Both the position numbers and the translations under genes were made by a program. Positions 1 to 64,000 of a stretch of DNA of 64,000 nucleotides are shown here, in pieces; position 1 is the stretch's first letter, and each line of letters begins with the position of its first letter. The DNA is from Actinomycetota bacterium. Lineage in GTDB: Bacteria > Actinomycetota > Geothermincolia > Geothermincolales > RBG-13-55-18. The notes below the pieces were generated by a model, which was given only the letters and a program-made list of their open reading frames with translations, was not told where the DNA came from and searched no databases. The stretch lies in contig QZKE01000033.1 in assembly GCA_003598015.1 (NCBI GenBank), positions 124,616 through 188,615 on the forward strand, written 5' to 3'.

Positions 1-110
1 TGTCCGAACTTGGTATCGCGCGGGAGTTAACCGGTAGAAAGCGCAACAGAATATTCGTTTACGATCGTTACCTGTCTATCCTAAGCGAGGGAACAGAGCC
101 TTTGTAATAG

Positions 111-186
111 GTTCTTCTGCGAAAAATGTGGGTGCCTGACAAACTCGACTCTACCATACATACACCCAGCTTTTCGCAGAAGAACC
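111..186. repeat. 16-bp perfect inverted repeat GGTTCTTCTGCGAAAA (111-126) / TTTTCGCAGAAGAACC (171-186) with 44-nt spacer; possible structured element/terminator downstream of the minus-strand TA operon
   Basis: Read directly from sequence; arms are exact reverse complements. Confidence 0.5.
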
Positions 187-267
187 CTGCAATATTAGTT
201 ATGGTATCCGATGAGAATAGGGTAATAGTGAGAAAGTTGCGTTACATGGTACATGTGCCTTGAAAAT

Positions 268-295
268 CATTAGCCTTCGCGGGTTCGAACCCCCC
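268..295 (+). other. tRNA 3'-end-like fragment (T-arm GCGGG-TTCGAAC-CCCCC then CCGCCAC-C) without a matching 5' acceptor half; possible integration-site remnant
   Basis: GGTTCGAAC T-loop consensus with flanking G/C stem; no complementary 5' acceptor strand within 100 nt upstream; sits at a GC-content drop. Confidence 0.25.
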
Positions 296-359
296 CCGCC
301 ACCTATTGTTCCTCGAAATGGTTAAGCGGTTCAACCCGGAATGAGTTTTCGGAGACGAT

Positions 360-782
360 CTATAGTCGTTTAGGCAGCCGCGTCTTTGCCCAATCCATGA
401 ATCTTTGAGCATCCAAGACGATCTCCCGTGCTTCTCTCTCTGTCATGCGCTTTTCCTCGTATTCAACCCTGCTCTTCTTCGCGATTACGGTTCCAAGGCG
501 TTTGGCCGCTTTTTGTGCATCCTCTTCCTTGAACCGGGACTGCAGGACTCTGACTGCGTCTTTATGGTCTTGGCTCGCTGGTCTTATCCCCCTCAGGGCG
601 ATGAGCAGTGCATCGTTTGCTGAAATGGCGCAGTGTACGGCGTTGATGCCTGCGGCCTCCCAATGTCCTTCTTGCAGTGCTTCATTCATCGCGTGCGCAC
701 ATTGCTGAGCCCTGTCCCAGAAGATACCGGCCATGGATTTGTCGGTGCGCTTCGTCTGCGGTTCTTTCCCCATAATTACCAT
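360..782 (-). CDS. HEPN domain toxin-like protein (partner of upstream nucleotidyltransferase)
   Basis: 140 aa; helical; R-x5-H motif (RPASQDH); stop TAG at 360; 7-nt gap after upstream MNT gene. Confidence 0.75.
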   Translation of the reverse strand: MVIMGKEPQTKRTDKSMAGIFWDRAQQCAHAMNEALQEGHWEAAGINAVHCAISANDALLIALRGIRPASQDHKDAVRVLQSRFKEEDAQKAAKRLGTVIAKKSRVEYEEKRMTEREAREIVLDAQRFMDWAKTRLPKRL

Positions 783-789
783 TCCACTT

Positions 790-1380
790 TCAGGGACCTA
801 TCAGGATACCTGTCTCCGCGATCTCCCTCCACAGGCCACGCCTGGCATTCTTCTTGCGCTCATACTCTGAGCTCGTAACGGACACTGCTGATACCTGGTT
901 TCCGAAATGTTTTGCTACCCGCAAAGACGCTTCCGAGACATCGTCTTCCTTGACCGAGAGATCAACCTCGTCTGAGAATACGAGGACAAGGTCTAAATCG
1001 CTATTCGGGATTTCCTCGCCCCTTGCTACACTACCGAACAGGATTATCGCCAAGAGATCCTGTCCAATCTCGTCGGAAAAAATACTTGCCACTTCTCCGA
1101 GAAGATCCTCTTCAAGCTCGAATGCAGGGGATAAGACCCTAGTGAAAATGATGTTATCTTGATCCAGGGAATACATATTCGACCTGCCGGCTTGCTGCTT
1201 TACGACCAGGCCGTGGCGCTCGAGTTCTTCTAGCGCATAGCGGGTCGTATTGTGAGACTGCCCGATCAGCCTTGCCAGCTCTCTTCCCGTATGAGCGCTT
1301 CTCGTTCTGGAAAGAAGCCTCAGGAGTCTGACCTGAGTCCTGTTGCCCAAGATGTCGTCAAGTGGCTCGTGAAACCTCAT
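790..1380 (-). CDS. Nucleotidyltransferase (MNT) domain protein with N-terminal winged-HTH; antitoxin-like partner of HEPN gene
   Basis: 196 aa; N-terminal wHTH (RLLRLL...GRELARLIG); GS-x9-12-D-x-D motif (FGSVARGEEIPNSDLDLVLVF). Confidence 0.8.
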   Translation of the reverse strand: MRFHEPLDDILGNRTQVRLLRLLSRTRSAHTGRELARLIGQSHNTTRYALEELERHGLVVKQQAGRSNMYSLDQDNIIFTRVLSPAFELEEDLLGEVASIFSDEIGQDLLAIILFGSVARGEEIPNSDLDLVLVFSDEVDLSVKEDDVSEASLRVAKHFGNQVSAVSVTSSEYERKKNARRGLWREIAETGILIGP

Positions 1381-1395
1381 GCAATGATTCTAGCA

Positions 1396-1441
1396 TAATT
1401 ATGACCATATGGGCAATAACAAGACCATATGGTCATAATTA
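1396..1441. promoter_or_regulatory. Putative operator: 17-bp perfect inverted repeat TAATTATGACCATATGG / CCATATGGTCATAATTA (12-nt spacer) 16-60 nt upstream of the MNT start
   Basis: Exact reverse-complement arms, each containing the palindrome CCATATGG; AT-rich; directly 5' of the wHTH-MNT gene. Confidence 0.55.
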
Positions 1442-1546
1442 AGGACACAATATAAACCTGCAGAGATCCTGTAAGACATAGCTCTTCGTGTCGCCCTATT
1501 CCTTGCATATGCTTGATCCAGGCTACTCGGAGATGCCTGGTGTTGA

Positions 1547-1795
1547 TTATATCTCGAGTTCGTCAGCCTCGGATTTACCATGTTCCACTACATTCCTGGA
1601 ACGCGGGCCGGTTTCTCTCACCCCCCAGATAAGGATGAGAAAGGGCTTGCGCAGCCTCACCTTCTCGGAGAGGTCGGGCATCATCCCCGCTCCGACGATG
1701 CCACCCAGAATCATGGCGCTTGCTACGTACGAAGCGAACTTGGAGGAGAAGCCGTGATAACCACTCGCGGGTACGAATCCCGCCCCCTCCGCCAC
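1547..1795 (-). CDS. Hypothetical small protein with one hydrophobic Gly-rich segment (AMILGGIVGAGMM)
   Basis: 82-aa ORF, GTG start preceded by GGAGG 13 nt upstream; overlaps a plus-strand ORF of similar quality. Confidence 0.3.
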   Translation of the reverse strand: MAEGAGFVPASGYHGFSSKFASYVASAMILGGIVGAGMMPDLSEKVRLRKPFLILIWGVRETGPRSRNVVEHGKSEADELEI

Positions 1796-2041
1796 TATAA
1801 TCTATGCCTCCATATCCTGGTTTGCAGCCATCTATTAGGGGGGAAACTTCGAATGAGGGCTATCTTTCATTCAAGAACCAAGAATTTGCTTTAGATAAAC
1901 TTTTCCGCCAGTGGGATTATCCGCAAGCTCACTTGCGCTCTGGGAAGGCCCCCTCCCTGCATTGTGCTAAAGTACCGGGTCGATTGTGACGGAAATATAA
2001 ACAGCGATCGTGTGCATGGACAAGAGGACACGAGGAGGACC

Positions 2042-2338
2042 GTGAATAAGCCGCCACGCCCGAACGGAGTAGCGCCGAGGTTCCCCTACGAAGCGCCACA
2101 GCGGAGTACCGAAGGCTTGCGGAAGATAAACGTCCATGTGGGTTCACCCATCAAGAGGGCTATCGACGGCATGGTCTGGTGGAGTGAAGAGAGGGCGTTT
2201 GGTGGATGGAGAAGGCTGCGAAGAGCGGTCAACAGGCACAGGCGCCAGCAGCGCCGATTCCGGAGAGCGCAGAAACAGCTTAAGAAGCATGAATACCAGA
2301 TGTGGCTCGAACAACAGAAACGGGAATACGTAATCTGA
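2042..2338 (+). CDS. Hypothetical small highly basic protein (Arg/Gln/Lys-rich C-terminus)
   Basis: GTG at 2042 with GAGGAGG 4 nt upstream; 98 codons; lower-GC region next to TA module. Confidence 0.25.
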   Translation: MNKPPRPNGVAPRFPYEAPQRSTEGLRKINVHVGSPIKRAIDGMVWWSEERAFGGWRRLRRAVNRHRRQQRRFRRAQKQLKKHEYQMWLEQQKREYVI

Positions 2339-2440
2339 GAAAAAAGCTTTTGATGCGCATACGAGGGATAGCGGATCATATCATGTGGTCCTCTGGATAG
2401 GTCTTCAGGAACGAAGCAGCCACATCGACCGGTCGGATGA

Positions 2441-3049
2441 TCACGAGAAAGCGATGCCGTTGAACAGGGTCCCGATTACTGTTTTCTTGAGCCGCTCGAT
2501 ATTATCGGGCGAGAAACCGTCCTCGCCGGTGAGCATGGAGTAGACCTGTCCCGCGAAGAAATAAAAACTGGTCATCCCGAAGACGTTGAAGACCAGGAGG
2601 TGGATATCGTGCTTCTGGAGTCCGTTCTGCTCTGTGCCGCTCTCTTCTAGTGTCCCCGCGACCTCGTTGAAAACCGGAACCCAGAAGTTGGATATCAGCT
2701 CGTCCACCGTGTGTTCTCCCTCCAGCATCATCCCTTCGGCGAGGATGCGGGGAAGCCCGGGATGATCCGCCCAGAAGTCGATGAGGAGCAGTGCCAGCAT
2801 GCGAACCTGCTCCTTGAATTCGGATGCCTCCTTGATGCGATCCAGGACGGCGGTTTTTAGCTGGTTGAAGCGGTACACGATAAGGGAGTTGTAGATGTCG
2901 CCTTTGCTCTTGAAGTAATTGTAGAGGCCGGGGGTCTTGATGTTCACTCCCTCGGCTATCTCCCTCAAGGTCGAACCCTTGAAGCCCTTTTCGGAGAATA
3001 GCGCTTCGGCGACCAGCAGTATCTGCTCCCGCCTGTCCACTCCTGCCAT
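2441..3049 (-). CDS. TetR/AcrR family transcriptional regulator
   Basis: N-terminal HTH (ILLVAEALFSEKGFKGSTLREIAEGVNIKTPGLYNYFKSK), 202 aa. Confidence 0.85.
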   Translation of the reverse strand: MAGVDRREQILLVAEALFSEKGFKGSTLREIAEGVNIKTPGLYNYFKSKGDIYNSLIVYRFNQLKTAVLDRIKEASEFKEQVRMLALLLIDFWADHPGLPRILAEGMMLEGEHTVDELISNFWVPVFNEVAGTLEESGTEQNGLQKHDIHLLVFNVFGMTSFYFFAGQVYSMLTGEDGFSPDNIERLKKTVIGTLFNGIAFS

Positions 3050-3224
3050 TCTCTCAGCCGCCTTTCGCCGCCTTCCGGCTACAACAACCGTCGATCAGGT
3101 CAGTCCCTTCCTGGCCCAGCCAGGTGAACACCGGTCTTTCCACGCTATATTTAAGCAGGTAGGACAGGAGGATGTACAGCGCCGACGGTGCGACCCGGAG
3201 GCTTCTTTCCAGAGCGTCTTCGAG

Positions 3225-4031
3225 TCATCGGAACCTCATGTTGTAGGTGCGCAAGAACCATGCTATCCCGGTCAGCCCCACCGGGAACATATACTTGAGC
3301 AGGTTGATATCCATCCTGACCACCCTCATGGGCAGGGGGTTGTCGAAGTCAGCCACATACTCCCTCAGCGGGTCGAGGAGGGAGTGGTCGATTGCGAGTG
3401 TCCCGAGGGCCGTCCTGGATTCGTATATCACCTCCCCGAGCCTGAAACACCAGACCGGATTGAAGAAGAAGAGCTGCCCGGGCCCACCGACGTTGAACGC
3501 CTTCGCTCCCAGCACGAATTCGGGGCGTTCCTCGCTGCCGGTTATCTCCGCGTCGATAGACAACAGCATGGTACCCTTTCGCTCGACATCCGCGGTAACC
3601 CTGCCTCCCGTCTCGTGGTAGCGGATGACCGCCATCTTTTTCGGGCACGAGAGCAGTTCCCGGCCGAGTATGAGGGCGGTGTCGTCGTCCACGACCATCC
3701 AGGCCACATGCCCGCCCTCGCCGAACGGAGACCGCACGAAGAAAGAGAGGGACGCCTCGTTATAGGGCGGGCAATAGGCCGCCCTCTCGTAGCTGACTAC
3801 GAACAGCCTGGCCATCGCCGGGTCGGCCGGCCTGAGCCCCAAGGGAAGGATACCGGCTACCTTATCCCTTCTTACCGGGAGGTCGACCAGCACCATGCGC
3901 GCGTTCCTGACGATGCTTTCACCGGGCTTGAACATGGAGATGAGCGAGCGGCGGAGCGCCGCAAACGCCGGCTTCTCAGCGATCGGGAACGGGATATCCT
4001 TGCCGAAAGGCAGCTCTTTTTCCCTTTTCAT
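3225..4031 (-). CDS. Acetoacetate decarboxylase (ADC)-like family protein
   Basis: 268 aa; ADC-like signature PYNEA...G..G...WMVVDDDTALILGRE...PKKMAVI; 4-nt overlap with upstream paralog. Confidence 0.5.
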   Translation of the reverse strand: MKREKELPFGKDIPFPIAEKPAFAALRRSLISMFKPGESIVRNARMVLVDLPVRRDKVAGILPLGLRPADPAMARLFVVSYERAAYCPPYNEASLSFFVRSPFGEGGHVAWMVVDDDTALILGRELLSCPKKMAVIRYHETGGRVTADVERKGTMLLSIDAEITGSEERPEFVLGAKAFNVGGPGQLFFFNPVWCFRLGEVIYESRTALGTLAIDHSLLDPLREYVADFDNPLPMRVVRMDINLLKYMFPVGLTGIAWFLRTYNMRFR

Positions 4032-4870
4032 GCTGGTCCCTCCCGGCTCGGCCCGGGTTGGCGCGATACCAGCCCGGCAGCGGCGAGCGCCCTCCCGAGA
4101 AGTGGCATGGAGTAGCTCTCGGGCCCGTAGAGAACGGCCTGAACGCGCGGGAAGTAGAGCCCCGCGAGGGCGATGGGCGCGATTATCGCCTGCGAGATCT
4201 CGCGGCCGATGGCGCTTGCCGTGTTGATATGCAGCGAAACCGACCTGGGACCGATCCCTATGGCACCCTCTATCACATTCGCCTTTATCTCCGCGAACTG
4301 GGGCTTGCGATACTGGTAAAGGTCCGCCACCAGCAGCATCTCGCCCAGATTCCGCCCGGAGGCCTTCGCGCAGGAGATGGATAGTATGCGTTCCCCGTCA
4401 CGGCCGAGGGCGCACTCCAGGGTGTCGCCTGAATCCGTGAACTCGATATCGGCGATGAACTTGGGGAAGTTATAGTTATCGACTCCGGCCTTCAAAGCCA
4501 CCTCCGTGGTCACCGGAAGCCGCACGACGAAAGCCGAGAAGAAACGGTCCACCGCCTGCCTGAGAAGGTTATATCCCGGGAAACCCGCATACAGGGGCGA
4601 GTTGGTGAGGACCGCGACCGCGAATTCGTTATAGGGCCCGATATCCGTGTCCCGGTATTCGAAGGCTCCCAGCAGAAGGCCTCCGACACCCGGCATTATC
4701 TGGGCCGCCTTGAACCTGGGGTCGGGCAGCAACCGTCTCAACTTCATGATGTTCGCCGGGAGAAGGGCCCCGAGAGCGCGGGCTTCTCTATAGAAAAGGG
4801 GCAACTTCCCCTTGACTCCGGGGATGAACTCGACGTCGATCTGCTCTATGTCAGTAAAGAAGTCATTCAC
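4028..4870 (-). CDS. ADC-like family protein (paralog of 3225..4031)
   Basis: GTG start at 4870 with GGGAGGTG 8 nt upstream. The longer track ORF (to 5212) overlaps the acyl-CoA dehydrogenase gene. Motif VTTEVALKAGVDNYNFPKFIADIEF resembles the neighbouring paralog. Confidence 0.45.
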   Translation of the reverse strand: MNDFFTDIEQIDVEFIPGVKGKLPLFYREARALGALLPANIMKLRRLLPDPRFKAAQIMPGVGGLLLGAFEYRDTDIGPYNEFAVAVLTNSPLYAGFPGYNLLRQAVDRFFSAFVVRLPVTTEVALKAGVDNYNFPKFIADIEFTDSGDTLECALGRDGERILSISCAKASGRNLGEMLLVADLYQYRKPQFAEIKANVIEGAIGIGPRSVSLHINTASAIGREISQAIIAPIALAGLYFPRVQAVLYGPESYSMPLLGRALAAAGLVSRQPGPSREGPA

Positions 4871-4920
4871 CTCTCGACACCTCCCGTTGCATCTACCGGC
4901 CTCGCGGTATGCGAGGCGCG

Positions 4921-6174
4921 CTAGAAGTAGTCCTCCATTCTCCTGGGATATTCTTCCGCCAGCACTTTTCCGCCGTACGCCTGGAGCACCTCGTTGTTGC
5001 CGTCCCCAATCATCGCCGACCTGGCGTCCCGGAAGAGCTTCTCCACGAAACCTTCCTCGGTGAGCCCGTACCCGCCGAGGATCTGCATCGCCTCGCTCGC
5101 CACCTCGAACGCAAGCTGGGTGCAGAAGGTCTTGGACGCCAGCGAGTACTCCGGGAGCGGGGGGGAGATGTTCAGGTTGAGATCGATGACCGACCGCGAG
5201 AGCGCCCTGCACGCCTCCACCTTGGCGAACATCTGAAAAAGCCGCTGCCTCACCGATCTATGCTCGATGATGGGCGCGCCGCCCTGGACCCTCTCCCTGG
5301 CATACTGGAGCGCCTCCTCGAACGCCGCCCTGGCGATGCCTACGACACCGATCCCGAGGGCCGCGTTGGCGGAGGACAGGATCAGCTCCAGCATCTCCGG
5401 GTAGTAGTCGGGCTCGCAGAACATGTATCGCTTCGGTATGCGCACGTCGTCGAAGTAGATCTCGCCCTGGTTCAGGTCCCGGCACCCCATCTTGGCCAGC
5501 GGCTTTCCCCTGGAAACCCCGTCCCTGTCCAGCGGGCAGATGCAGATACCCCCTCCCGCCATGCCGAGGGAGGGGTCGACCTGGCAGAACAGCAGCGCGT
5601 GCGTGGCTATGGTGCCGCCGGATACCCAGGCGGACTTCTGCCCGTTTATGACCCATTCGTCTCCTTCGAGTCTGGCCTGGACGTTGTTGCGGATGTCGGG
5701 GTTCCGGAAGAAATCCTCGCAGCCGAAATAGTCACTCCCGTGGTCCGGCTCGGTTATCGCCCAGCATCCCCGGATGCTCCCGTCCCTGCACGAGCAGAAC
5801 GGTATCACGAACTCCTCTATCAGCTCGTCGTCCGCGGTGAGGCAGGCGGCGAAGAAGGGCACGCAAGAGGCGGCGATAAGCGTGCCGAGACCGGCTCCAC
5901 CCCATGCTATCTCCTCGAAGATAAGGTTGATCTGGTGGGGCGACAGACCGAGGCCGCCGTACTCCTCGGGAAGGAGTATCGTGTGGTAGCCGAGCTCGTA
6001 AGCGGTTTTCAGAAAATCCCAGAGAGGAGAATCCTCCGCGATCCCTTCCTCCGGGCTCATGGCGTCGAGCCGGCGCGAAGCGGGCCTTACTACCTCCTCG
6101 GCGAAGGTATGCGCCGCTCGTTTGATATCGAGGTCCTCGTCAGTGAGCTTCTCGTAGATATCGAAATAATCCAT
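4921..6174 (-). CDS. Acyl-CoA dehydrogenase family protein
   Basis: ACAD-family hallmarks across the length (WITEPDHGSD..., C-terminal GGYGLTEEGFVEKLFRDARSAMIGDGNNEV); ATG at 6174 with AAGGAG 8 nt upstream. Confidence 0.85.
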   Translation of the reverse strand: MDYFDIYEKLTDEDLDIKRAAHTFAEEVVRPASRRLDAMSPEEGIAEDSPLWDFLKTAYELGYHTILLPEEYGGLGLSPHQINLIFEEIAWGGAGLGTLIAASCVPFFAACLTADDELIEEFVIPFCSCRDGSIRGCWAITEPDHGSDYFGCEDFFRNPDIRNNVQARLEGDEWVINGQKSAWVSGGTIATHALLFCQVDPSLGMAGGGICICPLDRDGVSRGKPLAKMGCRDLNQGEIYFDDVRIPKRYMFCEPDYYPEMLELILSSANAALGIGVVGIARAAFEEALQYARERVQGGAPIIEHRSVRQRLFQMFAKVEACRALSRSVIDLNLNISPPLPEYSLASKTFCTQLAFEVASEAMQILGGYGLTEEGFVEKLFRDARSAMIGDGNNEVLQAYGGKVLAEEYPRRMEDYF

Positions 6175-6225
6175 CTCATATCTCCTTGGCTCCAGGTCGC
6201 CGCACCGCTTTTCGCGGGCGGTCAC

Positions 6226-6633
6226 TCACACTTCCGTGGGGAGGTCATACTTGCGGCAGTATTCCAGGTAGACTTTGTTCGCGGGTTTGAGAAGCGGGAG
6301 AAGCTTCATAACCTTGGGGACCGGCCCCCGGGTCTTCACCTGCCTCGTCGCCAGCGCCTTGGCGACGTTGAGTTTCTTGAGCCAGAACAGGTGTACGGTA
6401 TCCGCGGACATGGTGAGCGTGAGGACGGGGTCCATGGCGTTGGCCTCGGAGTCCCACCTGATCCCGTCCTCGTCGATATACATCGAGAATTCGGGATCGC
6501 TCACCCGAAAAAGCGCCGTCAGCCCCGTCTCCTTCAACTTGGCTCCAACATCGGGATGTTCCAGGAGTTCGCTCCAGAACTCTCCGAGAACCTGCCTCGC
6601 CTGCTCAGCATCCCTGTAGTAACCCATATCCAT
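6226..6633 (-). CDS. SCP2 (sterol-carrier-protein-2-like) lipid-binding domain protein
   Basis: C-terminal segment LFWLKKLNVAKALATRQVKTRGPVPKVMKLLPLL resembles the SCP2 signature; immediately upstream of the ACAD gene; start uncertain (TTG at 6699 in track). Confidence 0.5.
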   Translation of the reverse strand: MDMGYYRDAEQARQVLGEFWSELLEHPDVGAKLKETGLTALFRVSDPEFSMYIDEDGIRWDSEANAMDPVLTLTMSADTVHLFWLKKLNVAKALATRQVKTRGPVPKVMKLLPLLKPANKVYLEYCRKYDLPTEV

Positions 6634-6746
6634 CCCCCCAATCCACGAGAACATCGAACACGCAAACGGATTATTGTCTTGTTTCAACCCCCTTCCCAAG
6701 CCCGAATTCCACTATCGGTTGGCAACGCGCATGAAACGGAGCTTAC

Positions 6747-6787
6747 GTTATTAACTGTTATTAATTTATTAACGATTATTAACATTC
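6747..6787. promoter_or_regulatory. AT-rich island with four tandem copies of tTATTAAc between divergent SCP2/ACAD operon and hydrolase gene; putative regulator binding array
   Basis: gttattaac-tgttattaa-tttattaac-gattattaac read from sequence; striking in a roughly 65% GC background. Confidence 0.4.
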
Positions 6788-6926
6788 CTTGAGGATATGT
6801 CAAGAGCTTTTCCGGAATCCTCTGCCCACACTTCTTGGAGAACTTGATAGAATTACCATGTTCGGCTGGAAGATATGGGAAGATGTCCAAGTACGTCTGT
6901 GTCGGGAAACAGGAGGGCAGGTGGCG

Positions 6927-7523
6927 ATGGCGGACTACGTTCTCGTGCACGGTGGCCATAAGGACGGGAGCATATGGGACAAAGTAGTCCCACTGCTGGA
7001 AGAAAAAGGCCACAGGGTGTGCGCACCCTCCCTTCCCGACGCGGAGACCTCGATCCTTGAAGAGTTCATCTCCGCAGTTTGCCGGCTCCTCGAGGACGAA
7101 GGCCTGCATGACATCGTCCTCGCCGGCCACAGCTCCGGAGCTTTGACCATCACGGGCGTCGCGGACAGGATGCCCGAACGTGTCGGTCACCTCGTGTACG
7201 TGGACAGCTCGGTCCCCATTGTCGGCAAATCGCTCTACGGCATGTTCGAAGACCTGGGCATTTCCCCCGCGCAATACGACCTCCCGCAGGACCCCCCGTG
7301 GCTCGAGCCCCTGTATTTCGATGCAGAGAAGATCCGCAGGATACCTAAGACCTATGTTTTCTGCACGCAAGGCGAGTTCAAAGCGGTTGCCGAGCCTTTT
7401 TACGAGAAGGTCAAGCGGAACGCGGAACGGGACGGCTGGAATTACTATGCCCTGGACTCAGGCCACGAATGCATGGTATCCCATCCGGCCGAGCTCGCGC
7501 ATATCCTGCTCGCCCAAGGCTAG
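6927..7523 (+). CDS. Alpha/beta hydrolase fold protein (esterase-like)
   Basis: MADYVLVHGG...LAGHSSGA nucleophile elbow GHSSG; ATG at 6927 with AGGAGG about 10 nt upstream. Confidence 0.8.
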   Translation: MADYVLVHGGHKDGSIWDKVVPLLEEKGHRVCAPSLPDAETSILEEFISAVCRLLEDEGLHDIVLAGHSSGALTITGVADRMPERVGHLVYVDSSVPIVGKSLYGMFEDLGISPAQYDLPQDPPWLEPLYFDAEKIRRIPKTYVFCTQGEFKAVAEPFYEKVKRNAERDGWNYYALDSGHECMVSHPAELAHILLAQG

Positions 7524-7612
7524 ACGAAGCCCTTTCGGAGAGGTCGTAGTGTCAGAATACAAGCGCGAACAAGAGTAGAAGATGCGTTGCCCCAGTCGGC
7601 AAGACGGACCGG

Positions 7613-8281
7613 CTACCGGACCCTCCGCCCCTTCTTGTATCTGAAGTCACAACGTTCTGCCCCCTCGGCGAGCGTCGTCGTGCGCACCAGGCCCGTGCCC
7701 TGGTATTCGCTGATGATGAAGTCCTGCTCGCACATGTACGGGATCAGTTCGGCGGCGCCCTGTTTCTCGAAGAACTTGCATATGCCACACTCCGTGAAAT
7801 CCCATCCCCAGTCGAAGCTCCCCGGCTCGCCCGCGACGAAATCGAAGACCCAATCCCCGGGATAAAGCCTCTTGTGCGATTCCCGGGAGACGACTTCCTG
7901 CACCCCATACCATTCCGGGGTGAACTGCTGTTCTCCCTGGGCAATCTGGATCTCCTGCGGGACGGCGCGGCAGGCGATATCCGCGGCATCCAGGATCACC
8001 TGCCCAGCATCGCCGGTCGTCATGCCGAGATCCTTCAGCGCCCGATAGAAGGAGAGCGCGACGGCGCTCTCGATCAGATCCCTGGCCAGCGGGTACTGTA
8101 AGCTCCCGACGAAAGGTATATCGGGTACCAGGGCCGCGAAGTCCGCGCTGGCGCGGGAGAGCACCCGGTCGACGCTCTCCCCTCCCAACGCCTTTGCGGC
8201 CGCTGCGCGGTAGTAAGGCAGGAGCTCGGTGAAAACCGCGTCAAGCTCTTCCCGCTCGTACGATTCTTTCATCTCATCCAT
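7613..8281 (-). CDS. L-2-amino-thiazoline-4-carboxylic acid (ATC) hydrolase-like family protein
   Basis: 222 aa; C-terminal FDF...CGICKFF...ELIPYMCEQD resembles the ATC-hydrolase-like family; last gene of a 3-gene minus-strand operon. Confidence 0.45.
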   Translation of the reverse strand: MDEMKESYEREELDAVFTELLPYYRAAAAKALGGESVDRVLSRASADFAALVPDIPFVGSLQYPLARDLIESAVALSFYRALKDLGMTTGDAGQVILDAADIACRAVPQEIQIAQGEQQFTPEWYGVQEVVSRESHKRLYPGDWVFDFVAGEPGSFDWGWDFTECGICKFFEKQGAAELIPYMCEQDFIISEYQGTGLVRTTTLAEGAERCDFRYKKGRRVR

Positions 8282-8303
8282 GGCTGCTCCCGGACAACGA
8301 TCC

Positions 8304-9470
8304 CTAGACCCAACCGCGCTTGGCCATGTAGTTGACCATGGGCTCGGCCAGTCCCGATCCGTACATGAGGGGAAGCATCTTCACGAAGAGGGGAAGGCTG
8401 GTCACCTTCATCACCGGGTTGAGTTTGCCGAAGCCGAGCCCTCTTTTTTTCGCCAGTTCCGACAGCATATTGAGGTAATTCGCCGGCACCGGCGCCGTTT
8501 CCCTGGCGACCAGCGACAAGGCATGCTGCGCACAGGTGGAGACACAGAGGCCGCAACCGATGCACCTGGCGAGGTCGATCTCGACCCTGCCGTCCGTCTC
8601 GGAGATCGCCTCCATCTGGCAGCGCTCCAGGCACACCCCGCATGCGGTGCAGCGTTCAGGGTATTTCCTGACCAGGAAGGCGGAGCGGACGTAATCGGCG
8701 GGCCTGTCGTGTACCTTCAACATGCGCAGCAGAGCGCAGCAGCACGAGCAGCAGCAGCACATGTGCACGATGTCCCGGCTGTTGGTGGGCATGAGTATCA
8801 TCGCGTTCTCATCGGCGCGATCGACGATCTTCAGGGCCTCGTCGATGCTTATCTCCCGCCCCTTGCCGGTGCGTATCATGTGATCGGCCCCTATGCCGAA
8901 ACTCAGGCAGGTCTCGTGCGGCTTCTCGCATTCATTGCCCAGCAGGCCCTGCTGCTTCTTGCAGATACATTCCGCCACGGCGGCCAGTTTCTGTTTCTTG
9001 ATGATCTCCCTGGCCTTGTCGAAGCTGGCGATGGATGAGGTGGGGTCCACGGCGGCGCCTACGGGCACCACGCGGTGCTGCTGAAGGACCGCGTCGCCCA
9101 GGTGTTTCTCGAATTCCACTACCATCTCCGCCAGTTCGCGGTCGATGGTGTCTACGAAGAACTCGAGGAAGCCTACCTGGTACTGCGTCGCCTGGTAGAA
9201 ATCGTGCTTGCCACTGTGGATCCTGATGATGAGTCCCGTCTGTGCCATCTCGGCGAGTTTCTCGGCGGCCCGTTCCTCGGACATCCCCCACCGCTTCGCG
9301 ATCACCGCGGGCGGTTCGGGGAACAGCCGCAACTGCATGGTAAGGCGGGCATCCTCCGGCGTGAACATCTTCGCCAGGATCTTCAGTTCCACCCCGCTCT
9401 CGGTCGAGGGGAATCCTCCCGGCGTTCTATCCAGATACTCTCGCAGTCGGGTGTAGGTTTCCTCCGGCAT
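8304..9470 (-). CDS. Iron-sulfur protein: N-terminal helical/wHTH-like region, poly-Cys tract (HMCCCCSCCC) and C-terminal 2x[4Fe-4S] ferredoxin domain
   Basis: CTACGVCLERC and CIGCGLCVSTC CxxCxxCxxxC motifs; additional CxxxC...C cysteines; RBS AAAGGAGAGG before ATG 9470. Confidence 0.7.
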   Translation of the reverse strand: MPEETYTRLREYLDRTPGGFPSTESGVELKILAKMFTPEDARLTMQLRLFPEPPAVIAKRWGMSEERAAEKLAEMAQTGLIIRIHSGKHDFYQATQYQVGFLEFFVDTIDRELAEMVVEFEKHLGDAVLQQHRVVPVGAAVDPTSSIASFDKAREIIKKQKLAAVAECICKKQQGLLGNECEKPHETCLSFGIGADHMIRTGKGREISIDEALKIVDRADENAMILMPTNSRDIVHMCCCCSCCCALLRMLKVHDRPADYVRSAFLVRKYPERCTACGVCLERCQMEAISETDGRVEIDLARCIGCGLCVSTCAQHALSLVARETAPVPANYLNMLSELAKKRGLGFGKLNPVMKVTSLPLFVKMLPLMYGSGLAEPMVNYMAKRGWV

Positions 9471-9563
9471 GGCCCCTCTCCTTTCTATTGAAAGATCTCT
9501 CCTGACAGGGAAGACCCGGACCGTGCGATATCGCGAACCCCATGGCGTCCTCGTTCTATATAC

Positions 9564-10781
9564 TCATCCGGCCGCGACGATAGCCAGCGCTTCGACCGGG
9601 CAGATGGTGATGCAGGCACCGCAGCGTTCGCAGAGCTCCAGGTCGATCAGCGGCTTGCCGTTGTCCATGGTTACCGCGCCGTAGATGCAGGAAGCGCACT
9701 TGCCGCAGCCGTTGCATTTATCCTCGTCGAGGACGGTATGCAGGGTCTGGGGAGGAACGGCTCCCGTCATGAACTGCACCACCAGCTCTTCCATGTTGTC
9801 GATGTGGGGAACCGCGAGCCCCACCATATCCGGGACCCGTTCGTAACCCTTGCGTTGCATGAAACGGGTCAGGCCGCCCAGGATCTCCTCGAAGATCCGG
9901 TAGCCCCTGTACTGCACCGGGCTTTCCAGGGCGGCTATGGTCGCACCACACATGATGCGCTCGACTGCATCCCTCCAATTCCATATACCCCCACTGCTGA
10001 TGATCTGCAGGCCGGTATCGTTCGCGGATAGGAATATGGCGTAGTTGCACAAGCCCCGCAGCCAGCGGCCGTAGCCGAAGGGTACGGTAAGGGGGGGTCT
10101 CGCCGTCTCGATATCCAGGAAGGTAACCCGGAAGTCACTGTAAGTATGCATCGCCGCCGCGCCCAGGCCCCGCATCGTCTCGAGGTAGCCCCGCCAGAAT
10201 ACGTCGTGGTTGAAGCCCAGTTTGAGCCAGAACGGCACGCGGAGGTGGCCGTCGAGCGCCTTGAATACGGCCGGGATGGCCTCATCCACGAAGGAAGCCG
10301 TCTCGCCCGCGCTGCAGGACAGGCCGCAGGTGCAGACCACCTCTATAGCCTCCGCTCCCGCCTCCTCCATCTGCAGGGCCATCTCCCGCAGCGTCACCTC
10401 AGATGGCGGCGAGACGGTCTCGAAGGGCGGCAGACCGGTCCACGGCCCTATGTAGAAGAAGCTGCCGATGAGCCGCGTATCCTCCCTCTCGGCCACGGGC
10501 TTCACGGTGCTGATGTATTCCAGCGCGTTCTCGAGCGGCAGGATGCCGGCATAACAGTGCATGAGGCTGCCGCGGTCACCTATCCTGTCGCAGAACCAGT
10601 TGCCCGGGCGGGGAAGAAGCTGCGTCAGCTCATCCAGCCCGACGCTCTTTACGATGACCGCGCCTGCGCCGGCTTCGATACAGCGCTGGATCGTGTAGGG
10701 TGTCGAAGTGATGGCACCCGCGGCGGCGGCAATCGGATTCTTCATGCGCATTCCGGCGAATTCGATCTCGAGATCAGCCAT
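9564..10781 (-). CDS. Dihydroorotate/dihydropyrimidine dehydrogenase (PreA)-like TIM-barrel flavoenzyme with C-terminal 2x[4Fe-4S] domain
   Basis: N-terminal LKNPI..AAG-type motif (MRMKNPIAAAAGAI), SSGGI motif, C-terminal CNGCGKCASC...CERCGACITICP; ATG at 10781 with GGAGGTG RBS. Confidence 0.75.
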   Translation of the reverse strand: MADLEIEFAGMRMKNPIAAAAGAITSTPYTIQRCIEAGAGAVIVKSVGLDELTQLLPRPGNWFCDRIGDRGSLMHCYAGILPLENALEYISTVKPVAEREDTRLIGSFFYIGPWTGLPPFETVSPPSEVTLREMALQMEEAGAEAIEVVCTCGLSCSAGETASFVDEAIPAVFKALDGHLRVPFWLKLGFNHDVFWRGYLETMRGLGAAAMHTYSDFRVTFLDIETARPPLTVPFGYGRWLRGLCNYAIFLSANDTGLQIISSGGIWNWRDAVERIMCGATIAALESPVQYRGYRIFEEILGGLTRFMQRKGYERVPDMVGLAVPHIDNMEELVVQFMTGAVPPQTLHTVLDEDKCNGCGKCASCIYGAVTMDNGKPLIDLELCERCGACITICPVEALAIVAAG

Positions 10782-10955
10782 TTCCCTGCACCTCCCCTTT
10801 CGAGACGTCGTCGCGGTCCGGCCTGTGAGTCCGGGACCTCCGTCCGCTTCCCGGGGCCGTTCCACGCCGTTCCCTCGAGCCTTCACCCACGCAGACTGTA
10901 TATCTATATCCCGGGAGGCCGAGCGGAGGACCAGCCCTGATGGTCCGCTTCCCGT

Positions 10956-11624
10956 TCAGGCTCTCCCCTCCAGCTGCTGTTGCAGGAGCGCGTTGACCCC
11001 CGCGAGCAAGAAAGTCACGGTCTGATCAGAGATCTCCGGGATACGGTCGGATTCATCCCGCCATATCAGGTAGTGATAGGCGACCTGCGCATAGAGGCCG
11101 ACGGTCAGTACGGCGATCAATTCCATGAGAGGGGCGGAGATGACGATATCGCCCTCGCGCCGGCAGACCTCTTCCAATCCGCCCTGGATATCCGCGGTGA
11201 GTTTCTCGAACAACTGCTTCCTCTGTTCCTCGACCTCCGCGCCCTGGCCGACCGTCTCGCGGAAGAGGATGGTCGCCTTTTCGGGATAGCGGCTGCAGAA
11301 GTCCAGCAGAAAGACCTGGCCGACCTGGCAGAAATCCGCGAGCGCGAAATCGGAACTCCGCAGCCCGCCGGCGAGCGATTCACGCAGGAGGTATACACAA
11401 TCGTTCATCAACCTGATCAGCAGGTCTTCCTTGTTCTTGAAGTAGAAATAGATGGTGCCGGTCGAAAACTCCGCCAGGTCCGCTATATCGCCCATGCTCG
11501 CTGTCTGGTAGCCTTTTTGAGCGAACAGCTTCTCGGCGGCGGCGAGGATAGCCGCGATACGCTGTTCCTTCTCGCGTTGCTTGCGCAGCGTTCTGCGCGG
11601 AACTTCGGGCTCTGAAGCAGGCAT
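10956..11624 (-). CDS. TetR/AcrR family transcriptional regulator
   Basis: HTH AAILAAAEKLFAQKGYQTASMGDIADLAEFSTGTIYFYFKNKEDL. Confidence 0.85.
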   Translation of the reverse strand: MPASEPEVPRRTLRKQREKEQRIAAILAAAEKLFAQKGYQTASMGDIADLAEFSTGTIYFYFKNKEDLLIRLMNDCVYLLRESLAGGLRSSDFALADFCQVGQVFLLDFCSRYPEKATILFRETVGQGAEVEEQRKQLFEKLTADIQGGLEEVCRREGDIVISAPLMELIAVLTVGLYAQVAYHYLIWRDESDRIPEISDQTVTFLLAGVNALLQQQLEGRA

Positions 11625-12093
11625 GGAACCCCACCTCGTAAGGGCGATCTTATGCCCCGGTCGGTGCTGCGTATGTTGCGTTATAGATATGCCATATAAT
11701 TTTAAACTGTATTAGAAAAATAAATCAGATTATAGATATTGTCAACAGACAGCTATTGCGGCTGAAAGGCAGGGTACCTACGGGATGATTGCCAGTGGAC
11801 GGTATGCAGATTGCCGTCATGCGCATCAGACAAGGCTGCATCGTCATGCGCGGAGGTTGCGGCCCCACAGCGGGAGGAATGCTGCACAGGCAGCCTTCAG
11901 GTCAGGTGCCCCACCGCTGGCGTCTCGATATAACATCTTCTTAAGGGTGGCGTAACAGATCCTTCACATGGAATCCGACTTATACAATAGATCAATCAAG
12001 GCGCTGCGATGGCGGGTCGGCGCGGGTATGATACCTCCGCCGGACCGGCCTAGCGGGCGAGCCGAGGCCATGAGGTGGCGGGGAGGGATCACC

Positions 12094-13566
12094 GTGAGTA
12101 AGAAAGCGGCGAAAACGAGCATGTTCATAGCGGCCCTAGCGTCAGCCGTCATCGCGGTGGCGTGCGTCACGGTTTTCGTGGCGCTGCGGGGCCCGGACGG
12201 GGGAGGGGGAGAGGCCACGTCCTACTACCAACTGCGCGTCGAGCTTACGACCAGATCGGACGGCGCCGAGCTCGAGCCCGCGCGGACGGCTGAAATCCTC
12301 AGCGTGAGAGAGGTCGGGGTTCAGGGTAAATGGGAGAAAAAGGGCGTGTCCATGCTCCGCGTGTGGGTGCAGAGGGACGGCGCCGCGTCGGCGGAGGAAG
12401 TCGTGGGCATCACCGCCGACTATGCCATCGACCCAAGCGCCCTCGGCCGGCCTTTTGCCTTCAGCCTGCATGCGGCAGGACCGGAGGGTTGCGCCTTGCG
12501 CGTGACCGGGGCGGGCGATGGAGAGGAGGTGGAGCTGGCGGTGGTGGAGCACGCCGGCGCCGAGCCCCTCGAGTTTCAAGTCGAACTCTCGCCCCTGGGA
12601 GGTTCGCCTCCCCTCGTAGACGAAACGGAGTCGCGGTCCTCGTCCATGGCCCTGGCCTTCTACTACCCCTGGTACGATTCCACGCGCAACTGGGACAGCC
12701 CTGCCCTGCAGGACCGTCCCGCACAGCCGTATGTCTCCGCAGACCGCGCGGCCATGGAGCGGCACGTCGAGCAGGCCCGCGAGGCGGGGATCGACGGTTT
12801 CCTGGTCTCCTGGTGGGGCCCCGGCTCCTACACCGACGAGAACCTGGCGTTGCTCCTGGACGTGGCGGAGGAGAGCGGGTTCTCCATCGCCATCAACTTC
12901 GAGACCCTGCGAGGCGACAGCCCGGCCGGGAACCCACAACCCCTCCCGCCCGACGAGATCTTCGCCTGGATGAGGTACGCGCTAACCAGCTACGGCGATC
13001 ATCCCGCCTATCTCAGGATCGACGGAGAGCCTCTCATCGCCGTTTGGGCGTCCCAAGCGGTACCCCTCGACGACTGGGAGCGCGTCTTCGCCGAACTGGA
13101 GGCGCGGGGGCTCGAGGCCTTCTGCCTGGCCGAGTTCGGAGGCGATCACCCCAAGACGGACGTCCTGGAGGTCTTCGACGGGCTGCACACCTACAATATA
13201 GTGGGCATGGCGGGGGGAGACGGGGGGATGGATCAACTCGCCTCCATTTATGCCGATACCGGGCGCATGGTCAGGAACTACCACCTCCTGCAGGAGGAGG
13301 GAGCCCCCCGCAAGCTGTGGGCAGCGACCGCCCAACCCGGGTACGACGACCATCTCATACCAGGCCGTCCGGGGGTAGTCCTCCCGCGTGAGGACGGGGA
13401 GACCTACCGCGCGAGTTTCGAGGCGGCGCTGGCGAGCGGTCCCGACTGCGTGTTCATAACCTCGTGGAACGAATGGTGGGAGCATACGTATATCGAACCG
13501 AGCGAAGCCTACGGGGACCTTTATCTCAGCATAACCGCCGAGTGCCTGGGGGCGTGGAGGGAATGA
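12094..13566 (+). CDS. Membrane-anchored/secreted glycoside hydrolase family 99-like (endo-alpha-mannosidase-like) protein
   Basis: N-terminal signal anchor (KKAAKTSMFIAALASAVIAVACVTVFVAL); GH99-like motifs AFYYPWY, GIDGFLVSWWG, FITSWNEWWE; GTG 12094 with GGGGAGGG RBS (ATG 12070/12118 alternatives). Confidence 0.55.
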   Translation: MSKKAAKTSMFIAALASAVIAVACVTVFVALRGPDGGGGEATSYYQLRVELTTRSDGAELEPARTAEILSVREVGVQGKWEKKGVSMLRVWVQRDGAASAEEVVGITADYAIDPSALGRPFAFSLHAAGPEGCALRVTGAGDGEEVELAVVEHAGAEPLEFQVELSPLGGSPPLVDETESRSSSMALAFYYPWYDSTRNWDSPALQDRPAQPYVSADRAAMERHVEQAREAGIDGFLVSWWGPGSYTDENLALLLDVAEESGFSIAINFETLRGDSPAGNPQPLPPDEIFAWMRYALTSYGDHPAYLRIDGEPLIAVWASQAVPLDDWERVFAELEARGLEAFCLAEFGGDHPKTDVLEVFDGLHTYNIVGMAGGDGGMDQLASIYADTGRMVRNYHLLQEEGAPRKLWAATAQPGYDDHLIPGRPGVVLPREDGETYRASFEAALASGPDCVFITSWNEWWEHTYIEPSEAYGDLYLSITAECLGAWRE

Positions 13567-13593
13567 TCCCGCGCGGCGCCCCGCCCCGGGAAC

Positions 13594-14277
13594 TCAGGAG
13601 AAGAGTTCCTCGAGCAGGGGCGTGAACACCGCGAGCAGGGTGTCCTTTACCCATTGCCGGTATGCTTCGCCGTCGGGATCCATCCCCAGGATCTGGGCGT
13701 GGGCCGACTTGGCGCCCAGGAAGGAGTCGGCGAGGATGTGGAAGCAATACACGAAGCTCTCCGCCTCCTCCCTGCGGCCGGGCAGCGGAGCCATCCCCTC
13801 GAGCATGCTCCGCAGCCCCTCGATATGCATGAGGATGTAGCGATAGCCCGGTATCTCCTCCAGCTGGCCTATCTGCGCCATGTTCACGAAGATGATCTGC
13901 TGGGCCTCGGGGTGGTCGAAATAGTAGTCGAGGAAGCGATCGATAAAGAGAGAGAGGCCCTCAACCGGCCGCATGCGTGAGAGGTCGTGCAGCCAGGCGG
14001 GCATTATCTCCATAGTCTCGCGGTAGATCCTCTCCGTCACCGCCTCGAAGAGCTTCTCCTTGGAGCCGAAGTAATAATGTATAAGCGGGTGGTCAACGCC
14101 CGCCTCCGCGGCGATCATGCGTGTGCTGGCCGCGCGGAAGGAATGTTGCGCGAATACCCGGGTGGCCGCCTTGAGTATCCTCTCCCGCGTGCCCTCGTCC
14201 CCATCGCCCTTGCGTTGGCGGCGCCTGCTTTCACCCATAGCGGCGGGCTTGCTGTGTCCCTTTCTTGCCACTGCCAT
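13594..14277 (-). CDS. TetR family transcriptional regulator
   Basis: HTH RILKAATRVFAQHSFRAASTRMIAAEAGVDHPLIHYYFGSKEKL. Confidence 0.85.
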   Translation of the reverse strand: MAVARKGHSKPAAMGESRRRQRKGDGDEGTRERILKAATRVFAQHSFRAASTRMIAAEAGVDHPLIHYYFGSKEKLFEAVTERIYRETMEIMPAWLHDLSRMRPVEGLSLFIDRFLDYYFDHPEAQQIIFVNMAQIGQLEEIPGYRYILMHIEGLRSMLEGMAPLPGRREEAESFVYCFHILADSFLGAKSAHAQILGMDPDGEAYRQWVKDTLLAVFTPLLEELFS

Positions 14278-14366
14278 GACGCTTGACCCTTTCTCTGTCT
14301 CCGGCCGGCTTCGCTGACGACGGGACGGGGTTCCACGCCGCCGATGATAGCGCAGCCATCAGTATA

Positions 14367-14416
14367 TTGACAAATCGGTAAAATATCCTATGATAGTATT
14401 TACCAATCGGTAAAAG
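14367..14416 (+). promoter_or_regulatory. Sigma70-like promoter (TTGACA 14367-72, 16-nt spacer, TATGAT 14389-94) overlapped by two copies of AATCGGTAAAA (second inside the near-palindrome TTTACCAATCGGTAAA); putative TetR operator
   Basis: Read from sequence; AT-rich intergenic between divergent TetR (13594..14277) and the 14465 operon. Confidence 0.45.
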
Positions 14417-14464
14417 TATAGACGACATAATATTTTTCGGCAAGCGGAAAGGGGTGCGTGGCAC

Positions 14465-15202
14465 ATGGAGCCTCAGGCGGGTCTGTTGCAGGCGGGGATG
14501 GAAGAGAGGAGCGAGGCGGTATGGCAGGCGATGCGCGCCGCCTACAAGTCGGGCCTTATGGACGAGATGCTCGACCTCGCCGGTGCGCTTATGCCTCCCG
14601 ATATGGATCAGATCGAGATGATGGGAGAGGCCGAGGAGCGATTGATGCAGGCCGATCTGGCCGCTACGGCCGGGATGATGGACGAGATGCTCATCCCGCT
14701 GGCGCGCGTCATGGCCAGGGAAGAGGTGGTGGAGGCGATGAAGTCACTCCTGCTCACCTTCAAGCCGGCCATCATGGGCGCCGTGTCGGCGTCGGGAGGA
14801 GATGTCACATTGCTGAGGGAAAGGCTCCAGGCCGTGCAGGCGAGCCTGCTGGCCTTGCGTCCCGTGGCGCAGGTGGCGGCGCCGGCCGCCCTGCAGGCCG
14901 CCTCTCCACGGCTGGAGGGTTTCCTCCTGGATAAAGCCGGTCCCGCGGTGGGCAACATGATAAACGCGCAGTGCGCCGGCCTGAACCACCTCATCGAGAC
15001 CAACCCCCGGGCCATCCCCGCTTTTCTGCGAGGGGTGGCGGAGACCGTCGACAGCGCGGAGATGAGAAAGGCGGCCTCCGCGCTCTTTGGTATCCTCCTC
15101 GCTCACAGGCCCAAGCCGCTCAAGTGGCTGGTGCGGGAGATAGCGATGCGCACGAGGAAGCGCTTCGGAGCTGCGAAGGGAGGGGCGCGTGATGACGGCT
15201 AA
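14465..15202 (+). CDS. Hypothetical helical protein (Met/Ala/Leu-rich, no recognised domain), first gene of the GlcD/F/E-like operon
   Basis: 245-aa ORF with RBS AAGGGG; coding-type GC3; overlaps next gene by 11 nt. Confidence 0.5.
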   Translation: MEPQAGLLQAGMEERSEAVWQAMRAAYKSGLMDEMLDLAGALMPPDMDQIEMMGEAEERLMQADLAATAGMMDEMLIPLARVMAREEVVEAMKSLLLTFKPAIMGAVSASGGDVTLLRERLQAVQASLLALRPVAQVAAPAALQAASPRLEGFLLDKAGPAVGNMINAQCAGLNHLIETNPRAIPAFLRGVAETVDSAEMRKAASALFGILLAHRPKPLKWLVREIAMRTRKRFGAAKGGARDDG

Positions 15203-16646
15203 GAGCGATTGCGTGAAGATCGTAGGCGAAGAGAGCGTGCTCGCGGACAAGAAAATCCTGGCCTCCTTCGCCCGCGATGACGGCGGCAGCCAGGGGTCGC
15301 CTCCGGCCTGCGTGGTGAAACCCCGCAGCGCGGAGGAGGTACGCGAAATCGTGCTCATGGCCAACGCCAGGGGTTATGCGCTGGTGCCCGTCTCCTCCGG
15401 CGAACCGCACTCCCGCGGCGATACCGTGCCCGCGACGGAGGGCGCGGTGATCGTCGACCTCTCGGGGATGAAGCGCGTGCTGCGTATGGACCGGCGCAAC
15501 AAGGTGGCCATGGTGGAGCCGGGAGTGACCTTCGGCGAGTTGAGGGACGCCGCCGCGCAGGAGGGATTGCGGGTGCTCACTCCCCTGCTTCCCCGCCCCA
15601 GCAAGTCGGTACTGGGAAGCGCCCTGGAGAGGGAGCCCATGCTCATCCCCAAGTACCACTGGGATATGACCGACCCCCTCATGTGCGTGGAGGTCGTGTT
15701 CGGGACGGGCGACGTCTTCCGCACCGGCTCGGCTGCCGGCCCCGGCACCCTGGAGGAGCAGTGGGCCGTCGGGTGCGCCCAGAAGAATCCCATGGGGCCG
15801 GGACAGACCGATTTCCTGCGCCTCGTCCAGGGTTCCCAGGGCAGCATGGGCATCGTGACCTGGGGCACGGTGAAACTGGAATTGCTGCCCGGCGTGGAGA
15901 AAGCCTTCCTCGTCACGGCGGACGAATTCGGCGCGCTGCAGGATTTCGCCTACACCATCCTCAAGTTCAAGCTCCCGGATCTCTGCCTCATCCTCAACGG
16001 CGCCGCTCTTGGCGCCATAACGGAAAAGGGCGGAGGGGATATGCCCCCCTGGACGCTCGCCTATTCCATTTCCGGCTATACCTACATGCCGCGGGAGAGG
16101 GTGGAATACCTGGAGAAAGACGTCGCGGATATCGCTTCCGCGGCGGGGGTCAAACCCGCGCGCACCGCGGGGGACGTCGATGCCGGCGAGCTGGCCCGCA
16201 TGATGGGCGCGCCGTGCCCGCCGCCGCACTGGAAGACGCGCGCCAGGGGCGCCTGCCGGGAGGTCTTCTTCCTCACCACCCTGGACAGGGTGCCCGCGTT
16301 CCTGGCGGCGGTGGATGGGGAGATGTCCGCGCACGGCTTCGATGCCCGGGACCTGGGGGTCTACGTGCAGCCCATCCGCCAGGGGACCGGATGCCACCTG
16401 GAAATGGACTTCTTCTACGACCCGGGAAGCGAGGAGGATACGCGAAAAGCCAGGGCGCTCCACGAGGGCGTCAGCCGCGCCTGCATCGAGATGGGAGGTT
16501 TCTTCTCGCGCCCCTACGGCGGCTGGGCCGACCTGGCCTACGGGCGCGCGCCGGATGCCGTGGCGGCGCTTGCCAGGATAAAGGACATCCTCGACCCGCG
16601 CGGCGTGATGAACCCGGGCCGCCTCTGCTTCGGGAAGGAGGGATAG
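15192..16646 (+). CDS. FAD-binding oxidoreductase (FAD-linked oxidase, GlcD-like)
   Basis: PCMH-type FAD-binding region (VVKPRSAEEVREIVLMANARGYALVPVSSG); C-terminal oxidase domain; GGGAGGGG RBS 7 nt before ATG 15192. Confidence 0.85.
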   Translation: MTAKSDCVKIVGEESVLADKKILASFARDDGGSQGSPPACVVKPRSAEEVREIVLMANARGYALVPVSSGEPHSRGDTVPATEGAVIVDLSGMKRVLRMDRRNKVAMVEPGVTFGELRDAAAQEGLRVLTPLLPRPSKSVLGSALEREPMLIPKYHWDMTDPLMCVEVVFGTGDVFRTGSAAGPGTLEEQWAVGCAQKNPMGPGQTDFLRLVQGSQGSMGIVTWGTVKLELLPGVEKAFLVTADEFGALQDFAYTILKFKLPDLCLILNGAALGAITEKGGGDMPPWTLAYSISGYTYMPRERVEYLEKDVADIASAAGVKPARTAGDVDAGELARMMGAPCPPPHWKTRARGACREVFFLTTLDRVPAFLAAVDGEMSAHGFDARDLGVYVQPIRQGTGCHLEMDFFYDPGSEEDTRKARALHEGVSRACIEMGGFFSRPYGGWADLAYGRAPDAVAALARIKDILDPRGVMNPGRLCFGKEG

Positions 16647-16649
16647 GCA

Positions 16650-17918
16650 ATGGCTTTACAGGATATGGAAAGGGATATGGCGGGCTGTTCCAGGTGCTCG
16701 AGCTGCAAGTGGATACCCCACAACCAGGTCAAGAGCTGGAGGTTCGCCCAGGGGTGCCCCTCCAGTACCCGCTACAGCTTCCACGCTTACTCCGGCAGCG
16801 GCAAGATGATCATGGGGCTCTCCATGCTGCAGAGCCGCAGCGAGCTCAACGACGACGTGGCCGGCATCATCTATAACTGCCAGCTCTGCGGCTCTTGCCA
16901 GGTCTCGTGCCAGGTTTACCGGGACGACATCGACCTTTCCGACGTGCTCCTCGAGCTGAGGGCGAAGTGCGTGGAAGACGGCTTCCTCATCCTCGAGCAC
17001 ATGGAGATGCTGCAGTCCATGAAGAAGGAGGACAACCCCCTGGGCATGCTCAAGGCCGACCGCGGGAGGTGGGCGGAGGGGCTGGGCCTGCCGGAGATCG
17101 GCGGGCGCCAGGTGGAGGTGCTCTTCCATGCCGGTTGCCGCTACTCCTACGACGAAGACCTGCGCGGGACGGTGAGGGGTACGGTCTCCCTCCTGCGCGA
17201 TGCCGGTATAGATATCGGCGTGGCGGGGAAGGATGAGGCTTGCTGCGGCGGCAGGGCCTACGAACTGGGTTACCAGGGAGAGATGCGCAACTTCGCGGAC
17301 GACATGGCCGGCCGGGTCAAGGCCTCCGGCGCCCGCACGCTGGTCACGGCATGCTCCGACTGCTACTACACCTTCATGTACCTCTACCCCAAGAATGGAT
17401 TGGACCTCGGGGTCGAGGTGCTGCATATCACCGAGCTGGTAGGCCGCATGATCGAGGAGGGGAGGATCGAGCCCGCCGGCGAAGTGCCCATGCGCGTGAC
17501 CTATCACGATCCCTGCCACCTGGGCCGGCGGGGCGAGTCGTACAAGGAGGGCTGGAGCGGCGGCGACAAGCTGCTGCGGCCGGTACGTTTCAAGCAGAGC
17601 GGGCGTCTGGGTGTGTTCGACCCTCCGCGGGACATCATCAGGGCGCTGCCCGGAATCGAGCTGGTCGAGATGGAGCGCATACGTGAATACTCCTGGTGCT
17701 GCGGCGCCGGTGGCGGCGTGCTCGAGGCTTTCCCCGAGTTCGCTTCCTGGACGGCGGGAGACCGCCTGGAGGAGGCAGCGGCCACCGGGGCGGAGGCGCT
17801 GGTCACCGCATGTCCCTGGTGCGTGAGGGTGTTCCGGGACGCCGTGACGGAGCGGGGCATGGAGATGAAGATCTACGACGTGATGGAACTGCTGGCGTCG
17901 TCACTGGGAGGTGCTTGA
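16650..17918 (+). CDS. (Fe-S)-binding protein, GlcF/heterodisulfide-reductase-like with two CCG cysteine-rich domains
   Basis: CSRCSSC...C and CQLCGSCQVSCQ ferredoxin-type motifs; two CCG-type cysteine-rich repeats (AGCRYSY...ACCGG; ACSDCYY...HDPCHLGR; WCCGAGGG). Confidence 0.85.
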   Translation: MALQDMERDMAGCSRCSSCKWIPHNQVKSWRFAQGCPSSTRYSFHAYSGSGKMIMGLSMLQSRSELNDDVAGIIYNCQLCGSCQVSCQVYRDDIDLSDVLLELRAKCVEDGFLILEHMEMLQSMKKEDNPLGMLKADRGRWAEGLGLPEIGGRQVEVLFHAGCRYSYDEDLRGTVRGTVSLLRDAGIDIGVAGKDEACCGGRAYELGYQGEMRNFADDMAGRVKASGARTLVTACSDCYYTFMYLYPKNGLDLGVEVLHITELVGRMIEEGRIEPAGEVPMRVTYHDPCHLGRRGESYKEGWSGGDKLLRPVRFKQSGRLGVFDPPRDIIRALPGIELVEMERIREYSWCCGAGGGVLEAFPEFASWTAGDRLEEAAATGAEALVTACPWCVRVFRDAVTERGMEMKIYDVMELLASSLGGA

Positions 17919-17919
17919 G

Positions 17920-19572
17920 ATGATAACGGATGCAGCCTACCGGGAACTCCAGGAAACCCTGGGTGCGGAGAACGTCTCCCGCGAGCCGGCGGTGCTGGAC
18001 GGCTATACCTGGCAGCCCTTCACCGATATCCTCGGACTTCCCGACTCATGGTGCCGCTACCGGCCCGCCGCGGTGGTGCTGCCGGGAAGCACCGAAGAGG
18101 TGCAGGAGGTGGTGAGGATCTGCGGCCGGCACGGGCTGCAGTTCAAGGCCATGAGCACGGGCTGGGGCGCCTGGAACGCCATGGGCGGGGAGAACACCGT
18201 GCAGATCGACCTGAAGCGGATGAACCGCATCCTGGAGATAGACGAGAAAAACATGTACGCGGTGGTGGAGCCCTGTGCCGTCTGCTCCCAGCTGCAGGCT
18301 GAGGCGATGAAGAAGGGTTTGAACTGCCATATCATCGGGGCCGGCTGCGGCTCCTCACCATTGGCCAGCGCCACCTCGCTGTGCGGTTACGGCTGGAGCG
18401 GCCTCACCACCTCCTACAGCGCCCGCAACGTGCTGGGCGTGGAATGGGTGCTGCCCGACGGCGAGGTGCTCAGGATCGGGACCCCGGGCCAGGACGCGGG
18501 TTGGTTCAACGGCGACGGCCCCGGACCCAGCCTGCGCGGCGCCATGCGCGGCTTCATGGGTGCCTGCGGCGGCCTGGGGGTGTTCACGCGCTGCGCCGTG
18601 AAGCTCTTCCCCTGGCCGGGTCCCGAGGAGCCGCAGGTCGAGGGGCTGCTCAACGACGTCACCGCGGAGGTGCCGGACACCCACGCCATGTTCCTGATCG
18701 CCTTTCCCGACCTGCAGCGTTGGGCCGATGCCGCCTACAGTGTCGCCGACGCGGAGATAGGGTACATGATGTGTAAGAACGCCATCGGGGCCCTGGTGGC
18801 GACCATGATGCCCCGGGGGCTGAAGGAGTTGACGCGCTTTGCGGTGTTCAAGGACATACTCAAGACCTTGCGCTACCAGTTCCAGTTCCTGGTCTGCGCG
18901 AGGACGCCGCGGGAATTCGCATACCAGAAAGCGGTCCTCAGGGAGATCGTCGAGGAATGCGAGGGCATATGCCTGGACGTGAGCAAGCTGCCGGGCCTGC
19001 ACGACGCTTTCTGGTGGGGATTCGTGCGCGCGGCCATGCCCCCGCTTATCTTCCGCATGGGCGGAACCTTCGGGACCTCCTACGGCGCCCTGGAGGGGTT
19101 CGATCACCCCGCCTACCAGTCCCAGGAGGGAGCCCGCCTGAAGAGCCAGTACACCGAGACGGGCAGGCTCATGGACGACCTGGCGGACAACTCCTGGGGA
19201 GGCATCTACGAGGGGAGCACGGGGTTCGGCCACCAGGAGGAACTGTATGTTTACGACCCGCGCGACTCCGCCCAGCTGGAGGCGGCGGAGGATTATCTGG
19301 CGGGTACCCTGGTGGACACCGCGGCGAAGAAGCTGGGCCCCGGCCTGGGGTTCGCGGGAGGAGCCATCGTGGCGGAGATCTTCGGCCCCCTCATCGGCGA
19401 CTATCACGAATGGCTGCGCAAGATCAAGGGCGCCTTCGACCCGGACAACGTGAGCGATCCCGCCTTCTACGTATCCCCCGATCCGGAGAAGCTCATCGCC
19501 GAGGAGATGGCCAACCGGCCCGGCATGGCGCAGAGCCTCCTCAGCGTGATGGGGGAGGAGGATACTCCGTAG
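17920..19572 (+). CDS. FAD-binding oxidoreductase (second FAD-linked oxidase subunit, GlcE/GlcD-like)
   Basis: FAD-binding PCMH region (VVLPGSTEEVQEVVRICGRHGLQFKAMSTG); ATG 17920 with GGGAGGTG 6 nt upstream. Confidence 0.8.
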   Translation: MITDAAYRELQETLGAENVSREPAVLDGYTWQPFTDILGLPDSWCRYRPAAVVLPGSTEEVQEVVRICGRHGLQFKAMSTGWGAWNAMGGENTVQIDLKRMNRILEIDEKNMYAVVEPCAVCSQLQAEAMKKGLNCHIIGAGCGSSPLASATSLCGYGWSGLTTSYSARNVLGVEWVLPDGEVLRIGTPGQDAGWFNGDGPGPSLRGAMRGFMGACGGLGVFTRCAVKLFPWPGPEEPQVEGLLNDVTAEVPDTHAMFLIAFPDLQRWADAAYSVADAEIGYMMCKNAIGALVATMMPRGLKELTRFAVFKDILKTLRYQFQFLVCARTPREFAYQKAVLREIVEECEGICLDVSKLPGLHDAFWWGFVRAAMPPLIFRMGGTFGTSYGALEGFDHPAYQSQEGARLKSQYTETGRLMDDLADNSWGGIYEGSTGFGHQEELYVYDPRDSAQLEAAEDYLAGTLVDTAAKKLGPGLGFAGGAIVAEIFGPLIGDYHEWLRKIKGAFDPDNVSDPAFYVSPDPEKLIAEEMANRPGMAQSLLSVMGEEDTP

Positions 19573-19574
19573 GC

Positions 19575-19606
19575 TCAGGCATAGGGGTCGGCCCTGGACT
19601 CATGCC
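19575..19606 (+). repeat. Dispersed palindromic repeat unit TCAGGCATAGGGGTCGGCCCTGGACTCATGCC (copy 1)
   Basis: Identical 32-mer recurs at 44579-44610; followed in both copies by ..CTTGCGATC.. Confidence 0.6.
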
Positions 19607-19643
19607 CGGGACTTGCGATCCCTATGCCTGACGGGCTTCTTCC

Positions 19644-19678
19644 TCAGGCATAAGTCCAGGGCCGACCCCTATGCCTGA
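19644..19678 (-). repeat. Inverted copy of the same palindromic repeat (TCAGGCATAAGTCCAGGGCCGACCCCTATGCCTGA)
   Basis: Contains exact reverse complement of AGGCATAGGGGTCGGCCCTGGACT from copy 1; lies between convergent gene ends. Confidence 0.6.
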
Positions 19679-20382
19679 TCGCCGAATCCCTTCTCGACCC
19701 GCGACAGGTGCCGGAACATGGCCGCGCGCGCCGCGGCGGGGTCGTGCGACTTCAGGGCCCGCACGATGGCGCGGTGATCGCGTACGGTCTGCCGGCGGAT
19801 GTCCGGGGATTCCGCAGTCCGCCGGCGGCTGTACACGCTCAGCTGGTTGATGGAGGACATGAAGAGCTCCAGGATACCGTTACGGGCCGCCTTGACGATC
19901 TGATTGTGGAGCGCCAGGTCCAGATGGAGGAAGGCCTCCGCATCGTCCACCCTCTCCTTCGCTTCCTTCACCAGCGCCTCCAGTTCCTCCACCTCGGAAT
20001 CGGTTATGTTGCCGGCGGCCAGCTCGGCCAGGCCTGTTTCCATAATCTTCCTGGCCTTGAAGAGGTCTACGTAGACGGCATCGTCGAGGACGAAGACCGC
20101 CTCGAGGTGTTCGATCAGCTTCTTCGGTTCCAGGGAAGTGATGTAATTCCCGGAACCCTGCCGGTTCTCGATGATGTTCATGATCTGAAGGGCTCGCAGG
20201 GCCTCCCGCAGTGAGGGGCGGCTCACCTGCATCATGCGCGCGAGCTCGCGCTCCGAGGGCAGCCGGTCCCCGGGGCGCAGCTGCTTCTCCTTGATGAGGG
20301 AGAGTATCCTCTTGGCGATCTTCATGGAGAGGGTTTCCCTCTCCAGGGTTCCGAACAGGTCCCCCCACGGCTGGTCTACCAT
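19669..20382 (-). CDS. GntR/FadR family transcriptional regulator
   Basis: wHTH RLPSERELARMMQVSRPSLREALRAL plus FadR-type C-terminal helical domain; start uncertain (20382, 20325 or track 20457). Confidence 0.8.
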   Translation of the reverse strand: MVDQPWGDLFGTLERETLSMKIAKRILSLIKEKQLRPGDRLPSERELARMMQVSRPSLREALRALQIMNIIENRQGSGNYITSLEPKKLIEHLEAVFVLDDAVYVDLFKARKIMETGLAELAAGNITDSEVEELEALVKEAKERVDDAEAFLHLDLALHNQIVKAARNGILELFMSSINQLSVYSRRRTAESPDIRRQTVRDHRAIVRALKSHDPAAARAAMFRHLSRVEKGFGDQA

Positions 20383-20392
20383 CGCCGCGGCC

Positions 20393-21163
20393 TCACTTGG
20401 CCACCCAACCACAATCCACGAGGAGGTCAGCGCCGGTGATGAAGGAGGCCTTCTCACTGGCGAGGAAATAGACCGCTTCCGCTATCTCCAGGGGAGAGGC
20501 CCAGCGCTTGAAGGCCTGCTCCGCCTCTCTCATCTTCTTGACCTCCTCGTAAGGCAGGCCGGTCCTGCGGGATTCGATATCTATGTCCCCACGCAGCATG
20601 GGGGTATCCACCGACCCCGGGCTCAACGAGTTCACCCGGATCCCGTGGGGCGCCAGTTCCCAGGCGATGGCGCGGGTGAAGGAGATGACCGCGCCCTTGC
20701 TGGCCCCGTACACGGAGTGGTCCACCTGGCCCACGTGGCCGGACACCGATCCCATGTTAACGATGGCCCCCGCACGCTGCCCCTTCATCACCGGGACGAC
20801 GTGCTTGCAGAAGAGAAAGATCCCGCCCAGGTTGATGTTCACCACCCGCCTGAACTCGTCCACGCCGATTTCCTCTACCGGCTTCACCAGCACTACGCCG
20901 GCGTTGTTCACCAGTACGTCGATGCGCCCGAAACGGTCCGCCACGTCGTGCACGAAGGAAGCTACGTCTTTCTCCTCGGCCACGTCCCCCCGGGCGCTGT
21001 GGCACGCCGCCCCCTCCGCTTCAGCGGCGGCGGCTGTCTCCTGCACGGCTTCGGCTATGTCCATGACGGCCACGTCGTATCCGTTGCGGGCGAAAAGCTC
21101 CGCCGCGGCCCTCCCGATGCCGCTCGCGGCGCCCGTGACCATGGCCAGGCTTCTTCCCTCCAT
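20393..21163 (-). CDS. SDR family NAD(P)-dependent oxidoreductase
   Basis: TGAASGIGRA Rossmann motif, NNAG, catalytic YGASK. Confidence 0.85.
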   Translation of the reverse strand: MEGRSLAMVTGAASGIGRAAAELFARNGYDVAVMDIAEAVQETAAAAEAEGAACHSARGDVAEEKDVASFVHDVADRFGRIDVLVNNAGVVLVKPVEEIGVDEFRRVVNINLGGIFLFCKHVVPVMKGQRAGAIVNMGSVSGHVGQVDHSVYGASKGAVISFTRAIAWELAPHGIRVNSLSPGSVDTPMLRGDIDIESRRTGLPYEEVKKMREAEQAFKRWASPLEIAEAVYFLASEKASFITGADLLVDCGWVAK

Positions 21164-21166
21164 CTT

Positions 21167-21973
21167 TCAAGGCCTCCTTCCTATTCCCAGCCTGCCGCGG
21201 GCTTCTTGCGGCGTGGCTACCGGCCTGCCCAGCGCCTCGGCGATGCGCCGCGCCTCCTCCACCAGCACGTGGGTGGGGGCTACCTCTCCCTCGCGGTTGA
21301 AGGGGTAGTCCTCCGTCCCCACGCGGATGTGGTCTCCCTCCACCATGGCGGCCGCCAGGAGTTTCATCTGGCTCTCGCCCATCACGCTGACCGTGCACAC
21401 GCATCCCTCCGGCATCTGCCTCCGCCGGTAGAGGTATTCATCGATGGTGGGAGGGCTCCAGGTCCCCCCCGGCCAGCCGAAGAAGAGGGTGGTGACGTAA
21501 GGTTCAGCGAGCAACCCCTCGCGCACGAGGAAGAGGAGGTTCCAGATGGAACCGCTGTGCCATACCTCGAACTCCGGCACCACGCCGGAGTCAGCGCAGG
21601 CCCGGGCATAGGAGATCAGTTCCTCCTTGGTGTGGAGGACGTTGAAATCCTCCGCGGCGAAGGCCTCGTCGTGATGGCCCAGGATCACGGATATCATGTC
21701 GCCCTTATGCGCGAAGACGTCCGCGCGCTCCTCCAGGGTGGTGCTGGACATCCCGCACTGGATGATGATATCGCACCTTTGCCGTATCGCCGGAATAACC
21801 TCGTCCCAGCGTCCTTCGGCGTGGGTGTGGCAGACCGCCGCCCCCTTTTCCAGGCAGAGCGCGGCCTCGTCCGCGATGGCCTGCGCGGTCCTGGGGTACT
21901 CCACCCCGGGATGCATCCAGCAGGTGTTGGCGGTCGCGGTGATGATTAGCGGCGTCTCAAATACCCTGCTCAT
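21167..21973 (-). CDS. 3-keto-5-aminohexanoate cleavage enzyme family (BKACE/DUF849) protein
   Basis: 268 aa; BKACE-like TIM-barrel pattern incl. HTHAEG, IIIQCGMSSTT, PEFEVWHSGS. Confidence 0.7.
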   Translation of the reverse strand: MSRVFETPLIITATANTCWMHPGVEYPRTAQAIADEAALCLEKGAAVCHTHAEGRWDEVIPAIRQRCDIIIQCGMSSTTLEERADVFAHKGDMISVILGHHDEAFAAEDFNVLHTKEELISYARACADSGVVPEFEVWHSGSIWNLLFLVREGLLAEPYVTTLFFGWPGGTWSPPTIDEYLYRRRQMPEGCVCTVSVMGESQMKLLAAAMVEGDHIRVGTEDYPFNREGEVAPTHVLVEEARRIAEALGRPVATPQEARGRLGIGRRP

Positions 21974-22003
21974 TTTCTGCTCCTCTCGCCGGCTCGCCCC
22001 GGC

Positions 22004-24280
22004 TCATGCGCCGTCCCGGCCCGTAATGCGTTTGTCCAGGGTGGTGATCCTGCGGCAACCATCGCCGGTGACGACGTAACAATCCTCCACTCCGATCAGG
22101 GTGTCGCGGAAGGGCTCCCAGGCCTCTATCTCGAAGACCATGTTCTCCTTGAAGACCCCTTCGGCGACCCCCATGGTCCCGAAGAGGTGCTGCTCCTCGC
22201 ACTCCAGGCCGATGCTGTGGCCCACCACGAAGGTGAGCCCTTCCGGCCTCAGGGACTTGTAGTAGGCGATCGCCTCCTCGTTGAGTTCCCGCATGTTTAC
22301 CCCCGGCTTCACGTGCTGCTCGTAGAACTCCTGCAGCTGTATAAGGCTGCCCACCAGCTCCTCCGCCTCGGGAGGGACTGGGCCCAGCACCAGGTGGCGG
22401 TTCACATCGGAGACGTAGCCCTTGCATACGGCGCCGAAATCGAAGCGCAGGATATCACCTTGCTCGGCCACCGTGCCCAGACCCGGGGCCTCGGGATCGG
22501 AACCCCCTATGCTCAAGGTGAGGTGATCCCATCCGTCCGCGCCCTCCGCGAGCATGGTCTGCTTGCCCAGTTTGAGGAAGTCGTTGTCGCTTATCCCCGC
22601 GGCGGCGGCCTCCATGCAGGCCGTGATGGCCTTCTCGGTAACGGCGGTGGCCTTCTCGATGAGGGTTATCTCCTCCTCGCTCTTGACCACCCGCAGGTCC
22701 AGGAAGGCCTGGTCCGCGGTGACCACCTCGAGCTCGGGGTCCTTCGAGGACAGGTGTTCGACGAGCCACTTGGGAGCGCTGGATTCGACTCCCACCCGCC
22801 TGCCCCTGAAACCCCATCTCTTGAGCTTCGACCATACCGCCCTCTTCGCTTCCCTCTGCCCGATGATGCCTTTGTACTCGTTGGCCCAGCAGAACTCGTC
22901 CACGCTCCGGAAGAGGGCCCAGTGGAAGAGGGCGAGATGTCCGTCCCGCCGCATGAGCACCACGTTGGGATACATGTTCCTGAGGGCGAAGAGGATGGGG
23001 TTGGGGGCGGTGGGCAGGGTGGGCAAACCGCTCAGGTAGTAGACGTTGATGGGGGAAGTGGCCACGAGAAGATCGAGGTCCTGCCCGTTCATGATCTCCT
23101 CGGCCCGTTCCCTGTCGAATCCGATGGGCTTCATGCGTTTCACCTCCGGCAATCCGGGGCGGGCCGGGATATGTTCTCCCAGGTCTTGGTAGAGGCTCCC
23201 GGTGCCCTCCTTCTCCGCCAGCTCCACGAGCTCTCCGCGCGTGGCCGCCCTTCCCGTGCCGGCCGAAAGGTAGCCCATGAGCACGCAGGCCACCGCGCTC
23301 TTCGCATCGTCGGGAGAGAACTCCGGCTCCCGGTCCTCGAGGATGCAGCCGGCGAAATGCTCGTCCTCGTGCCTCACCGATATGGTGTAGTAATGGGGGA
23401 AAGGGGCGTGCTCCAGTTCCGGCTCGTACCACTCACGGCGATGGTCTCCCATGGCCTTGTGGTAGGAGTAGATGCGCACCGGCCTCTCCCAGGCGTGGTT
23501 CTCGAGTATGGTTCCCTGCGTGCCGTATATCTCCAGGCTGTTGAAGGGGGTGGTCTGCTGGGTGAAGCTCACCACGACCTCCCCGATGGTCCCCCTGGAG
23601 AAGCGTATCATGGACAGGGCGTTGTCCTCGCCCTTCTCGGGATGGCTCACGGCCTGCCTGGAGAGCATGGCGGTTACTTCCTCCACGCGGTCCTGCAGGA
23701 TCCACTCCAGGGTGGCGAACTTATGGGCTCCCATGTCCATGAAACTCCCGCCCCCCGCCTTGTTGATATCTCCCTTCCAGGAATCGGGCTGGCTGAGGCC
23801 GGCGATCTCGTTCACCCCCTCGTAGGCCCTGACCAGGAGCACCTCGCCGATGAGCCCTTCCCGGATCGCGTCGTGTATGTAGCGATGGGCGGGGAGAAAG
23901 CGGTGGTTCTCCGCCACCATGAATCTCACCCCGGCCTTGCGCGTCGCCTCGATCATCGCGTCACAACCCTCCAGGGTGGTGGCCATGGGCTTCTCGCACA
24001 GCACGTGCTTGCCCGCCGCCGCGCACAAGCTCACCGTCTCCTCGTGATAGGCGTGGGGGACCGTCACCAGGACGGCATGTATATCGCTCCCCAGAAACCC
24101 CTCCAGGTCCTTGTATACGGTTACCGGGCCGGCGCGGTAGCGCCTGCTCATCTTCAAGGCGTGCCGGTAGTTGACGTCGTACATGGCCGTGAACCTGATC
24201 ATTGGTGATGCCGCGGTGGCGTTTCCGTGGAAGCTCCACGCCCCTCCCAGACCTATAACGCCGAAGTCTACCGCATTCAT
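22004..24280 (-). CDS. Fusion protein: N-terminal Gfo/Idh/MocA-family NAD(P) oxidoreductase + C-terminal creatinase/Xaa-Pro aminopeptidase (M24) domain
   Basis: Single uninterrupted 758-761 aa frame; N-term FGVIGLGGAWSF...EKPMA (Gfo/Idh/MocA); C-term HLVLGPV...HSIGLECEE (M24 pita-bread metal-ligand region). Confidence 0.7.
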   Translation of the reverse strand: MNAVDFGVIGLGGAWSFHGNATAASPMIRFTAMYDVNYRHALKMSRRYRAGPVTVYKDLEGFLGSDIHAVLVTVPHAYHEETVSLCAAAGKHVLCEKPMATTLEGCDAMIEATRKAGVRFMVAENHRFLPAHRYIHDAIREGLIGEVLLVRAYEGVNEIAGLSQPDSWKGDINKAGGGSFMDMGAHKFATLEWILQDRVEEVTAMLSRQAVSHPEKGEDNALSMIRFSRGTIGEVVVSFTQQTTPFNSLEIYGTQGTILENHAWERPVRIYSYHKAMGDHRREWYEPELEHAPFPHYYTISVRHEDEHFAGCILEDREPEFSPDDAKSAVACVLMGYLSAGTGRAATRGELVELAEKEGTGSLYQDLGEHIPARPGLPEVKRMKPIGFDRERAEEIMNGQDLDLLVATSPINVYYLSGLPTLPTAPNPILFALRNMYPNVVLMRRDGHLALFHWALFRSVDEFCWANEYKGIIGQREAKRAVWSKLKRWGFRGRRVGVESSAPKWLVEHLSSKDPELEVVTADQAFLDLRVVKSEEEITLIEKATAVTEKAITACMEAAAAGISDNDFLKLGKQTMLAEGADGWDHLTLSIGGSDPEAPGLGTVAEQGDILRFDFGAVCKGYVSDVNRHLVLGPVPPEAEELVGSLIQLQEFYEQHVKPGVNMRELNEEAIAYYKSLRPEGLTFVVGHSIGLECEEQHLFGTMGVAEGVFKENMVFEIEAWEPFRDTLIGVEDCYVVTGDGCRRITTLDKRITGRDGA

Positions 24281-24322
24281 GATTCTCATCCTCTTTCCCG
24301 TTCTCTCCCGCGTTTCAGCCCA

Positions 24323-24757
24323 TCAGTCCATCTCGTCCTGCACCAGCTCGAGCAGGTCCTTGAAACGGATGGCGTCGCTGATGATCCCGTCCACCTCGAG
24401 GTCGCCGCACATGTAAGCCGCGGTGGGATCCACGCTGCCGCTGAAGACGCCCAGGGCCACCTCTTCATCCATGTTCAATATTATGTCCGGATTGGGAAGG
24501 GAACCCGATCCCGCCTCGAACCTGCATTCGCGCACGGACAACCAGCAGAGCGGTTTGCCCTCCACGTTGATCTGGAAACTGCGGTCGAAGCCCTCCACCT
24601 CGTCCTGGACGTCTTCGGCGTTGTTGGCGATCTGGGTGAAAACGGTGAAGTAGTCCTTGATGTCAGCCATGCAGAGGGTGTTTTCCTCCATCTTCTGCAG
24701 CACCTGGTCCCGCAAGACCTCGTCTATCTGCTGCCCGCTTTCCGCTTTCCAATCCAT
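24323..24757 (-). CDS. SCP2 domain-containing protein
   Basis: ATG 24757 with AGGAGG 6-7 nt upstream; C-terminal SCP2 signature (AAYMCGDLEVDGIISDAIRFKDLL). Confidence 0.6.
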   Translation of the reverse strand: MDWKAESGQQIDEVLRDQVLQKMEENTLCMADIKDYFTVFTQIANNAEDVQDEVEGFDRSFQINVEGKPLCWLSVRECRFEAGSGSLPNPDIILNMDEEVALGVFSGSVDPTAAYMCGDLEVDGIISDAIRFKDLLELVQDEMD

Positions 24758-24994
24758 CTGCGCCCTCCTTTTCCGGCACGGCTCTTGCCCCGCGACAGCT
24801 GAATCGTCAAAGTGGTAAAATGGTAAGACCATTAAAATATAACGCGCTTCTCCTTCGCCTGTCAACCGCACCATGCGGCCGGATAGCATCTTGCGGATCA
24901 GCCGGGTGAGGCAAGTTTGGAGCTTCTCCGAGAAGTGTAGTATTTCGCGGAGTCTTCAGGGTCTACCCCCTGCGCTACTCGCGGAAGAACCTCT

Positions 24995-25759
24995 TCAGAG
25001 GGTAGACACGAATTCCGTAATGGCCCGTGAGACCTCTTGCGGTTTTTCCATGGGCGACAGGTGGCCGGCGTCGGCTATCTCGACCAGGGTGGCGTTTTCG
25101 ATGCGGTTGGCCATGAACGTGCCGTATTTCACCGGGGTCATCCTGTCGTCCGACGCGGTGAGGACGAGGACGGGGGCTCCGATCTCGTCCAACCTCTCCA
25201 TGACGTCGAAGGCGTCGCAGGCCCGAAAGTCGCCCAGGGTCACCTCGGGAGGGCACGTGGCCGTGGCCTCCATGAGAGGAGCGATACAGGAGGGGTCGGT
25301 CTTCTCGGAGATGCTGAACTTGGGCGCTCCTTCCAGGTAGGCGCGGTAATCGTTCTCGATGGTCTCGAAGATAAGCGGCATCACCCTCAGCCTCGCCCCC
25401 GAGTTCACTACGATTCCGGCCTTGTACCTTTGCGGCATGTCCAGCAACAGCTGCAGGACAATAGCGCCGCCGATGGAGAGGCCGCAGACCACGGGTCGGG
25501 TTACACCCAGGGAAGTAATGAAGCCGTCGACTATCGCGGTGTAATCCGCGATGCAGTTCTTCCCCTCGCCCCCGCTTGCGCCGTGGCCGGGCAGATCGAG
25601 GGCGATGGTGTTCATGTCGCCTGCGAGCGCTTCCACCTGCGCGCGCCACAACACGCTCGCTCCGCCGGATCCATGGATGAACACGATGGTGGGCAGGTCC
25701 GGTTCGAGCGGCCACCGGCCCGCTATGAAACCTATACCTCCGGTCTTTGATTCATACAT
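24995..25759 (-). CDS. Alpha/beta hydrolase
   Basis: IVFIHGSGG..., GLSIGG nucleophile elbow, C-terminal DAGH. Confidence 0.8.
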   Translation of the reverse strand: MYESKTGGIGFIAGRWPLEPDLPTIVFIHGSGGASVLWRAQVEALAGDMNTIALDLPGHGASGGEGKNCIADYTAIVDGFITSLGVTRPVVCGLSIGGAIVLQLLLDMPQRYKAGIVVNSGARLRVMPLIFETIENDYRAYLEGAPKFSISEKTDPSCIAPLMEATATCPPEVTLGDFRACDAFDVMERLDEIGAPVLVLTASDDRMTPVKYGTFMANRIENATLVEIADAGHLSPMEKPQEVSRAITEFVSTL

Positions 25760-25804
25760 CTCACGGGCAGCATATCACATCCTGGCGCGATTGAAGATGG
25801 CGGT

Positions 25805-27313
25805 TTATTTCAGGTAGATGGATTGCTCCACGAGGATGGGGGCGTCCGAGAGCACGCATGTGGCGACGTCCGGGGCGCTTCCGGCGATGTCGTTCAACCG
25901 CAGCGATGCCTTGCCCCGGGCGGGGAGCGCGACGGAGTATTCCGAGGAGCGCGCTCCGGCCGTCATGGCGATGATAACTGGATGGGATTCCACCTCCCCG
26001 GGGTTGCATACGTAGAGCCACGTCTCCGCGCCCCCGGCGGTGCAGCCTCCGGCGGTATACCATTCCGTGGCCGCCCAGCATGATCCCACCCTGTTTTTCT
26101 CCAGCGACCAAGCGCCCCCGCGCCGGTAATACGTCGCTTCCTCCGCCAGGATGGGGATATCGGAATCGATGCACAAGAACAGGTCCCGGCCCATTCCGAA
26201 GAGCTGATTCATACGCAGTGTCCTGGTGCTCCGTGGCGGGACGCATATCCTGTGTTCCTCCTCCGCCCCTGCTCCCCCCGGGGATCGCACGAACGCGATG
26301 GCCGTGCTCTTGTCGTAGTTGGTCAGACGGAGCCACGTCTCGAAGCTCTCCGCCGTGGACGCATGCGCGAAGAACCATTGCTCCGAGGGTTGATACGAGC
26401 GGGTCGCGGAGGCGCCCCCCTGGTAATGCCTCCGGGATATGTCCTCGTAGACCAGGCGCGACGCCTCCGCATGCACGCTGAAGCCTGGAGCGCCTCCGGA
26501 CATTACGCAAAACACGTAGGTCAGGCCGTCCAGGAAGACTACCGCCGCATCGTTGTAGTAGCCCTGGTAATTGCCCGTCTTGTTGCCCACCGCCACGCTC
26601 TCCGGAAGTCCTGCGGGGATGCCGCTGTTCAGGGTACTTTCCTCGAGATAGGTGACGACCTCCCGTCCCAGGGGATCCGTCTCCGCGAACTGCAGCACGC
26701 GCACGAGCAGGATGCCCATCTCCCGCGCGGTGGTCGAGTTGATGTTGTATGTCCCGGCTACCGGGCAGCCCAGGGAGGCGGCGTAGTCGCGGAACTTGCG
26801 GTAGCCGTAGACGCGCTTGAGCATGCGTGCGGCCACGTTGTCGCTGTTGACGATGGCGCAGCGGCACAGCTCCCGCGTGGTGAAGCCCGTCCCCAGGGGG
26901 GCGGTCTGGATCACCCCCTCCTCGCCCTCCATGTCGCCGGCCTGGTAGGTGATGATGCGGTTGAGGTCGAAGGTTCCCCTGGCGGCTTCCTCGTAGATGT
27001 ACATCACCAGGAACAGCTTGTAGCAGCTGGCGGCGTAGAAGACCTCGTCTTCCCTGTATCCCGCCTGTTCTCCGGTCTCGAGGATGTTGAGGTACATGCC
27101 GTAGCTGCCGTAATAACCGTCGGCCAGCTCCTCCAGTTGCGCCGCGATAGGGGGCGCGGCGGTTTCCACGCTCTCCTCACCAGGGGTGGCGTATTGTCCT
27201 CCCCGCAGGCCGCAGGCACGAGCGCGAGCATGCGAGGCGGCCGGGAAGGGCAACATAATAAGGAGGAAGCAGATTGCGACGATCAGCCGCGGGCTATCGC
27301 GACGGGCATACAT
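25805..27313 (-). CDS. Secreted class A beta-lactamase-like serine hydrolase with C-terminal repeat-domain (shared with 44696..45837 proteins)
   Basis: Signal peptide; SCYK (SxxK), SDN (NSDNVAA), KTG (NKTGN) motifs; C-terminal roughly 190 aa resemble the W.FAEG...ERPMYFNY repeat unit. Confidence 0.65.
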   Translation of the reverse strand: MYARRDSPRLIVAICFLLIMLPFPAASHARARACGLRGGQYATPGEESVETAAPPIAAQLEELADGYYGSYGMYLNILETGEQAGYREDEVFYAASCYKLFLVMYIYEEAARGTFDLNRIITYQAGDMEGEEGVIQTAPLGTGFTTRELCRCAIVNSDNVAARMLKRVYGYRKFRDYAASLGCPVAGTYNINSTTAREMGILLVRVLQFAETDPLGREVVTYLEESTLNSGIPAGLPESVAVGNKTGNYQGYYNDAAVVFLDGLTYVFCVMSGGAPGFSVHAEASRLVYEDISRRHYQGGASATRSYQPSEQWFFAHASTAESFETWLRLTNYDKSTAIAFVRSPGGAGAEEEHRICVPPRSTRTLRMNQLFGMGRDLFLCIDSDIPILAEEATYYRRGGAWSLEKNRVGSCWAATEWYTAGGCTAGGAETWLYVCNPGEVESHPVIIAMTAGARSSEYSVALPARGKASLRLNDIAGSAPDVATCVLSDAPILVEQSIYLK

Positions 27314-27768
27314 GACAGACCTCGTATCAAATAGCACCCTTGCCAGTGAGAATGATACAGGGAAAACGGCCCAGGCTTCAACGGCAAATCAATCGACTCG
27401 CGCCACCCATTTGCCCAGGGCTTTTCCCATGCTCCGTATGCCCCCACCCGAGCGAGGCGAGGAGGTCGGCTGCCAGGGCCTCCCAATATCATACAACACC
27501 ATGCATGGATATCAGGACAGGCAGCTTTACTCTGTCCTTCTCGATCCCTCCGACGCGGTCGCATTGCCGCAATTGCTTTGCTTTACAGAATTTGCCTATA
27601 CATTATGCTGATGACAAGGGCTATCATCACAAACACTCCGTATAAGCAGGCTCGTGTATTGCGGCGCCCTGGAGCGGTCGGATATGCGGATACGGCTGGG
27701 AGGCAAGCTGCGAACGAGCTGCCGGCCGCATAACTGACTGTACCGCTCAAGAAAGAGGGGGTTAGAAG

Positions 27769-28953
27769 ATGGAATCCATGCACTACGACCTTGTGGTGGT
27801 GGGGGGAGGCCCGGCAGGAGCGGCTGCGGCCAGGGCGGCAGTCGAAGGCGGGATGAGCACCTTACTCATCGAGAAGAAGAAGATGCCCCGGCCCAAGCAG
27901 TGTTCGGGCATGATCATGCCGGCTGCCCGGCGCTACTTGCAGGAATATTTCGGGCCCCTGCCGGAGAAGGTACTGGCGAGTCCGCCCTTCAAGGGCTCGA
28001 GCTGGCATCTCAAGGGAGACAGGACCATCAACGTACATCTGGACGGAGATAACGTATGGCGGGACAGGTTCGACCAGTGGTTGTGCGAGGAATCCGGGGC
28101 GGAAATACGTGATGGGACGAGGCTCGTGGATTTCGCGGCATGGAAGGACCATGTTGAAATCATCTGCCTCCGCAATGGCGAGGAAGTGAGGCTGCGTTCC
28201 TCGGCCATGGTAGCGGCGGACGGGGTCTATTCCGGGGTCGTAAAGAAAATAGATCCAACCTTCAATGATGGCCTGGACTGCTTCTATTACCGGCAGGACT
28301 ATTACCGCTGCGATGTGGAACTGGAGCCGGGTTATTTCCATGTTTTCCTGGATCCAAGGTTCGGGCTCTACCCCGCCGCCTATGTCAAGGACGACATTCT
28401 GGTGGTGGACAGTTGCGTACGTGCGGGAGAGAAGATCGCGCCGGCCCATGATCGCTATTGCTCATCTTTGAGCGAGAAGCACGGTTTCAAGTGTCACGAG
28501 CTGGTCATGACCTTGGGCTGCAGGGAGACCGGTACACCTGGATTCAACCGCTTCTGCCTGGGCACGGACCGCGTCCTTGTGGCGGGAGAGGCGGCCGGCT
28601 TCATAAACGGTTACGGCGAGGGCATCTCGTCGGCGTTAGCCACGGGTTATCTGGCGGGGAAAGCGGTGGTGGAATCCGGGAGCTCCTCTCCCGGGCCCGT
28701 GTATCGAGAAAGCGTTGCGCCTGAGAGGGAGCGTACCATGAAAGAATGGCACCTGCCGGACGTCATATCGGGACGCTCCAATCCGGATGTAACCCGGGCC
28801 ATTATGGCCTTGCCTCCCAAGGACATACTGCGGCTGATGCCGAAGATATTCGCCTTCGGCATCAAGCATAAAGCTTTCCCCGGGTTTCACAGGGGCAACT
28901 TGGAGCTCTCCCTGAGAAGGCTGCTGCACGGCGATTTTAACTTCCGAGGTTGA
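27769..28953 (+). CDS. FAD-dependent oxidoreductase (geranylgeranyl-reductase-like family)
   Basis: N-terminal DLVVVGGGPAGAAAARAA Rossmann FAD motif; GDAAG-like VAGEAAGF near C-terminus. Confidence 0.75.
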   Translation: MESMHYDLVVVGGGPAGAAAARAAVEGGMSTLLIEKKKMPRPKQCSGMIMPAARRYLQEYFGPLPEKVLASPPFKGSSWHLKGDRTINVHLDGDNVWRDRFDQWLCEESGAEIRDGTRLVDFAAWKDHVEIICLRNGEEVRLRSSAMVAADGVYSGVVKKIDPTFNDGLDCFYYRQDYYRCDVELEPGYFHVFLDPRFGLYPAAYVKDDILVVDSCVRAGEKIAPAHDRYCSSLSEKHGFKCHELVMTLGCRETGTPGFNRFCLGTDRVLVAGEAAGFINGYGEGISSALATGYLAGKAVVESGSSSPGPVYRESVAPERERTMKEWHLPDVISGRSNPDVTRAIMALPPKDILRLMPKIFAFGIKHKAFPGFHRGNLELSLRRLLHGDFNFRG

Positions 28954-29103
28954 TTGATAAGCATTTCAGGTTCTTCTCCGAAAAGCTTGGGTGAACAGTA
29001 TGGTGGAATCAGGGTCAGGCCAGGCCTAACGGCAGCTACTCACACTTCTCAGGGAAGAACTACATCATACCCTGGGGAGTCGTGCGAGAAATGGAGGATG
29101 ATC

Positions 29104-31170
29104 ATGATGGGAGGAAACTGGGGCAGGATTCTCGAGGTCGATCTCACGCAAAGGTCCGTGCGGGACCTGGAGCCGGATGAGCAACTGTATCGCGATTACC
29201 TGGGGGGCAGCGGCCTGGCCGCCAGGCTGTTCTTCGACCGCCGTGGTTGGGAGGCTGATCCCTTATCCCCCGAGAACCCGCTGCTGATCATGCTGGGGCC
29301 GCTCTCGGGGTTGAACCTTCCGGGGGTGTCCAGGCTGGAGATCTGCGCCCGCTCCCCCCTCACCGGCATCTGGGGGGAATCCTGCATGGGAGGCCACTTC
29401 GCCCCTCAATTGAAGCGCACCGGCTACGACGGTATCATCGTGACCGGGGCATCGGACAAGCCGGTCTACCTCTGGGTGACGGACGAGGGGGCCGAGATCC
29501 GCGACGCCTCCCACCTCTGGGGCAGGGACACCTACGAGACGGAGGATATCCTCAAGACGGAGGCGGGAGACAAGCGAGCCCAGGTGATGTGCATCGGCCT
29601 GGCCGGGGAGAACCTGGTGAAGTACGCCAACGTGATGAACGACAGGGGCTCCACAGCCGGGCGCTGCGGCATGGGGGCGGTGATGGGCTCCAAGAAGCTC
29701 AAGGCGGTGGTGGCCCGGGGCGGCAGGAAACCTCCCATCGCCGACGAGGATGGGTATAAGAAAATCCGCGAGCGGCTGGGCGAGGTATTGAAGTTCAGCA
29801 TGGTGGCCGAGTCCTTCGGCGCCTACGGGACCAACGTGGGCATGGAGTTCGGCATGGCCATGGGAGACGTACCCACCAAGAACTGGCGGGAGGCCTACTG
29901 GGAGGCCGGCCGGGAGAAGCTGGGCGGAGTGGCGGTGGCGGAGACCATCCTTACCAGGACCCACTCCTGCTACGGATGTCCCGTGGGATGCAAACGTATC
30001 GTAGAGGTGGATTCCGGCCCCTACGCCCTGGAGGAAGGTCCGGGAAGCGAGTACGAGACAGCCGCGGCCCTGGGCACCTTGCAGCGCCTGGACAGCGTGG
30101 AGGCCAATCACAAGGCCAACGAGATGTGCAACCGCTACGGCATGGACACCATCTCCGCCGGGGGGAGCATCGCCTACGCAATCGAGGCCTTCGAGGAAGG
30201 CTTGATCGTGGAGGCCGACACCGGCGGCATCAAGCTGGGCTGGAACCAGCCCGAGACCCTGCTCCTGCTCATCGACAAGATCGCCCAGAGGGAGGGTTTC
30301 GGGGATGAGCTGGCCGAGGGGGTACGGTCCATGTCCGGGAAATACGGCGGGGAGGAATTCGCCATCCACGTCAAGGGGCTGGAATGTCCCATGCACGATC
30401 CCCGGGCGATGTGGGGCCTGGCCCTTACCTATGCCACGTCGGTGAGGGGAGCGTGCCACGTCTCCGACGCGAATCTTTTCGCTGATTATGGCATAACCGA
30501 CCACAGGGACCTGGGGGCGAAGAGGTCCTGGCCGTACAGGGCCAAGGGCAAGGCGGCCCAGACGGTGGCATCGCAGGAGAAAGGATCCGTGGCCAACTCG
30601 GCGATCATCTGCCTGATCGCCTGGGCTTCGGAAGGCGGCGCCATGCGGGATATGATGGAGATGCTCAACCCCGTCACCGGCTTCGCCTACGATGTGGATG
30701 AACTGGCTCGGGTGGGGGACCGCATATGGTTTATCAAGCGCGCTATCGGCAACCTCTGCGGGGCTACACGCCAGGATGACCGGCTGCCCGCGCGCATCAT
30801 AGAGCCGCATGTTGAGGGGACCACCTCGTATCTCACCATGGCGGCATTCCCGACCATGATGTCCATGCTGCCCATGGGCAAGCTGCGGGTGGATAAGCTG
30901 AGGGATGTCCTGGCCAACTTCCAGATGAAGGTCCTGGTGCCCAACATGAACAAGCTGCTCAGATCCCAGCGCAATCTTCCCGGTTTCAGGGGCCACATGA
31001 AAAGGCTGGAGGCGGGAGAGGCGGAGGAGATAAAGCGCAGGACAGTCCCCTTCGACGATATGCTCCAGGAGTATTATCGCTTGCGTGATATAGACGGCCG
31101 GGGGCGCCCCAGCCGCAAGGTCCTCGAGAGCCTGGGGATGGGGGAGGTGGCCAAGGAGCTGCACGGCTGA
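29104..31170 (+). CDS. Aldehyde:ferredoxin oxidoreductase (tungsten-containing AOR family)
   Basis: AOR N-terminal domain (GNWGRILEVDL...GGSGLAARL) and AOR C-terminal domains with Cys ligands; GGAGG 6 nt before ATG 29104. Confidence 0.85.
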   Translation: MMGGNWGRILEVDLTQRSVRDLEPDEQLYRDYLGGSGLAARLFFDRRGWEADPLSPENPLLIMLGPLSGLNLPGVSRLEICARSPLTGIWGESCMGGHFAPQLKRTGYDGIIVTGASDKPVYLWVTDEGAEIRDASHLWGRDTYETEDILKTEAGDKRAQVMCIGLAGENLVKYANVMNDRGSTAGRCGMGAVMGSKKLKAVVARGGRKPPIADEDGYKKIRERLGEVLKFSMVAESFGAYGTNVGMEFGMAMGDVPTKNWREAYWEAGREKLGGVAVAETILTRTHSCYGCPVGCKRIVEVDSGPYALEEGPGSEYETAAALGTLQRLDSVEANHKANEMCNRYGMDTISAGGSIAYAIEAFEEGLIVEADTGGIKLGWNQPETLLLLIDKIAQREGFGDELAEGVRSMSGKYGGEEFAIHVKGLECPMHDPRAMWGLALTYATSVRGACHVSDANLFADYGITDHRDLGAKRSWPYRAKGKAAQTVASQEKGSVANSAIICLIAWASEGGAMRDMMEMLNPVTGFAYDVDELARVGDRIWFIKRAIGNLCGATRQDDRLPARIIEPHVEGTTSYLTMAAFPTMMSMLPMGKLRVDKLRDVLANFQMKVLVPNMNKLLRSQRNLPGFRGHMKRLEAGEAEEIKRRTVPFDDMLQEYYRLRDIDGRGRPSRKVLESLGMGEVAKELHG

Positions 31171-31285
31171 AGCGCCCGTCAGCTGCAAGCCTTGAGGGGC
31201 TCGGAACCCTGACTCCTGGTCACGAGGGCATGAGGTAAGGCGCCCGCCTGTTTCAACCGCCGGCTAAACCGGGTGCCCTGGCGCA

Positions 31286-32593
31286 TCAACCCAAAGCGTC
31301 CGCGAGAAAACTCAGCATTTTCGCCCAGGAGTCCGAGCTGGCGCGCGCGTTCGCCCCGGGGCTGCCGCCGAAGTCCAGGGCCATGCCGGAGAAGACGCGG
31401 GTGTAGCCCACCGTCGCCGGCTGATAGGGCATGAAGACGACGTGGCCTGCGCCGTCGTAGTCCAGGTGCTCGCAGGGGTAGGGGTGGTTGTTCTTCTCCA
31501 GGCGCCCGAGGGCGATGCGTGACAGCTCGGAGGACGGCCATACCCTGTCCCCCTTGCCGGACACCAGCAGCACCGGCCCCTTTATCTTCTCCACCTCTAT
31601 GGTGGCCTTATCCACCGACCCCTCGTCCTTCATACCCTCGATATAGGTGGACAGGGTGGAGAGGGGCTTTCCTGACATGCCGCTCCAGATGGCCTTCGCC
31701 GTGAACGCGAAGCTGTCCTTGCGCTTCGCGAAGGGCACCGCCTCCCCCCGCCAGGTCCAGGGCGTATCCGCTTCCGCTTCCCGGGGGTTCTTGTGCAGCC
31801 CCTCGAAGACCACTCCCCCTCCGGAGATGGAGACCACCGCGCTCACCTGCTCCAGTTTGGAGGCGACCAGGAGGGCGCCCTCGCCGCCCCGCGACACCCC
31901 GATGAGGGCGACGCCGTCCTCTCTCACTTCCAGCCTCGCGGACAGCCAGGCGATGCATTTCTCGAAGTATTCCACGGGGATTCTTATGTAGTCTTCCGGC
32001 TGTCCAGCGCCGCCGAAGTAGAGCAGGGAGAGCACGGCGTAGCCCCGCGAGGCCAGGAGGGACCCCCTGTCCTCCATGATGCGGTTGGAGGTGCCGTGCA
32101 TGACGATGATTCCGGGACGCGGACCGGCGGCAACGGGCTTGAAGTAGGTGCCCGTGATGCCGCCCTCGGAGACGGGGATGCGCTCCACTCCCGGCGCCAG
32201 GTACAGCCTCTCGATCTCCCTGGTGGCTGCGGCAGCCCCATCCACTTGCGCGGTGAAGGTCATCTTCTTGGGTTCGGTGTTCTCCTTCACGTATATGCCC
32301 GCGCTCTTGTCCAGCGGGGACATGGACCAGAAGAGGCCCATGGGATCGGCATCCTTGTAGGTTCCCGCGGCGGGCTTGTGCCGGGACAGGTCCGCCATGC
32401 CGTCCTCATCGCAGGTAAAGACGGCATGGGATTCCCACCTCTTCCCGGCGTCGTCATCGAGCGACGCGCCGAGGTTCACCCGCTGGTGAGGCTCGAAGCC
32501 GGCAAGCCTTATCTCCAGCGCTTCGTCGGCCAGCGAACTCTCGGGCGCTATCTCTATGCGCGGTCCTTGGGGAGCCCCTTCATCCCTTGCCAT
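31286..32593 (-). CDS. Acyl-CoA thioesterase / BAAT-family hydrolase (N-terminal thioesterase-like beta domain + C-terminal alpha/beta hydrolase)
   Basis: GVSRGG nucleophile elbow, C-terminal YDGAGH; ATG 32593 with GGGAGGTG RBS. Confidence 0.6.
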   Translation of the reverse strand: MARDEGAPQGPRIEIAPESSLADEALEIRLAGFEPHQRVNLGASLDDDAGKRWESHAVFTCDEDGMADLSRHKPAAGTYKDADPMGLFWSMSPLDKSAGIYVKENTEPKKMTFTAQVDGAAAATREIERLYLAPGVERIPVSEGGITGTYFKPVAAGPRPGIIVMHGTSNRIMEDRGSLLASRGYAVLSLLYFGGAGQPEDYIRIPVEYFEKCIAWLSARLEVREDGVALIGVSRGGEGALLVASKLEQVSAVVSISGGGVVFEGLHKNPREAEADTPWTWRGEAVPFAKRKDSFAFTAKAIWSGMSGKPLSTLSTYIEGMKDEGSVDKATIEVEKIKGPVLLVSGKGDRVWPSSELSRIALGRLEKNNHPYPCEHLDYDGAGHVVFMPYQPATVGYTRVFSGMALDFGGSPGANARASSDSWAKMLSFLADALG

Positions 32594-32935
32594 TTTGGCA
32601 CCTCCCGGTGGTAATGCACGGTTCCGCCCGTGCCGAGAGACGTTGAAAACGCACTTGACCATAGCATAACGCATGTTCGCATCCGAGTGGTGGAGAATGG
32701 CCGGCATTTTATGGTGCTGCATTACCTTCCAATCCCCTCTCGTCCCCCCGTGGTGTTTGCGTCCCGCATTCCTGCCACTCCTTCCCGTTCAAGCCGGGAA
32801 GGGTCCGGAAAATACCATCCACCTCACCGCGGGCGACCTTGGTTTGCATGCCGGCGATATACTGGCAGGGGCTCCGATGCAATAATAGAGGCATGCCGTT
32901 ACCATTGCAGGCTCTCAGGTGAGGAGGGAGGGGGC

Positions 32936-35599
32936 ATGGGCAGGTCATTCCTGATGGCGTTCGACCTCGGCGGCGGCTCCGGCAGGTGCATACTGGTCGA
33001 CCTGGAAACGGGAGCCGCCTTTTCAACCAAGAGGGACTGGTCGTATCCCGTAGCGCCCGGTACCGCGGGCCTGGGTTACGACCTGGATCTCGAGGACATG
33101 TGGCGCAAGCTGGGAGAAGCCTGCCGCCAGGTGGTGGAGGAAGCGGGAGCCGGGCCCGGGGAAATACTGGGCGTAGCCGCCACCAGCATGCGCAACACCA
33201 CGGTATTGCTGGACGGCGAAGACAGGGTGCTCTTCGCCACCCCCAACCAGGACGGGCGTGCCCTGGGCAACGCGCTGATGCTGGCGGGCGAGCGCGGCAT
33301 GGAGTTCTATCGGGCGGGCGGCCACTGGCCGGGCCCCATTTTCACCGGCCCGAGGCTGCTGTGGATGCAGAACAACGCGCCGGAACTCCTCGCACGGGCC
33401 ACGCGCGTCACCTGCCTCTCCGACTGGATGGGGTTCCGCCTGAGCGGGGGTCTCTATTCCGAGAGGTCGCAGGCGGGCGAGACCATCCTCTTCGACCACC
33501 GCAAACGCGACTGGGCCCGGGACCTCATCGCGTCCATCGGAGTGGATCCGGGGATGTTCCCCGAGGTGGTGGGTGCGGGGACCCTTATCGGAAGCCTCAC
33601 GCGCGAGGCGGCGGAGCACCTGGGCCTGGCGCCCGGCATCCCGGTTGCGGCGGGCGGCGCCGACACCCAGTGCGGCCTGCTGGGGGCGGGATGCGTGCGG
33701 GACGGGGATCTCGGCGTCATCGCCGGAACCTCCATGTCCGTGCAGCAGGTCTGCGGGGACTACGTGCTGGACGGGGAGGGCCGGCTGTGGAGCGGGCAGC
33801 ACGTGGTGCCCGGACTGTACGTGCTGGAGAGCAACGGCCTGCTCTCGGGCACGGTCCTGGAATGGTTCTCGCGCATCCTCCATCCGGGCAGCTACGACCC
33901 GCTCGCGGTCCTCTTCGCCGCGGCGGCACGTTCCGAGCCCGGCGCGGCGGGGGTGTATTCGACCTTCGGGGCCCATGTAGGGGACGCCCGCAGCATCAGC
34001 GTCATCCTCGGCAGCCTCACCATGTCCCACATGGTGACCCCCGACACCCTCGCCTGCCGCGATCACATCGGCCGGGCCCTGCTGGAGGGCATCGCCTATT
34101 CCGCCTGGGCCAACGCCGGACAGGTCATCGCGGTGAGCGGCATGGACCCGGACTTCCTTGACGCGGGAGCGGGCATGTCCAGGAGCGCACTGTGGACCCA
34201 GATAGTCAGCGACGTGGCGGGGAAGACGGTAAGGGTGCATGCGGTGGCGGAGAACTCGGCGCTGGGCGCGGCCATCTGCGCCGGCGTGGGGGCCGGCGTC
34301 TTCCCCGACCTGGTGGAGGGCGCCAGCCGCCTGGTGAGCGTGGAGAGGGAACAGCGGCCGGGGGAGCATGCCCAGAAATACGGGGAGCTGTACGCGGGCT
34401 GGAGGGAGGCCATGGACAAAGGCTCCGAGTGTGAAAGCTGCATGGCGAACCAGATGGCCGTGGCCATGCTCTCCCGCGCGCCGGCGGCCTGCGAGGCACC
34501 ACCCGCCTTCCGGCCCCGCATACTGGTCACCGCGAGCATGGACGATGCGGCCCTGGGCGAGCTGCGCGGCATGGGCGAAGTGGACTTCCGCCCCTGGCGC
34601 GAGGAGATGAGCGTCCTGGGGGGCGGGCGGGAGCTGGCGCAGGCGCTGGCGGGCTTCGACGTCTTCATCACCGAGATGGACGTGGTGGACTTCGAGGCCC
34701 TGCGCGATACGCCGGGCCTGAAGATGATCATCTGCTGCCGCGTCAACGCCGTCAACGTCGACCTGGAGGCGGCCACCGCCTTCGGCGTACCCGTGGCCAA
34801 CACCCCCGGCAGGAACTCAGGCGCGGTGGCGGACCTCGCCGTGGGCTTCATGATCATGCTGGCGCGCAAGCTGCCCGGGGCGGCCACGTTCCTCAAGCAA
34901 AGCGGCGGCGAGGCCGGCGACCTCCTGCGCATGGCGCAGGCCTACGAGGAATACCAGGGCAGCGAGCTCTGGCGCAAGACGGTAGGCCTGGTGGGCCTGG
35001 GCAACGTGGGAACGCGGGTCGCCGCCAGGCTGTGCCCCTTCGGCGCGAAGGTCATCTTCTACGATCCCGGAATAGACGCCGCGGAAGGGGTACTGGCGGG
35101 GGCCGAGAAGGTGTCCTTCGAGGAGTTGCTGAGGCGCAGCGACTTCGTGAGCGTGCATGCCCCGGCCACCGCGGCCAGCGAAAAGCTCATGGACCGTGAG
35201 GCCTTCTCGCGCATGAAGGAGGGGGCGTTCTTCATCAACACGGCGCGGGCCTCCCTCGTCGATGACGAGGCCCTGGCGGAGGCGCTGGAGAGCGGGAAGC
35301 TCGCCGGGGCCGCACTGGACGTTTTCACGGTGGAGCCCCCCGCGGCGGATAACCGGTTGGCGGGGAGGGAAGACGTCATCGCCACCCCGCATATAGGGGG
35401 CAACACGCGGGAGATCGGCGCCCACCAGGGGGATATCGCCGCGGACCAGCTGCGCAAACTGCTGCGCGGAGCGTCACCCGACCACATCCTCAACCCGGGG
35501 GTACTGGAGGGGTTCGCCTGGGAGGGGCCCCGCCGCGAACCACCTCCCGAGGTGCTCGAGTCACTCGCCCGCAACCCGAAGCCGTCCATCACCTCTTAG
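32936..35599 (+). CDS. Fusion protein: FGGY-family carbohydrate kinase (N-terminal about 500 aa) + D-isomer-specific 2-hydroxyacid dehydrogenase (C-terminal about 330 aa)
   Basis: Single frame without stop; FGGY motifs (MAFDLGGGSGRC, AGGADTQCG, GTSM); 2-HADH NAD-binding GLVGLGNVGTRVA and catalytic HIGGNT; ATG 32936 with GAGGAGGGAGGGGG RBS. Confidence 0.7.
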   Translation: MGRSFLMAFDLGGGSGRCILVDLETGAAFSTKRDWSYPVAPGTAGLGYDLDLEDMWRKLGEACRQVVEEAGAGPGEILGVAATSMRNTTVLLDGEDRVLFATPNQDGRALGNALMLAGERGMEFYRAGGHWPGPIFTGPRLLWMQNNAPELLARATRVTCLSDWMGFRLSGGLYSERSQAGETILFDHRKRDWARDLIASIGVDPGMFPEVVGAGTLIGSLTREAAEHLGLAPGIPVAAGGADTQCGLLGAGCVRDGDLGVIAGTSMSVQQVCGDYVLDGEGRLWSGQHVVPGLYVLESNGLLSGTVLEWFSRILHPGSYDPLAVLFAAAARSEPGAAGVYSTFGAHVGDARSISVILGSLTMSHMVTPDTLACRDHIGRALLEGIAYSAWANAGQVIAVSGMDPDFLDAGAGMSRSALWTQIVSDVAGKTVRVHAVAENSALGAAICAGVGAGVFPDLVEGASRLVSVEREQRPGEHAQKYGELYAGWREAMDKGSECESCMANQMAVAMLSRAPAACEAPPAFRPRILVTASMDDAALGELRGMGEVDFRPWREEMSVLGGGRELAQALAGFDVFITEMDVVDFEALRDTPGLKMIICCRVNAVNVDLEAATAFGVPVANTPGRNSGAVADLAVGFMIMLARKLPGAATFLKQSGGEAGDLLRMAQAYEEYQGSELWRKTVGLVGLGNVGTRVAARLCPFGAKVIFYDPGIDAAEGVLAGAEKVSFEELLRRSDFVSVHAPATAASEKLMDREAFSRMKEGAFFINTARASLVDDEALAEALESGKLAGAALDVFTVEPPAADNRLAGREDVIATPHIGGNTREIGAHQGDIAADQLRKLLRGASPDHILNPGVLEGFAWEGPRREPPPEVLESLARNPKPSITS

Positions 35600-35617
35600 A
35601 GGGGAAAGGAGACAGCC

Positions 35618-35959
35618 ATGGCCGTTGGTTTCCCGGCTAAATACGAGGAAGTACGCCCATACAACCTGCACTTCAACTATCTCAGCAACGCTGCGGTGAA
35701 CGCGCTGAATTCCCTGGGATGGAAATACTATGCTTTAACTCCCTATCAATTCAGCGCGGAGGGCAAGATGAGCCTCTTATCCTGGGGCGAGACCATGGCC
35801 ATCAATATCTTCCAGGACGGAACGGTGCAGATGCTGAGCAAATGCTCATTCCCCCTGCAATGGTTCGATTGGGGCAAGAACAAGAAAAATGTGGTCCGTT
35901 TCTTCGCCTGGCTGGATTATTTCCTTTCCCAGATGGCCTATGCGCCTGGAAACAGATAA
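35618..35959 (+). CDS. Hypothetical protein (aromatic-rich, no recognised domain)
   Basis: 113-aa ORF, RBS GGAAAGGAG, 19 nt after preceding gene; lower GC than surroundings. Confidence 0.4.
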   Translation: MAVGFPAKYEEVRPYNLHFNYLSNAAVNALNSLGWKYYALTPYQFSAEGKMSLLSWGETMAINIFQDGTVQMLSKCSFPLQWFDWGKNKKNVVRFFAWLDYFLSQMAYAPGNR

Positions 35960-36148
35960 TTATCAATGAGAGCCTTCACTTCCTGAGGGCTGACGTAAGG
36001 GGGGTAGAACGTACCCGACTCCGATCAATTGCCCCAGGCGTAATGGTAAGAATGAGCCTGGGGTCAGAATGTGAGGATCTACTGGCTAAATGACCGGAGA
36101 TCACACCGGACAGGGCTACGCCCTGGCTGCGTTATTCTCAATCTTCGT

Positions 36149-36799
36149 CTAAGTGCCTTCGTAACCTTTCTCGTAGTCCTTATTGTAACCGTCATAGAAA
36201 CCGCGTTCATACTCTGGGGGGCCGCCGCCGGTCCAAAGGCCGGGTGTGGGGCTGAACCCAAATCCGAAATCCTTGTCCGCTTCGCCGTGCCTTAAGCCCA
36301 TCTCATATCCATCTTCGTAGCCAGCATCGTAGTCCAGGATTCTATCTGACTCCACGGTCTCTTTATCATCACTGGAGGCCTCCTCCCCAGAGGCCTCTTC
36401 CTCGGAGGCAGCTAACTGCAGCTCTTCCTCCTTTATGCGAATGCAATCTTCGTAAGCGTCAAAATATCCATCCAGATTACCAACCCGGAATCCCTCGTCA
36501 TACTTTGCATTGCCGGTCTTGACGCCCATGGAAGAAGGGGTGAAGTCTTCTCCCCTCGCGTAGTCCCCCGTCCCTTCGGAATACCCGTTCTTATAGCCGA
36601 GATCGTATCCTTTGCGATACTCCTCACTTGTGGATTTGTTGCGGTTGGCTGGATCGCCGACACCCTGTTTCTTCAGCAAGTCCATGTACGCCTTGTTCCT
36701 CTCCGCCAAGCTCTTGCCGTTGCAGCCGCAAGAGAGGATAAGGGACAGGCTGAGTAAAGATATGATCAGCAACAGACCCCTGGTGGTGGCCTTCTGTAT
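36149..36799 (-). CDS. Predicted lipoprotein with Gly/Tyr/Asp-rich repeats (GYDLGYKNGY, DGYFDAYED, GYEDGYEMG)
   Basis: Signal peptide ending in lipobox-like LILSC|GC; low-GC gene. Confidence 0.5.
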   Translation of the reverse strand: MQKATTRGLLLIISLLSLSLILSCGCNGKSLAERNKAYMDLLKKQGVGDPANRNKSTSEEYRKGYDLGYKNGYSEGTGDYARGEDFTPSSMGVKTGNAKYDEGFRVGNLDGYFDAYEDCIRIKEEELQLAASEEEASGEEASSDDKETVESDRILDYDAGYEDGYEMGLRHGEADKDFGFGFSPTPGLWTGGGPPEYERGFYDGYNKDYEKGYEGT

Positions 36800-36971
36800 C
36801 ATCACAACCACCTGTTTTGGATTTGCCGCCCTATTGCTTTGATTATATACAGTGAGGGAATCCTATGCCTAGCATGTAGGATACGTATACAGTGCCATCT
36901 TTGCGGCTCTCTTTGAATCTGAGTCCTGCTAGGGTACATCTATATCCAGGATCACACGGGAAGGGCGTAAG

Positions 36972-37038
36972 TTGACGTTAGAATCGATATGTTCTATAGT
37001 TAACTGATATATATACTATATTGTTAGTTTACAATAGG
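36972..37038 (+). promoter_or_regulatory. Promoter for arsR-nifS-dsrE operon (TTGACG 36972-77, 17-nt spacer, TATAGT 36995-37000) followed by TATTGT-N6-ACAATA inverted repeat (putative ArsR operator)
   Basis: Read from sequence immediately 5' of ATG 37050. Confidence 0.4.
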
Positions 37039-37049
37039 TTCAGGTAGAG

Positions 37050-37370
37050 ATGAACGAGATATTCGAACTCCACGCGGACATATGCAAGACTTTTGCGAAC
37101 TCCAAGAGGCTTGAAATCATCGATGCATTGAGGGATCAAGAGATGACAGCAAGCCAGTTGCTCATGCGAATCGACACCAGTAAGGCAAACCTCTCACAAC
37201 ATATGAAAGTACTTGTGGAAAAAGGGGTAGTGGATTCGAGGAAAGACGGAGTGAAAGTTTACTACCGCCTGAGCGACGAGAGGATAACCAAAGCGTGCGA
37301 CCTGATGCGCGAGGTGTTGATAAAAAGGTTGGAGCTGAACAACGAGATCCTACAGAATCTGAGAAAGTAA
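37050..37370 (+). CDS. ArsR/SmtB family transcriptional regulator
   Basis: 106 aa; wHTH ICKTFANSKRLEIIDAL...MTASQLLMRIDTSKANLSQHMKVLVEKGVV. Confidence 0.8.
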   Translation: MNEIFELHADICKTFANSKRLEIIDALRDQEMTASQLLMRIDTSKANLSQHMKVLVEKGVVDSRKDGVKVYYRLSDERITKACDLMREVLIKRLELNNEILQNLRK

Positions 37371-37371
37371 A

Positions 37372-38580
37372 ATGAACCAGCGTAGCGTATCAGCGGGAAA
37401 CACGGAAGCCGGAAAACCGGTCTATCTGGATTATAATGCAACCACGCCAACCGATCCCGATGTTGCTGAGGCGATGCGGCCTTATCTTGCGGAGTATTTC
37501 GGAAATCCGTCCAGTTCCTATTCGTATGGCATTCAAACAAAGGACGCCATTGAGAACGCGCGCGCGCAAGTCGCGGCGCTTCTAGAATGCCAACCCCATG
37601 AGGTGGTCTTCACCAGCGGGGGGACAGAATCCAATAATTTCGCGATAAAAGGAACGGCCTTCGCCAATCGCGATAGGGGCAACCATGTCGTAACAGCACA
37701 GATCGAGCACCCGGCAGTCACGCAGGTATGCGAGTACCTCGAGCGGCAGGGTTTCGATATCACTTATCTGCAGGTCGACGAATTCGGCCTCATCAGCGTT
37801 TCGGATGTCGAAAAGGCCATTAGCGGTAGAACTACGCTTATAACCATCATGCACGCCAACAACGAGGTTGGGACCATTCAACCCATCGAACAGATTTCCA
37901 GGCTGGCTTCCGAAAAGGGGGTCACCTTCCATACCGATGCTGCTCAATCCGCCGGGAAGATCCCCGTAAGCGTCGGTGATCTTGGGGTTGACCTCCTTTC
38001 CCTGGCCGGGCACAAAATATATGCTCCAAAGGGTATTGGTGCATTGTACATCCGACAAGGCCTGAGGCTCGAGAAATTCATGCACGGAGCCGGCCAGGAG
38101 CGAGGAATGAGGGCTGGAACCGAGAACATCCTGGGGATTGTAGGCCTTGGGAAAGCCTGCGAGATCGCGAAGCGGGACCTAAGCCGTAACGCGTCCCGGA
38201 TGAGAGACATGCGTGACGCATTATATAAAGGATTGTTTGAAAGCCTGGAAAACGTGCGGCTGAACGGGCACCCGGAGAGGCGTCTCCCCAATACGTTGAG
38301 CTTCAGCATTCAGGGTGTTCAGTCGGACGTTCTCCTCGGCAAGATCAAGGGACGTTTGGCTGCTTCCGCAGGTGCGGCCTGCCACTCCGGCGAAGTCGAC
38401 ATATCCCACGTCCTACGGGCGATGAAAGTGCCGGAGGATTGGGCGAGAGGGACAATCCGTTTGTCCACCGGCAAGATGACGACCGAATCCGATATCGAAA
38501 CGGCGATAAGGATTATCGCGGATGCGGTGAGCAGTCTCAGGGACACAGCGGATGGTTCTTCTATGAAGAGGAGGTTATGA
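37372..38580 (+). CDS. nifS: Cysteine desulfurase (NifS/IscS-type, class V aminotransferase)
   Basis: YLDYNATTP, GGTESNN, PLP-Lys motif SLAGHKIYAPKGIG, active-site SAGAACHSG. Confidence 0.9.
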   Translation: MNQRSVSAGNTEAGKPVYLDYNATTPTDPDVAEAMRPYLAEYFGNPSSSYSYGIQTKDAIENARAQVAALLECQPHEVVFTSGGTESNNFAIKGTAFANRDRGNHVVTAQIEHPAVTQVCEYLERQGFDITYLQVDEFGLISVSDVEKAISGRTTLITIMHANNEVGTIQPIEQISRLASEKGVTFHTDAAQSAGKIPVSVGDLGVDLLSLAGHKIYAPKGIGALYIRQGLRLEKFMHGAGQERGMRAGTENILGIVGLGKACEIAKRDLSRNASRMRDMRDALYKGLFESLENVRLNGHPERRLPNTLSFSIQGVQSDVLLGKIKGRLAASAGAACHSGEVDISHVLRAMKVPEDWARGTIRLSTGKMTTESDIETAIRIIADAVSSLRDTADGSSMKRRL

Positions 38581-38900
38581 TGAAACTCGGCATGATCATC
38601 AGCCAGACCGATGCGGAGACCGTCTTCAACGCCTTGCGCCTGGCCCTCTACAGCCTGGAACAGGGCGACGAGGTGCGCATTTTCCTTTCGGGAAGAGGCG
38701 TTGAGATAGACAGCATAGAGGATCCCAAGTTCGATGTGAAGGCCCAGGCACAGCTGGTCCTGGATGCGGGCGGACAATTCCTCGCATGTGGCGCATGCCT
38801 GAGGCTTCGCAACTCCGAGGGGTCTGAGATATGCCCCCTCTCAACTCTAATGGATCAATACGATATCGTACGCGAATCCGACAGGGTCGTGACGTTCTGA
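38580..38900 (+). CDS. DsrE/DsrF-like sulfur-relay family protein
   Basis: ATG 38580 with GAGGAGG 7 nt upstream, overlapping nifS stop; about 107 aa with conserved Cys (ACGACL). Confidence 0.6.
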   Translation: MKLGMIISQTDAETVFNALRLALYSLEQGDEVRIFLSGRGVEIDSIEDPKFDVKAQAQLVLDAGGQFLACGACLRLRNSEGSEICPLSTLMDQYDIVRESDRVVTF

Positions 38901-39003
38901 CACTTATTCAGTAGAGTGGGCGGAAACGGAGGCAGACCGTTACCCGATCGGCAAGTCATTTGGTTGACCTTGATTTGTGTAGGAATATTCTGGTAAGCGC
39001 ATC

Positions 39004-39040
39004 TGCCTCGAAAGGCGTTTCGCTTTGCCGCGGGCTTTGC
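39004..39040. repeat. Left copy of imperfect direct repeat TGCCTCGAAAGGC...GGGCTTTGC flanking the HepT/MntA + TIR-gene islet
   Basis: Matches 43592-43616 (TGCCTCGAAAGGCaccGGGCTTTGC); left copy has a 12-nt internal insertion. Confidence 0.45.
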
Positions 39041-39209
39041 GGAATCGCATCCCTCCCCTCCGTCAACATCTATCTTGAGCTGGGAATCTGCGTGAAAAAT
39101 CTAGACCGCTTGTTTATGCCATCGAATTGCGAATTCCCCGGCTGTGCCCAAAACGTGCCCGATTTACGAGGAGGCCAGAGTGCAGATATGATGGAGAAGG
39201 CAGCGCAGG

Positions 39210-39557
39210 TCATACTTCTTTCTCTATTACGTATGCGATGAGCGGCTTAAGTCTCGGGATGTCCTCCATCACGGTGTTCCATACCACCCTTGAATTCACC
39301 CCGAAATATTCATGGATCAGCTTATCACGGATTCCAGCCATCTCCTTCCAGGGGACCTCTGGATAGGAATCCCTTGTCTCTGGAGGGATTTTCTTCGAAG
39401 CCTCGCCGACGATCTCCAGGGCCCTGACCACGGCGTACGAGGTCTTCTTGTCCTTTGTGAATGCTTCGTAATCAAGGCCTTGCGTAAAATCCACGATGTC
39501 CAGGATAGCCCTTTGGATGTCTTGAAGGTAGTCCTTATGATCTCTTTCGGCAATCAT
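39210..39557 (-). CDS. hepT: HepT-like HEPN toxin (DUF86 family) of type VII TA system
   Basis: R-x4-HxY motif (RDKLIHEY); 115 aa; 4-nt overlap with upstream mntA. Confidence 0.85.
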   Translation of the reverse strand: MIAERDHKDYLQDIQRAILDIVDFTQGLDYEAFTKDKKTSYAVVRALEIVGEASKKIPPETRDSYPEVPWKEMAGIRDKLIHEYFGVNSRVVWNTVMEDIPRLKPLIAYVIEKEV

Positions 39558-39895
39558 AGCGAAACGGCTTCCTTGAGGATTCTTTCACCTATTGCCGGCT
39601 TCAATGCATCCTTCATCACCAGGTCTACCTTGATTCCCAGAAGGTCGGATAGGTGATTCTCGAGTGCGATGAAAGCAAGCAAAGAGGGGGTTTTTACAAA
39701 CTCTACTAAGAGATCAAGATCGTTTGCCGACTCTCTCCCGCCCCGCAGAAAGGACCCGAAGACCTGAATGTTGCCTACGTGGTAGTCACATTTCAATCGC
39801 GGGAGGTTCTGGCGCAAGGCAGATATTATCTCCTGGGTATCTCCAGGAAGATCCTTATAACCATGTGGGCTCTTACCCTTGGAGTCCGTAGCCAT
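39554..39895 (-). CDS. mntA: MntA-like nucleotidyltransferase antitoxin
   Basis: GSxxRG...DxD motif (FGSFLRGGRESANDLDLLV); 113 aa. Confidence 0.85.
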   Translation of the reverse strand: MATDSKGKSPHGYKDLPGDTQEIISALRQNLPRLKCDYHVGNIQVFGSFLRGGRESANDLDLLVEFVKTPSLLAFIALENHLSDLLGIKVDLVMKDALKPAIGERILKEAVSL

Positions 39896-40208
39896 ACCCT
39901 TTCCACCACCTCAAATCGGCCTGTTCTGTAAACATTCTACAATGCCAAGAAGACCTTGACACTATAAAAACATTACATGGGGCTAAACAGCACAGCCCAT
40001 GCCGGTCGTGAGGGTGCTGTCGTGATCCGTAATGTGTGGGACTACCCAGATATGATACCCCTACCCGAGGTGCTATCATGGTTGTAGTGCTGTGGTTCGG
40101 GGCCAAAGGGTTCCAACTATTTAAGGGTTACGCGCAGGGCAGTTCCCTTGCATGCGTGACCACCATCAAGAGGGCCTGCACCACTGGATCTATCCAGGTG
40201 AGGTGCAC

Positions 40209-43200
40209 ATGGGAAATATCTTCATCAGCCACGTCATTGCGGACGAGCTCCTCATGCGCGAAATAGCGCAGGGGCTCGAGGAGGCGGGCTATGCCGCCTG
40301 GTTCTTCGAGAGGGGCGTCCTCCCCGGAACCTCCTATCTCATCCAGATCACCCGGGCGATAGAGGCCTGCGACGCCCTGGTACTGCTGGTCACCCCCGCA
40401 GCCCTCGAATCCGACCAGGTGACCAAGGGGGTGGTGGGGGCCTTCGAGCGCAGGATACCTTTCATACCGGTACTGGTGGGTGTGATCCCTGACGAGCTCA
40501 AGGAATGCCAGCCGGAGTGGCGGCACGCCCTGGGGGGAACGGCCATGCTCTGCTGCGGGGAGGGGGGCCTCTCACCCACCATACCGCGCATCATAGATGG
40601 AATCCGGGCGCTGGGCATAGAACCCAAGGAAAGGGAGTTCTCTACAACTACCCCTGCTTCCTCCGCACCAGCAGATGTCTCCGAGCACATTCTCTCCTAC
40701 CGCTCATCCCTGGAGGGGGAGCGCAAGCAGGTGACGGTGCTCTGCGCCGGCGCATCCCTTCCTCCCGCCCTCTCCGAGAAGCTCGACCCCGAGGAGGTAC
40801 ACGACCTCCTGAGGCCGGCTATAGACATCATGGCTGAGGAGGTCCACAGATACGAGGGCACCGTGGCCCAGCTCGCAGGCGACGGCCTCACCGCCGTCTT
40901 CGGAGCCCCCCTGGCTCACGAGGACGACCACCAGCGGGCCCTGTACGCGGCACTGGCCATCAGGAAGCGCCTGGGCGGATACGAGGAGAGACTCAAAGCC
41001 AAGGGGATGGAACTTGCCCTGCGCGCGGGGGCCAACACCGGCCTCATCAAGGTGGAGGCCGTAGGGGAGGACCTCTCCATGTCCTATACCCCCCTGGGCA
41101 TGGGCAAGTCCCGCCTGCTGCTCGAGTTCAGGAAAACCCTCCCCGAGGACGAATACACCTACCTGGAGGGGGGGTGAATCCACTACGGGGAGGCCATCGC
41201 CTACCTCCCCATCCTGGACATCCTGCGGGACTACTTCGATATCGCTGAGGGAGAGGATGAGAAGAGCAGCAGACGCAAAGTGGAGGAAAGGCTGGCTCCC
41301 CTGGACGGCCAGCTCTCCCATATCCTCCCGCCCCTCGAGGAGCTGCTCTCCCTTCCCATGGACGACGAGTCCTATCTCTCCCTGGAGCCCGCGCAGAGGA
41401 GGAAGAGAACCTTCGAGGCCATCCGCTGTCTGCTCATAGCCGAATCCCACAAGAGGCCTCTGGTGGTCTCGGTGGAGGACCTGCACTGGATGGACAGGAC
41501 GAGCGAGGACTTTATCTCCTATTTCGTGGAGAGCATGCCCGCTGCCTCCATCCTCCTGCTCCTGCTCTACCACCCGGAATACAGCCCTGCCTGGGCAAGC
41601 AAGACCTATTACCGGCAGATCCTCGTGGATCACCTGCAGGAGAGGCCGAGCATGGAACTGGTGCAGGCCATCCTCTCTGATGGTGAGGTCTCCCCCGAGC
41701 TCTCCGCTTTTATCACCGAAAGAGCCGCTGGGAACCCACTCCTTATCGAGGAGCTCACCCGCTCCCTGCTGGAGTCGGGCTCCATCACGGCAGAGGACGG
41801 GCGCTACACCCTCGCGGCCGAGCCCTCTGAGATCAAGGTGCCGGATAGCATGCAGGGCATCGTCGCCTCCCGCCTGGACCATCTGCCTGAGGAGGAGAAG
41901 GAGGTTCTGCAGCTCGCCTCGGTCATCGGGAGGGAGTTCTCACTGCGCCTGCTGGAGGAGGTCACCGGCCTGGGTAAGGTGCTCAAGTCCACACTCCACG
42001 CCCTGCAGTCCCTGGAGCTCATCTACGAGAAGGGCCTCTTCCCTGAGCCGGAGTACATCTTCAAGCATGCCCTCACCCAGGAGGTGGCCTACGAGAGTAT
42101 CCCCTCAAGAGAAGGAAGAGACTGCACGAGAAGATCGGCCAGGCAATTGAGCGGCTCTACCCGGAACGCCTGGAGGAATTCTACGAGACCCTGGCCCACC
42201 ACTACTCCAGGAGCGAGAACGCGGAAAAAGCCGTGCACTACCTCCGGCTCTCCGGAGACAGAGCGACACGCGACTACGCCAACTGGGAGGCCATACGCTT
42301 CTACCAGGAGGCTATACATATACTCGATTCCCAACCGCAGAGCGAGGAGACAAAACGGGCCAAGTTGGATATCTTCATCTCCATCCTGGACCCCGCCTTC
42401 TTCCTGGGCTTTCCCGAGGGCAGCAGCGAGTTCCTGGCAGAAGCGGAGAGGCTCGCCTGGGAACTTGGTGACGATGGCAGCCTTGTCGCCGTTTACAGCA
42501 GGTTCTCCCTCTACCACACCATGAGGGGAGACATATCCCTGGGTGTGGAATACTCCTGGAAATGCTTCGACGCAGCGGAGAAGGCCGGGGACGTTAGATC
42601 TATGTCCCTAGCCGCTTTCGACATCTGCAGCTCCCTGTTCTTCTCGGGAGATTTTTTAGAAGTCGTCATGATTGGCCGCAAGGTCATCGAGGCCCTGGAG
42701 GAGAAGCACCTGGAAAAAGAGCTCAAAGTAGGGCCGTGGACCGTATACAGCGATCAGTGCGCGTGGTGCGGAGAAGCCCTGGGGATGATGGGGGAATTCG
42801 AGGAGGCAAAGACGGTGCTGAAGAAGGGGATCGAGCATGCCCTGGGGATCGGTGAAGTCTTCGGGATCGGATATATCGGCCAAGCTCACTGCGTCGTTTC
42901 GTTCCCGGAAGGGGACGCGGATGGCCTTGCCTATCACGCGAGCAGGTCCATCGAGCGCTTCGAGGAGACGGGGGTAAAGTTCCTCCTGGGAATTTCGATG
43001 GCTTGGTCGGGGCTGGGCTATTTGCTCCTCGGCGATTATGAAACTGCAAGGGAGGATATCGAGAAGGGCAGCGAGAGCAATAGAGAGTTTGGCTTACCAA
43101 TCATGCTGTCGTTTTTTTCATGGGCGCTGTCCCTGGTTGATCTCGGAGCAGGGGCACCCGGCAAAGCAAAAGCGCATGCGGAGGAGGCCTTGAGGCTGGC

Positions 43201-43519
43201 GCGTGTGCACGGGGCGGTGTTATATGAGGCATTGGCCCTAGTGGCCCTGGGAAGGGCGGAGGGAGAAGAGTCCCCCTCTCGTTTGCGGGAAGCATCAGAG
43301 CATATCCGTTGCGGTATTTCCATGGCCGAGGAGATGTTGTCGAAGCCAATCTCACAGCTGGGCTATATTTTTCTTGGCGAGGTCTTCGAGCTAGCCGGCC
43401 GAAGGGAAGAAGCTGTGGAGGAACTTCGTAAGGCAGAGGCGATGATGGAGGAGCTGCGGGTGATTCCCGACTCCTACTGGCTCACCCGCACCCGGGAAGC
43501 TCTGGCGCGTCTCGGTTAG
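40209..43519 (+). pseudogene. Disrupted TIR domain - class III adenylate/guanylate cyclase (partial) - AAA_16/STAND ATPase - TPR protein (in-frame TGA at 41175-41177; -1 frameshift in C4 run 42101-42104)
   Basis: TIR: MGNIFISH...DALVLLV...PVLV. Cyclase N-half: ERKQVTVLCAGA...GDGLTAVFGAP..HEDD. Walker A: GMGKSRL. The same frame continues after TGA (...LEGG*IHYGEAIAYLPILDIL...). The downstream frame resumes ...PLKRRKRLHEKIGQAIERLYPERLEEFYETLAHHY then TPR repeats to 43519. Confidence 0.6.
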
Positions 43520-43591
43520 GAATAGATCTACTTCGCGATTCCATAACATGATGTGCGATTACACCGAAACCGCCCATTTGAAAATCTCACA

Positions 43592-43616
43592 TGCCTCGAA
43601 AGGCACCGGGCTTTGC
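43592..43616. repeat. Right copy of direct repeat TGCCTCGAAAGGC-N3-GGGCTTTGC
   Basis: See 39004-39040. Confidence 0.45.
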
Positions 43617-43672
43617 TGCTGGTCGCGCGAGTCCGCAACCAACCCTATCCGCTGGCATTAGAGCGATCTTGT

Positions 43673-44209
43673 TCAGGCCATCTTCTTGCGTAGTTTCGCC
43701 AGCTTGGGAGAGATGACCGCCCGGCAGTAGGGCTGGCTCGGGTTCCTCTCGTAGTACCTGTGGTGGTATTCCTCGGCCGGATAGAACCTGTCCAGCTCCT
43801 TAAACTCGGTGACGATGGGCCTGCCGTAGCTGCCGGTGATGCTCGCGATATATTTCTCCACGCGCTCTTTCTGCTCCGGCGATTTGTAGAGGATAATGGA
43901 CCTGTACTGCGTGCCGACGTCGGCGCCCTGGCGGTTCAGCGACGTTGGGTCGTGCGTCGCGAAGAACACCTCCAGCAAGTCCTCCAGGGAGATGACCTCA
44001 GGGTCGTACTCTACCTCGACAACCTCGGCATGGCCCGTGTTTCCATAGCAGACCTGGCGGTAGGTGGGTTCCTCAGTCACGCCTCCCGCATAACCCGGGG
44101 TAGCCCTGAGCACTCCAACAATGGTGTTCAGCAGTGCTTCCATGCACCAGAAGCACCCTCCACCCAGGACGATGGTCTCGTGGCTATTCTGCATTATCAT
44201 CGGGTACAA
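43673..44209 (-). CDS. msrA: Peptide-methionine (S)-S-oxide reductase MsrA
   Basis: GGGCFWC active-site motif; 172-178 aa. Confidence 0.9.
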
Positions 44210-44555
44210 ACCTCATGGAAATGGAATTTACGCAATGGCGCGTGTCCTTGGGGGTGAACCTCTCACCCTCGAAGACGTGGCCGAGATGGCCCCCGCACTT
44301 CGCGCACATGATCTCCGTCCTCCTGCCGTCTGCGTCGGTTTGCCTCTTCACCGCCCCCGCGATCTCGTCGTCAAAGCTGGGCCAGCCGCAGCCCGAATGG
44401 AACTTGTCCTGCGAGCGGTAAAGGGGAGTACCGCACCTCCGGCATACGTAGGTGCCTGGCTGTAAGAGGTCCGTATACTCTCCCGTAAAGGGTCTTTCCG
44501 TTCCCTTGTGAACGATAATCCTCTCTTCCTCGGCCGTAAGCTTTCTCTCTTCCAT
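44184..44555 (-). CDS. msrB: Peptide-methionine (R)-S-oxide reductase MsrB
   Basis: Zn-binding CxxC pairs ([20 protein letters not shown]), catalytic RHC(V)NS; overlaps msrA by 26 nt. Confidence 0.9.
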
Positions 44556-44578
44556 GTTTGTCCCAATCCTCTTCTCAT

Positions 44579-44613
44579 TCAGGCATAGGGGTCGGCCCTG
44601 GACTCATGCCTGA
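44579..44613 (+). repeat. Third copy of dispersed palindromic repeat (TCAGGCATAGGGGTCGGCCCTGGACTCATGCCTGA) with terminal inverted ends TCAGGCAT/ATGCCTGA
   Basis: 32/32 identity to 19575-19606; intergenic between msrB and the repeat-domain gene. Confidence 0.6.
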
Positions 44614-44695
44614 GACCTTTCTTGCGATCTTGGTTCTCCAGTCTATATAAAATCTATTCCCATTCGGGCCACGCCTGTATGTTCCATGTCAACCT

Positions 44696-45837
44696 TCATG
44701 GCTGGAAACCCACAACGTCGTGGCCTCCGCTCCATGACCCGTCGTAGTCGAAGTACATGGGGCGCTCGGCGATTACAGGCGGGCCGCTGGTCACCAGGAC
44801 CCGGCAGGACAATTGCAGGCCGATGCCGGCGTCCAGGTTGACGGGGATGGTGTAACGGCTCCCGGCCGGCAGGCTGTGCTCACGGGTGAAGGCGTCCCCA
44901 CCCTGGGGCATGTAGGTCACCAGGACAGTGGATGGAGAATCGGCGGGGTTGTACAGGCACAGCCACTCCTCGAAATCGCTGTCCGCGTATCCCTCGGCGA
45001 AAAACCATTCACGCCCCGGCGCGCCTGCGCCGATGACGCAATGACCTCCCGTCCATGCCCCATGATAATTGAAGTACATGGGTCGTTCGGCTACGATGGG
45101 CGCATCCGCTGCGACCTTGACGGAAACCTCGCGGTTTGGCCCCACGACGTCGTTAACACATACCGTAGTGCGGGAGACGGGACCGACGATGACATCCTGA
45201 TCCTGCCTGGTGCCGTCGGCGAACATGTAGGATATGGAGACGCCGGCCGGCTGCAGGCCGGGGTTCGCGAGGCAGAGATACTCGTCGAACTCGCCCTGTC
45301 CCGTGTATCCCTCTGCGAAATAGAAGATCGTCCCGGGGCGGGGGTACCGATGACATCATGCCCGCCCGTCCACACCCCGTTGTAATTGAAATACATGGGG
45401 CGCTCCACTACGATAGGCTGCCCCCCGGCGCTTTCAACTTTCACGGAGAAGTCGTGTGCTACGTCGTCGGCGACGCCCAGCTCGTCCCGGGGATCGACGG
45501 TAAGGCGGGAATGTGCGGCTACGGCCACTTCCTGGCTGTCCATCGTGCCGTCTCCCAGCATGTAGGTTATTTTCGCCGTCGCTTGTTCGTCCCCGGGATT
45601 CTGGATGCACAGGTAAGGCACGAAGCCGGGTCGGCAGGTCCCCTCCGCGAAATAGAAACAAGTCTGCGGCGCGGGGATACCCACTACGTCATGGCCACCC
45701 GTCCACACCCCGTTGTAGTTGAAGTACATGGGGCGCTCGGCCACGATACGCTGTCCGTTCACGCATTCGACTTTGATGGAAAAGTCGTATGAGGTGTCGT
45801 CACCGGTCCCCAACTCGCTGCGGGGCAGCACGGTCAT
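44696..45837 (-). pseudogene. Tandem-repeat protein (at least 3 copies of an about 120-aa domain with W.FAEG and ERPMYFNY..W.GGHDV motifs) split into two frames by a 1-nt indel near 45335-45350; N-terminus starts mid-repeat
   Basis: Track ORFs 45091..45837 and 44696..45226 overlap in different frames. DNA at 45315-45378 is 1 nt shorter than the paralogous segment at 45655-45719. Confidence 0.45.
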
Positions 45838-46039
45838 GCGTGGTCCTCATCTATAACACTGCACAGGTCAGAGCTTCATCTCTCCGAACTGCTTTCTTAC
45901 CTCAGTGGAGGGCGGAGGATCAAAGCCCCCATAGGCTGCGCCAACGGATTTACAGTCCGGAGATGCCCCTAGTACACCTCAGATAATCTTGTCAAGATCT
46001 CAATCCCCGCTCCCCCACCGATCCTCTATATATAGTGGC

Positions 46040-46171
46040 ATGAAATCTGTGCCCCTCCATGACGGAGACGAGTGCCTGGGATCCGTCCTCCTCACCACCG
46101 ACCTCGATTTTTATGACGGCATGAGGTCAAGGCACGGAAGTGGAGGTGATTGTCGCCAAGTAAGGGTATAA
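46040..46171 (+). CDS. Small hypothetical protein (about 43 aa), paralog of 47335..47523
   Basis: MKSVPLHDGDECLGSVLLTTDLDFYDGMRSR vs MKNVPLYDCDQNIGSVPLTTNLDTWDGMRWR; ends 55 nt upstream of Fic. Confidence 0.35.
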   Translation: MKSVPLHDGDECLGSVLLTTDLDFYDGMRSRHGSGGDCRQVRV

Positions 46172-46226
46172 TAATCATTGTATTACCCTTACTTATGGGT
46201 TATTACCCCGACTGTCAGGAGGGCAG

Positions 46227-47273
46227 ATGAACACGCTGTCGCTGGAATACATAGGGGGGAAGCTCCTGCCTCAGCAGTTGTTGAAGACCATCAGATTGAT
46301 CGGGGAATACAAAGGGAGGCAAGACCTGTTCAAGGCGCAGGCGCCACAGATGCTGGAGAGCTTGAGGCAGGTGGCCATGGTGCAGAGCGTGGAGTCTTCC
46401 AACCGCATCGAGGGCATCACCGCACCCCATGAGAGAATCCTGGCCTTGGTGGGCGAAAAAACCTCGCCCAAGGACAGGTCCGAGCAGGAGATCGCCGGAT
46501 ACCGGGACGTGCTCAACAGCATCCACGCCAATTATAAGAACATGGAGCTCTCTGAGGAGCTTATCTTGGGGATGCACAAAGACCTATACGGATACCTTCC
46601 CGATGAAGGAGGCTTTTGGAAGAGGAGAGACAATCGGATCGTTCAGATAATGGCCGGCGGGAGCGTGGTAGTGAGGTTCGACCCCGTGGCGGCGTCTGAG
46701 ACCAAGAAGGCCATGGCAGACCTGCAAAAACGCTTCGAGGTGTTGTGGCGCTCGGGTGAAGTGGAGCCGCTCCTTTTAATCGCAAGCTATGTATTCGATT
46801 TTTCGTGCATCCATCCCTTCCAGGATGGGAACGGCAGGATGGCGCGCCTGCTCACCCTCCTGCTCCTCTACAAGCAGGACTATGAGGTAGGCCGCTACAT
46901 CAGCCTGGAGAAGGTGGTGGAGCAAACCAAGGATAGCTATTACCGCGTGCTCTATACATCCTCCCAGGGATGGCATGAAAAGGAGCACGACATCCTGCCA
47001 TGGTGGGAATACTTCATCGGGGTTATGTTGCTCTCTTCCTATAGGGAATTTGAAGAGAGGGTGGGGGTGGTGTCCTCATCGAGGGGGACCAAGACCGCCA
47101 TGGTCTTGGACGTTATCAACGGCTTTGCAGGAGAGTTCACCTTTGCGGACTTAAAGGAAAGGTGCCCCACCGTCAGCGTGGATATGATCAGAAAGGTCTT
47201 GAAAGATGAGCGCGGGGCCGGAAACCTGGAATGCAGGGGCAAAGGCCCGGGGGCGAGGTGGAGGAATACATGA
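46227..47273 (+). CDS. Fic family protein (class II, N-terminal inhibitory SxxxEG motif) with C-terminal wHTH-like domain
   Basis: HPFQDGNGRMARLL Fic motif; SNRIEG inhibitory motif about 130 aa upstream; lower-GC region. Confidence 0.85.
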   Translation: MNTLSLEYIGGKLLPQQLLKTIRLIGEYKGRQDLFKAQAPQMLESLRQVAMVQSVESSNRIEGITAPHERILALVGEKTSPKDRSEQEIAGYRDVLNSIHANYKNMELSEELILGMHKDLYGYLPDEGGFWKRRDNRIVQIMAGGSVVVRFDPVAASETKKAMADLQKRFEVLWRSGEVEPLLLIASYVFDFSCIHPFQDGNGRMARLLTLLLLYKQDYEVGRYISLEKVVEQTKDSYYRVLYTSSQGWHEKEHDILPWWEYFIGVMLLSSYREFEERVGVVSSSRGTKTAMVLDVINGFAGEFTFADLKERCPTVSVDMIRKVLKDERGAGNLECRGKGPGARWRNT

Positions 47274-47334
47274 TATGCAACCAATGCGCTGAAAGTGCAC
47301 CTGCACTCTCAGGTAGGCATCGTCGGGCAGCAAC

Positions 47335-47523
47335 ATGTCCTTTGGTGAGGCAATGAAGAACGTGCCCCTCTACGACTGTGACCAAAACATAGGCTCCGTC
47401 CCGCTCACAACCAACCTTGACACCTGGGACGGCATGAGGTGGCGCTTTCAGCAGACCGGCTGCCATCTGGGTATAGGGAAGCTCGAGGATGGCCGCTTCT
47501 ACGCCTGCTACTCCAGCGACTAG
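47335..47523 (+). CDS. Small hypothetical protein (paralog of 46040..46171); in-frame TAG at 47521 followed by 52 more coding-like codons to TAA 47689-47691
   Basis: Paralogy as above; GC3-rich codons continue in the same frame after TAG (PEGIVRRKQDDGIWEVLFRCTGDFGPPALAVVISEEEAKELVRECKEDMYEEMFG). Confidence 0.4.
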   Translation: MSFGEAMKNVPLYDCDQNIGSVPLTTNLDTWDGMRWRFQQTGCHLGIGKLEDGRFYACYSSD

Positions 47524-47767
47524 CCCGAAGGCATCGTCCGGCGCAAGCAAGACGATGGCATCTGGGAGGTCCTCTTCAGGTGTACCGGCGACTTCGGACC
47601 CCCGGCCCTGGCGGTGGTGATCAGCGAGGAAGAGGCCAAGGAGCTGGTACGAGAGTGTAAAGAAGATATGTATGAGGAGATGTTCGGGTAAGGGCTAAAA
47701 TGGAGCATCTACACAATCATATCGTAGCCATTATTTTGGATTGATATAGCGGTACGTCTCATGTATA

Positions 47768-47835
47768 AGGGCTCAAATGTTGACATTTCGTATTTCTCTA
47801 CAAGCCCCATGGATTTGAAAGTCAACATTTGAGCT
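47768..47835. promoter_or_regulatory. Long inverted repeat GGGCTCAAATGTTGACATTTCG / TGAAAGTCAACATTTGAGCTC (25-nt spacer) upstream of the glpA-like operon; operator or terminator hairpin
   Basis: 14-bp perfect core GCTCAAATGTTGAC in both arms read from sequence. Confidence 0.4.
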
Positions 47836-47912
47836 CTGACCCCATAATCTTGATTTTTATGGGTAGAATGGTATGAATAGGCCTGAGGACACCGATTGAA
47901 CGAAGGAAACGT

Positions 47913-49472
47913 ATGCGAACAGAGACATCATCCCTGCCTGCGCGGGCCGGCCTGGTGATCGTCGGGGGCGGCGTCATCGGCTGTTCCATCGCCAGGGAAG
48001 CAACGCGTTATACCCCCGACGTGGTCGTCCTGGAGAAGGAGAGCGACGTATCCTGCGGCACCAGCAAGGCCAACAACGCCGAGGTGCACTCCGGCATCGG
48101 CGAGGACGCGGGGACCCTGAAACAGAAACTCAACGTGCGGGGAAACCAGATGTATGATGAGTTCGTGCGGGGCCTGGGCGTGGAGGTCAAGCGGCACGGC
48201 ATGCTCATCGTGGTCACCCAGCGCGTCATCCCCGAAGAGACCGCCGGGGGCATGAGCGAGGAGGAGAGGGAGGAGATCCTCACGCGCAAGATACCGCAGG
48301 GCATCGTGGCCTACGGCGAGAAGGCCGGTATAAAGGGGCTGCGCGTGCTCACGCGCGACGAGGTCTTCCGCATGGAGCCCAACGTCACCCGCGAGGCCGT
48401 GGCCGGCGTGTTCGACGGAACCTACGGCCTCATCAGCCCCTACAAACTGACCATAGCCCTGGCGGAGCACGCGGTCATCAACGGGGCCAGGGTGTTCACG
48501 GACACCGCGGTCACCGGGTTCCGCGTGGAGGACGGAGGGGTCAAGGCGGTGATCACGGACCGCGGAGAGATCGAGACCTCCCTGGTGGTGAACGCGGCGG
48601 GCGTGTTCGCCGACGAGGTGGCGGACATGGCAGGGGCGGGCGGATTCATCATCCACCCCCGCAAAGGGGCCACCCTGCTTTTCGACCGCCAGGTGACCGC
48701 CGAATACGTGAAGTCGAGCGTGGCGGAGTTCCGCCTGCCGGGCCAGAAGACCACCCAGAGCAAGGGCGGCGGTGCCATGCCCACCGACGAGGGCAACCTG
48801 CAGCTGGGGCCCACCGCGGTGGAGACCGGCGACAAGTACGACACCTCCATCTCCGCGGAGGAGATCGAGGAGATCTTCGAGAGGTTTCACTACCTCCTCC
48901 CCGATTTCCCCCGCGACGCCCTCATCTCCGCCTTCAGTGGCATCCGTGCCCCCACCCTGGAGGAGGATTTCGTCATCGGCGCCTCCGAGGCGGTGCTCGG
49001 CTTCGTGAACGTGGCGGGGATCCAGTCGCCGGGTCTCGCCTCCGCTCCGGCCATCGCCGAGATGGTCATCGGCATACTGCACGAACTGGGCATGCCCGGC
49101 GAACCCAGGCCCGACTTCGATGCGGTGCGGCCGAAGCCCGCGAGGTTCTCCCAGCTTTCCAACGCCGAGCGCAACGCGCTCATCAAGGAAGACCCGCGTT
49201 GGGGGCACGTCATCTGTCGCTGTGAGACGGTGACCGAGATGGAGGTGCTGAACGCCATACACGCCGTAATCCCCGCCACCAACATGGACGCGGTGAAACG
49301 CCGCACCCGCACCGGCATGGGCAGGTGCCAGGGTGGGTTCTGCCACAACCGCGTGGCGGCCATCCTGGCCGGGGAATTGGGGATACCCATCACCGCGGTG
49401 ACCAAGGACGGGGAGGGTTCCCCCATCTTCCTGGGGACGGCCAAGGATTTTCTCAGGGGTGAGGGCGCATGA
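47913..49472 (+). CDS. FAD-dependent oxidoreductase, anaerobic glycerol-3-phosphate dehydrogenase subunit A (GlpA)-like, with C-terminal BFD-like [2Fe-2S] domain
   Basis: GLVIVGGGVIGCSIAREA FAD motif; C-terminal CRCETVTE...GMGRCQGGFC. Confidence 0.8.
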   Translation: MRTETSSLPARAGLVIVGGGVIGCSIAREATRYTPDVVVLEKESDVSCGTSKANNAEVHSGIGEDAGTLKQKLNVRGNQMYDEFVRGLGVEVKRHGMLIVVTQRVIPEETAGGMSEEEREEILTRKIPQGIVAYGEKAGIKGLRVLTRDEVFRMEPNVTREAVAGVFDGTYGLISPYKLTIALAEHAVINGARVFTDTAVTGFRVEDGGVKAVITDRGEIETSLVVNAAGVFADEVADMAGAGGFIIHPRKGATLLFDRQVTAEYVKSSVAEFRLPGQKTTQSKGGGAMPTDEGNLQLGPTAVETGDKYDTSISAEEIEEIFERFHYLLPDFPRDALISAFSGIRAPTLEEDFVIGASEAVLGFVNVAGIQSPGLASAPAIAEMVIGILHELGMPGEPRPDFDAVRPKPARFSQLSNAERNALIKEDPRWGHVICRCETVTEMEVLNAIHAVIPATNMDAVKRRTRTGMGRCQGGFCHNRVAAILAGELGIPITAVTKDGEGSPIFLGTAKDFLRGEGA

Positions 49473-50737
49473 GCGCGGCGAGGCGGCCGGACTGCGCGGT
49501 CATCGGCGCCGGGCCTGCCGGGCTGGGGGCGGCCCTGGCCGCCCGCGAGGCGGGCCTGAAGGACGTCATGCTCATCGAGCGGGACGTCGAGCTGGGCGGC
49601 ATCCTCCCCCAGTGCATACACGACGGCTTCGGCTCCATCGTCTTCGACGAGGTGCTCACCGGCCCCCAGTACGCCCAGCGCTATATCGACCGCATCGAGG
49701 CGGCGGATATCGATGTCAGGCTGAACACCATGGTGCTGGAGATGGCGCCCGACCGGCGCATCACCGCCGTGAACGCCCGGGAGGGGGTCATCGAGCTGGA
49801 GCCCCGGTCCATCGTGCTGGCCATGGGCTGCCGCGAGAGGACGCGCCACCAGGTCATGATCCCCGGCTACCGGCCGGCCGGTGTCATCTGCGCCGGAGCG
49901 GCCCAGAGGGACATCAACATCGAGGGCATCATGCCCGGCCGCAGTGTGGTCATCCTGGGCTCGGGAGATATAGGGCTGATCATGGCTCGCCGCTTCACCC
50001 TCGAGGGCGCTGAGGTGGAGGGGGTATACGAGATTATGGCGAACCCGGGCGGCCTCTCGCGCAACGTGGTGCAGTGCCTGCACGACTACGATATCCCCCT
50101 GCACCTCTCCCATACCGTGACCTTCATCCACGGCCGCAAGCGGGTGGAGGCGGTGACGGTGGCGCAGGTGGACGGGGGTTTGAAGCCCATCGGGGAGACC
50201 GAGCGGCTGGTCCCCTGCGACTCCCTGGTCCTCTCCGTCGGCCTCATTCCCGAGAACGAGCTCTCCCTGCAGGCGGGCGTGGAGCTGGATCCCGTCACCG
50301 CTGGGCCCGTGGTCGACGAGAGCATGCACACCTCCGTGGACGGCATCTTCGCCTGCGGCAACGTGGTCGGCGTCTTCGACCTGGTCGACTGGGTGACCCG
50401 CACCGCCGAGACGGCGGGGAGGGGCGCGGCGGAGTACGTGTTGGGAAAGAAGAAGATCAGGACCCCCATCCGGGTGAACCCCGGCAGGAACGTGAGATTG
50501 GTGGTGCCGCAGCTGGTGCGCAACCTCGGCCGCGAGGTGGATTTCTACTTCCGCGTCCAGCGCCCCGAGCGCGAGGTGAGGGCCAACGTGCTGGCCGGGG
50601 GCGAACAGGTCTTTTCACGCAAGGCGAGGATGGTGCGGCCGCCCGAGATGATACATGCGCAGATAAGCGCGTCCGGCGCCGCCGGGAAAGCGAAGGATAT
50701 CACGCTGGAAGTGGTCCCGCATGAAAAAGAAACATGA
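49469..50737 (+). CDS. NAD(P)/FAD-dependent (pyridine nucleotide-disulfide family) oxidoreductase
   Basis: CAVIGAGPAGLGAA and VVILGSGDIGL dinucleotide motifs; ATGA overlap with upstream gene. Confidence 0.8.
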   Translation: MSAARRPDCAVIGAGPAGLGAALAAREAGLKDVMLIERDVELGGILPQCIHDGFGSIVFDEVLTGPQYAQRYIDRIEAADIDVRLNTMVLEMAPDRRITAVNAREGVIELEPRSIVLAMGCRERTRHQVMIPGYRPAGVICAGAAQRDINIEGIMPGRSVVILGSGDIGLIMARRFTLEGAEVEGVYEIMANPGGLSRNVVQCLHDYDIPLHLSHTVTFIHGRKRVEAVTVAQVDGGLKPIGETERLVPCDSLVLSVGLIPENELSLQAGVELDPVTAGPVVDESMHTSVDGIFACGNVVGVFDLVDWVTRTAETAGRGAAEYVLGKKKIRTPIRVNPGRNVRLVVPQLVRNLGREVDFYFRVQRPEREVRANVLAGGEQVFSRKARMVRPPEMIHAQISASGAAGKAKDITLEVVPHEKET

Positions 50738-51098
50738 GTTCCTGTGCATAAACTGCCCCCTGGGCTGCAGCCTCGAGCTCACCGAGGAGGGCGGAGAGAT
50801 CCTGGAGATCGCCGGCGCCGAGTGCAAGGTGGGAGAGAAGTACGCCGAGGAGGAGTTCAGGAATCCCCGCCGCAGGGTGAGCACCACGGTGAGGGTCTCG
50901 GGCGGGACGCTTCCGTTGCTCCCCGTAGCGAGCGAATCGCCTATACCCAAGAAGATGGTCAGGGACGCGGTCAAGGTGCTGGCCGAAACGGTGGTAGAGG
51001 CACCGGTAGCGGACGGGCAGGTGATATACCCGGACATCCTGGGCACCGGCGTCAATGTAGTCGCCTCACGCAGACTGGATCGCGAATCCACGCGGTAG
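50721..51098 (+). CDS. DUF1667 domain-containing protein (third member of GlpA-like/oxidoreductase/DUF1667 trio)
   Basis: FLCINCPLGCSLE...AECKVGEKY N-terminal Cys motif typical of DUF1667; overlaps upstream gene by 17 nt. Confidence 0.65.
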   Translation: MKKKHEFLCINCPLGCSLELTEEGGEILEIAGAECKVGEKYAEEEFRNPRRRVSTTVRVSGGTLPLLPVASESPIPKKMVRDAVKVLAETVVEAPVADGQVIYPDILGTGVNVVASRRLDRESTR

Positions 51099-51219
51099 TC
51101 AGGCCTGACCCCCGGGCCTGACACAAGCATTTTCGCCATATCAGGAACACCTCAGTCATAACCCGAGTCATAGGGCATGTAGTCATTTATATACGTAAAG
51201 GAAGGGGCAGCCAATAATC

Positions 51220-52284
51220 ATGCTTCAAGGAGTCACTGCCATGGACATGTTCGATTTCCTGACCAGCAGGCAGTTCACCCTGCCGGCGCTGTTCATGCTG
51301 GGCGGACTGGCCCTGGGTTTCGTTCTGGAGAGGGTACTCCTCGTCGCCCTGGGCAGGCTCTGGTCCCGCAAGGACTGGGATGGGTTCCAGACGGTAAGGA
51401 AGTCCCTGCGAGGTATGATAACCTTGTGGTTCGCGATCGGTGGAGCTTATGCCTCCACACGTCTGGCCGCCTTGAATCCAGCGGTGAGGTTGATCTATCA
51501 CGAGGCCTTCCTGGCCCTCATCATCTTCACCATGTCCCTGGTTATCGCCCGCATCCTGGCGGGGCTGCTGGACCTGTACATAAGCAGGGCGGAAGGGGCC
51601 TTCCCCTCGACGACCATCCTGGGCAACATCGTCAGGATAACCGTGATGCTTACTGGGATACTGGTCATCCTCAAGATCCTGGATGTCCCCATCACCCCCA
51701 TCCTGACCGCCCTGGGCGTGGGCGGCTTCGCCATGGCCCTGGCCTTCCAGGACACGCTGTCCAACCTTTTTTCCGGGCTGCACATACTGGCATCCAAGCA
51801 GTTGAGGCCGGGTGATTATGTCGAGCTGGACACCGGTAACGAGGGATACGTAGTGGACGTTACCTGGAGAAACACCACTATCAGGACGCTCCCCAACAAC
51901 GTGGTGGTTATCCCCAACTCGAAACTGGCCACGACGGTGCTGACAAATTACCACCGCCCGGTGAAGGAGTTCTCGGTCCTGGTAGACGTGGGCGTGGGTT
52001 ACGACAGCGACCTGCAGAGGGTCGAGGAGATTACCCTGGAGATCGCACGTGAGGTGCTGAGGGAAGTGCACGGCGGCGTCTCTGGCTTCGAGCCGCAGGT
52101 CTACTATAAGGAATTCTCTGATATCAGGATCGAGTTCACCGTGGTTCTCCGCGCCGAGGAATACGTGGACCAGTACCGGCTCAAGCACGAGTTCATCAAG
52201 AGGCTGCACGAGCGCTACGGCTTGGAGGAGATAGATATACCATCCCTGGTGACCACAATGTACCTGGAGCCGAGCCGGCACTGA
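51220..52284 (+). CDS. Mechanosensitive ion channel (MscS family)
   Basis: 3 N-terminal TM helices, pore helix GVGGFAMALAFQDTLSNLFSG, beta-domain PGDYVELD...G.V.DV. Confidence 0.85.
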   Translation: MLQGVTAMDMFDFLTSRQFTLPALFMLGGLALGFVLERVLLVALGRLWSRKDWDGFQTVRKSLRGMITLWFAIGGAYASTRLAALNPAVRLIYHEAFLALIIFTMSLVIARILAGLLDLYISRAEGAFPSTTILGNIVRITVMLTGILVILKILDVPITPILTALGVGGFAMALAFQDTLSNLFSGLHILASKQLRPGDYVELDTGNEGYVVDVTWRNTTIRTLPNNVVVIPNSKLATTVLTNYHRPVKEFSVLVDVGVGYDSDLQRVEEITLEIAREVLREVHGGVSGFEPQVYYKEFSDIRIEFTVVLRAEEYVDQYRLKHEFIKRLHERYGLEEIDIPSLVTTMYLEPSRH

Positions 52285-52288
52285 TGAA

Positions 52289-52373
52289 GGGGTCGTATCT
52301 TCGATCTTCGGTTCTTGCTTAGATAAACGCTGCCCCTAACGGAATACTGAACTCAATATTGAAGATACGACCC
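52289..52373. repeat. 16-bp near-perfect inverted repeat GGGTCGTATCTTCGAT / ATTGAAGATACGACCC with about 52-nt loop between convergent mscS and ligase genes
   Basis: Read from sequence; 15/16 complementary. Confidence 0.4.
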
Positions 52374-52374
52374 G

Positions 52375-53358
52375 CTAGGCGGACTCCCTGACGACCTCGC
52401 CGGGCTCTTTGTCGCTGCGCAGGCCCAGGAACCTCGGGTGGCGCAGCCTGCCATCCCGCGTCCACTCGGCGAAACCGACCCGGGCTACGAGTTCGGGCCG
52501 CACCCAGTGCACGCCCCTCTGGTCCAGGTCATCGCCGAAGGGTGAGCTCTCCTGCTCCATTCGGGATAACGACGCATGCAGGCTCTCAAGCATAGACTCG
52601 CTGAAACCCGTACCGACCTTTCCGGCATAGCGTAGCTTCTTCCCCTCGTAGTATCCGAGCAGCAAGGCTCCGAACCCGGTCCTCGTCCCCCTGGGCTCCG
52701 TGTACCCGCCGATGACGAACTCCTGCTCCCTGACGCATTTGAACTTCAGCCAGTCCGGCGAGCGTCCGGAGACATACAGGCTTGCCACCCGCTTGGCGAT
52801 GAGGCCCTCCCTTCCCTTGCCGCATATCTCCTCGAAATATGCCTCGTCGGCCTCGGGAATGTGGGAGAGGAAGCGTATGGGGTCCGTGTACGATACCGCC
52901 TTCTCGAGCAGCCTTTTCCTCGCTGCGAGGGGGAGTTGGGTGACGTCGTAACCCTCGACGTAGAGGATATCGAAGACGTAGTAGCGTATTACGATGCCGG
53001 CACCGTGGGATGTGGAGGGATTGCCACCATGCGAACGCCCCTGGAGAAGCGAGAAGCTGGTGCGATCCCCCTCGCATGCCGCGATCTCGCCGTCCAGGAT
53101 CAACGCATCGGCGGCCTGCCCGCGCAGCGCCGTCTCTATCTCCGGGTAGCCCTCGTTGAGGAGATTCCGGTTCCTCGAGTACATATTGATGTCGCCGCCT
53201 CTCTTGAAGGCGAGACAGCGTATGCCGTCGAGCTTGGGCTCGCATATCCAGCCGGGTTCGAAAAAGCGCTTGCCGGCCAGCGTCGCGAGCATGGGCGATA
53301 CCCAGCGCGGCTGCGGCGTCTTTATCAGTTTTCCCCTCAGGTCCTCCGGCAGATCCAT
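52375..53358 (-). CDS. ATP-dependent DNA ligase (LigD ligase-domain-only gene)
   Basis: KxDG adenylation motif (EPKLDGIR), downstream ligase motifs (EGLIAKR, WLKFK). Confidence 0.85.
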   Translation of the reverse strand: MDLPEDLRGKLIKTPQPRWVSPMLATLAGKRFFEPGWICEPKLDGIRCLAFKRGGDINMYSRNRNLLNEGYPEIETALRGQAADALILDGEIAACEGDRTSFSLLQGRSHGGNPSTSHGAGIVIRYYVFDILYVEGYDVTQLPLAARKRLLEKAVSYTDPIRFLSHIPEADEAYFEEICGKGREGLIAKRVASLYVSGRSPDWLKFKCVREQEFVIGGYTEPRGTRTGFGALLLGYYEGKKLRYAGKVGTGFSESMLESLHASLSRMEQESSPFGDDLDQRGVHWVRPELVARVGFAEWTRDGRLRHPRFLGLRSDKEPGEVVRESA

Positions 53359-53437
53359 GCGGCCCCCGTTGATACGCTGGAAAAACCCTGGGCGACACCC
53401 TTATAGTCACACATCCACGCGTACACTTACCAGCCCC

Positions 53438-53536
53438 ACGCTTGGTTGGGGTCAGCCCCGGACATGGGACAAAAACCAGACGTATACTCTTCCTATATTC
53501 GGTTTTTGTCCCATGTCCGGGGCTGGCCCCAAGCGT
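53438..53536. promoter_or_regulatory. Large palindrome (25-bp perfect arms CAGCCCCGGACATGGGACAAAAACC / GGTTTTTGTCCCATGTCCGGGGCTG, 23-nt AT-rich spacer containing TATACT/TATATT) in the divergent promoter region between the ligase gene and ligD PE-Pol/ku
   Basis: Exact reverse-complement arms at 53453-53477 and 53501-53525; partial extension ACGCTTGG../..CCAAGCGT. Confidence 0.5.
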
Positions 53537-53580
53537 TAGCTTGCCGTACGGGATGGGAAGATTAAGAATGGGGAGAGAGC

Positions 53581-55110
53581 TTGAAAGGCTTGCAGGCAAT
53601 GGCAGAGAATAATCTGGAGAAATACCGCAGCAAGAGGGACTTCGGGAAGACGCCCGAGCCGGGCGGGGCCCCGGGGGAATCCCGGGGCGGCGCTATCTTC
53701 GTCATCCAGAAGCACGCCGCCCGGAACCTCCATTACGACATCCGGCTGGAATCCGACGGGGTTCTCAAGTCCTGGGCGGTACCCAAGGGGCCCTCCATGA
53801 ATCCCCGCGACAAGCGGCTGGCCATGCCGACGGAGGACCACCCCCTCTCCTACGCTGACTTCGAGGGGGTCATCCCCAGGGGCGAATACGGAGCGGGTGC
53901 GGTGGAGGTATGGGACCGGGGCGTCTTCGTCAACCTCAAGCCCAAGGGCGAGGGCAATTCCATCTCCGCCAACATGGAAGACGGTCTGGTCGAGGTGTGG
54001 CTGGAGGGCGAGAAGCTCAAGGGTGGCTTCGCGCTGGTCCGCACCAGGATGGGGAAGGGCGAGACCTGGCTGCTGGTGAAGATGAGGGACAAAGAGACCG
54101 GCCTGGATAGAAACCCGGTCGAGGACCTGCCCCGCTCCGTGCTCACCGGCCGCACCCTGGAGGAGATAGCGGAGGGGGCGGGATATTTCTCCGAGGATCC
54201 GCCCAACATCAAGGTGAGCATAGGCGGCCGCACCCTCACCTTGACCAACCTCAACAAGATCATGTACCCGGAGGCGGACTTCAGCAAGGCCGGCGTGCTC
54301 AACTACTACATCGGCGTCTCTCTTTATATCCTGCCCCACCTGCGGGGGAGGCTGCTCACCATGAAGCGGTATCCGGACGGGGTGGATGGGGATTTCTTCT
54401 ATGAGAAGAGCTGTCCCGGATACAAACCCGACTGGCTCACTGTCACCGAGGCGGGCAGAACGAAGAAGGTGGCGTACTGCACCGTAGAAGACGAGGCCGG
54501 CCTGGTGTGGATAGCCAACCTTGCTTCCCTGGAGTTCCATACCTCGCTCAGCCGTTCCGGCAACATATCCAGGCCGACCATGGTGGTCTTCGATCTCGAT
54601 CCCGGAGAGGGCATGGATATCCTGGACTGCGCAAGAGCGGGGGTGGACCTGAGGGCGCTGCTTGCCGGCCTGGGGCTGGAATGCTGTGCGAAGACCTCGG
54701 GGGGAAAAGGCCTCCACGTCTACATCCCCCTCAACACGCCCGTCTCCTTCCAGGAGACCAAGGACTTCGCACATGCCGTGGCGCTCATGATGCAGGAGCG
54801 GTACCCGGACATGATCGTCGCCAACATGCGCAAGGCCCTGCGCAAAGGGAAGATCCTTATCGACTGGAGCCAGAACGACGAACACAAGACGACGGTCTGC
54901 GCCTACTCCCTGCGTGCCCGGACCAGGCCGGTGGTCTCCACGCCCGTCACCTGGGATGAACTGGACGCGGCGGTCGAGAAGAAGGACAAAGGCCTGCTCT
55001 TCTTCGAGGTAGAGGATGTGCTGGAGCGCGTGCATGAAAAGGGTGACCTCTTCAGGCCCGTGGCCGTCATGGAGCAGGAGCTGCCCGCGGCGGCGCACCT
55101 GGGGCGATGA
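53581..55110 (+). CDS. ligD: LigD 3'-phosphoesterase (PE) + polymerase/primase (Pol) domain protein
   Basis: PE domain (FVIQKHAARNLHYDIRLE...SWAVPKGPS) followed by LigD Pol domain (KIMYPE..., ...KGLHVYIPL...). Confidence 0.8.
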   Translation: MKGLQAMAENNLEKYRSKRDFGKTPEPGGAPGESRGGAIFVIQKHAARNLHYDIRLESDGVLKSWAVPKGPSMNPRDKRLAMPTEDHPLSYADFEGVIPRGEYGAGAVEVWDRGVFVNLKPKGEGNSISANMEDGLVEVWLEGEKLKGGFALVRTRMGKGETWLLVKMRDKETGLDRNPVEDLPRSVLTGRTLEEIAEGAGYFSEDPPNIKVSIGGRTLTLTNLNKIMYPEADFSKAGVLNYYIGVSLYILPHLRGRLLTMKRYPDGVDGDFFYEKSCPGYKPDWLTVTEAGRTKKVAYCTVEDEAGLVWIANLASLEFHTSLSRSGNISRPTMVVFDLDPGEGMDILDCARAGVDLRALLAGLGLECCAKTSGGKGLHVYIPLNTPVSFQETKDFAHAVALMMQERYPDMIVANMRKALRKGKILIDWSQNDEHKTTVCAYSLRARTRPVVSTPVTWDELDAAVEKKDKGLLFFEVEDVLERVHEKGDLFRPVAVMEQELPAAAHLGR

Positions 55111-55141
55111 GAGAAGAGCGAGATGAAAGGATGGGAGTGAA

Positions 55142-55996
55142 ATGCCAAAAGCACTATGGAACGGATATATAAGCTTCGGGCTGGTCAACATACCGGTCTC
55201 CCTGGTGACGGCCGTGCGCGATAAGTCCATCCATTTCAACCTCCTCCATCCCGAAGACGGGGCCAGGCTGCGCCAGAAGCTCGTGTGCCCTTTCGACGCC
55301 AAGGAAGTGGGGCGCAAGCAGGCGGCCAGGGGCTATGAAGTCTCTCCCGGCGAATACGTAATCGTCGAGGAAGATGAGCTGCGCGCGCTGGAGCCCGAGA
55401 AGAGCAGGATGATCGAGATATCCGACTTCGTCGCGATGGCGGAGATAGACCCCGTCTACTACGAGAGGCCCTATTATCTCATCCCGCAGGAGGGGGGAGG
55501 AAAGGCCTACTCGCTCCTGCTGCGAGCCATGGTGGAGAAGAACAGGATCGGCATCGGCAAGTTCGTATTCCACGAGCGCGAGCACGTGGTGGCATTGAGG
55601 CCCCTGGACGGCATCCTGTGCCTGGAGATAATGCGCTTCGCCGATGAGATCGTCGGCAGGAAGGGTATCAGGGATAGCGTGGAGGAAGAGAGGAGCGCAG
55701 ACAAGAAACAGCTCGAGCTGGCCAAGGAATTGATCGACGCCCTGGCGGGGGATTTCGAGCCGGAGAAATACAAGGACGATTACCGGGAAGCCGTAAGGGA
55801 ACTGATAGAGAAAAAGGCCAGGGGCGAGAAGATCGTGGCGGCGCCCGCAGAGGCCCACGAGGGCAAGGTCGTAGATCTCATGGCCGCCCTGGAGCGCAGC
55901 CTCGCGCAGGTCCGGGGCGGGCAGGAAGACGCCCAAGGAGCGGCGGGGAGGAAACCCACGCGCGGGGGTAGGAAGAAAGCGTCGGGAAAGCAATGA
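55142..55996 (+). CDS. ku: Ku protein (NHEJ DNA end-binding)
   Basis: MPKALWNGYISFGLVNIPV... canonical bacterial Ku N-terminus; basic Lys/Arg-rich C-tail. Confidence 0.9.
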   Translation: MPKALWNGYISFGLVNIPVSLVTAVRDKSIHFNLLHPEDGARLRQKLVCPFDAKEVGRKQAARGYEVSPGEYVIVEEDELRALEPEKSRMIEISDFVAMAEIDPVYYERPYYLIPQEGGGKAYSLLLRAMVEKNRIGIGKFVFHEREHVVALRPLDGILCLEIMRFADEIVGRKGIRDSVEEERSADKKQLELAKELIDALAGDFEPEKYKDDYREAVRELIEKKARGEKIVAAPAEAHEGKVVDLMAALERSLAQVRGGQEDAQGAAGRKPTRGGRKKASGKQ

Positions 55997-56206
55997 TCAC
56001 GCAGCCCCGTAGTTGTGACGCACCTCGCGTGGAAGCGTTCCACCCCTTGCTATCGGCACCGGCATCCCGGATGAAAAGATACGAGACGTGCGCAAGGCGG
56101 CTTCGTCCTTCCCGATATTAAAATCCCCGGGTTCGGTATAGATCTGCATGGGCGTCATGATGTCCGTGCCACCCGGGCTGCACCCGGCCTGTATCAAGAA
56201 CAGATG

Positions 56207-56890
56207 CTACGAACCCCGCACCGGCCGGTTGCCTCTCCGGCCAGGCAGCATCCCGCGTAGTTCGATTGCGTTCGCGGCGGCGTATCCCCCCTGGTCGTTG
56301 TCGAAGTAGCAGTAGATGTCCAGGCCTTTCCCGCACCAGGCGGAGAAAGCGTGCGCCCAGCCCGCCAGTGTCTTCGCGTCGTATTTCCCCCGGTATGCCT
56401 GGCCGGGGCCGTGCAGCCTCACGTACACGAAGTCGGCGGTGATCTTTTTGGGGGAGAGGCGGCCTTCCAGATTGTAGATACAGAGGGCGATATTGTGCCG
56501 GTCGAGCAGCCCGTACACTTCCTCGTGGAACCAGCTCGCATCGCGGAATTCGAAGGCGTACTTTCTCCCCCCGGGCAGTACTGCGAGGAAAGAGCGCAGG
56601 CGCTCCAGGTCGAGCTTCCAGCGGGGCGGCAGCTGGAAGAGGATGGGGCCGAGCTTGCCCCCCAACGCCTCCATCCTCTGCATGAAGGTGGAAACCGGCT
56701 CCTCCGCCTCCCGCAGCTTCTTCATATGCGTTATGTACCTGCTTGCTTTCACGGCGAAGATGAAACCGGCAGGCACGCTATCGTGCCAGTGGAGCAGCGT
56801 TTTTTTCTCCGGCAATTGATAGAAGGTGTTGTTCACTTCGACCGTGCGGAAACGGCCGGCATAGTAACCCAACATCCCTGCGGAGTCCAT
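56207..56890 (-). CDS. DUF72 domain protein; annotated from downstream ATG because the native N-terminus (MNKGERIHVGTSGWHYDH*RGPFYP) is interrupted by in-frame TAG at 56905-56907
   Basis: DUF72 N-terminal signature IxGTSGWxYxxW present upstream in frame with TAG replacing the conserved Trp codon. Confidence 0.65.
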   Translation of the reverse strand: MDSAGMLGYYAGRFRTVEVNNTFYQLPEKKTLLHWHDSVPAGFIFAVKASRYITHMKKLREAEEPVSTFMQRMEALGGKLGPILFQLPPRWKLDLERLRSFLAVLPGGRKYAFEFRDASWFHEEVYGLLDRHNIALCIYNLEGRLSPKKITADFVYVRLHGPGQAYRGKYDAKTLAGWAHAFSAWCGKGLDIYCYFDNDQGGYAAANAIELRGMLPGRRGNRPVRGS

Positions 56891-56982
56891 GTCCCGGGGA
56901 TAGAAGGGACCTCTCTAGTGATCGTAATGCCAGCCGGAGGTCCCTACGTGGATTCTCTCACCCTTGTTCATCGCCCTCGCAG

Positions 56983-58239
56983 TCAGGCGCCTTGCAGCGC
57001 GTCTCCCACCTCGCCCAGCATGGCGTCCAGGGATTCCAGCACCTGCCGCGCCTGTTCCTCCTCGATGATGAGCGGGGGGAGAATCTGGCTCACCGAGGCG
57101 TCGTTGTTGGCGTAGATGGTGAGGATGCCGTGGCGGAATCCGGCCAGGGTCATGAGCGGGCCGCAGAATTCCCCCGCCATCTTGAGGCCCATCATCAGGC
57201 CCCTCTGGCGCGCCTCCACCAGGACGTCGGGGTGCCTGTCCCGCAGCTCCCCGAATCCCTCCTCGAATACCGCGGTCATCTCCCGCACATGCGCGAGGAA
57301 ACCCTCCTCCTCCAGGATGTCCAACACCTCCATGGCCGCGTAGCACCCCACCTCCGATCCCCCGAAGGTGGAGACGTGGATGAAGGGGTTCTCGTCGAAG
57401 AAGGAATTGAGGCTGTCGTCGTAGATGGTGGCGGTTATGGGGTAGATGCCTCCCGAGAGCCCCTTGGCGGTGACCAGGATGTCGGGGACCACCCCGTAGG
57501 TGTCGATGCCCCAAACCTCACCGCACCTCCCCAGGCCGGTCTGGACCTCGTCGATGATCATCAGCGCCCCGTGGCGGTCGCACAGTTCGCGCACCCCGGT
57601 GAAGTAGTCCTCGGGCGGAACGGCGATGCCCAGGGTGGCGGGGATGGTCTCGAAGATGACCGCGGCGGTGCCCTCGCCCATGGCTTCCTCCAGGGCCTCG
57701 ATATCGCCGAAGGTCACCTGGGTGAATCCCGGCGGCAGGGGCTCGAAGGGGGCGCTGTACTTGGCATCCCCGGTGGCCAGGGCGAAGCCGGTATGCCCGT
57801 GATATCCCCCTATGCCGGAGATTATCCCCGCCTTACCCGTGTACCCCCGGGCGAGCTTGATGGCGGTTTCTATGGCCTCGCCGCCGCCCACCCCGAAGAC
57901 GACGCGGTTGAGGTCTCCCGGGGACAGCACCGCCAGCCTCTCGGCCAGCCGCGCGCGGTGTTCGCTGACGAGGTGATGGTTGCCGATGTCCAGTTCATCC
58001 AGGGCCCGCTTCAGAGCGGCGACAACGCGCGGGTTTCGGTGCCCGAGGTTGAAAACCCCGCCGTTGCAGTGGCAGTTGATGAGGCGGGTGCCGTCCAAGT
58101 CCCACACGTAAACGCCCTCGCGGCGCGCGAAGACGAAGTCGATGCCCACCTGCGCGAAGAACTTCGCCTTGCCGCTGGAGACGTGCCGGGCGAAACGTTC
58201 GACGATCTCCTCCTTGGGGTCCTGTCCGATCAACGACAT
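56983..58239 (-). CDS. Class III (acetylornithine/GABA-type) PLP-dependent aminotransferase
   Basis: PLP lysine motif (TAKGLSGGIYPI), DEVQTGLGRCGE. Confidence 0.85.
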   Translation of the reverse strand: MSLIGQDPKEEIVERFARHVSSGKAKFFAQVGIDFVFARREGVYVWDLDGTRLINCHCNGGVFNLGHRNPRVVAALKRALDELDIGNHHLVSEHRARLAERLAVLSPGDLNRVVFGVGGGEAIETAIKLARGYTGKAGIISGIGGYHGHTGFALATGDAKYSAPFEPLPPGFTQVTFGDIEALEEAMGEGTAAVIFETIPATLGIAVPPEDYFTGVRELCDRHGALMIIDEVQTGLGRCGEVWGIDTYGVVPDILVTAKGLSGGIYPITATIYDDSLNSFFDENPFIHVSTFGGSEVGCYAAMEVLDILEEEGFLAHVREMTAVFEEGFGELRDRHPDVLVEARQRGLMMGLKMAGEFCGPLMTLAGFRHGILTIYANNDASVSQILPPLIIEEEQARQVLESLDAMLGEVGDALQGA

Positions 58240-58349
58240 TACCTCGACCTCCTGTTAATAAGACCGGGCCGGCCCCGGCTTTCGTATCCAGATCGGCAGA
58301 CCGAGCGGCTTCAGCGGGAATACCGCCTTTTCGCACCCACCGGGCCTGG

Positions 58350-59327
58350 CTACTTCCTCTTTATCTTTCCAGGCAGGATATAAGGATACTCCCTGCGCAT
58401 GAGGCGCGCATGAAGGAAGCGGTCCAGCTTGCGCAGGGCGAGGTACAGTGCCCATATAATACGGTCCTCGCGGTAATACGAAGCTATGTCTTTTTCACTG
58501 ATGGGCTCGATATCCAGGTGCGACGCCTCTTGCGAGAAGAAATCGTTGGCCGTCTCCACCAGGCGGGGGATGAGCTCCGCCCTCTGTTCCTTGTAGAAGT
58601 TGGCGATGAGGTCGATGGCCACCAGGCGAAAGTCGTAGTAGCGGGTCATCACATCCTCCAGGAAGAAAAGGCGTATCAACCATACCAGGAAGGACGGGGC
58701 GCTGCGCAGGAAGAGCTCCGGATCGAGCTGTTCCTCTCCCTCTATGCGGAAGAGCGGGGTGCTGGTGTCCATGTAAAGAAAGCGCGTGGCCTCGTCCACG
58801 TGGGGGGAGACCGCGTCGAAGGAGACGATGGACCAGTTGGATATCTGCCCGTCGATGGCCACCTCTAGGCTCTCGCTCCCGTGGTTGAAGTCCCATACCT
58901 TCGCAAGCTCGCGCAGGATCATCCTCACCAGGATGGGGATCTCTTCATCCGGGAGGATATGGATGGCCTGGTTGCCTATGGAGTTCGCCGGGAGCTGTTC
59001 CTGGACTATGAAGAAGACGGGCCGTCCGCTTGAGGACACGAAATCCGCATGCCCGTACGCCGGCAGGGAGATGCCAACCTCTTCCCGCAGGACGCGGTTG
59101 TATTCCTCGTAGCTGGCCAGGTAGGGCTCGATCTCCTCGCGGTCCTTGAAGATGGGCAGCCGCTTGAAGGCGTAACCCTCCATCCCCTCCGCCTGTATCT
59201 CGAACACGGTGCTGATCTCGCCGTAACCCAGCACCCGGGCGGGTATGCGGCTGCGTTCGGGATATCTCGGATCCAGGCCCCGCTCGAACTCCTCGAGCAT
59301 GTACACGTCGACCTGAAGCTCTTCCAT
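58350..59327 (-). CDS. Hypothetical protein with protein-kinase-like/phosphotransferase-like features (Gly-rich loop LGYGEISTVFEI, AFKRL)
   Basis: 325-aa ORF immediately downstream of the aminotransferase; weak kinase-like motifs only. Confidence 0.4.
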   Translation of the reverse strand: MEELQVDVYMLEEFERGLDPRYPERSRIPARVLGYGEISTVFEIQAEGMEGYAFKRLPIFKDREEIEPYLASYEEYNRVLREEVGISLPAYGHADFVSSSGRPVFFIVQEQLPANSIGNQAIHILPDEEIPILVRMILRELAKVWDFNHGSESLEVAIDGQISNWSIVSFDAVSPHVDEATRFLYMDTSTPLFRIEGEEQLDPELFLRSAPSFLVWLIRLFFLEDVMTRYYDFRLVAIDLIANFYKEQRAELIPRLVETANDFFSQEASHLDIEPISEKDIASYYREDRIIWALYLALRKLDRFLHARLMRREYPYILPGKIKRK

Positions 59328-59568
59328 GGGTCGGACTCCCCTATGGTCGTATCGCCTGCGACTTCATGCGGGCCGAGATAAAGCGCCGTCAGCATGATTC
59401 TACTACAGGGAAGCCTCCCGGGCCCGTATATGAGCGGTGATGATTGTCCGGCCGAGATAGGGGAGGCGCCGAGCGCGTTATCGTATCCCGTGCGTCCTGT
59501 CACGAAGACAAGGCCGATCTCCAGGCTCGACGCCGGTCATCATCGATCAAGCCTCAGCCGCCCATGTC

Positions 59569-59850
59569 TCAGCCGCCGAGGTCTGTCTTGATCCTCTCGA
59601 ACTCCTCCGGAGTTATCTCGCCCGAGGCGTACCTGCGCTGAGCTATCTCCAAAGGCGTCTCTTCTTGCCGGGGGACTGCATATACTCCCTCAGTCCGGGA
59701 GGAAGACGCTCCCTTGAGCAGCAGGTATACAACAGCTGCTATGAGGATTAAACCCGCAAGCATCATCAAACCCATCCAGATCCAACCTCCTGTGCTCCAG
59801 TTAGAAAAACCGTGGCCGCAGTCTGATACAACGTCCGTAAAAAGCCCCAT
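59569..59850 (-). CDS. SHOCT domain-containing membrane protein
   Basis: One TM helix then C-terminal SHOCT-like LEIAQRRYASGEITPEEFERIKTDL. Confidence 0.6.
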   Translation of the reverse strand: MGLFTDVVSDCGHGFSNWSTGGWIWMGLMMLAGLILIAAVVYLLLKGASSSRTEGVYAVPRQEETPLEIAQRRYASGEITPEEFERIKTDLGG

Positions 59851-60011
59851 TATCTATCACTTCCCTTCTGATGAGCATCCATGTTTATATTATGGCCCCT
59901 CGATTCTTTAGATGCTTTGAGATGCGTCAATCTCGGGGCGAGGTACTATCGGCAGTAGTGACAGATATCAACAGGAGATGTCTTGATATTTGACTATATG
60001 TAAGTTACACT

Positions 60012-60031
60012 TATATGTATATAGACATATA
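60012..60031. promoter_or_regulatory. Putative PadR operator TATATGT-N6-ACATATA (ATGT...ACAT type) overlapping a TTGACT(59990)-N16/17-TATATG promoter
   Basis: 7-bp inverted repeat read from sequence 27 nt upstream of padR ATG. Confidence 0.4.
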
Positions 60032-60057
60032 GCTAGATAAGACAGGGAGCGTATGAA

Positions 60058-60465
60058 ATGAGCAGGCCGGCTTCGGAAGAGAAAAAAGCGCGAAAGCATG
60101 TACCCGGCGCCATCGACCACGAGAGGTTCGTGCGCGAGGGGCCCCAGAAGAGGTTCATCGAGCCGCGGCTGCTCTATCTCATCAAGAAAGCCCCGAGCTA
60201 CGGATACCAGCTCAGCGAGGACATGGGGGAACTGCCTTTCCCGGGACCCACCCCCGACTCCGCGGCGGTCTACCGCATGCTGCGCGAGCTGGAGAAGAAC
60301 GGCCTGGTACGATCGCAATGGCAACACGGGGAGACGGGTCCATCCAAGCGGGTCTATTCCCTCACGGCGGCAGGCGGGGAGCGCTTGGAGGCATGGATCG
60401 ACGCCTTCAGGGGGAGGGTTGAATTACTCAACGCATTCATCGCCCTGTGCGAGGAAGCGGGGTGA
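60058..60465 (+). CDS. PadR family transcriptional regulator
   Basis: wHTH with PadR signature (LLYLIKKAPSYGYQLSEDM...SAAVYRMLRELEKNGLVRS). Confidence 0.85.
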   Translation: MSRPASEEKKARKHVPGAIDHERFVREGPQKRFIEPRLLYLIKKAPSYGYQLSEDMGELPFPGPTPDSAAVYRMLRELEKNGLVRSQWQHGETGPSKRVYSLTAAGGERLEAWIDAFRGRVELLNAFIALCEEAG

Positions 60466-60956
60466 TGGGCATGTCCACGACTTCCATCGTCATCGATGCT
60501 TTCGTAGCTGTGTGCCTTATACTCTCCCTGGTGAAGAGCAGGGAGAAAACGAAGACGGCCCTACTTATCGCCTGGAATGGGATGAAGAGACTCGTCCCCA
60601 GCGTTCTGGCGGTTATCGCGGTGATCGGCCTCATCGTAGGGTTCATCCCTCCGAAGTGGATCGCATCGAGTATCGGTGGAGAGAGCGGCTTCGTGGGGGT
60701 GCTCGTCGCCGCACTGATCGGTTCCGTCCTCTTCATCCCCGCCATCATCGCCTTTCCGCTGGCGAGATCCCTGCTGGACATGGGAGCGGGAGTGATGGCT
60801 ATAGCCGCTTTCATCACTACCCTGACCATGATCGGTTTCGTATTCCTGCCCATAGAGATCAAGGAGCTCGGCAAGCGATTCGCCCTGCTGCGCAACGGGC
60901 TCAGCTTTGTAGCCGCCTTGATCATCGCCGTCATCATTGGCCTGGTGCTGGGCTGA
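60465..60956 (+). CDS. Integral membrane permease subunit (about 5 TM helices; COG0701/DUF318-like two-part permease)
   Basis: ATG overlapping padR stop; strongly hydrophobic. Confidence 0.5.
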   Translation: MGMSTTSIVIDAFVAVCLILSLVKSREKTKTALLIAWNGMKRLVPSVLAVIAVIGLIVGFIPPKWIASSIGGESGFVGVLVAALIGSVLFIPAIIAFPLARSLLDMGAGVMAIAAFITTLTMIGFVFLPIEIKELGKRFALLRNGLSFVAALIIAVIIGLVLG

Positions 60957-61632
60957 CAGGGGGGAGGTGGCAGACTTGGGAGAAAACATTGCGGCAGCGG
61001 GGGACAGCGTACCCGGACTCCCCCTGCGCAAGAGGATCAAGTGGGACCTGGTCGCACTCGTGGCTTCCGCCGCGGCTCTCTACGGCCTTTCCCTTGCCTT
61101 CCCGCAGAAAGGCGAGATGGCGCTCGAGGTGTCCTGGGAATTCTTCAAAGAGATGGTCTTCATCCTGCCCGCGGTATTGATCGTCATGGGCCTCTTCGGC
61201 GTGTGGGTGAAGAGGGAGGTCGTGGTCAGGTATCTGGGCAGAGATTCAGGTATCGGCGGACTGTTCCTCGCCATCCTGCTCGGAACCCTGCCCACCGGCC
61301 CCCTCTACGTGGCATTCCCGCTCGCGGCGATGCTTCTCAAGAAGGGCGCGAGGGTGGCCGGCGTCATGCTTTTTCTCTCCGCCTGGGCCTGCATAAAGCT
61401 TCCCCAGGAGATCATGGAGCTGCAGTTTCTCGGCTTGGAATTCACGCTGTTGAGGCTGGGGTTGACAGTAGCCGTCCTCATCCCCATGGTATTGTTGGCG
61501 GAGACCCTTTACCATCGCGGAGGCTCGCGAGAAATGCAGCCGGTCAACGAGGAAGGGGCAGGAGAAGTGGAAACGGAAACAGTAGCGGGGATGGAAAACC
61601 CCGGCACGAGCGAGGAGAATGTGCCGGCCTGA
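60937..61632 (+). CDS. Integral membrane permease subunit (second half of two-part permease)
   Basis: Hydrophobic 231-aa ORF overlapping upstream permease gene by 20 nt. Confidence 0.45.
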   Translation: MAWCWADRGEVADLGENIAAAGDSVPGLPLRKRIKWDLVALVASAAALYGLSLAFPQKGEMALEVSWEFFKEMVFILPAVLIVMGLFGVWVKREVVVRYLGRDSGIGGLFLAILLGTLPTGPLYVAFPLAAMLLKKGARVAGVMLFLSAWACIKLPQEIMELQFLGLEFTLLRLGLTVAVLIPMVLLAETLYHRGGSREMQPVNEEGAGEVETETVAGMENPGTSEENVPA

Positions 61633-61698
61633 CCGGCGGGAGGAGGCTGGGCGAAATGTCCCGGAAACGGCGTGGGATGCGGAGACAGGGGGGTTACG

Positions 61699-62451
61699 AT
61701 GAATGAAGGAGCCTCCGGCTACATGATCGAGGCGCACGGCCTGGTGAAGCGCTACGGCAAGTTCACCGCCGTCGACCACCTGGACCTGCAGGTGAACAAG
61801 GGCGAGATCTACGGCCTGCTCGGTCCCAACGGGGCGGGCAAAACCACCACCATCAAGGTGCTATGCGGTCTGCTCAAGTTGAGCGGGGGCGAGGCTTACG
61901 TGAACGGAAAGCCGATCCCCGACCGCCGCATCGCGGCGCAGATCGGGTACATGCCCCAGGAGACCGCCCTCTATCTCGGTCTGACCGTGCATCAGAACAT
62001 GGCCTTCTTCGGGGAGATATTCGGGCTCACCAAGCGCGAGATAGGGGAGAGGGAACGGGACCTGCTGGAGTTTATCAACCTCAGCGGATGGCGAGACGAG
62101 ATGGTGGGGAACCTGAGCGGCGGCATGAAACACCGCGTATCCCTGGCCTGTGCGCTGATACATATGCCGCCCCTCTTGCTTCTCGACGAACCCACCGTGG
62201 GGGTGGACCCGGAACTGCGCGTCTCTTTCTGGGACTATTTCAACGACATCAAGAGCCAGGGAAGGACCATCGTTATTACCACGCATTACATGGACGAAGC
62301 GGGCCACTGCGACCGCATCGGGTTCATGCATAACGGGCTCCTTATCGCTGAGGGAGAACCCGGGGAGCTGCTGGTGATGACGGGGACGGACAACCTCGAG
62401 GACGCGTTCATGAGCTTCTCCGCAAGCGACAGGAAGGGGGCCGAGCAATGA
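61699..62451 (+). CDS. ABC transporter ATP-binding protein
   Basis: Walker A GPNGAGKTT, signature LSGGMKHR, Walker B LLLLDEP. Confidence 0.85.
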   Translation: MNEGASGYMIEAHGLVKRYGKFTAVDHLDLQVNKGEIYGLLGPNGAGKTTTIKVLCGLLKLSGGEAYVNGKPIPDRRIAAQIGYMPQETALYLGLTVHQNMAFFGEIFGLTKREIGERERDLLEFINLSGWRDEMVGNLSGGMKHRVSLACALIHMPPLLLLDEPTVGVDPELRVSFWDYFNDIKSQGRTIVITTHYMDEAGHCDRIGFMHNGLLIAEGEPGELLVMTGTDNLEDAFMSFSASDRKGAEQ

Positions 62452-63587
62452 GGAGAGCCCGCTTCTTCACCGTCACCAAGAGGGTCTTCAAGGACCTCAA
62501 GAACGACAAGCGCTCCCTGGCGCTCATCGTCATCGCGCCCATATTCGTCATGTTCGTCTTCGGCCTGGCCTTCAGCGGCGAGGTGAAAAACGTCAAGGTG
62601 GTGGTGGTAAACCAGGACCAGGGGGCTGCAGTTGCCGGAGGAGGCACCATGTCCCTGTCGGAGAAGATCATCTCCAACCTGGATGCGGAAGTGCTCAAGC
62701 TGGAGTACGCGGACGACCGGGATGCGGCGCTGGCGCAGGTGGAGAACGGGGACGCCTACGCGGCCATAATCTTCCCTTCGGACTTCACCTCCAGCGCACT
62801 AGCGGTCATAGATGACCGTTCCTCGGGCTCGTCCACCGATATCGAGCTCCTGCTGGACAAGAGCAACATCAACGTGGCCAACGCCATCACCAAGGCGGTC
62901 AACGACGCCCTGCTGGCGACGATAGACCAGGCGGGCATGCAGACGCCGGTAAAGGTGGAAACCGAGGCGGTTTTCGGCCAGAACGCGAAGTTCATGGATT
63001 TCTTCGTCCCCGGCATCATGGCCTTCGCGGTGTACATGATCACCACCCTCCTCACCCTGGTTACCTTCGTGGGAGAGAGGACCTCCGGCACACTGCAGCG
63101 CATGCTCGCCACGACTCTGAACGAGCGGGACATCGTGATGGGTTACGCGGCGGCCTTCAGTATCATAGGGATCGGGCAGGCCATTCTGCTGCTCCTCGTC
63201 GGTATCCTGGTCTTCGACATCACCGTGGTCGGCAACGTGCTGCTGGCTTTCCTGGTCATCGCCCTGCTGGCTATCGTCTCCCAGGCACTGGGGATACTCC
63301 TCTCGAGTACGGCCAGGCGGGAGGCCCAGGCCATACAGGTGCTGCCCTTCGTGGTCCTGCCGGCTTTCCTCCTGGCGGGCATCTTCTGGCCCATCGAGGC
63401 CATCCCCACCTGGCTAAGGCCGCTCTCCTACCTGGTGCCTCCCACCTACGCGGTGGACGCATCGCGCGCGGTCATGCTCAAGGGATACGGCATCGGTAAG
63501 ATATGGATAGACATCGTGGCCCTCCTCGCCATGGCCGCTGTTTTTCTGACCCTGGCGGTGTGGTCGCTGCGGACGAGGAAAGATTGA
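62448..63587 (+). CDS. ABC-2 family transporter permease
   Basis: N-terminal TM, large extracytoplasmic loop, 5 C-terminal TMs; ATGA overlap with ATPase gene. Confidence 0.8.
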   Translation: MRRARFFTVTKRVFKDLKNDKRSLALIVIAPIFVMFVFGLAFSGEVKNVKVVVVNQDQGAAVAGGGTMSLSEKIISNLDAEVLKLEYADDRDAALAQVENGDAYAAIIFPSDFTSSALAVIDDRSSGSSTDIELLLDKSNINVANAITKAVNDALLATIDQAGMQTPVKVETEAVFGQNAKFMDFFVPGIMAFAVYMITTLLTLVTFVGERTSGTLQRMLATTLNERDIVMGYAAAFSIIGIGQAILLLLVGILVFDITVVGNVLLAFLVIALLAIVSQALGILLSSTARREAQAIQVLPFVVLPAFLLAGIFWPIEAIPTWLRPLSYLVPPTYAVDASRAVMLKGYGIGKIWIDIVALLAMAAVFLTLAVWSLRTRKD

Positions 63588-63852
63588 GTGAACCGGGACC
63601 TGGCGGCGCAGTAGGACACCATCATGGAACACTACGGCGAAAAGGGACCGCATACATAAGGAGAAGAACCTCTCCCTCGCCCTGGTCATCCGCATCGATA
63701 TCGACGAGATGACGTGCAAGGCCAACGGCTGTTGAGGCAGCCCGGCTTGCCCCGCCCATGGTCCTTCGGATGACATAAGTCCACATAGTGGTAATATGTA
63801 AACAGGGCTCGAAAACAATCTCTCAAGCACCTCGAGGGATATCCAGGCAGAG

Positions 63853-64000
63853 GGGCGAAGGATGGGGACAGATGGTCCGAATGTCTCCGACATGGACAAG
63901 CTCAAACCGGGCGACCATGTCTGTATCCTCTTCAAGGATGGAGACGAGCGGCGCAGTGCATTCACACGAGTCGTATTACCCGGGCTGAAGGGAAACGAGA
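63853..64000 (+). CDS. 5' part of a MEDS-domain-like protein (runs off window end)
   Basis: ATG 63853 with RBS AGGGGCGAAGG; N-terminus LKPGDHVCILFKDGDERRSAFTRVVLPGLKGNE resembles MEDS domain start. Confidence 0.3.

Follow-up and report, generated by a model that had tools for sequence, protein, structure and literature searches.

A lineage-specific TetR-A-B-C gene cluster of an uncultured anaerobic actinobacterium encodes a DHOD/DPD-fold protein next to a member of a large family of Cys-rich iron-sulfur proteins

PreA of the E. coli PreTA system and domains IV-V of DPD (PDB 1gt8) combine a barrel with a C-terminal 2x[4Fe-4S] domain, and the class 1 DHODs (PF01180), such as DHOD A and B of L. 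lactis, belong to the same superfamily. In pig DPD, the lysines K574 and K709 contact the FMN, C671 is the catalytic Cys, and Asn609, Asn668 and Asn736 are the pyrimidine-binding residues. Iron-sulfur subunits that wire electrons include the cluster domain of PreT, RnfB and the polyferredoxins. The L-2-amino-thiazoline-4-carboxylate (ATC) hydrolases, which open the thiazoline ring of ATC and of which a Pseudomonas enzyme is characterised, define another family (PF14196). The V4R, H-NOX and ATC-hydrolase domains are related, and a conserved Cys cluster is reported for the V4R and ATC-hydrolase domains (PMC5847659).

The window, i.e., the whole stretch of 64,000 nucleotides that was analysed, contains a TetR-family gene (tetR, 10956-11624) followed by three genes that we call A (9564-10781), B (8304-9470) and C (7613-8281). 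All four are real ORFs, co-directional on the minus strand, as a preliminary description of this DNA had stated, and the public gene calls on the same contig agree with them (405, 388, 222 and 222 aa for A, B, C and TetR, respectively). The intergenic gaps measure 174 nt (tetR-A), 93 nt (A-B) and 22 nt (B-C), and a scan for terminator-like sites found none in the A-B and B-C gaps. The cluster is bounded by a convergent alpha/beta hydrolase gene (6858-7523, plus strand; Abhydrolase_6/1 matches), which is possibly linked to C and not to A or B; in locus L091, a homologue of this hydrolase (60% identity) is located two genes away from a homologue of C (47% identity).

A has the same barrel and C-terminal clusters as PreA and DPD, at a similar length. 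It matches Pfam DHO_dh (PF01180) with 53.8 bits, above the cut-off of 27, and Fer4 as well, and profile comparisons with the class 1 DHODs gave E-values of 5e-18 to 2e-14. Its di-cluster domain (residues 356-394; 9600-9716, minus strand), which replaces the PyrK partner of class 1 DHODs, contains eight Cys, translated as CNGCGKCASC...CERCGACITIC and arranged as C356-x2-C-x2-C-x2-C365 and C384-x2-C-x2-C-x3-C394. In a profile alignment, K45, C152 and K187 of A correspond to K574, C671 and K709 of pig DPD, and a Cys likewise occupies the catalytic position in class 1 DHODs. K45, C152 and K187 are invariant in 20 homologues, as are H212, D223 and Y237. The homologues are FMN enzymes, and A is likely to be one too. 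In contrast, N609, N668 and N736 of pig DPD are replaced by Y77, V149 and S215, Thr737 is replaced by Asp216, two short insertions (about 14 residues in total) occur at positions 111-127 relative to DPD, and the orotate-binding Asn residues of class 1 DHODs are not kept. The earlier designation of A as a PreA-like enzyme thus holds for the DHOD/DPD fold and the 2x[4Fe-4S] domain but does not extend to PreA proper, given a score of 117.5 bits against the PreA equivalog NF006183 (NCBIfam), far under the cut-off of 335. The scores against all DHOD equivalog and subfamily models were also far under their cut-offs. At ≥63% identity, the clade of A comprises only about 20 clusters, and the gene calls over 20.7 kb around the cluster (locus L089) include no PreT/GltD-like FAD-NAD(P)H partner.

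B is a Cys-rich, multi-domain iron-sulfur protein, as seen from its homologues, its ferredoxin matches in Pfam and its AF2 model (pLDDT 92.1, pTM 0.89). Only ferredoxin models (Fer4 family) match it above the Pfam cut-offs, at residues 268-318 (8517-8669, minus strand). This 2x[4Fe-4S] domain contains two CxxCxxCxxxC motifs within residues 274-313, whose eight Cys are all 100% conserved among 111 homologues (43-87% identity), and it resembles the delta subunit of PFOR (Foldseek, rmsd 1.4 A). It is also the only part of B matched by the PreT cluster domain, RnfB and the polyferredoxins, which have no counterpart of the other two domains; the RnfB equivalog gives 31.2 bits, over the ferredoxin domain only, against a cut-off of 252, and no PreT model attains its cut-off. 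The Pfam scan detected no FAD or NAD domain in B, and the possibility raised earlier that B could be an ordinary DPD subunit does not hold, since it lacks a PreT/GltD-like domain of either type.

The N-terminal domain of B (residues 1-95; 9186-9470, minus strand) is an acidic winged helix. Its structural similarity to SmtB/ArsR-type and other HTH regulators is weak by E-value (Foldseek, E 0.02-0.07, probability 0.98-1.0), and its NirDL-like and MarR HTH matches in Pfam are weak and all under the cut-off. Across the 111 homologues, the mean net charge is -3.7 for the whole domain and -2.2 (range -6 to +1) for the third helix, with the consensus E.EAAE.LE.MA; a basic DNA-recognition helix is therefore missing. 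Between this domain and the ferredoxin domain lies a Cys-rich alpha/beta domain (residues 96-262; 8685-9185, minus strand), defined by C168-x-C170-x10-C181-x6-C188 and C238-C245. The latter segment is part of the unusual HMCCCCSCCC tract (residues 236-245; 8736-8765, minus strand), which had been noted before together with the two 4Fe-4S motifs and is indeed present. In the 111 homologues, C168, C170, C181 and C188 are conserved at 97-100%, C238, C240, C241, C243, C244 and C245 at 93-100%, and C239 at 74%, so that the poly-Cys tract is not a product of chance.

The Cys-rich domain had no Pfam match at E≤0.1 and no PDB match by profile, and none of the 50 best Foldseek matches listed covers it, all of them having E-values above 0.001. 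Judged by these sequence and model comparisons, it belongs to no described family. With more adjacent Cys (CC, CxC) than a plain cubane requires, B may resemble, by analogy only, the HdrB CCG domain and the CxC motifs of ferredoxin:thioredoxin reductase, in which the cluster has a reactive thiol or disulfide next to it. No homology was detected: their Cys motif spacing differs from that of B, the hhalign probability against the window's own CCG protein was 0.2%, and B had no PF02754 match.

The family of B is large and taxonomically broad, with at least 1614 homologues, 2609 clusters at 50% identity retrieved by the profile of the Cys-rich domain (E≤1e-3), and at least 524 confirmed matches among GTDB species genomes. 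Its neighbours are heterogeneous, and none is constant or dominant: 86 close same-strand neighbours include MarR (5), molybdopterin oxidoreductase (4), URO-D (4), NMO (3) and DHO_dh (1). An NMO-family gene lies directly 3' of B in L006, L021 and L032, and NMO-family models also match distant A homologues. B adjoins an SDR gene in L002 and stands alone in L004, and the gap to its neighbours often exceeds 100 nt, which suits an autonomous function. Paralogues occur within one genome, also in tandem (a single MAG encodes both P0025 and P0113). Natural fusions are also found: a FAD amine-oxidase-like domain is joined to a full-length B in one metagenomic protein (P0356), and in P0046 and P0049 the fusion partner is a polytopic membrane domain.

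C matches PF14196 (ATC_hydrolase) with 73 bits against a cut-off of 28.1, covering positions 3-145 of the 145 of the model, and its earlier description as an ATC-hydrolase-like protein is borne out at the HMM level. The AF2 model (pLDDT 96.5) has a predicted H-NOX/Bet3-like fold, a fold best known as ligand-binding: the best Foldseek match is H-NOX (E 1.8e-4, probability 1.0, with a modest TM of 0.36-0.44), followed by Bet3 (E 0.03). Of 86 homologues, 85 keep E164 and all keep C165, C184 and C211. These residues may correspond to the V4R-type metal site of three Cys plus Glu, the zinc ligand set of the MopR/PoxR structures. Three conserved Cys are common to C and the V4R sensor domains (PMC5847659). 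No signal peptide was detected in C, which is predicted to be cytoplasmic. Its PF14196 subfamily differs in this respect, as an RRxF-like N-terminal motif occurs in 46 of the 86 homologues, many of which also have a lipobox, so that members are probably mostly exported or lipoproteins. An ATC pathway context is missing: the gene calls over the same 20.7 kb include no carbamoylase, dihydropyrimidinase, hydantoinase, amidohydrolase, N-carbamoyl-L-cysteine amidohydrolase or similar enzyme for a downstream step.

The TetR-A-B order, with an A-B gap of about 94 nt, is kept in four independent assemblies (the window, L085/L086, L001 and L087) but recurs in close relatives only. In the relatives whose B is 77-87% identical, the genes past B are different ones or nothing co-directional follows. 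No related A-B locus contains C, and the A-B-C triad, whose conservation in other genomes had been put forward as a check, is confined to this one. The refutation proposed along with it, in which both the co-occurrence and the HMM assignment of C would fail, is borne out by half: the co-occurrence fails, and C passes its HMM. For two C homologues the contigs were read, and both lie away from A and B. Similarly, A homologues at 69% (L173), 63% (L174) and 39% (L175) identity have no B alongside, indicating that a neighbouring B is not needed by A, and none of 80 more distant B loci contains a barrel of the A type or a homologue of C.

The regulator encoded by tetR matches PF00440 (TetR_N, 61.8 bits), no NCBIfam equivalog model attains its cut-off, and orthologues at 64% identity are located upstream of A in L001 and L085/L086. 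Upstream of tetR, a sigma-70-like promoter (11717-11745, minus strand; TTGACA, 17 nt, TATTTT) is proposed from a match to the consensus only (10/12). The repeats reported at 11681-11690 and 11730-11739 are both present and share the 9-mer core TATAGATAT. One copy (11731-11739, plus strand) overlaps the promoter spacer, another (11682-11690, plus strand) precedes the tetR start by about 57 nt, a third is inverted in the tetR-A spacer (10900-10908, minus strand), and a fourth is found within a gene at 17207. Four copies contrast with 0.06 expected per window, and none of 100 shuffles reached four. The operator proposal thus gains statistical support, and the three copies flanking tetR fit a candidate operator, although the exact 9-mer was not found in the orthologous spacers of L085 and L001.

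Several readings of this cluster must be weighed. In the preliminary description, a heterocycle resembling a pyrimidine, hydantoin or thiazoline would be reduced by A with electrons from B, and C would open the reduced ring by hydrolysis, all three enzymes forming one pathway. The DPD/PreA fold of A with its residue aligned to the catalytic Cys, the match of C to a model named after ATC hydrolase, and the 22-nt gap between B and C, with no terminator-like site between the genes, are in line with this pathway. Nevertheless, it appears very improbable: C is missing from every other TetR-A-B locus, A and B are found apart, and A lacks Asn at the three positions aligned to those that presumably bind the pyrimidine in DPD. 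Also against it are the H-NOX/Bet3-like model of C, the probable export of about half of its homologues (46/86), the location of the two whose contigs were read, and the absence of a carbamoylase, hydantoinase or amidohydrolase from the gene calls of the 20 kb around the cluster. Overall, that description assigned the families and domains correctly, statistics favour its TetR/operator idea, and B differs from an ordinary DPD subunit, whereas the module of ring reduction and opening is not supported.

An equally small chance is given to B being a transcription factor whose winged helix binds DNA while its clusters sense redox state or a metabolite. Such a regulator would explain the scatter of the family beside many catabolic genes and its many paralogues, a pattern resembling that of regulator families, and the SmtB/ArsR/MarR-like structural matches and weak HTH matches point the same way. 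However, the winged helix is acidic, above all in its presumptive DNA-contacting helix, fusions to a membrane domain or a flavoenzyme occur among the members, and a dedicated TetR or MarR is already present beside many members. More credible, if still somewhat unlikely, is the idea that B is independent of A. It would be either a stand-alone iron-sulfur enzyme, whose Cys-rich domain provides a cluster site that is catalytic or disulfide/thiol-active, or a redox hub of general use. The juxtaposition of A and B would then be recent, in one actinobacterial subclade, and would imply no dedicated partnership; a free ferredoxin would feed A, and C would have no relation to either protein. The size and breadth of the family, its heterogeneous neighbours, the solitary B of L004, the tandem paralogues and the A homologues without B all agree with this independence, but TetR-A-B order and spacing are kept over 77-87% B identity in four assemblies, and the flavoenzyme fusion and recurrent flavoenzyme neighbours suggest a partner role.

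The explanation that we tentatively prefer, at less than even confidence, is that A is a TetR-controlled reductase of a non-pyrimidine substrate, that B supplies its electrons, and that C is a lineage-specific accessory. A would use FMN to reduce a C=C bond adjacent to a carbonyl or carboxylate, with the hydride coming from the reduced FMN, the proton from Cys152, and the electrons arriving singly via the two clusters of A. B would take the wiring role that the PreT cluster domain has in PreTA, its ferredoxin domain docking on A and its Cys-rich domain serving as the electron entry site, where the 10-11 conserved extra Cys would be enough for one or two more clusters; this proposed role as a conduit to a flavoenzyme is analogous to those of the PreT cluster domain, RnfB and the polyferredoxins. 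The acidic winged helix would be a structural or docking domain and not a DNA binder. C may bind small molecules in the cytoplasm, possibly as a hydrolase, and would have been acquired in this lineage only; its three invariant Cys would match the conserved Cys cluster reported for V4R/ATC-hydrolase domains. TetR, acting at three ATATCTATA(A/T) sites, would repress its own promoter and that of A, and binding of the substrate or an analogue would end the repression.

On the side of this preferred explanation are the residues kept and replaced in A and its scores under the PreA and DHOD equivalog cut-offs, the lack of a GltD/PreT-like gene in the gene calls of those 20.7 kb, the TetR-A-B order and gap shared by four assemblies, and the indications that B partners flavoenzymes (the P0356 fusion, the NMO neighbours in L006, L021 and L032, and the SDR in L002). 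The acidity of the winged helix, the terminator-free A/B/C gaps and the three 9-mers around tetR are also in its favour. On the other side stand the A homologues at 69%, 63% and 39% identity without an adjacent B, a B family with no dominant neighbour and a fusion seen in one metagenomic protein, and a 9-mer that is not kept in the orthologous spacers.

TetR-A-B-C is therefore a lineage-specific cluster of an uncultured anaerobic actinobacterium and not a conserved pathway of ring reduction and ring opening. Its most interesting part is B, which belongs to a large and undescribed family of Cys-rich iron-sulfur proteins.

The cluster comprises four open reading frames, all on the minus strand: a TetR gene (10956-11624); A, a protein of DHOD/DPD fold with C-terminal 2x[4Fe-4S] (9564-10781; 405 aa, its ATG start behind a GGAGG-type ribosome-binding site); B, a cysteine-rich iron-sulfur protein (8304-9470; 388 aa); and C, a PF14196 (ATC_hydrolase) protein (7613-8281; 222 aa). 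These positions, as given in the preliminary description, were recovered and agree with the gene calls on the matching public metagenome contig (JGI 3300007354 Ga0104761_1000014; NCBI locus tags C4536_), from which A and C were retrieved at 100% identity. The best match of B in the protein search was only 87% identical, even though the public contig also carries a call for B; indexing, not biology, is the probable cause. The spacers measure 174, 93 and 22 nt (TetR-A, A-B and B-C), no terminator-like site was found between the cluster genes, and a convergent alpha/beta-hydrolase gene ends the cluster. Translation of 8736-8765 indeed gives the HMCCCCSCCC tract of B, and the two pairs of ferredoxin motifs were likewise recovered. 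Elsewhere within the window, A, B and C have no paralogues.

Related loci in other assemblies keep A directly upstream of B (L085/L086, B 85% identical; L087, 87%; L001, 77%), with TetR upstream of A wherever the contig reaches and A and B separated by about 94 nt. C occurs in none of them, and 3' of B they carry an alpha/beta hydrolase and a methyltransferase, or opposite-strand genes. The hydrolase following B in L085 was considered as a counterpart of the window's hydrolase and rejected as only a remote relative. Three A homologues, 69%, 63% (from a Dehalococcoidia MAG) and 39% identical, lack a B beside them, and TetR again precedes a 30%-identical A relative. Therefore, a conserved three-gene neighbourhood was not recovered: across the loci compared, the A-B-C triad is unique to this genome and the A-B pair restricted to one subclade, C being a local addition. 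Composition gives no sign of C as a recent transfer (GC3 of 0.80, versus 0.81-0.83 in A and B).

A matches the Pfam DHO_dh model (53.8 bits) and Fer4 models, and falls far under every DHOD model. The view of A as a PreA-like TIM-barrel flavoenzyme thus holds for its domains, but not at the level of PreA itself, the equivalog score being 117.5 bits against a cut-off of 335. When a profile of 20 A homologues was aligned with residues 530-844 of pig DPD, counting positions through the alignment, K45, C152 and K187 of A, all three invariant in its clade, corresponded to DPD K574, C671 and K709, which we take to be the two FMN-contacting lysines and, for C671, the catalytic cysteine. The DPD residues Asn609, Asn668 and Asn736, presumably pyrimidine-binding, are replaced by Tyr77, Val149 and Ser215, and Thr737 by Asp216. 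These matched and replaced positions suggest that A retains the PreA machinery (flavin, proton donor and clusters) around a different substrate pocket. In contrast to PreA and DPD, the A clade appears to have neither the pyrimidine pocket nor the NAD(P)H subunit, and none of the genes called across the 20.7 kb that were read around it is PreT/GltD-like in the case of this cluster. Therefore, these enzymes probably reduce something other than pyrimidines, with low-potential electrons. The clade is small: some 20 clusters share at least 63% identity, after which identity falls to 39%. Metagenomes were also scanned with the A alignment, but matches to the ferredoxin pattern dominated, yielding only distant relatives (at most 37% identity) on short contigs with little neighbourhood information, and nothing relevant was found in the literature on DHOD-like or PreA-like enzymes.

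Matches of B to known families above cut-off are confined to the ferredoxin domains (residues 268-318), which Foldseek also matched against the PDB using a confident AlphaFold model (pLDDT 92.1). The N-terminal 95 residues resemble winged-helix proteins such as SmtB, with weak E-values. The region in between (residues 96-262) had no counterpart among the 50 best Foldseek hits listed, all with E above 0.001, and gave neither a Pfam hit at E<=0.1 nor a PDB profile hit; the CCG domain, considered as a relative, was ruled out by profile comparison. Its cysteines follow the pattern CxC-x10-C-x6-C plus CxCCxCCC, so that 10-11 conserved cysteines (C168, C170, C181, C188 and C238-C245) lie outside the ferredoxin motifs, 93-100% conserved except for C239 (74%). 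A membrane anchor in the C-terminal 45 residues was considered and dropped, this tail, missing in 64 of 111 homologues, being modelled as three confident packed helices. Literature searches for a winged-helix, 4Fe-4S cysteine-rich family found nothing relevant, and a text search for the poly-cysteine motif string returned DNA strings only. The conserved poly-cysteine domain of B has no described family or structure.

The family is very large, with at least 1614 matches in the indexed search and at least 524 confirmed matches in GTDB species genomes; the middle domain by itself gives 2609 clusters at 50% identity (1588 at E<=1e-10). Its hosts are anaerobic Actinomycetota, Thermodesulfobacteriota, Aminicenantes, Chloroflexota and other phyla, and its only database label is "4Fe-4S binding protein". 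The complete B architecture also occurs behind an N-terminal FAD amine-oxidase/phytoene-desaturase-like enzyme (P0356, 817 aa) and behind a polytopic membrane domain of about 285 aa (P0046 and P0049, 677 aa). Tandem or nearby pairs of B-family paralogues were seen in 4 of about 80 loci (L002 8001-11612, L006 6774-9053, L011 and L063), and the window's MAG encodes three or more additional ones (P0025/P0026 and P0113).

The likeness of C to ATC hydrolase was borne out, the PF14196 model being passed with 73 bits; no PDB relative was found by sequence. The best Foldseek matches of its model (pLDDT 96.5) were H-NOX domains (E 1.8e-4) and then Bet3, in agreement with the reported kinship of the ATC hydrolase, V4R and HNOB domains, which share three conserved cysteines (PMC5847659). 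Across 86 homologues of C, C165, C184 and C211 never vary and E164 hardly does; 46 have an RRxF-like motif within the first 45 residues and 50 an N-terminal extension, often with a lipobox at its end, both features being absent from the window's C. Two candidate relatives were discarded, a 222-aa protein after a B paralogue in L088, on comparison, and a DUF6125 protein after B in L038, C-like by eye, for which hhalign shows no relationship. In the window, C and the alpha/beta hydrolase adjoin convergently (6858-8281). On the unrelated contig L091 (4065-6840), homologues of the hydrolase (60%) and C (47%) lie at most 1.3 kb and two genes apart, so that the functional partner of C may be the hydrolase rather than A and B.

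Regarding regulation, the operator-like 9-mer TATAGATAT occurs four times in the 64 kb, against 0.06 expected: twice upstream of tetR, one of these copies within the spacer of a promoter-like site, and once inverted in the tetR-A spacer. The fourth exact copy (17207-17215), the only one outside the tetR region, lies inside a CCG-domain gene and is probably due to chance. The exact 9-mer was not found in the orthologous loci, all of which have AT-rich, TTGACA-containing regions upstream of tetR. No Rfam family, and hence no known riboswitch, matches 6000-13000.

Just beyond the cluster lies a second TetR-associated operon on the minus strand (2441-6654), with genes for an SCP2-like protein (6226-6654), an acyl-CoA dehydrogenase (4921-6225), two acetoacetate-decarboxylase-family proteins (4028-4870 and 3225-4031) and TetR (2441-3049), which resembles a catabolic unit of the CoA-ester or lipid type. 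On the plus strand, 4 kb from the cluster, a FAD_binding_4 / Fer4_8+CCG / FAD_binding_4 trio (15189-19572) is GlcDEF- or lactate-dehydrogenase-like; in another actinobacterial MAG (L088 1-4815) such a trio adjoins a B paralogue (59% identity), accompanied by TetR and a homologue (40% identity) of the window's acyl-CoA dehydrogenase. A GH99/GH71-like glycoside hydrolase between two TetR genes (11968-13566, plus strand) seems out of keeping with the redox/CoA surroundings; its ORF has an N-terminal hydrophobic segment, and the public call is shorter (498 aa). A single 989-aa ORF (32630-35599, plus strand) joins FGGY carbohydrate-kinase and D-2-hydroxyacid dehydrogenase domains, and is either a fusion of an uncommon kind or a pair of genes merged by read-through. 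Two low-GC stretches (0.51-0.53, versus 0.61 for the window) may be mobile or defence islands: 1-2000, with a nucleotidyltransferase/HEPN pair (about 360-1380, minus strand) and a Fic gene just outside the window's start, and 36000-40000, with a class-V aminotransferase/cysteine-desulfurase-like gene (37372-38580), after which comes a TIR-domain gene (40152-41177).

The most economical reading, which we hold tentatively and at somewhat less than even confidence, is a TetR-gated reductase system wired by B. A would act as a low-potential, cluster-fed reductase whose substrate is not a pyrimidine. B would stand in for PreT in the wiring, through another kind of entry module, and C would serve as an accessory protein, either binding a ligand or acting as a hydrolase; the cofactors, contacts and substrates of all three are those that we infer. 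The main rival, which we consider rather doubtful, is that B is autonomous and its closeness to A incidental. The A-B order and spacing kept in the related loci speak for the pairing; on the other side, B paralogues at 59% and 53% identity stand in unrelated contexts, and neither an A-type barrel nor a C homologue was present in any of 80 GTDB loci with B at 37-48% identity, where the close same-strand neighbours (n=86) included no family more than five times (MarR 5, molybdopterin oxidoreductase 4, URO-D 4, NMO 3, TetR 3).

B as a transcription factor is highly improbable: its N-terminus is winged-helix-like, but the acidity of this domain, greatest in the third helix, speaks against binding to DNA. 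Equally improbable is the pathway of the preliminary description, in which A reduces a heterocycle with electrons from B and C opens the ring. The observed genes and the C family assignment agree with it, but C is missing from the related A-B loci and its homologues at 47-49% identity lie away from A and B. Its observation is thus confirmed and its interpretation supported in part, the evidence giving no support to a new heterocycle-breakdown route; the cluster is a variant of known flavin/iron-sulfur oxidoreductase systems. Under the reading of a reductase wired by B, it is conceivable, if unlikely as a whole, that the middle domain of B holds a non-standard iron-sulfur centre, serving for electron entry or catalysis in a widespread, undescribed class of redox partners or enzymes of anaerobes, B here replacing the DPD-type NAD(P)H/FAD subunit and feeding a new non-pyrimidine reductase.

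The value of this cluster is therefore chiefly as a pointer to the large undescribed B family, whose cofactors and partners, once defined, would give an annotation to thousands of genes from subsurface and sediment metagenomes.

Follow-up and report, generated by a model that had tools for sequence, protein, structure and literature searches.

The gap between an FAD-oxidase-like gene (17911..19572, plus strand) and the convergent gene of a GntR/FCD regulator (19669..20457, minus strand) is occupied by two oppositely oriented copies, W1 and W2, of a short hairpin repeat that we term family A (Table 1). The TAG stop codon of the FAD-oxidase-like gene is followed, 2 nt on, by the start of W1, and W2 encodes the final two codons of the GntR/FCD regulator together with its TAG stop (19669-19671; GCA TAG GGG). 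A third copy, W3, lies 23 nt upstream of the start codon of msrB (44553-44555, minus strand), in the leader of that gene. It is also located downstream of a frame-disrupted repeat-protein gene and is antisense to both genes. The window (i.e., the whole 64-kb stretch of DNA analysed here) is roughly 88% coding, and Pfam scans of its approximately 58 ORFs returned ordinary metabolic genes, an NHEJ operon, toxin-antitoxin pairs, a Fic gene, and a TIR/STAND-like gene.

Table 1 Positions of the family A units, their associated segments, and the hairpins of families B and C in the window
Feature	Coordinates	Strand	Remarks
A unit W1 (TCAGGCATAGGGGTCGGCCCTGGACTCATGCCCGG)	19575..19609	+	3' stem half degenerate; 58.9 bits
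Spacer of the inverted dimer	19610..19643	.	GACTTGCGATC + half-unit CCCTATGCCTGA + ACGGGCTTCTTC
A unit W2, inverted relative to W1	19644..19678	-	62.1 bits
A unit W3, singleton	44579..44613	+	60.8 bits; absent from related locus L007
Extension GACCTTTCTTGCGATC, common to W1	44614..44629	+	extra relative to L007; resembles a piece of family B
Family B hairpin, arms GGGGTCGTATCTTCGATCTTCGGTTC / GAACTCAATATTGAAGATACGACCC	52289..52373	.	between convergent MscS and ATP-ligase genes
Family C hairpin, arms TTGGGGTCAGCCCCGGACATGGGACAAAAACC	53446..53532	.	between divergent ligase and LigD/Ku (NHEJ) genes

We noticed several other repeats and variable regions in the same stretch. A perfect 17-nt inverted repeat at 1396-1441 (TAATTATGACCATATGG / CCATATGGTCATAATTA) is located just upstream of an HTH-nucleotidyltransferase (MNT-like) gene (790-1380, minus strand) that is paired with a HEPN gene (360-782), and looks like the operator of this toxin-antitoxin pair. 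A lower-GC variable island at 36-47 kb contains TIR/AAA_16/TPR ORFs, ArsR, a cysteine-desulfurase-like gene, and a HepT/MNT toxin-antitoxin pair (39210-39895). Specifically, successive TIR-domain, AAA_16, and TPR ORFs at 40152-43519, the last two overlapping in different frames (41280-42524 and 42233-43519), look like a STAND-type defence gene that is possibly frame-shifted. The region 44696-45837 encodes four copies of a tandem repeat of about 108 aa, seen in the DNA as 83-nt repeats whose period is near 325 nt, with a weak match to DUF5719. The copies are distributed over two overlapping frames (44696-45226 and 45091-45837) of what is probably a frame-shifted surface-protein gene; this repeat gene and the Fic gene (46227-47273) belong to a 3.2-kb block missing in the relative L007. 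Additionally, a 20-nt inverted repeat at 47768-47837 (AGGGCTCAAATGTTGACATT / AAAGTCAACATTTGAGCTCT), upstream of a DAO/Pyr_redox/DUF1667 (GlpABC-like) operon, may be an operator.

The family A unit is 35 nt long (TCAGGCATAGGGGTCGGCCCTGGACTYATGCCTGA) and is present in three full copies in the window. The first-pass annotation had reported the repeat at 19575 and 44579 together with an inverted copy, and this is confirmed by 32-mer matches at 19575-19606 (plus strand, 0 mismatches), 44579-44610 (plus strand, 0 mismatches), and 19647-19678 (minus strand, 1 mismatch), with 0 matches expected by chance in the window (100 shuffles). A covariance model trained on 8 units and run on the window with filters off likewise recovered exactly three A units at 58.9-62.1 bits; the next independent match scored only 12.8 bits, so the window holds no decayed A copies. 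The full layout of the unit is TCAGGCAT-AGGGGTCGGCCCT-GGACTY-ATGCCTGA, where a GGCAT/ATGCC stem, lengthened to TCAGGCAT/ATGCCTGA in the best copies, surrounds a mini-hairpin (GGGG-TCGG-CCCT) and a variable asymmetric loop. Complete units with TCAGGCAT...ATGCCTGA ends occur at 19644-19678 (minus strand) and 44579-44613 (plus strand), so that the terminal inverted ends originally ascribed to every unit hold for W2 and W3 and fail for W1, the 3' end of which is degenerate (ATGCCCGG). Similarly, CTTGCGATC, described earlier as following the copies, is found after W1 (19612-19620) and W3 (44621-44629) and is missing after W2.

Both the single unit and the dimer are strongly self-complementary. A single unit folds at -17.3 kcal/mol as RNA and -9.7 kcal/mol as DNA (z of -2.6 to -3.2), and the 104-nt W1/W2 pair forms one long hairpin of -83 to -89 kcal/mol (z of about -11) and probably serves both converging transcripts as a strong bidirectional hairpin at their 3' ends. 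Within the W1/W2 spacer, GACTTGCGATC recurs in the W3 flank, a separate half-site (CCCTATGCCTGA) lies at 19620-19631, and ACGGGCTTCTTC (19631-19642) is identical to a 12-mer between the two inverted A units of another locus, L002.

Searches of other genomes recovered 11 further A units, distributed over six additional intergenic loci of at least two more related genomes, giving 14 units at eight loci in at least three genome populations overall. The loci L001/L005, L002, and L003/L004 came from exact-core scans (MAG CAYHAT01 and JGI sediment contigs), and L026 (GCA_020060335.1) from an unbiased look-up of GH4 homologs. These results bear out the initial proposal of a dispersed family rather than a local duplication. 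A single unit is present at L001/L005, 2 nt past a stop codon; L002 carries two inverted units 214 nt apart, and L003/L004 two tandem units abutting a stop codon. L026 contains six units within 20 kb (37-57 bits). At L026 4537-4680, a 73-nt tandem duplication comprises an A unit together with the downstream methyltransferase gene's RBS and ATG, and the first of its A units gives the upstream gene its stop, again as GCA TAG; at 8622-8766, an inverted dimer with a 75-nt spacer occupies a divergent intergenic region; and at 11414-11496, a tandem pair lies at the convergent junction of GH4 and AttH. Family A thus occurs as singletons, tandem dimers, and inverted dimers, all three of the latter in the -> <- orientation, with spacers of 37 (W1/W2), 75 (L026), and 214 nt (L002) that are otherwise unrelated. 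The host genomes are 80-87% identical in the neighbouring GH4 protein, and the A sites are not orthologous.

Across the 14 units, the 19-nt core GGCATAGGGGTCGGCCCTG is invariant (14/14), and variation is mostly confined to positions 1-3 and 25-28. Paired cells make up 91% of the alignment, with a G-T pair at stem position 8/28 in four units. The same 14-unit alignment was searched for stem covariation and showed none, so that a selected RNA structure gains no support from it; the outer 3 bp are poorly conserved.

Unit counts were three in about 74 kb of the source strain, six in 20 kb of GCA_020060335.1, and three in MAG CAYHAT01 (exact 22-mer). Since an exact scan of this last genome, a species-representative MAG, recovered only three units, the copy number may be low in some genomes, unlike that of classical REPs. 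No further A copies were found in 9.2 kb upstream and 1.1 kb downstream of the window in the source strain, and contigs of the same strain from a second sample (L019, L020, L023) were 100% identical to the window. The window is contained in the 194-kb JGI contig Ga0104761_1000014, which was found through LigD. Homologs of LigD and of the FAD oxidase place the organism among uncultured Actinomycetota; as the best named match, 'Candidatus Geothermincolia', reaches 64% identity, its assignment to a class is weak. Unselected DNA of relatives, about 120 kb in all, yielded no A unit, only one decayed A-like copy being seen (L027), which points to a patchy distribution across species. The exact-core scan of viral contigs gave ten 16-mer matches, all without the CAGGCA flanks and therefore read as chance matches; blastn of plasmids with the A dimer and the C arm returned nothing meaningful, and a literature search for the core sequence found no paper. 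We also observed that the GH4/AttH junction varies among related loci: B is present there in L005 (175-265) and L028 (11429-11589), two A units in L026 (11414-11496), a decayed A-like unit in L027 (4943-4991), and neither A nor B in L024. This convergent junction is either a hot spot or the sole tolerated slot.

All eight A loci are intergenic, with at most 10 nt of overlap with ORF ends, so the question raised at the outset of whether the units are always intergenic can be answered affirmatively, allowing for this short reach into a gene end. Seven units lie within 12 nt of a stop codon; six of these seven are sense to the upstream gene, 0-12 nt from its stop, a bias (6:1) that is not significant (two-sided p about 0.13). 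In five of the six stop-adjacent sense units, the CAG-GCA-TAG frame is common with the upstream ORF (post hoc, p about 0.02), and selection for early termination may account for this. The simplest explanation for the tight fit to stop codons is genome compactness, because the tolerated slots are very short spacers and A units carry stops in two of the three frames.

Relatives sharing 84-89% nucleotide identity lack copies at orthologous sites. The relative L006 has the same four-gene cluster as the window at 72-90% protein identity (89% for the FAD oxidase); an ordinary T-tailed terminator hairpin follows its oxidase gene in place of W1/W2, and synteny stops there. We considered the downstream gene in L006 as a GntR ortholog that could serve in a test for C-terminal truncation of the regulator, and rejected it as the two proteins are unrelated. 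At the W3 locus, the relative L007 (MsrA 85%, MsrB 84%, and DAO 91% identical; msrB-DAO distance of 144 nt) lacks both W3 and the CTTGCGATC extension and retains a distal promoter-like block, ATCTATTCCCATTCG. The motif following W3 was accordingly rejected as a purely native msrB promoter, given that only the distal ATCTATTCCCATTCG is common to L007 and CTTGCGATC is, like W3, extra. Here, W3 probably adds a hairpin to the msrB leader. As L006 lacks W1/W2 and L007 lacks W3, comparison of these sequences indicates that the A copies are gains in the window lineage or losses elsewhere rather than conserved sites.

The A dimer, an 85-nt hairpin of family B, and an 87-nt hairpin of family C are longer than every other local inverted repeat in the window. 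The B hairpin fills the MscS/ATP-ligase gap and represents a related family, not a copy of A; its arms (GGGGTCGTATCTTCGATCTTCGG) recur in L002, L005, and L028, and pieces of B adjoin A at three of the eight A loci. In L002 (1396-1826), a 431-nt B element with perfect 26-nt terminal inverted repeats lies between convergent genes and has the two inverted A units nested inside it. Family C arms read GGGGTC[AC]G[CG]CCCGGACATGGGACA, with 24 nt conserved and middles ranging from 5 to about 125 nt, and recur at L026 5461-5490 and 17786-17968 and at L027 6271-6323. The C core GGGGTCAGCCCCGGAC agrees with the A core at 14 of 16 positions and with the L003 subtype of A at 17 of 19. The GGGGTC motif is common to A, B, and C; in A and C, GGGGTC(R) takes the form of a GGGG-TCRG-CCCY mini-hairpin that is conserved and has GGAC after it. 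The relative L021 (84-89% nucleotide identity) lacks B and C alike; homology there breaks at the element ends, stopping at the MscS stop codon and resuming where C ends on its right. Between MscS and the ligase gene, the empty junction in L021 is only 11 nt long and contains a small hairpin. Viral contigs searched with the B arm gave no matches. Because B and C begin with GGGGTC and the window C contains GGGACAAAAAC, we considered Tn3-family inverted repeats or TIMEs, and rejected this assignment because there is no 5-bp duplication and other C copies do not conserve the A-rich part.

We examined whether the DNA encodes an enzyme or signal that would account for the repeats. Pfam scans of the window ORFs detected no transposase or integrase, and neither the window nor about 170 kb of related DNA yielded any transposase, the REP-associated tyrosine transposase (RAYT) included. 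Specifically, Y1_Tnp (PF01797) of the RAYT type was absent from the window and from the called genes of related loci, with about 74 kb of the source genome covered. None of the A, B, or C copies is bounded by a target-site duplication, and an exact empty site was not recovered; transposition is thus inferred here rather than shown. The possibility raised earlier that the repeat is a terminator does not hold for a canonical intrinsic terminator: neither window locus has a terminator-like site (0), and no A unit is followed by a T-run, so the A hairpins are not of the canonical intrinsic type. No sigma-70-like promoter was predicted at either window A locus, and Rfam gave 0 matches at the gathering score over the whole window, only generic miRNA-precursor hairpins appearing far below threshold. 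Among 14 units and their flanks, no GTAG or CGTC tag is conserved at the unit ends, the only tag-like string being an internal ATAG. The attC motifs RYYYAAC and GTTRRRY are absent from the A unit, and the window lacks an integrase.

Small hairpin repeats are known from other bacteria and, besides MITEs, include Correia/NEMIS, ERIC, RUP, and BOX elements. REP super-families are defined by a palindromic stem-loop unit of 20-40 bp with an unpaired GTAG or CGTC tag at one end (PMC3733652); they are extragenic, mainly downstream of coding regions, and number tens to thousands per genome, with some families below 20 (PMC3733652). REPINs are inverted REP dimers with a short spacer that form a long hairpin and are mobilised by RAYT Y1 transposases, and a single-copy RAYT gene (Y1_Tnp, PF01797), flanked by the repeats, is present in the same genome (PMC3116915, PMC3337134). 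Actinomycetota are not among the phyla listed for tagged REPs (PMC3733652).

Family A shares much with these elements. It is a 35-nt imperfect palindrome, extragenic and mostly positioned just downstream of coding regions; it forms singletons, head-to-head dimers with long hairpins, and tandem arrays; and A, B, and C coexist in one genome, are patchy among related species, and lack target-site duplications. W1/W2, the L026 8622-8766 pair, and L002 are inverted dimers of the REPIN kind. Family A differs from REPs in that it lacks a GTAG/CGTC tag, that no RAYT gene was found and few copies have been found so far, and that its conserved part is the internal mini-hairpin with its flanks rather than the main stem. 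With regard to MITEs, the A dimers, B, and C are non-coding elements of 53-430 nt with 24-32-nt terminal inverted repeats that lie between genes and donate stops; however, they have no target-site duplications and no matching IS or transposase is known, and a lone A unit of 35 nt falls below the length typical of a MITE and is complete by itself. Mycobacterial MIRUs, as reportedly described by Supply et al. 1997, are 46-101-bp tandem direct repeats and not hairpins. They resemble family A as actinobacterial intergenic repeats overlapping flanking stop and start codons (cf. the 73-nt tandem duplication in L026), but have no sequence similarity to A, which is a hairpin. Therefore, the REP/MITE-like character proposed in the first-pass annotation stands in part: the units are dispersed, intergenic, arranged as in REP/BIME/REPIN systems, and missing at orthologous sites, and they carry neither the GTAG/CGTC tag nor target-site duplications. 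Because the tag is absent, we do not file A in the REP super-families, and the most fitting description is that of a new family among the small dispersed hairpin repeats of bacteria.

Overall, we consider it fairly probable that the 35-nt unit is a lineage-specific, non-autonomous, REP/REPIN-like repeat family that is proliferating now, or did so recently, in an uncultured Actinomycetota clade. That the family is, or recently was, being copied is suggested by near-identical copies at unrelated sites, their patchy presence, orthologous absence, and intergenic placement, the REP/BIME-like arrangements, and the coexisting families; in the window itself, three near-identical units occupy two unrelated loci 25 kb apart with no intermediate-scoring copies. 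Under this explanation, A would function like REP/BIME/REPIN elements or very small MITEs, and conserved master copies would give rise to units at new intergenic sites of the same genome through an enzyme presumably supplied in trans, for which a single-strand HUH/Y1-type enzyme would be the leading guess given the lack of target-site duplications. In such a compact genome, copies might survive only in tolerated slots, namely tiny convergent spacers, gene 3' ends, and leaders, and this would be why units abut or overlap stop codons and can donate a stop (GCA-TAG in the GntR gene). The units would probably act, incidentally, as hairpin terminators or structures at mRNA ends.

An explanation in which the units are host-selected cis elements, whether hairpin terminators, mRNA 3'-end stabilisers, or a host-protein site on the GGGG-TCRG-CCCY GGAC core, and owe their identity to purifying selection appears unlikely, although several observations are in line with it. 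The core is 100% conserved across genomes that are 80-87% identical at the protein level, six of seven stop-adjacent units are sense and close to the upstream stop, L006 has a canonical terminator at the W1/W2 position, and the G-T pair at stem position 8/28 recurs in four units. However, the units occupy non-orthologous sites and are missing from close relatives, so each copy would still have had to arrive by copying. The missing T-run, the non-significant orientation bias, and the lack of covariation also speak against it, as does the fact that W3 and the dimer at L026 8622-8766 occupy leader or divergent promoter regions rather than 3' ends. A cis-acting role is nevertheless compatible with the family being copied, as a secondary, exapted role. 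We find it improbable that the mobile entity is instead the inverted dimer, i.e., a classical MITE with terminal inverted repeats of about 32 bp moved by a DDE transposase, with singletons and tandems as its decay or recombination products. The same -> <- geometry in three inverted dimers, the MITE-like character of B and C (24-26-nt terminal repeats), and the 12-mer common to the W1/W2 spacer and the inside of the L002 dimer, which makes the window dimer look as though it was derived by deletion, all agree with a mobile dimer; yet no A, B, or C copy has a direct target-site duplication, no DDE transposase was seen, the spacers are otherwise unrelated, and single units are complete hairpins that stand alone or in tandem at five of eight loci.

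The position of W1/W2 exactly at the end of synteny with L006, and of W3 about 55 nt from the 3.2-kb block missing in L007, could also suggest site-specific recombination sites, like integron attC or island att sites, bordering inserted gene blocks. We regard this as highly improbable, since W3 is not at the block boundary (ATCTATTCCCATTCG, shared with L007, intervenes), no integrase, R'/R'' attC motifs, or copies paired at block ends were found, and the tandem and inverted dimers are at odds with this model. Similarity by chance or a duplication confined to this region, conceivable when only two loci were visible within the window at first reading, has a negligible probability and is refuted by the shuffled expectation of 0 matches, the unrelated flanks of the copies, and the presence of the unit at other loci of other genomes.

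The proliferating REP/REPIN-like family that we favour does not overturn current understanding, and the GGGGTC core common to the three families is the one feature worth pursuing. It is a tentative and rather doubtful idea that A, B, and C form one super-family recognised through GGGGTC(R) by one domesticated single-strand HUH/Y1-like enzyme; if true, this would be the first REPIN-RAYT-like partnership of repeat and transposase described in Actinomycetota, with a signal differing from GTAG/CGTC. The units account for the GntR stop codon, the loss of normal terminators between convergent genes, and the extra hairpin of the msrB leader, and they make useful markers when strains are typed or synteny breaks are sought in these MAGs. 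If confirmed, our finding would provide a new recognition motif for seeking the copying enzyme and would extend REP/REPIN-like intragenomic repeat populations to an uncultured actinobacterial clade.

Follow-up and report, generated by a model that had tools for sequence, protein, structure and literature searches.

A dehydrogenase-M24 fusion protein in a GntR-linked BKACE operon, possibly part of a non-canonical catabolic module for an inositol-like compound

One open reading frame in a 64,000-nucleotide stretch from an Actinomycetota bacterium (contig QZKE01000033.1; the window) joins a Gfo/Idh/MocA dehydrogenase to a creatinase/prolidase-type M24 hydrolase, and its neighbors encode an enzyme for beta-keto acid cleavage (BKACE), an SDR, and a GntR regulator. 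Is this fusion real, and what might such an operon break down? The four open reading frames recorded in an earlier note were found at their positions on the minus strand (22004..24289, 21167..21973, 20393..21163, and 19669..20457), and the true start of the last one is the ATG at 20382. The operon comprises five minus-strand genes in the order SCP2, GFO/IDH/MocA::Creatinase_N::M24 fusion, BKACE, SDR, and GntR/FCD, with gaps of 3 to 33 nt. The SCP2 gene (24757..24323), which the note did not mention, is in the same transcription unit, and the promoter and operator lie 5' of it, beyond the 19669-24289 that the note covered. The features are as follows.

24836..24865, minus strand: sigma70-like promoter, TTGACA-18 nt-TATATT, 5' of SCP2; 11/12 hexamer matches, a consensus match only
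24819..24833, minus strand: putative operator of the GntR(FadR/FCD) type, AATGGTCTTACCATT with the core TGGTCTTACCA, directly downstream of the -10 hexamer
24323..24757, minus strand: SCP2-fold protein, 144 aa (Pfam SCP2, E 2.9e-8), first gene of the operon
22004..24289, minus strand: GFO/IDH/MocA::Creatinase_N::M24 fusion, 761 aa from 24289
23249..24268, minus strand: Gfo/Idh/MocA dehydrogenase domain, residues 8-347 (Pfam)
23132..23147, minus strand: junction with a possible internal start; GGAGG (23147..23143), 8 nt, in-frame ATG Met386 (23134..23132)
22685..23110, minus strand: creatinase/prolidase N-terminal domain, residues 394-535 (PF01321, E 4.6e-6, 27.6 bits versus a cut-off of 22)
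22067..22663, minus strand: M24 'pita-bread' catalytic domain, residues 543-741 (Pfam)
21167..21973, minus strand: BKACE, 268 aa (Pfam, E 2.5e-48)
20393..21163, minus strand: classical NAD-type SDR, 256 aa (Pfam adh_short_C2, E 1e-65)
19669..20382, minus strand: GntR regulator (FadR/FCD subfamily), 237 aa (Pfam GntR and FCD), last gene of the operon

The proposed link of the operon to GntR held up: besides the short gaps, there is one strong sigma70-like promoter (the region contained three promoter-like sites versus 1.2 expected from shuffles), and the FadR/GntR-type palindrome was found only in loci carrying the regulator gene. TGGTNNNACCA was present 74 to 121 nt 5' of SCP2 in 7 distinct loci with a GntR gene, against 0 of about 35 loci without one, and it fits TnGTnnnACnA, which we take to be the operator consensus of the FadR/FCD GntR subfamily. 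The nearest NCBIfam models of the regulator were NanR and LldR, both below the cut-off, and a GntR gene occupies the equivalent position in L081, L084, L086, L088, and other loci. The operon is probably one self-regulated transcription unit with a catabolic role.

The single frame of the fusion is genuine and not a sequencing error. The window protein contains GFO_IDH_MocA (residues 8-126; E 1e-21), GFO C-terminal domains (136-347), Creatinase_N (394-535; E 5e-6), and Peptidase_M24 (543-741; E 2e-23), and the identical set of five Pfam domains was present in a single protein in more than 110 clusters (90% identity clustering). These relatives, 50 to 86% identical, came from Actinomycetota, Spirochaetota, Chloroflexota, and Hungatella, and the carriers were mostly anaerobes. 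Among 67 informative loci, 56 had GFO and M24 fused, 8 had them split at the same point, and 3 had separate and reversed genes (Asgard-like). Split versions differ by one base at the exact junction, and a single indel could make or break the fusion; however, the fused majority, the independent assemblies carrying relatives at 86% (P0002) and 83% (L090) identity, and a linker that is conserved and confidently modeled as structured (AlphaFold2 pLDDT, 91.9; pTM, 0.81) leave an artefact that joined two neighboring genes with hardly any probability. The second ATG, at 24280, is the likelier start, giving 758 aa (P0001). GFO and M24 are a Rosetta-stone pair.

The earlier note had not recognized this architecture as described. 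No description of a GFO::M24 fusion was found in a full-text search of the literature, the two domains together were absent from the solved structures searched, and no NCBIfam model scored the fusion protein above its cut-off. The architecture is not rare, however, and carries generic database names, such as 'M24 family metallopeptidase' or 'predicted dehydrogenase/Xaa-Pro aminopeptidase'; it is widespread in metagenomes and, as far as we found, uncharacterized.

The Shine-Dalgarno core and an in-frame ATG or GTG were retained at 38 of 40 distinct fused junctions, and the junction Glu codon was GAG in 38/38, with a gene-wide GAG use of 0.28 to 0.86. Split M24 genes start at exactly the junction ATG (the Met386 equivalent), and at least two different one-base changes lie behind the splits. 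Fused and split GFO/M24 forms are interchangeable, and the junction keeps a translation start, which possibly also acts internally in the fused gene to yield a free M24 polypeptide.

The catalytic residues of GFO, M24, and BKACE were all invariant or conserved. In the dehydrogenase domain, the EKP motif (E99-K100-P101), D185, and H189 were invariant across 79 sequences, and D38, which closes beta2, suggests NAD+ as the cofactor. The best NCBIfam model was IolG (140 bits, well under the cut-off of 355), and Foldseek returned sugar and inositol dehydrogenases (TMt, 0.82 to 0.86), with TM0414 (3ezy) among the best structural matches. The five M24 metal ligands (D617, D628, H691, E722, and E735) were likewise invariant in the 79 sequences and aligned with those of Pyrococcus furiosus prolidase 1pv9, which we take to be D209/D220/H284/E313/E327. 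Because two prolidase substrate-contact residues are gone despite the full metal site (Cys697 and a QHL stretch stand at the positions of His291 and Arg295), the domain is read as a probable hydrolase or lyase and not a peptidase. M24B prolidases and Xaa-Pro aminopeptidases share the Creatinase_N and pita-bread folds and the five ligands (24% identity and TMt of 0.84 to Deinococcus prolidase), but they differ in these contacts, and here M24 is fused to or beside a sugar-type dehydrogenase and always within a carbohydrate-like catabolic cassette.

The earlier pairing of BKACE with an SDR was also borne out. Aligned with Kce (2y7d), BKACE retained the HxH zinc motif (H49 and H51) and the R-x-G-x-E-D motif, and in 61/75 loci a BKACE gene directly follows the fusion gene. 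The SDR, present in 55/64 loci, is of the NAD type, with an Asp ending beta2. Its nearest solved relative was 3-hydroxybutyrate dehydrogenase 6zzq (163 bits), and the three positions that we presume to bind carboxylate in 6zzq are V, H, and D in the window SDR.

The conserved cassette consists of SCP2, GFO::M24, BKACE, SDR, and a third oxidoreductase, in most relatives an extended SDR (35/51 loci) or a second classical SDR. Since no transporter or third oxidoreductase was found near the window operon, the substrate inference depends on these relatives. A CUT2 ABC transporter was located within 10 kb of the cassette in 12/43 loci, and cassette substrate-binding proteins (SBPs) scored 220 and 190 bits against PDB 4yo7, the nearest solved relative, versus 115 and 112 bits against the best ribose-binding protein. 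At 100% identity, 4yo7 matches P0307 (JGI name, 'inositol transport system substrate-binding protein'), whose gene adjoins a cluster with the Pfam order of a canonical iolB-C-D-E-G-H-J operon. Identity to the iol-operon transporter was 46 to 49% for the ATPase, 41 to 43% for the permease, and about 36 to 43% for the SBP, and an SBP identity of about 40% leaves the ligand unfixed. Additional oxidoreductases of the sugar type are among the conserved neighbors, and some loci also contained a distant IolD-like TPP enzyme, MMSDH/IolA above the cut-off, or a second GFO gene; IolD-like, transketolase, and RpiB-like neighbors were limited to about a quarter of the loci. A search of 91 loci for IolB, IolE, IolH, and IolC gave no homologues of the first three and weak IolC-like matches (19 to 28% identity) in 3 loci.

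We tentatively read the operon as a non-canonical catabolic module that acts on a ring compound resembling a sugar, with inositol or a related cyclitol as the most likely candidate, and that ends in the cleavage of a beta-keto acid by BKACE. If this is so, a widely conserved, uncharacterized cassette would break down inositol-like rings, and the route is most likely previously undescribed. The NAD+-dependent Gfo/Idh/MocA domain would oxidize a ring hydroxyl of the substrate, and the dinuclear-metal M24 domain, beside or in complex with the dehydrogenase, would process the keto-ring by hydrolytic opening or metal-assisted dehydration, as a non-peptidase. The SDR would oxidize the 3-hydroxy acid so formed, which has a CH2 at C2, and thereby yield a beta-keto acid. 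BKACE would cleave this acid with acetyl-CoA to acetoacetate and an acyl-CoA, taking the place of the kinase and aldolase reactions in canonical iol catabolism. The FCD-type GntR would repress the operon at the putative TGGTCTTACCA operator, which overlaps the promoter, probably until an acidic intermediate builds up. To our knowledge, neither cleavage of C-C or lactone bonds nor dehydration of a cyclitol has a precedent among M24 enzymes. Of the beta-amino acid, beta-hydroxy acid, or osmolyte route suggested in the earlier note, a beta-hydroxy-acid intermediate remains plausible, whereas the other two fared poorly, as detailed below.

Canonical myo-inositol catabolism (IolG-E-D-B-C-J-A; Bacillus type, locus L171) shares with the cassette the inositol-type CUT2 transporter, a Gfo/Idh/MocA dehydrogenase as the first enzyme, and the IolD-like and MMSDH/IolA proteins of some cassette relatives. 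However, the cassette has an M24 metalloenzyme, SCP2, SDR, and BKACE and is without IolE, IolB, and IolH, and its proposed products, acetoacetate and acyl-CoA, differ from DHAP and malonate semialdehyde. Thermotoga maritima is said to use IolG, IolM, IolN, and IolO, in which dehydrogenases act and a hydrolase then opens the inositol ring without IolE/IolD; this order resembles our proposal, but the product is reportedly 5-keto-L-gluconate and not a beta-keto acid, and BKACE, M24, and SCP2 are reportedly absent. The chemistry itself has precedents. According to Price et al. (bioRxiv 10.1101/205583), the oxidative deoxyribose/deoxyribonate pathway of Pseudomonas simiae has GntR, SDR, and BKACE clustered with a ring-opening lactonase and the same logic of oxidation, hydrolysis, oxidation, and acetyl-CoA cleavage, but there the lactonase gene is separate and unfused and a molybdoenzyme serves as first dehydrogenase, in contrast to the GFO::M24 fusion and its SCP2 partner. 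Anaerobic phloroglucinol degradation (PGR, DPGC, TfD, and TAL; PMC10470551), also carried by anaerobes, proceeds through a reductase, an Mn-dependent ring hydrolase, a dehydrogenase, and BKACE to acetoacetate; however, none of its families (cyclase-family ring hydrolase, 3-hydroxyacyl-CoA dehydrogenase family, and NADPH-dependent SDR) occurs here.

An oxidative pathway for a 2-deoxy-aldose (deoxyribose-like) is rather unlikely. GFO would then be an aldose 1-dehydrogenase and M24 a lactone hydrolase, consecutive steps that make a sensible fusion, and the SDR would form a 2-deoxy-3-keto-aldonate that BKACE converts to acetoacetate plus an acyl-CoA, either glyceryl-CoA or a longer one. This is the enzyme logic of the P. 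simiae GntR-SDR-BKACE-lactonase cluster (bioRxiv 10.1101/205583). The CUT2 (ribose) family of the transporter, with RbsB as the top NCBIfam match of the SBP (91 bits), the aldose 1-dehydrogenases among the GFO matches, and the RpiB-like and transketolase genes in some loci agree with it. However, the SBP scores to the inositol-operon protein are about twice those to ribose-binding proteins, no proteobacterial plasmid BKACE exceeds 35% identity to that of the window, and an M24 lactonase is not known to us.

Anaerobic breakdown of a beta-diketone, either alicyclic or derived from an aromatic compound, in a manner similar to that of phloroglucinol is improbable. Here, the SDR would reduce the ring, M24 would open it by retro-Claisen cleavage (the role of the Mn-dependent cyclohydrolase), and GFO would oxidize the 3-hydroxy acid for BKACE, four reaction types that all belong to the characterized pathway (PMC10470551). 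The mostly anaerobic carriers, a PcaD-like alpha/beta hydrolase adjoining the window operon, and corrinoid/URO-D-type methyltransferase genes, which may encode O-demethylases, beside the cassette are consistent with this chemistry, but the methyltransferase link is confined to two lineages (L115-117 and L168/169), the SDR has the NAD-type Asp and is missing the TR(S/N) NADPH motif of phloroglucinol reductases, BKACE scored 86 bits against the 3,5-dioxohexanoate model (cut-off, 430), GFO enzymes usually work on sugar or cyclitol rings, and the transporters linked to the cassette are of the sugar type. A route for beta-amino acids, osmolytes, or peptide-derived compounds, with M24 as an amidohydrolase or amidinohydrolase (compare prolidase, creatinase, and ectoine hydrolase) and BKACE acting on an amino-keto acid, is very improbable. 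It draws on the complete dinuclear site, prolidases as nearest relatives, a weak match to the ectoine-hydrolase model (36 bits), and lysine-fermentation Kce as the top-scoring BKACE model, but every one of these model scores is far below its cut-off and the prolidase His and Arg are substituted. Moreover, the position of the Kce Glu that we take to contact the substrate amino group is a gap in the window BKACE, and the neighbors are sugar-type, with amino-acid/betaine transporters, aminotransferases, and ammonia-lyases in 0/91 loci.

The SCP2 gene counts against our preferred inositol or cyclitol reading: SCP2 domains bind hydrophobic ligands, and such a domain is unexplained with a polar substrate, while the less polar substrate of the beta-diketone route would suit it. 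The predicted structure (AlphaFold2 pLDDT, 93.9) matched SCP2, UbiJ, and alkylsulfatase SCP2 domains in Foldseek (TMq, about 0.6), and a ribosome-binding site, AAGGAGG, lies upstream of the ATG at 24757. SCP2 is joined to the dehydrogenase N terminus in about 40% of related loci; where GFO and M24 are fused, it was separate in 27 loci, fused in 23, and absent in 3.

The SDR/BKACE operon that the earlier note had singled out is one tight unit of five minus-strand genes, with gaps of 33, 30, 3, and 10 nt, and the coordinates and domain calls made there agreed with the open reading frames and Pfam matches. The range given at that time stops just short of the SCP2 gene and the control region. The features are as follows.

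24865..24836, minus strand: sigma70-like promoter, TTGACA-18-TATATT, 11/12 matches
24833..24819, minus strand: palindrome AATGGTCTTACCATT, putative operator, directly after the -10 hexamer
24757..24323, minus strand: SCP2-fold protein, 144 aa
24289..22004, minus strand: fusion protein (Gfo/Idh/MocA, Creatinase_N, and M24), 761 aa, or 758 aa if translation begins at the better-placed ATG (24280)
23147..23143, minus strand: GGAGG at the domain junction of the fusion
23134..23132, minus strand: codon of Met386 of the fusion
21973..21167, minus strand: BKACE
21163..20393, minus strand: classical SDR
20382..19669, minus strand: GntR/FCD regulator

The regulator combines a winged helix (PF00392, E 8.5e-18) with an FCD effector domain (PF07729, E 1.6e-27). 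We take the FadR/FCD-type operator to be a TnGTnnnACnA palindrome near the regulated promoter; TGGTCTTACCA at 24831..24821 fits this pattern, and the palindrome core, TGGTNNNACCA, matches the FadR-subfamily operator pattern. In the related loci, the search covered approximately 260 nt of sequence preceding the SCP2 gene or domain (L numbers denote database loci and P numbers denote database proteins). The strict palindrome was found in seven distinct loci carrying a GntR gene (the window, L081, L090, L097, L108, L111, and L113), with a near-match in L084/L085, and in none of approximately 35 loci without a GntR gene. We estimate that 8 fixed bases would match by chance within 270 nt approximately 0.004 times per locus. 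Thus, the restriction of the palindrome to GntR-carrying loci and the low chance expectation support well, at the sequence level, the earlier proposal that the operon is GntR controlled.

In the fusion protein, Pfam placed the Gfo/Idh/MocA (GFO) Rossmann and C-terminal domains at residues 8 to 347, Creatinase_N at 394 to 535, and Peptidase_M24 at 543 to 741, and the 758-aa form is identical to the database protein P0001. The earlier note had regarded this architecture as unusual, which a protein search contradicted: among 5.8 billion proteins, more than 110 clusters, with 50 to 86% identity, carried the same five Pfam domains in a single chain, and the architecture is common in metagenomes. 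The possibility that the fusion is an artefact is essentially excluded. Metagenome-assembled genomes carrying it were named as Actinobacteria, Spirochaetes/Treponema, Chloroflexi/Dehalococcoidia, Anaeromyxobacter, and Lachnospiraceae, and the two cultured carriers found were Treponema sp. TIM-1 and Hungatella effluvii (WP_320986983.1). The protein does appear to be uncharacterized, as had been suspected, with only generic database names ("M24 family metallopeptidase" or "predicted dehydrogenase/Xaa-Pro aminopeptidase," sometimes with "/putative sterol carrier protein" added) and no paper describing it found in a literature search. At 50%-identity clustering, the fused family collapsed to two representatives of 756 and 898 aa and therefore constitutes one compact orthologous group spread across phyla; only 117 representatives at this clustering level score better than 1e-30. 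An apparent second fusion family, P0298 (756 aa), was rejected as a GFO-GFO tandem. No solved structure spanned both halves, the best query-normalized TM-score being 0.42 and the match always to a single domain. The AlphaFold2 model of the fusion had a pLDDT of 91.9 and a pTM of 0.81, helical linker included.

A metagenome scan with patterns specific for the M24 half yielded 80 further loci, and a scan of one genome per species with generic GFO peptide patterns returned nearly exclusively unrelated Gfo/Idh/MocA genes, with L001 as the only true relative. Among the 67 loci with enough upstream sequence, 56 were fused, 8 had adjacent separate GFO and M24 genes, and 3 had separate genes in M24-then-GFO order; L168/L169 and the Promethearchaeota locus L001 are among those in reversed order. 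Where the split genes are adjacent, they break exactly at the domain junction, and they do so in two ways. In the type A split (nine loci: L094, L098-L101, L104, L105, L109, and L110), there is one base fewer than in the window, with CTG CGG AGG TGA in place of TTG CCG GAG GTG; the dehydrogenase stop lies within GGAGGTGA or GGAGGTAA (or a TAA variant), and the ATG of the M24 gene follows 5 to 6 nt later. In the type B split (L103 and L112), stop and start overlap as ATGA. Two distinct split types imply that fusion or fission occurred at least twice, each time by a single-base change. By a Rosetta-stone argument, the GFO and M24 proteins act together, joined or not, in consecutive steps or as a complex.

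Two loci, L166 (separate M24-then-GFO genes, Asgard-like) and L168, each carry two reversed pairs, and the neighbors in the reversed Asgard-like loci (L001, L166, L168, and L169) include a PIG-L deacetylase, a GH5 glycosidase, a URO-D-like protein, PfkB, and MFS. In L102, an in-frame stop at 9116-9118 interrupts the GFO domain after approximately residue 243, which could reflect a pseudogene, a sequencing error, or recoding; the database proteins P0111, P0115, and P0118 (510 to 535 aa) may be gene calls of the same kind.

The fused genes retain what resembles a translation start at the junction, which in the window reads CC GGAGG TGAAACGC ATG. Of 40 distinct fused junctions (L081-L167 and the window), 38 have a Shine-Dalgarno core followed 4 to 12 nt later by an in-frame ATG or GTG. 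The start position is occupied by either Met or Val, each specified by a start codon, and a few sequences have an ATG one codon earlier. The Glu codon of the motif was GAG in all 38 cases, compared with a GAG share of 28 to 86% among the Glu codons of the same genes; the probability of this is approximately 1e-9 if the sequences are treated as independent, a value that overstates the case because the junction sequences are related. The motif suggests an internal translation start that would give a free M24 subunit; either the fused genes also yield this subunit, or the motif is kept by switching between fused and split states. The repeated single-base fusion and fission, together with the retained start, offers a clean natural example of gene fusions arising and reverting.

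The GFO domain matched PF01408 (E 1e-21), PF22725 (E 5e-24), and PF02894 (E 2e-15), and Foldseek aligned it with Gfo/Idh/MocA members at a TMt of 0.82 to 0.86. Its EKP motif (E99-K100-P101) and the D185/H189 pair were invariant among 79 sequences, and we presume the roles of the catalytic Lys and the Asp-x3-His pair to be those in inositol dehydrogenase. By the usual Rossmann-fold rule, an Asp closing the second strand (D38) points to NAD+ use. The best model for this domain was IolG (TIGR04380), at 140 bits far below the cut-off of 355. The M24 half (PF00557, E 2e-23; PF01321, E 5e-6) has the pita-bread fold with a creatinase/prolidase N-domain that characterizes peptidase family M24B (prolidase/aminopeptidase P), and its metal ligands D617, D628, H691, E722, and E735, invariant in the 79 sequences, align with the five of Pyrococcus prolidase 1pv9. 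The positions that we take to be the dipeptide contacts of the P. furiosus prolidase, His291 and Arg295, correspond in a pairwise alignment to Cys697 and a Q-H-L stretch; at least 90% of the 79 sequences share Cys697, and a conserved stretch specific to the family reads S-I-G-x-S-D-P-E-A-P-G.

The window BKACE scored 165 bits against the TIM-barrel family PF05853 (cut-off, 24.8), and its HTH, EFE, and R-V-G-T-E-D motifs align with the zinc ligands (HxH and Glu) and the catalytic residues (Glu, Arg, and Asp) of Kce, the lysine-fermentation BKACE (2y7d). Against the Kce model itself it reached 136 of the 382 bits required, and against the triacetate/3,5-dioxohexanoate model NF053538, 86 bits in the C-terminal half only (cut-off, 430). 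All matches among PLSDB plasmid BKACEs were at most 35% identical to it, and the best of them, from Sinorhizobium americanum, lies beside cyclase-family and epimerase-family genes, the epimerase being unrelated to that of the cassette. The SDR is of the NAD type, and its nearest solved relative is 3-hydroxybutyrate dehydrogenase. A role as that enzyme, which would have it reduce acetoacetate, was not adopted because the SDR does not have the carboxylate-binding residues. The SCP2 protein (PF02036, E 2.9e-8; AlphaFold2 pLDDT, 93.9) matched SCP2, UbiJ, and alkylsulfatase SCP2 domains with a Foldseek probability of 1.00. No NCBIfam model reached its cut-off for any operon protein; judged by their conserved residues, the four catalytic units look active, and none is assignable to a known specificity.

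The neighborhood of the fusion is conserved. BKACE directly follows it in 61 of the 75 loci with enough sequence, and the SDR comes next in 55 of 64, which bears out the earlier expectation that the BKACE is paired with a dehydrogenase. An extended SDR of the epimerase/dehydratase family was present in 35 of 51 loci and is replaced, in several loci without it, by a second classical SDR resembling sugar 1-dehydrogenases. Among the fused loci, SCP2 was separate in 27, N-terminally fused in 23, and absent in 3; the SCP2::GFO::M24 triple fusions of approximately 900 to 930 aa were found in L082, L083, L086, L087, L119-L133, L141, L146-L147, and L155-L164. The regulator was GntR in approximately 17 loci and IclR in approximately 10. 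Of the 43 long loci, 12 had a CUT2 ABC transporter within 10 kb and 5 had an MFS transporter. The Hungatella-type locus is self-contained, comprising SCP2, fusion, BKACE, SDR, extended SDR, substrate-binding protein, ATPase, permease, and IclR between unrelated flanks. Approximately one-quarter of the long loci share an accessory set (L082, 415-9823; L084, 1249-9346; L087, 20419-22736; L142; L119, L121, L126, and L133) of IclR, a transketolase split into N and C halves, an RpiB-like PRK09273 protein, a thiamine pyrophosphate enzyme distantly like IolD (119 bits versus a cut-off of 715), a CoA-acylating methylmalonate/malonate-semialdehyde dehydrogenase above the cut-off, and a second GFO gene. 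This set, which has no IolE, IolB, IolC, or IolJ, may be another uncharacterized sugar or cyclitol module. In the window, no transporter, third-oxidoreductase, or accessory genes accompany the operon. In L095, two BKACE matches lie downstream of the fusion, ahead of the SDR.

The transporter gave an indication of the substrate; a cassette substrate-binding protein is encoded, e.g., at L150, 13731-14789. Two cassette substrate-binding proteins from distant loci scored 220 and 190 bits against PDB 4yo7, with ribose-binding proteins next at 115 and 112. We take 4yo7 to be a Bacillus halodurans protein solved with myo-inositol; its sequence was rebuilt from the alignment and used as a search query, and operon context was taken in place of the ligand. 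It was 100% identical to P0307, named by JGI "inositol transport system substrate-binding protein," whose gene is directly upstream of a Pfam series fitting IolB (KduI), IolC (PfkB), IolD (a 637-aa thiamine pyrophosphate enzyme), IolE, IolG, IolH, and IolJ. The cassette ATPase and permease are 46 to 49% and 41 to 43% identical, respectively, to those of the P0307 operon. In contrast to the canonical iol pathway (IolE, IolD, IolB, IolC, and IolJ with IolG), the 91 family loci had no homologues of IolB, IolE, or IolH, only distant IolD-like matches (24 to 29% identity in 7 loci), and weak IolC-like matches. The simplest interpretation has the cassette importing a cyclitol that resembles inositol and breaking it down with none of the canonical enzymes. 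Our literature search found no paper linking BKACE with inositol; the NetSyn BKACE preprint did not mention an M24, SCP2, or GFO context, and the Anaerostipes inositol paper described the canonical pathway and a CoA transferase.

The cassette is a new variant of the known BKACE-dependent catabolic modules. Its gene content, catalytic-residue conservation, linkage, and regulatory motif were observed directly; the chemistry that follows is inferred. The GFO domain would oxidize a ring hydroxyl, and the M24 domain would act on the keto-ring, either by hydrolytic opening, as in the Mn-dependent cyclohydrolase of phloroglucinol degradation or in IolN, or by dehydration, as in the metal-dependent IolE; IolN in Thermotoga opens the ring hydrolytically. 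In a ring-opened deoxy acid, e.g., 5-deoxy-glucuronate, the carboxylate is followed by a CH2 and then by a carbon bearing a hydroxyl; from precisely this arrangement the SDR could produce a beta-keto acid, which BKACE could in turn cleave with acetyl-CoA, comparable to the proposal for 2-deoxy-3-keto-ribonate. The third oxidoreductase could be a dehydratase or a second ring dehydrogenase or could act on the acyl-CoA product. The SCP2 fold normally binds hydrophobic ligands or acyl-CoAs, and such a partner in a sugar-type cassette is unexplained by this route. Taken as a whole, it is possible, and proposed here tentatively, that anaerobes of several phyla (Hungatella, Treponema, Chloroflexota, Actinomycetota, and Asgard archaea) have an unrecognized cyclitol pathway of the inositol type, in which a prolidase-like M24 metalloenzyme was recruited for non-peptide chemistry of the oxidized ring and physically joined to the dehydrogenase making its substrate, BKACE replaces kinase and aldolase to give acetoacetate and an acyl-CoA, and the fused gene may also give free M24 from a conserved internal ribosome-binding site.

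Other routes were weighed against the same evidence. An oxidative pathway of the deoxyribose type, with the M24 domain as the lactonase, would match the number of enzymes and the published GntR-SDR-BKACE-lactonase cluster; however, it fits the transporter more poorly, and we consider it unlikely. A phloroglucinol-like route agrees with the carriers being anaerobes, with the SCP2 protein, and with the methyltransferase genes of two lineages; it is quite improbable given that the SDR is of the NAD type, that the BKACE matches the triacetate model weakly, and that the context is sugar-type. The beta-amino acid or osmolyte route suggested in the earlier note received the least support: the evidence points to a cyclitol or sugar, and the window BKACE alignment has a gap where Kce carries its Glu for binding the amino group of the substrate.

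If the proposed mechanism holds, the M24 pita-bread fold gains a new non-peptide reaction, the BKACE family gains a new physiological substrate class, and it would become clear why thousands of proteins in sugar-type operons bear the name "M24 family metallopeptidase." Inositols and related cyclitols are abundant carbon sources derived from plants and diet, and gut anaerobes, by fermenting them, influence short-chain acids relevant to the host. Genome-based prediction of inositol use would also change if there were a second route dependent on BKACE, because its carriers do not have the marker genes iolE, iolB, and iolH.

Several further genes lie near the cassette. In one bacterial lineage (L115-L117, e.g., L116, 85-2976), a corrinoid-binding protein, CobW, and a URO-D-family methyltransferase are next to it, and the archaeal-type loci L168 (6292-7422) and L169 have a URO-D-like gene after BKACE. 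These genes may tie the cassette to the demethylation of substrates bearing O-methyl groups, e.g., methyl-inositols or methoxy-aromatics; this O-demethylase link was set aside, as URO-D and B12-binding genes lie beside the cassette in two lineages only. In the window, genes for a CCG/4Fe-4S protein and an FAD_binding_4 protein (16650-19572, plus strand), resembling glycolate or lactate oxidase subunits, are convergent with the operon and stop approximately 100 nt from the GntR stop codon. Directly upstream of the promoter is an alpha/beta hydrolase gene (24995-25759, minus strand) whose product is most like 3-oxoadipate enol-lactonase, below the cut-off; in L114-L116, homologues with approximately 50% identity follow the fusion, and no BKACE was detected in the sequence downstream of it. 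Further upstream of the operon on the window contig (L089, 1688-6512; approximately 27770-32600 in window positions) are genes for an FAD-dependent oxidoreductase, a tungsten-type aldehyde:ferredoxin oxidoreductase (AFOR_N/AFOR_C), and a BAAT/dienelactone-hydrolase-like protein.
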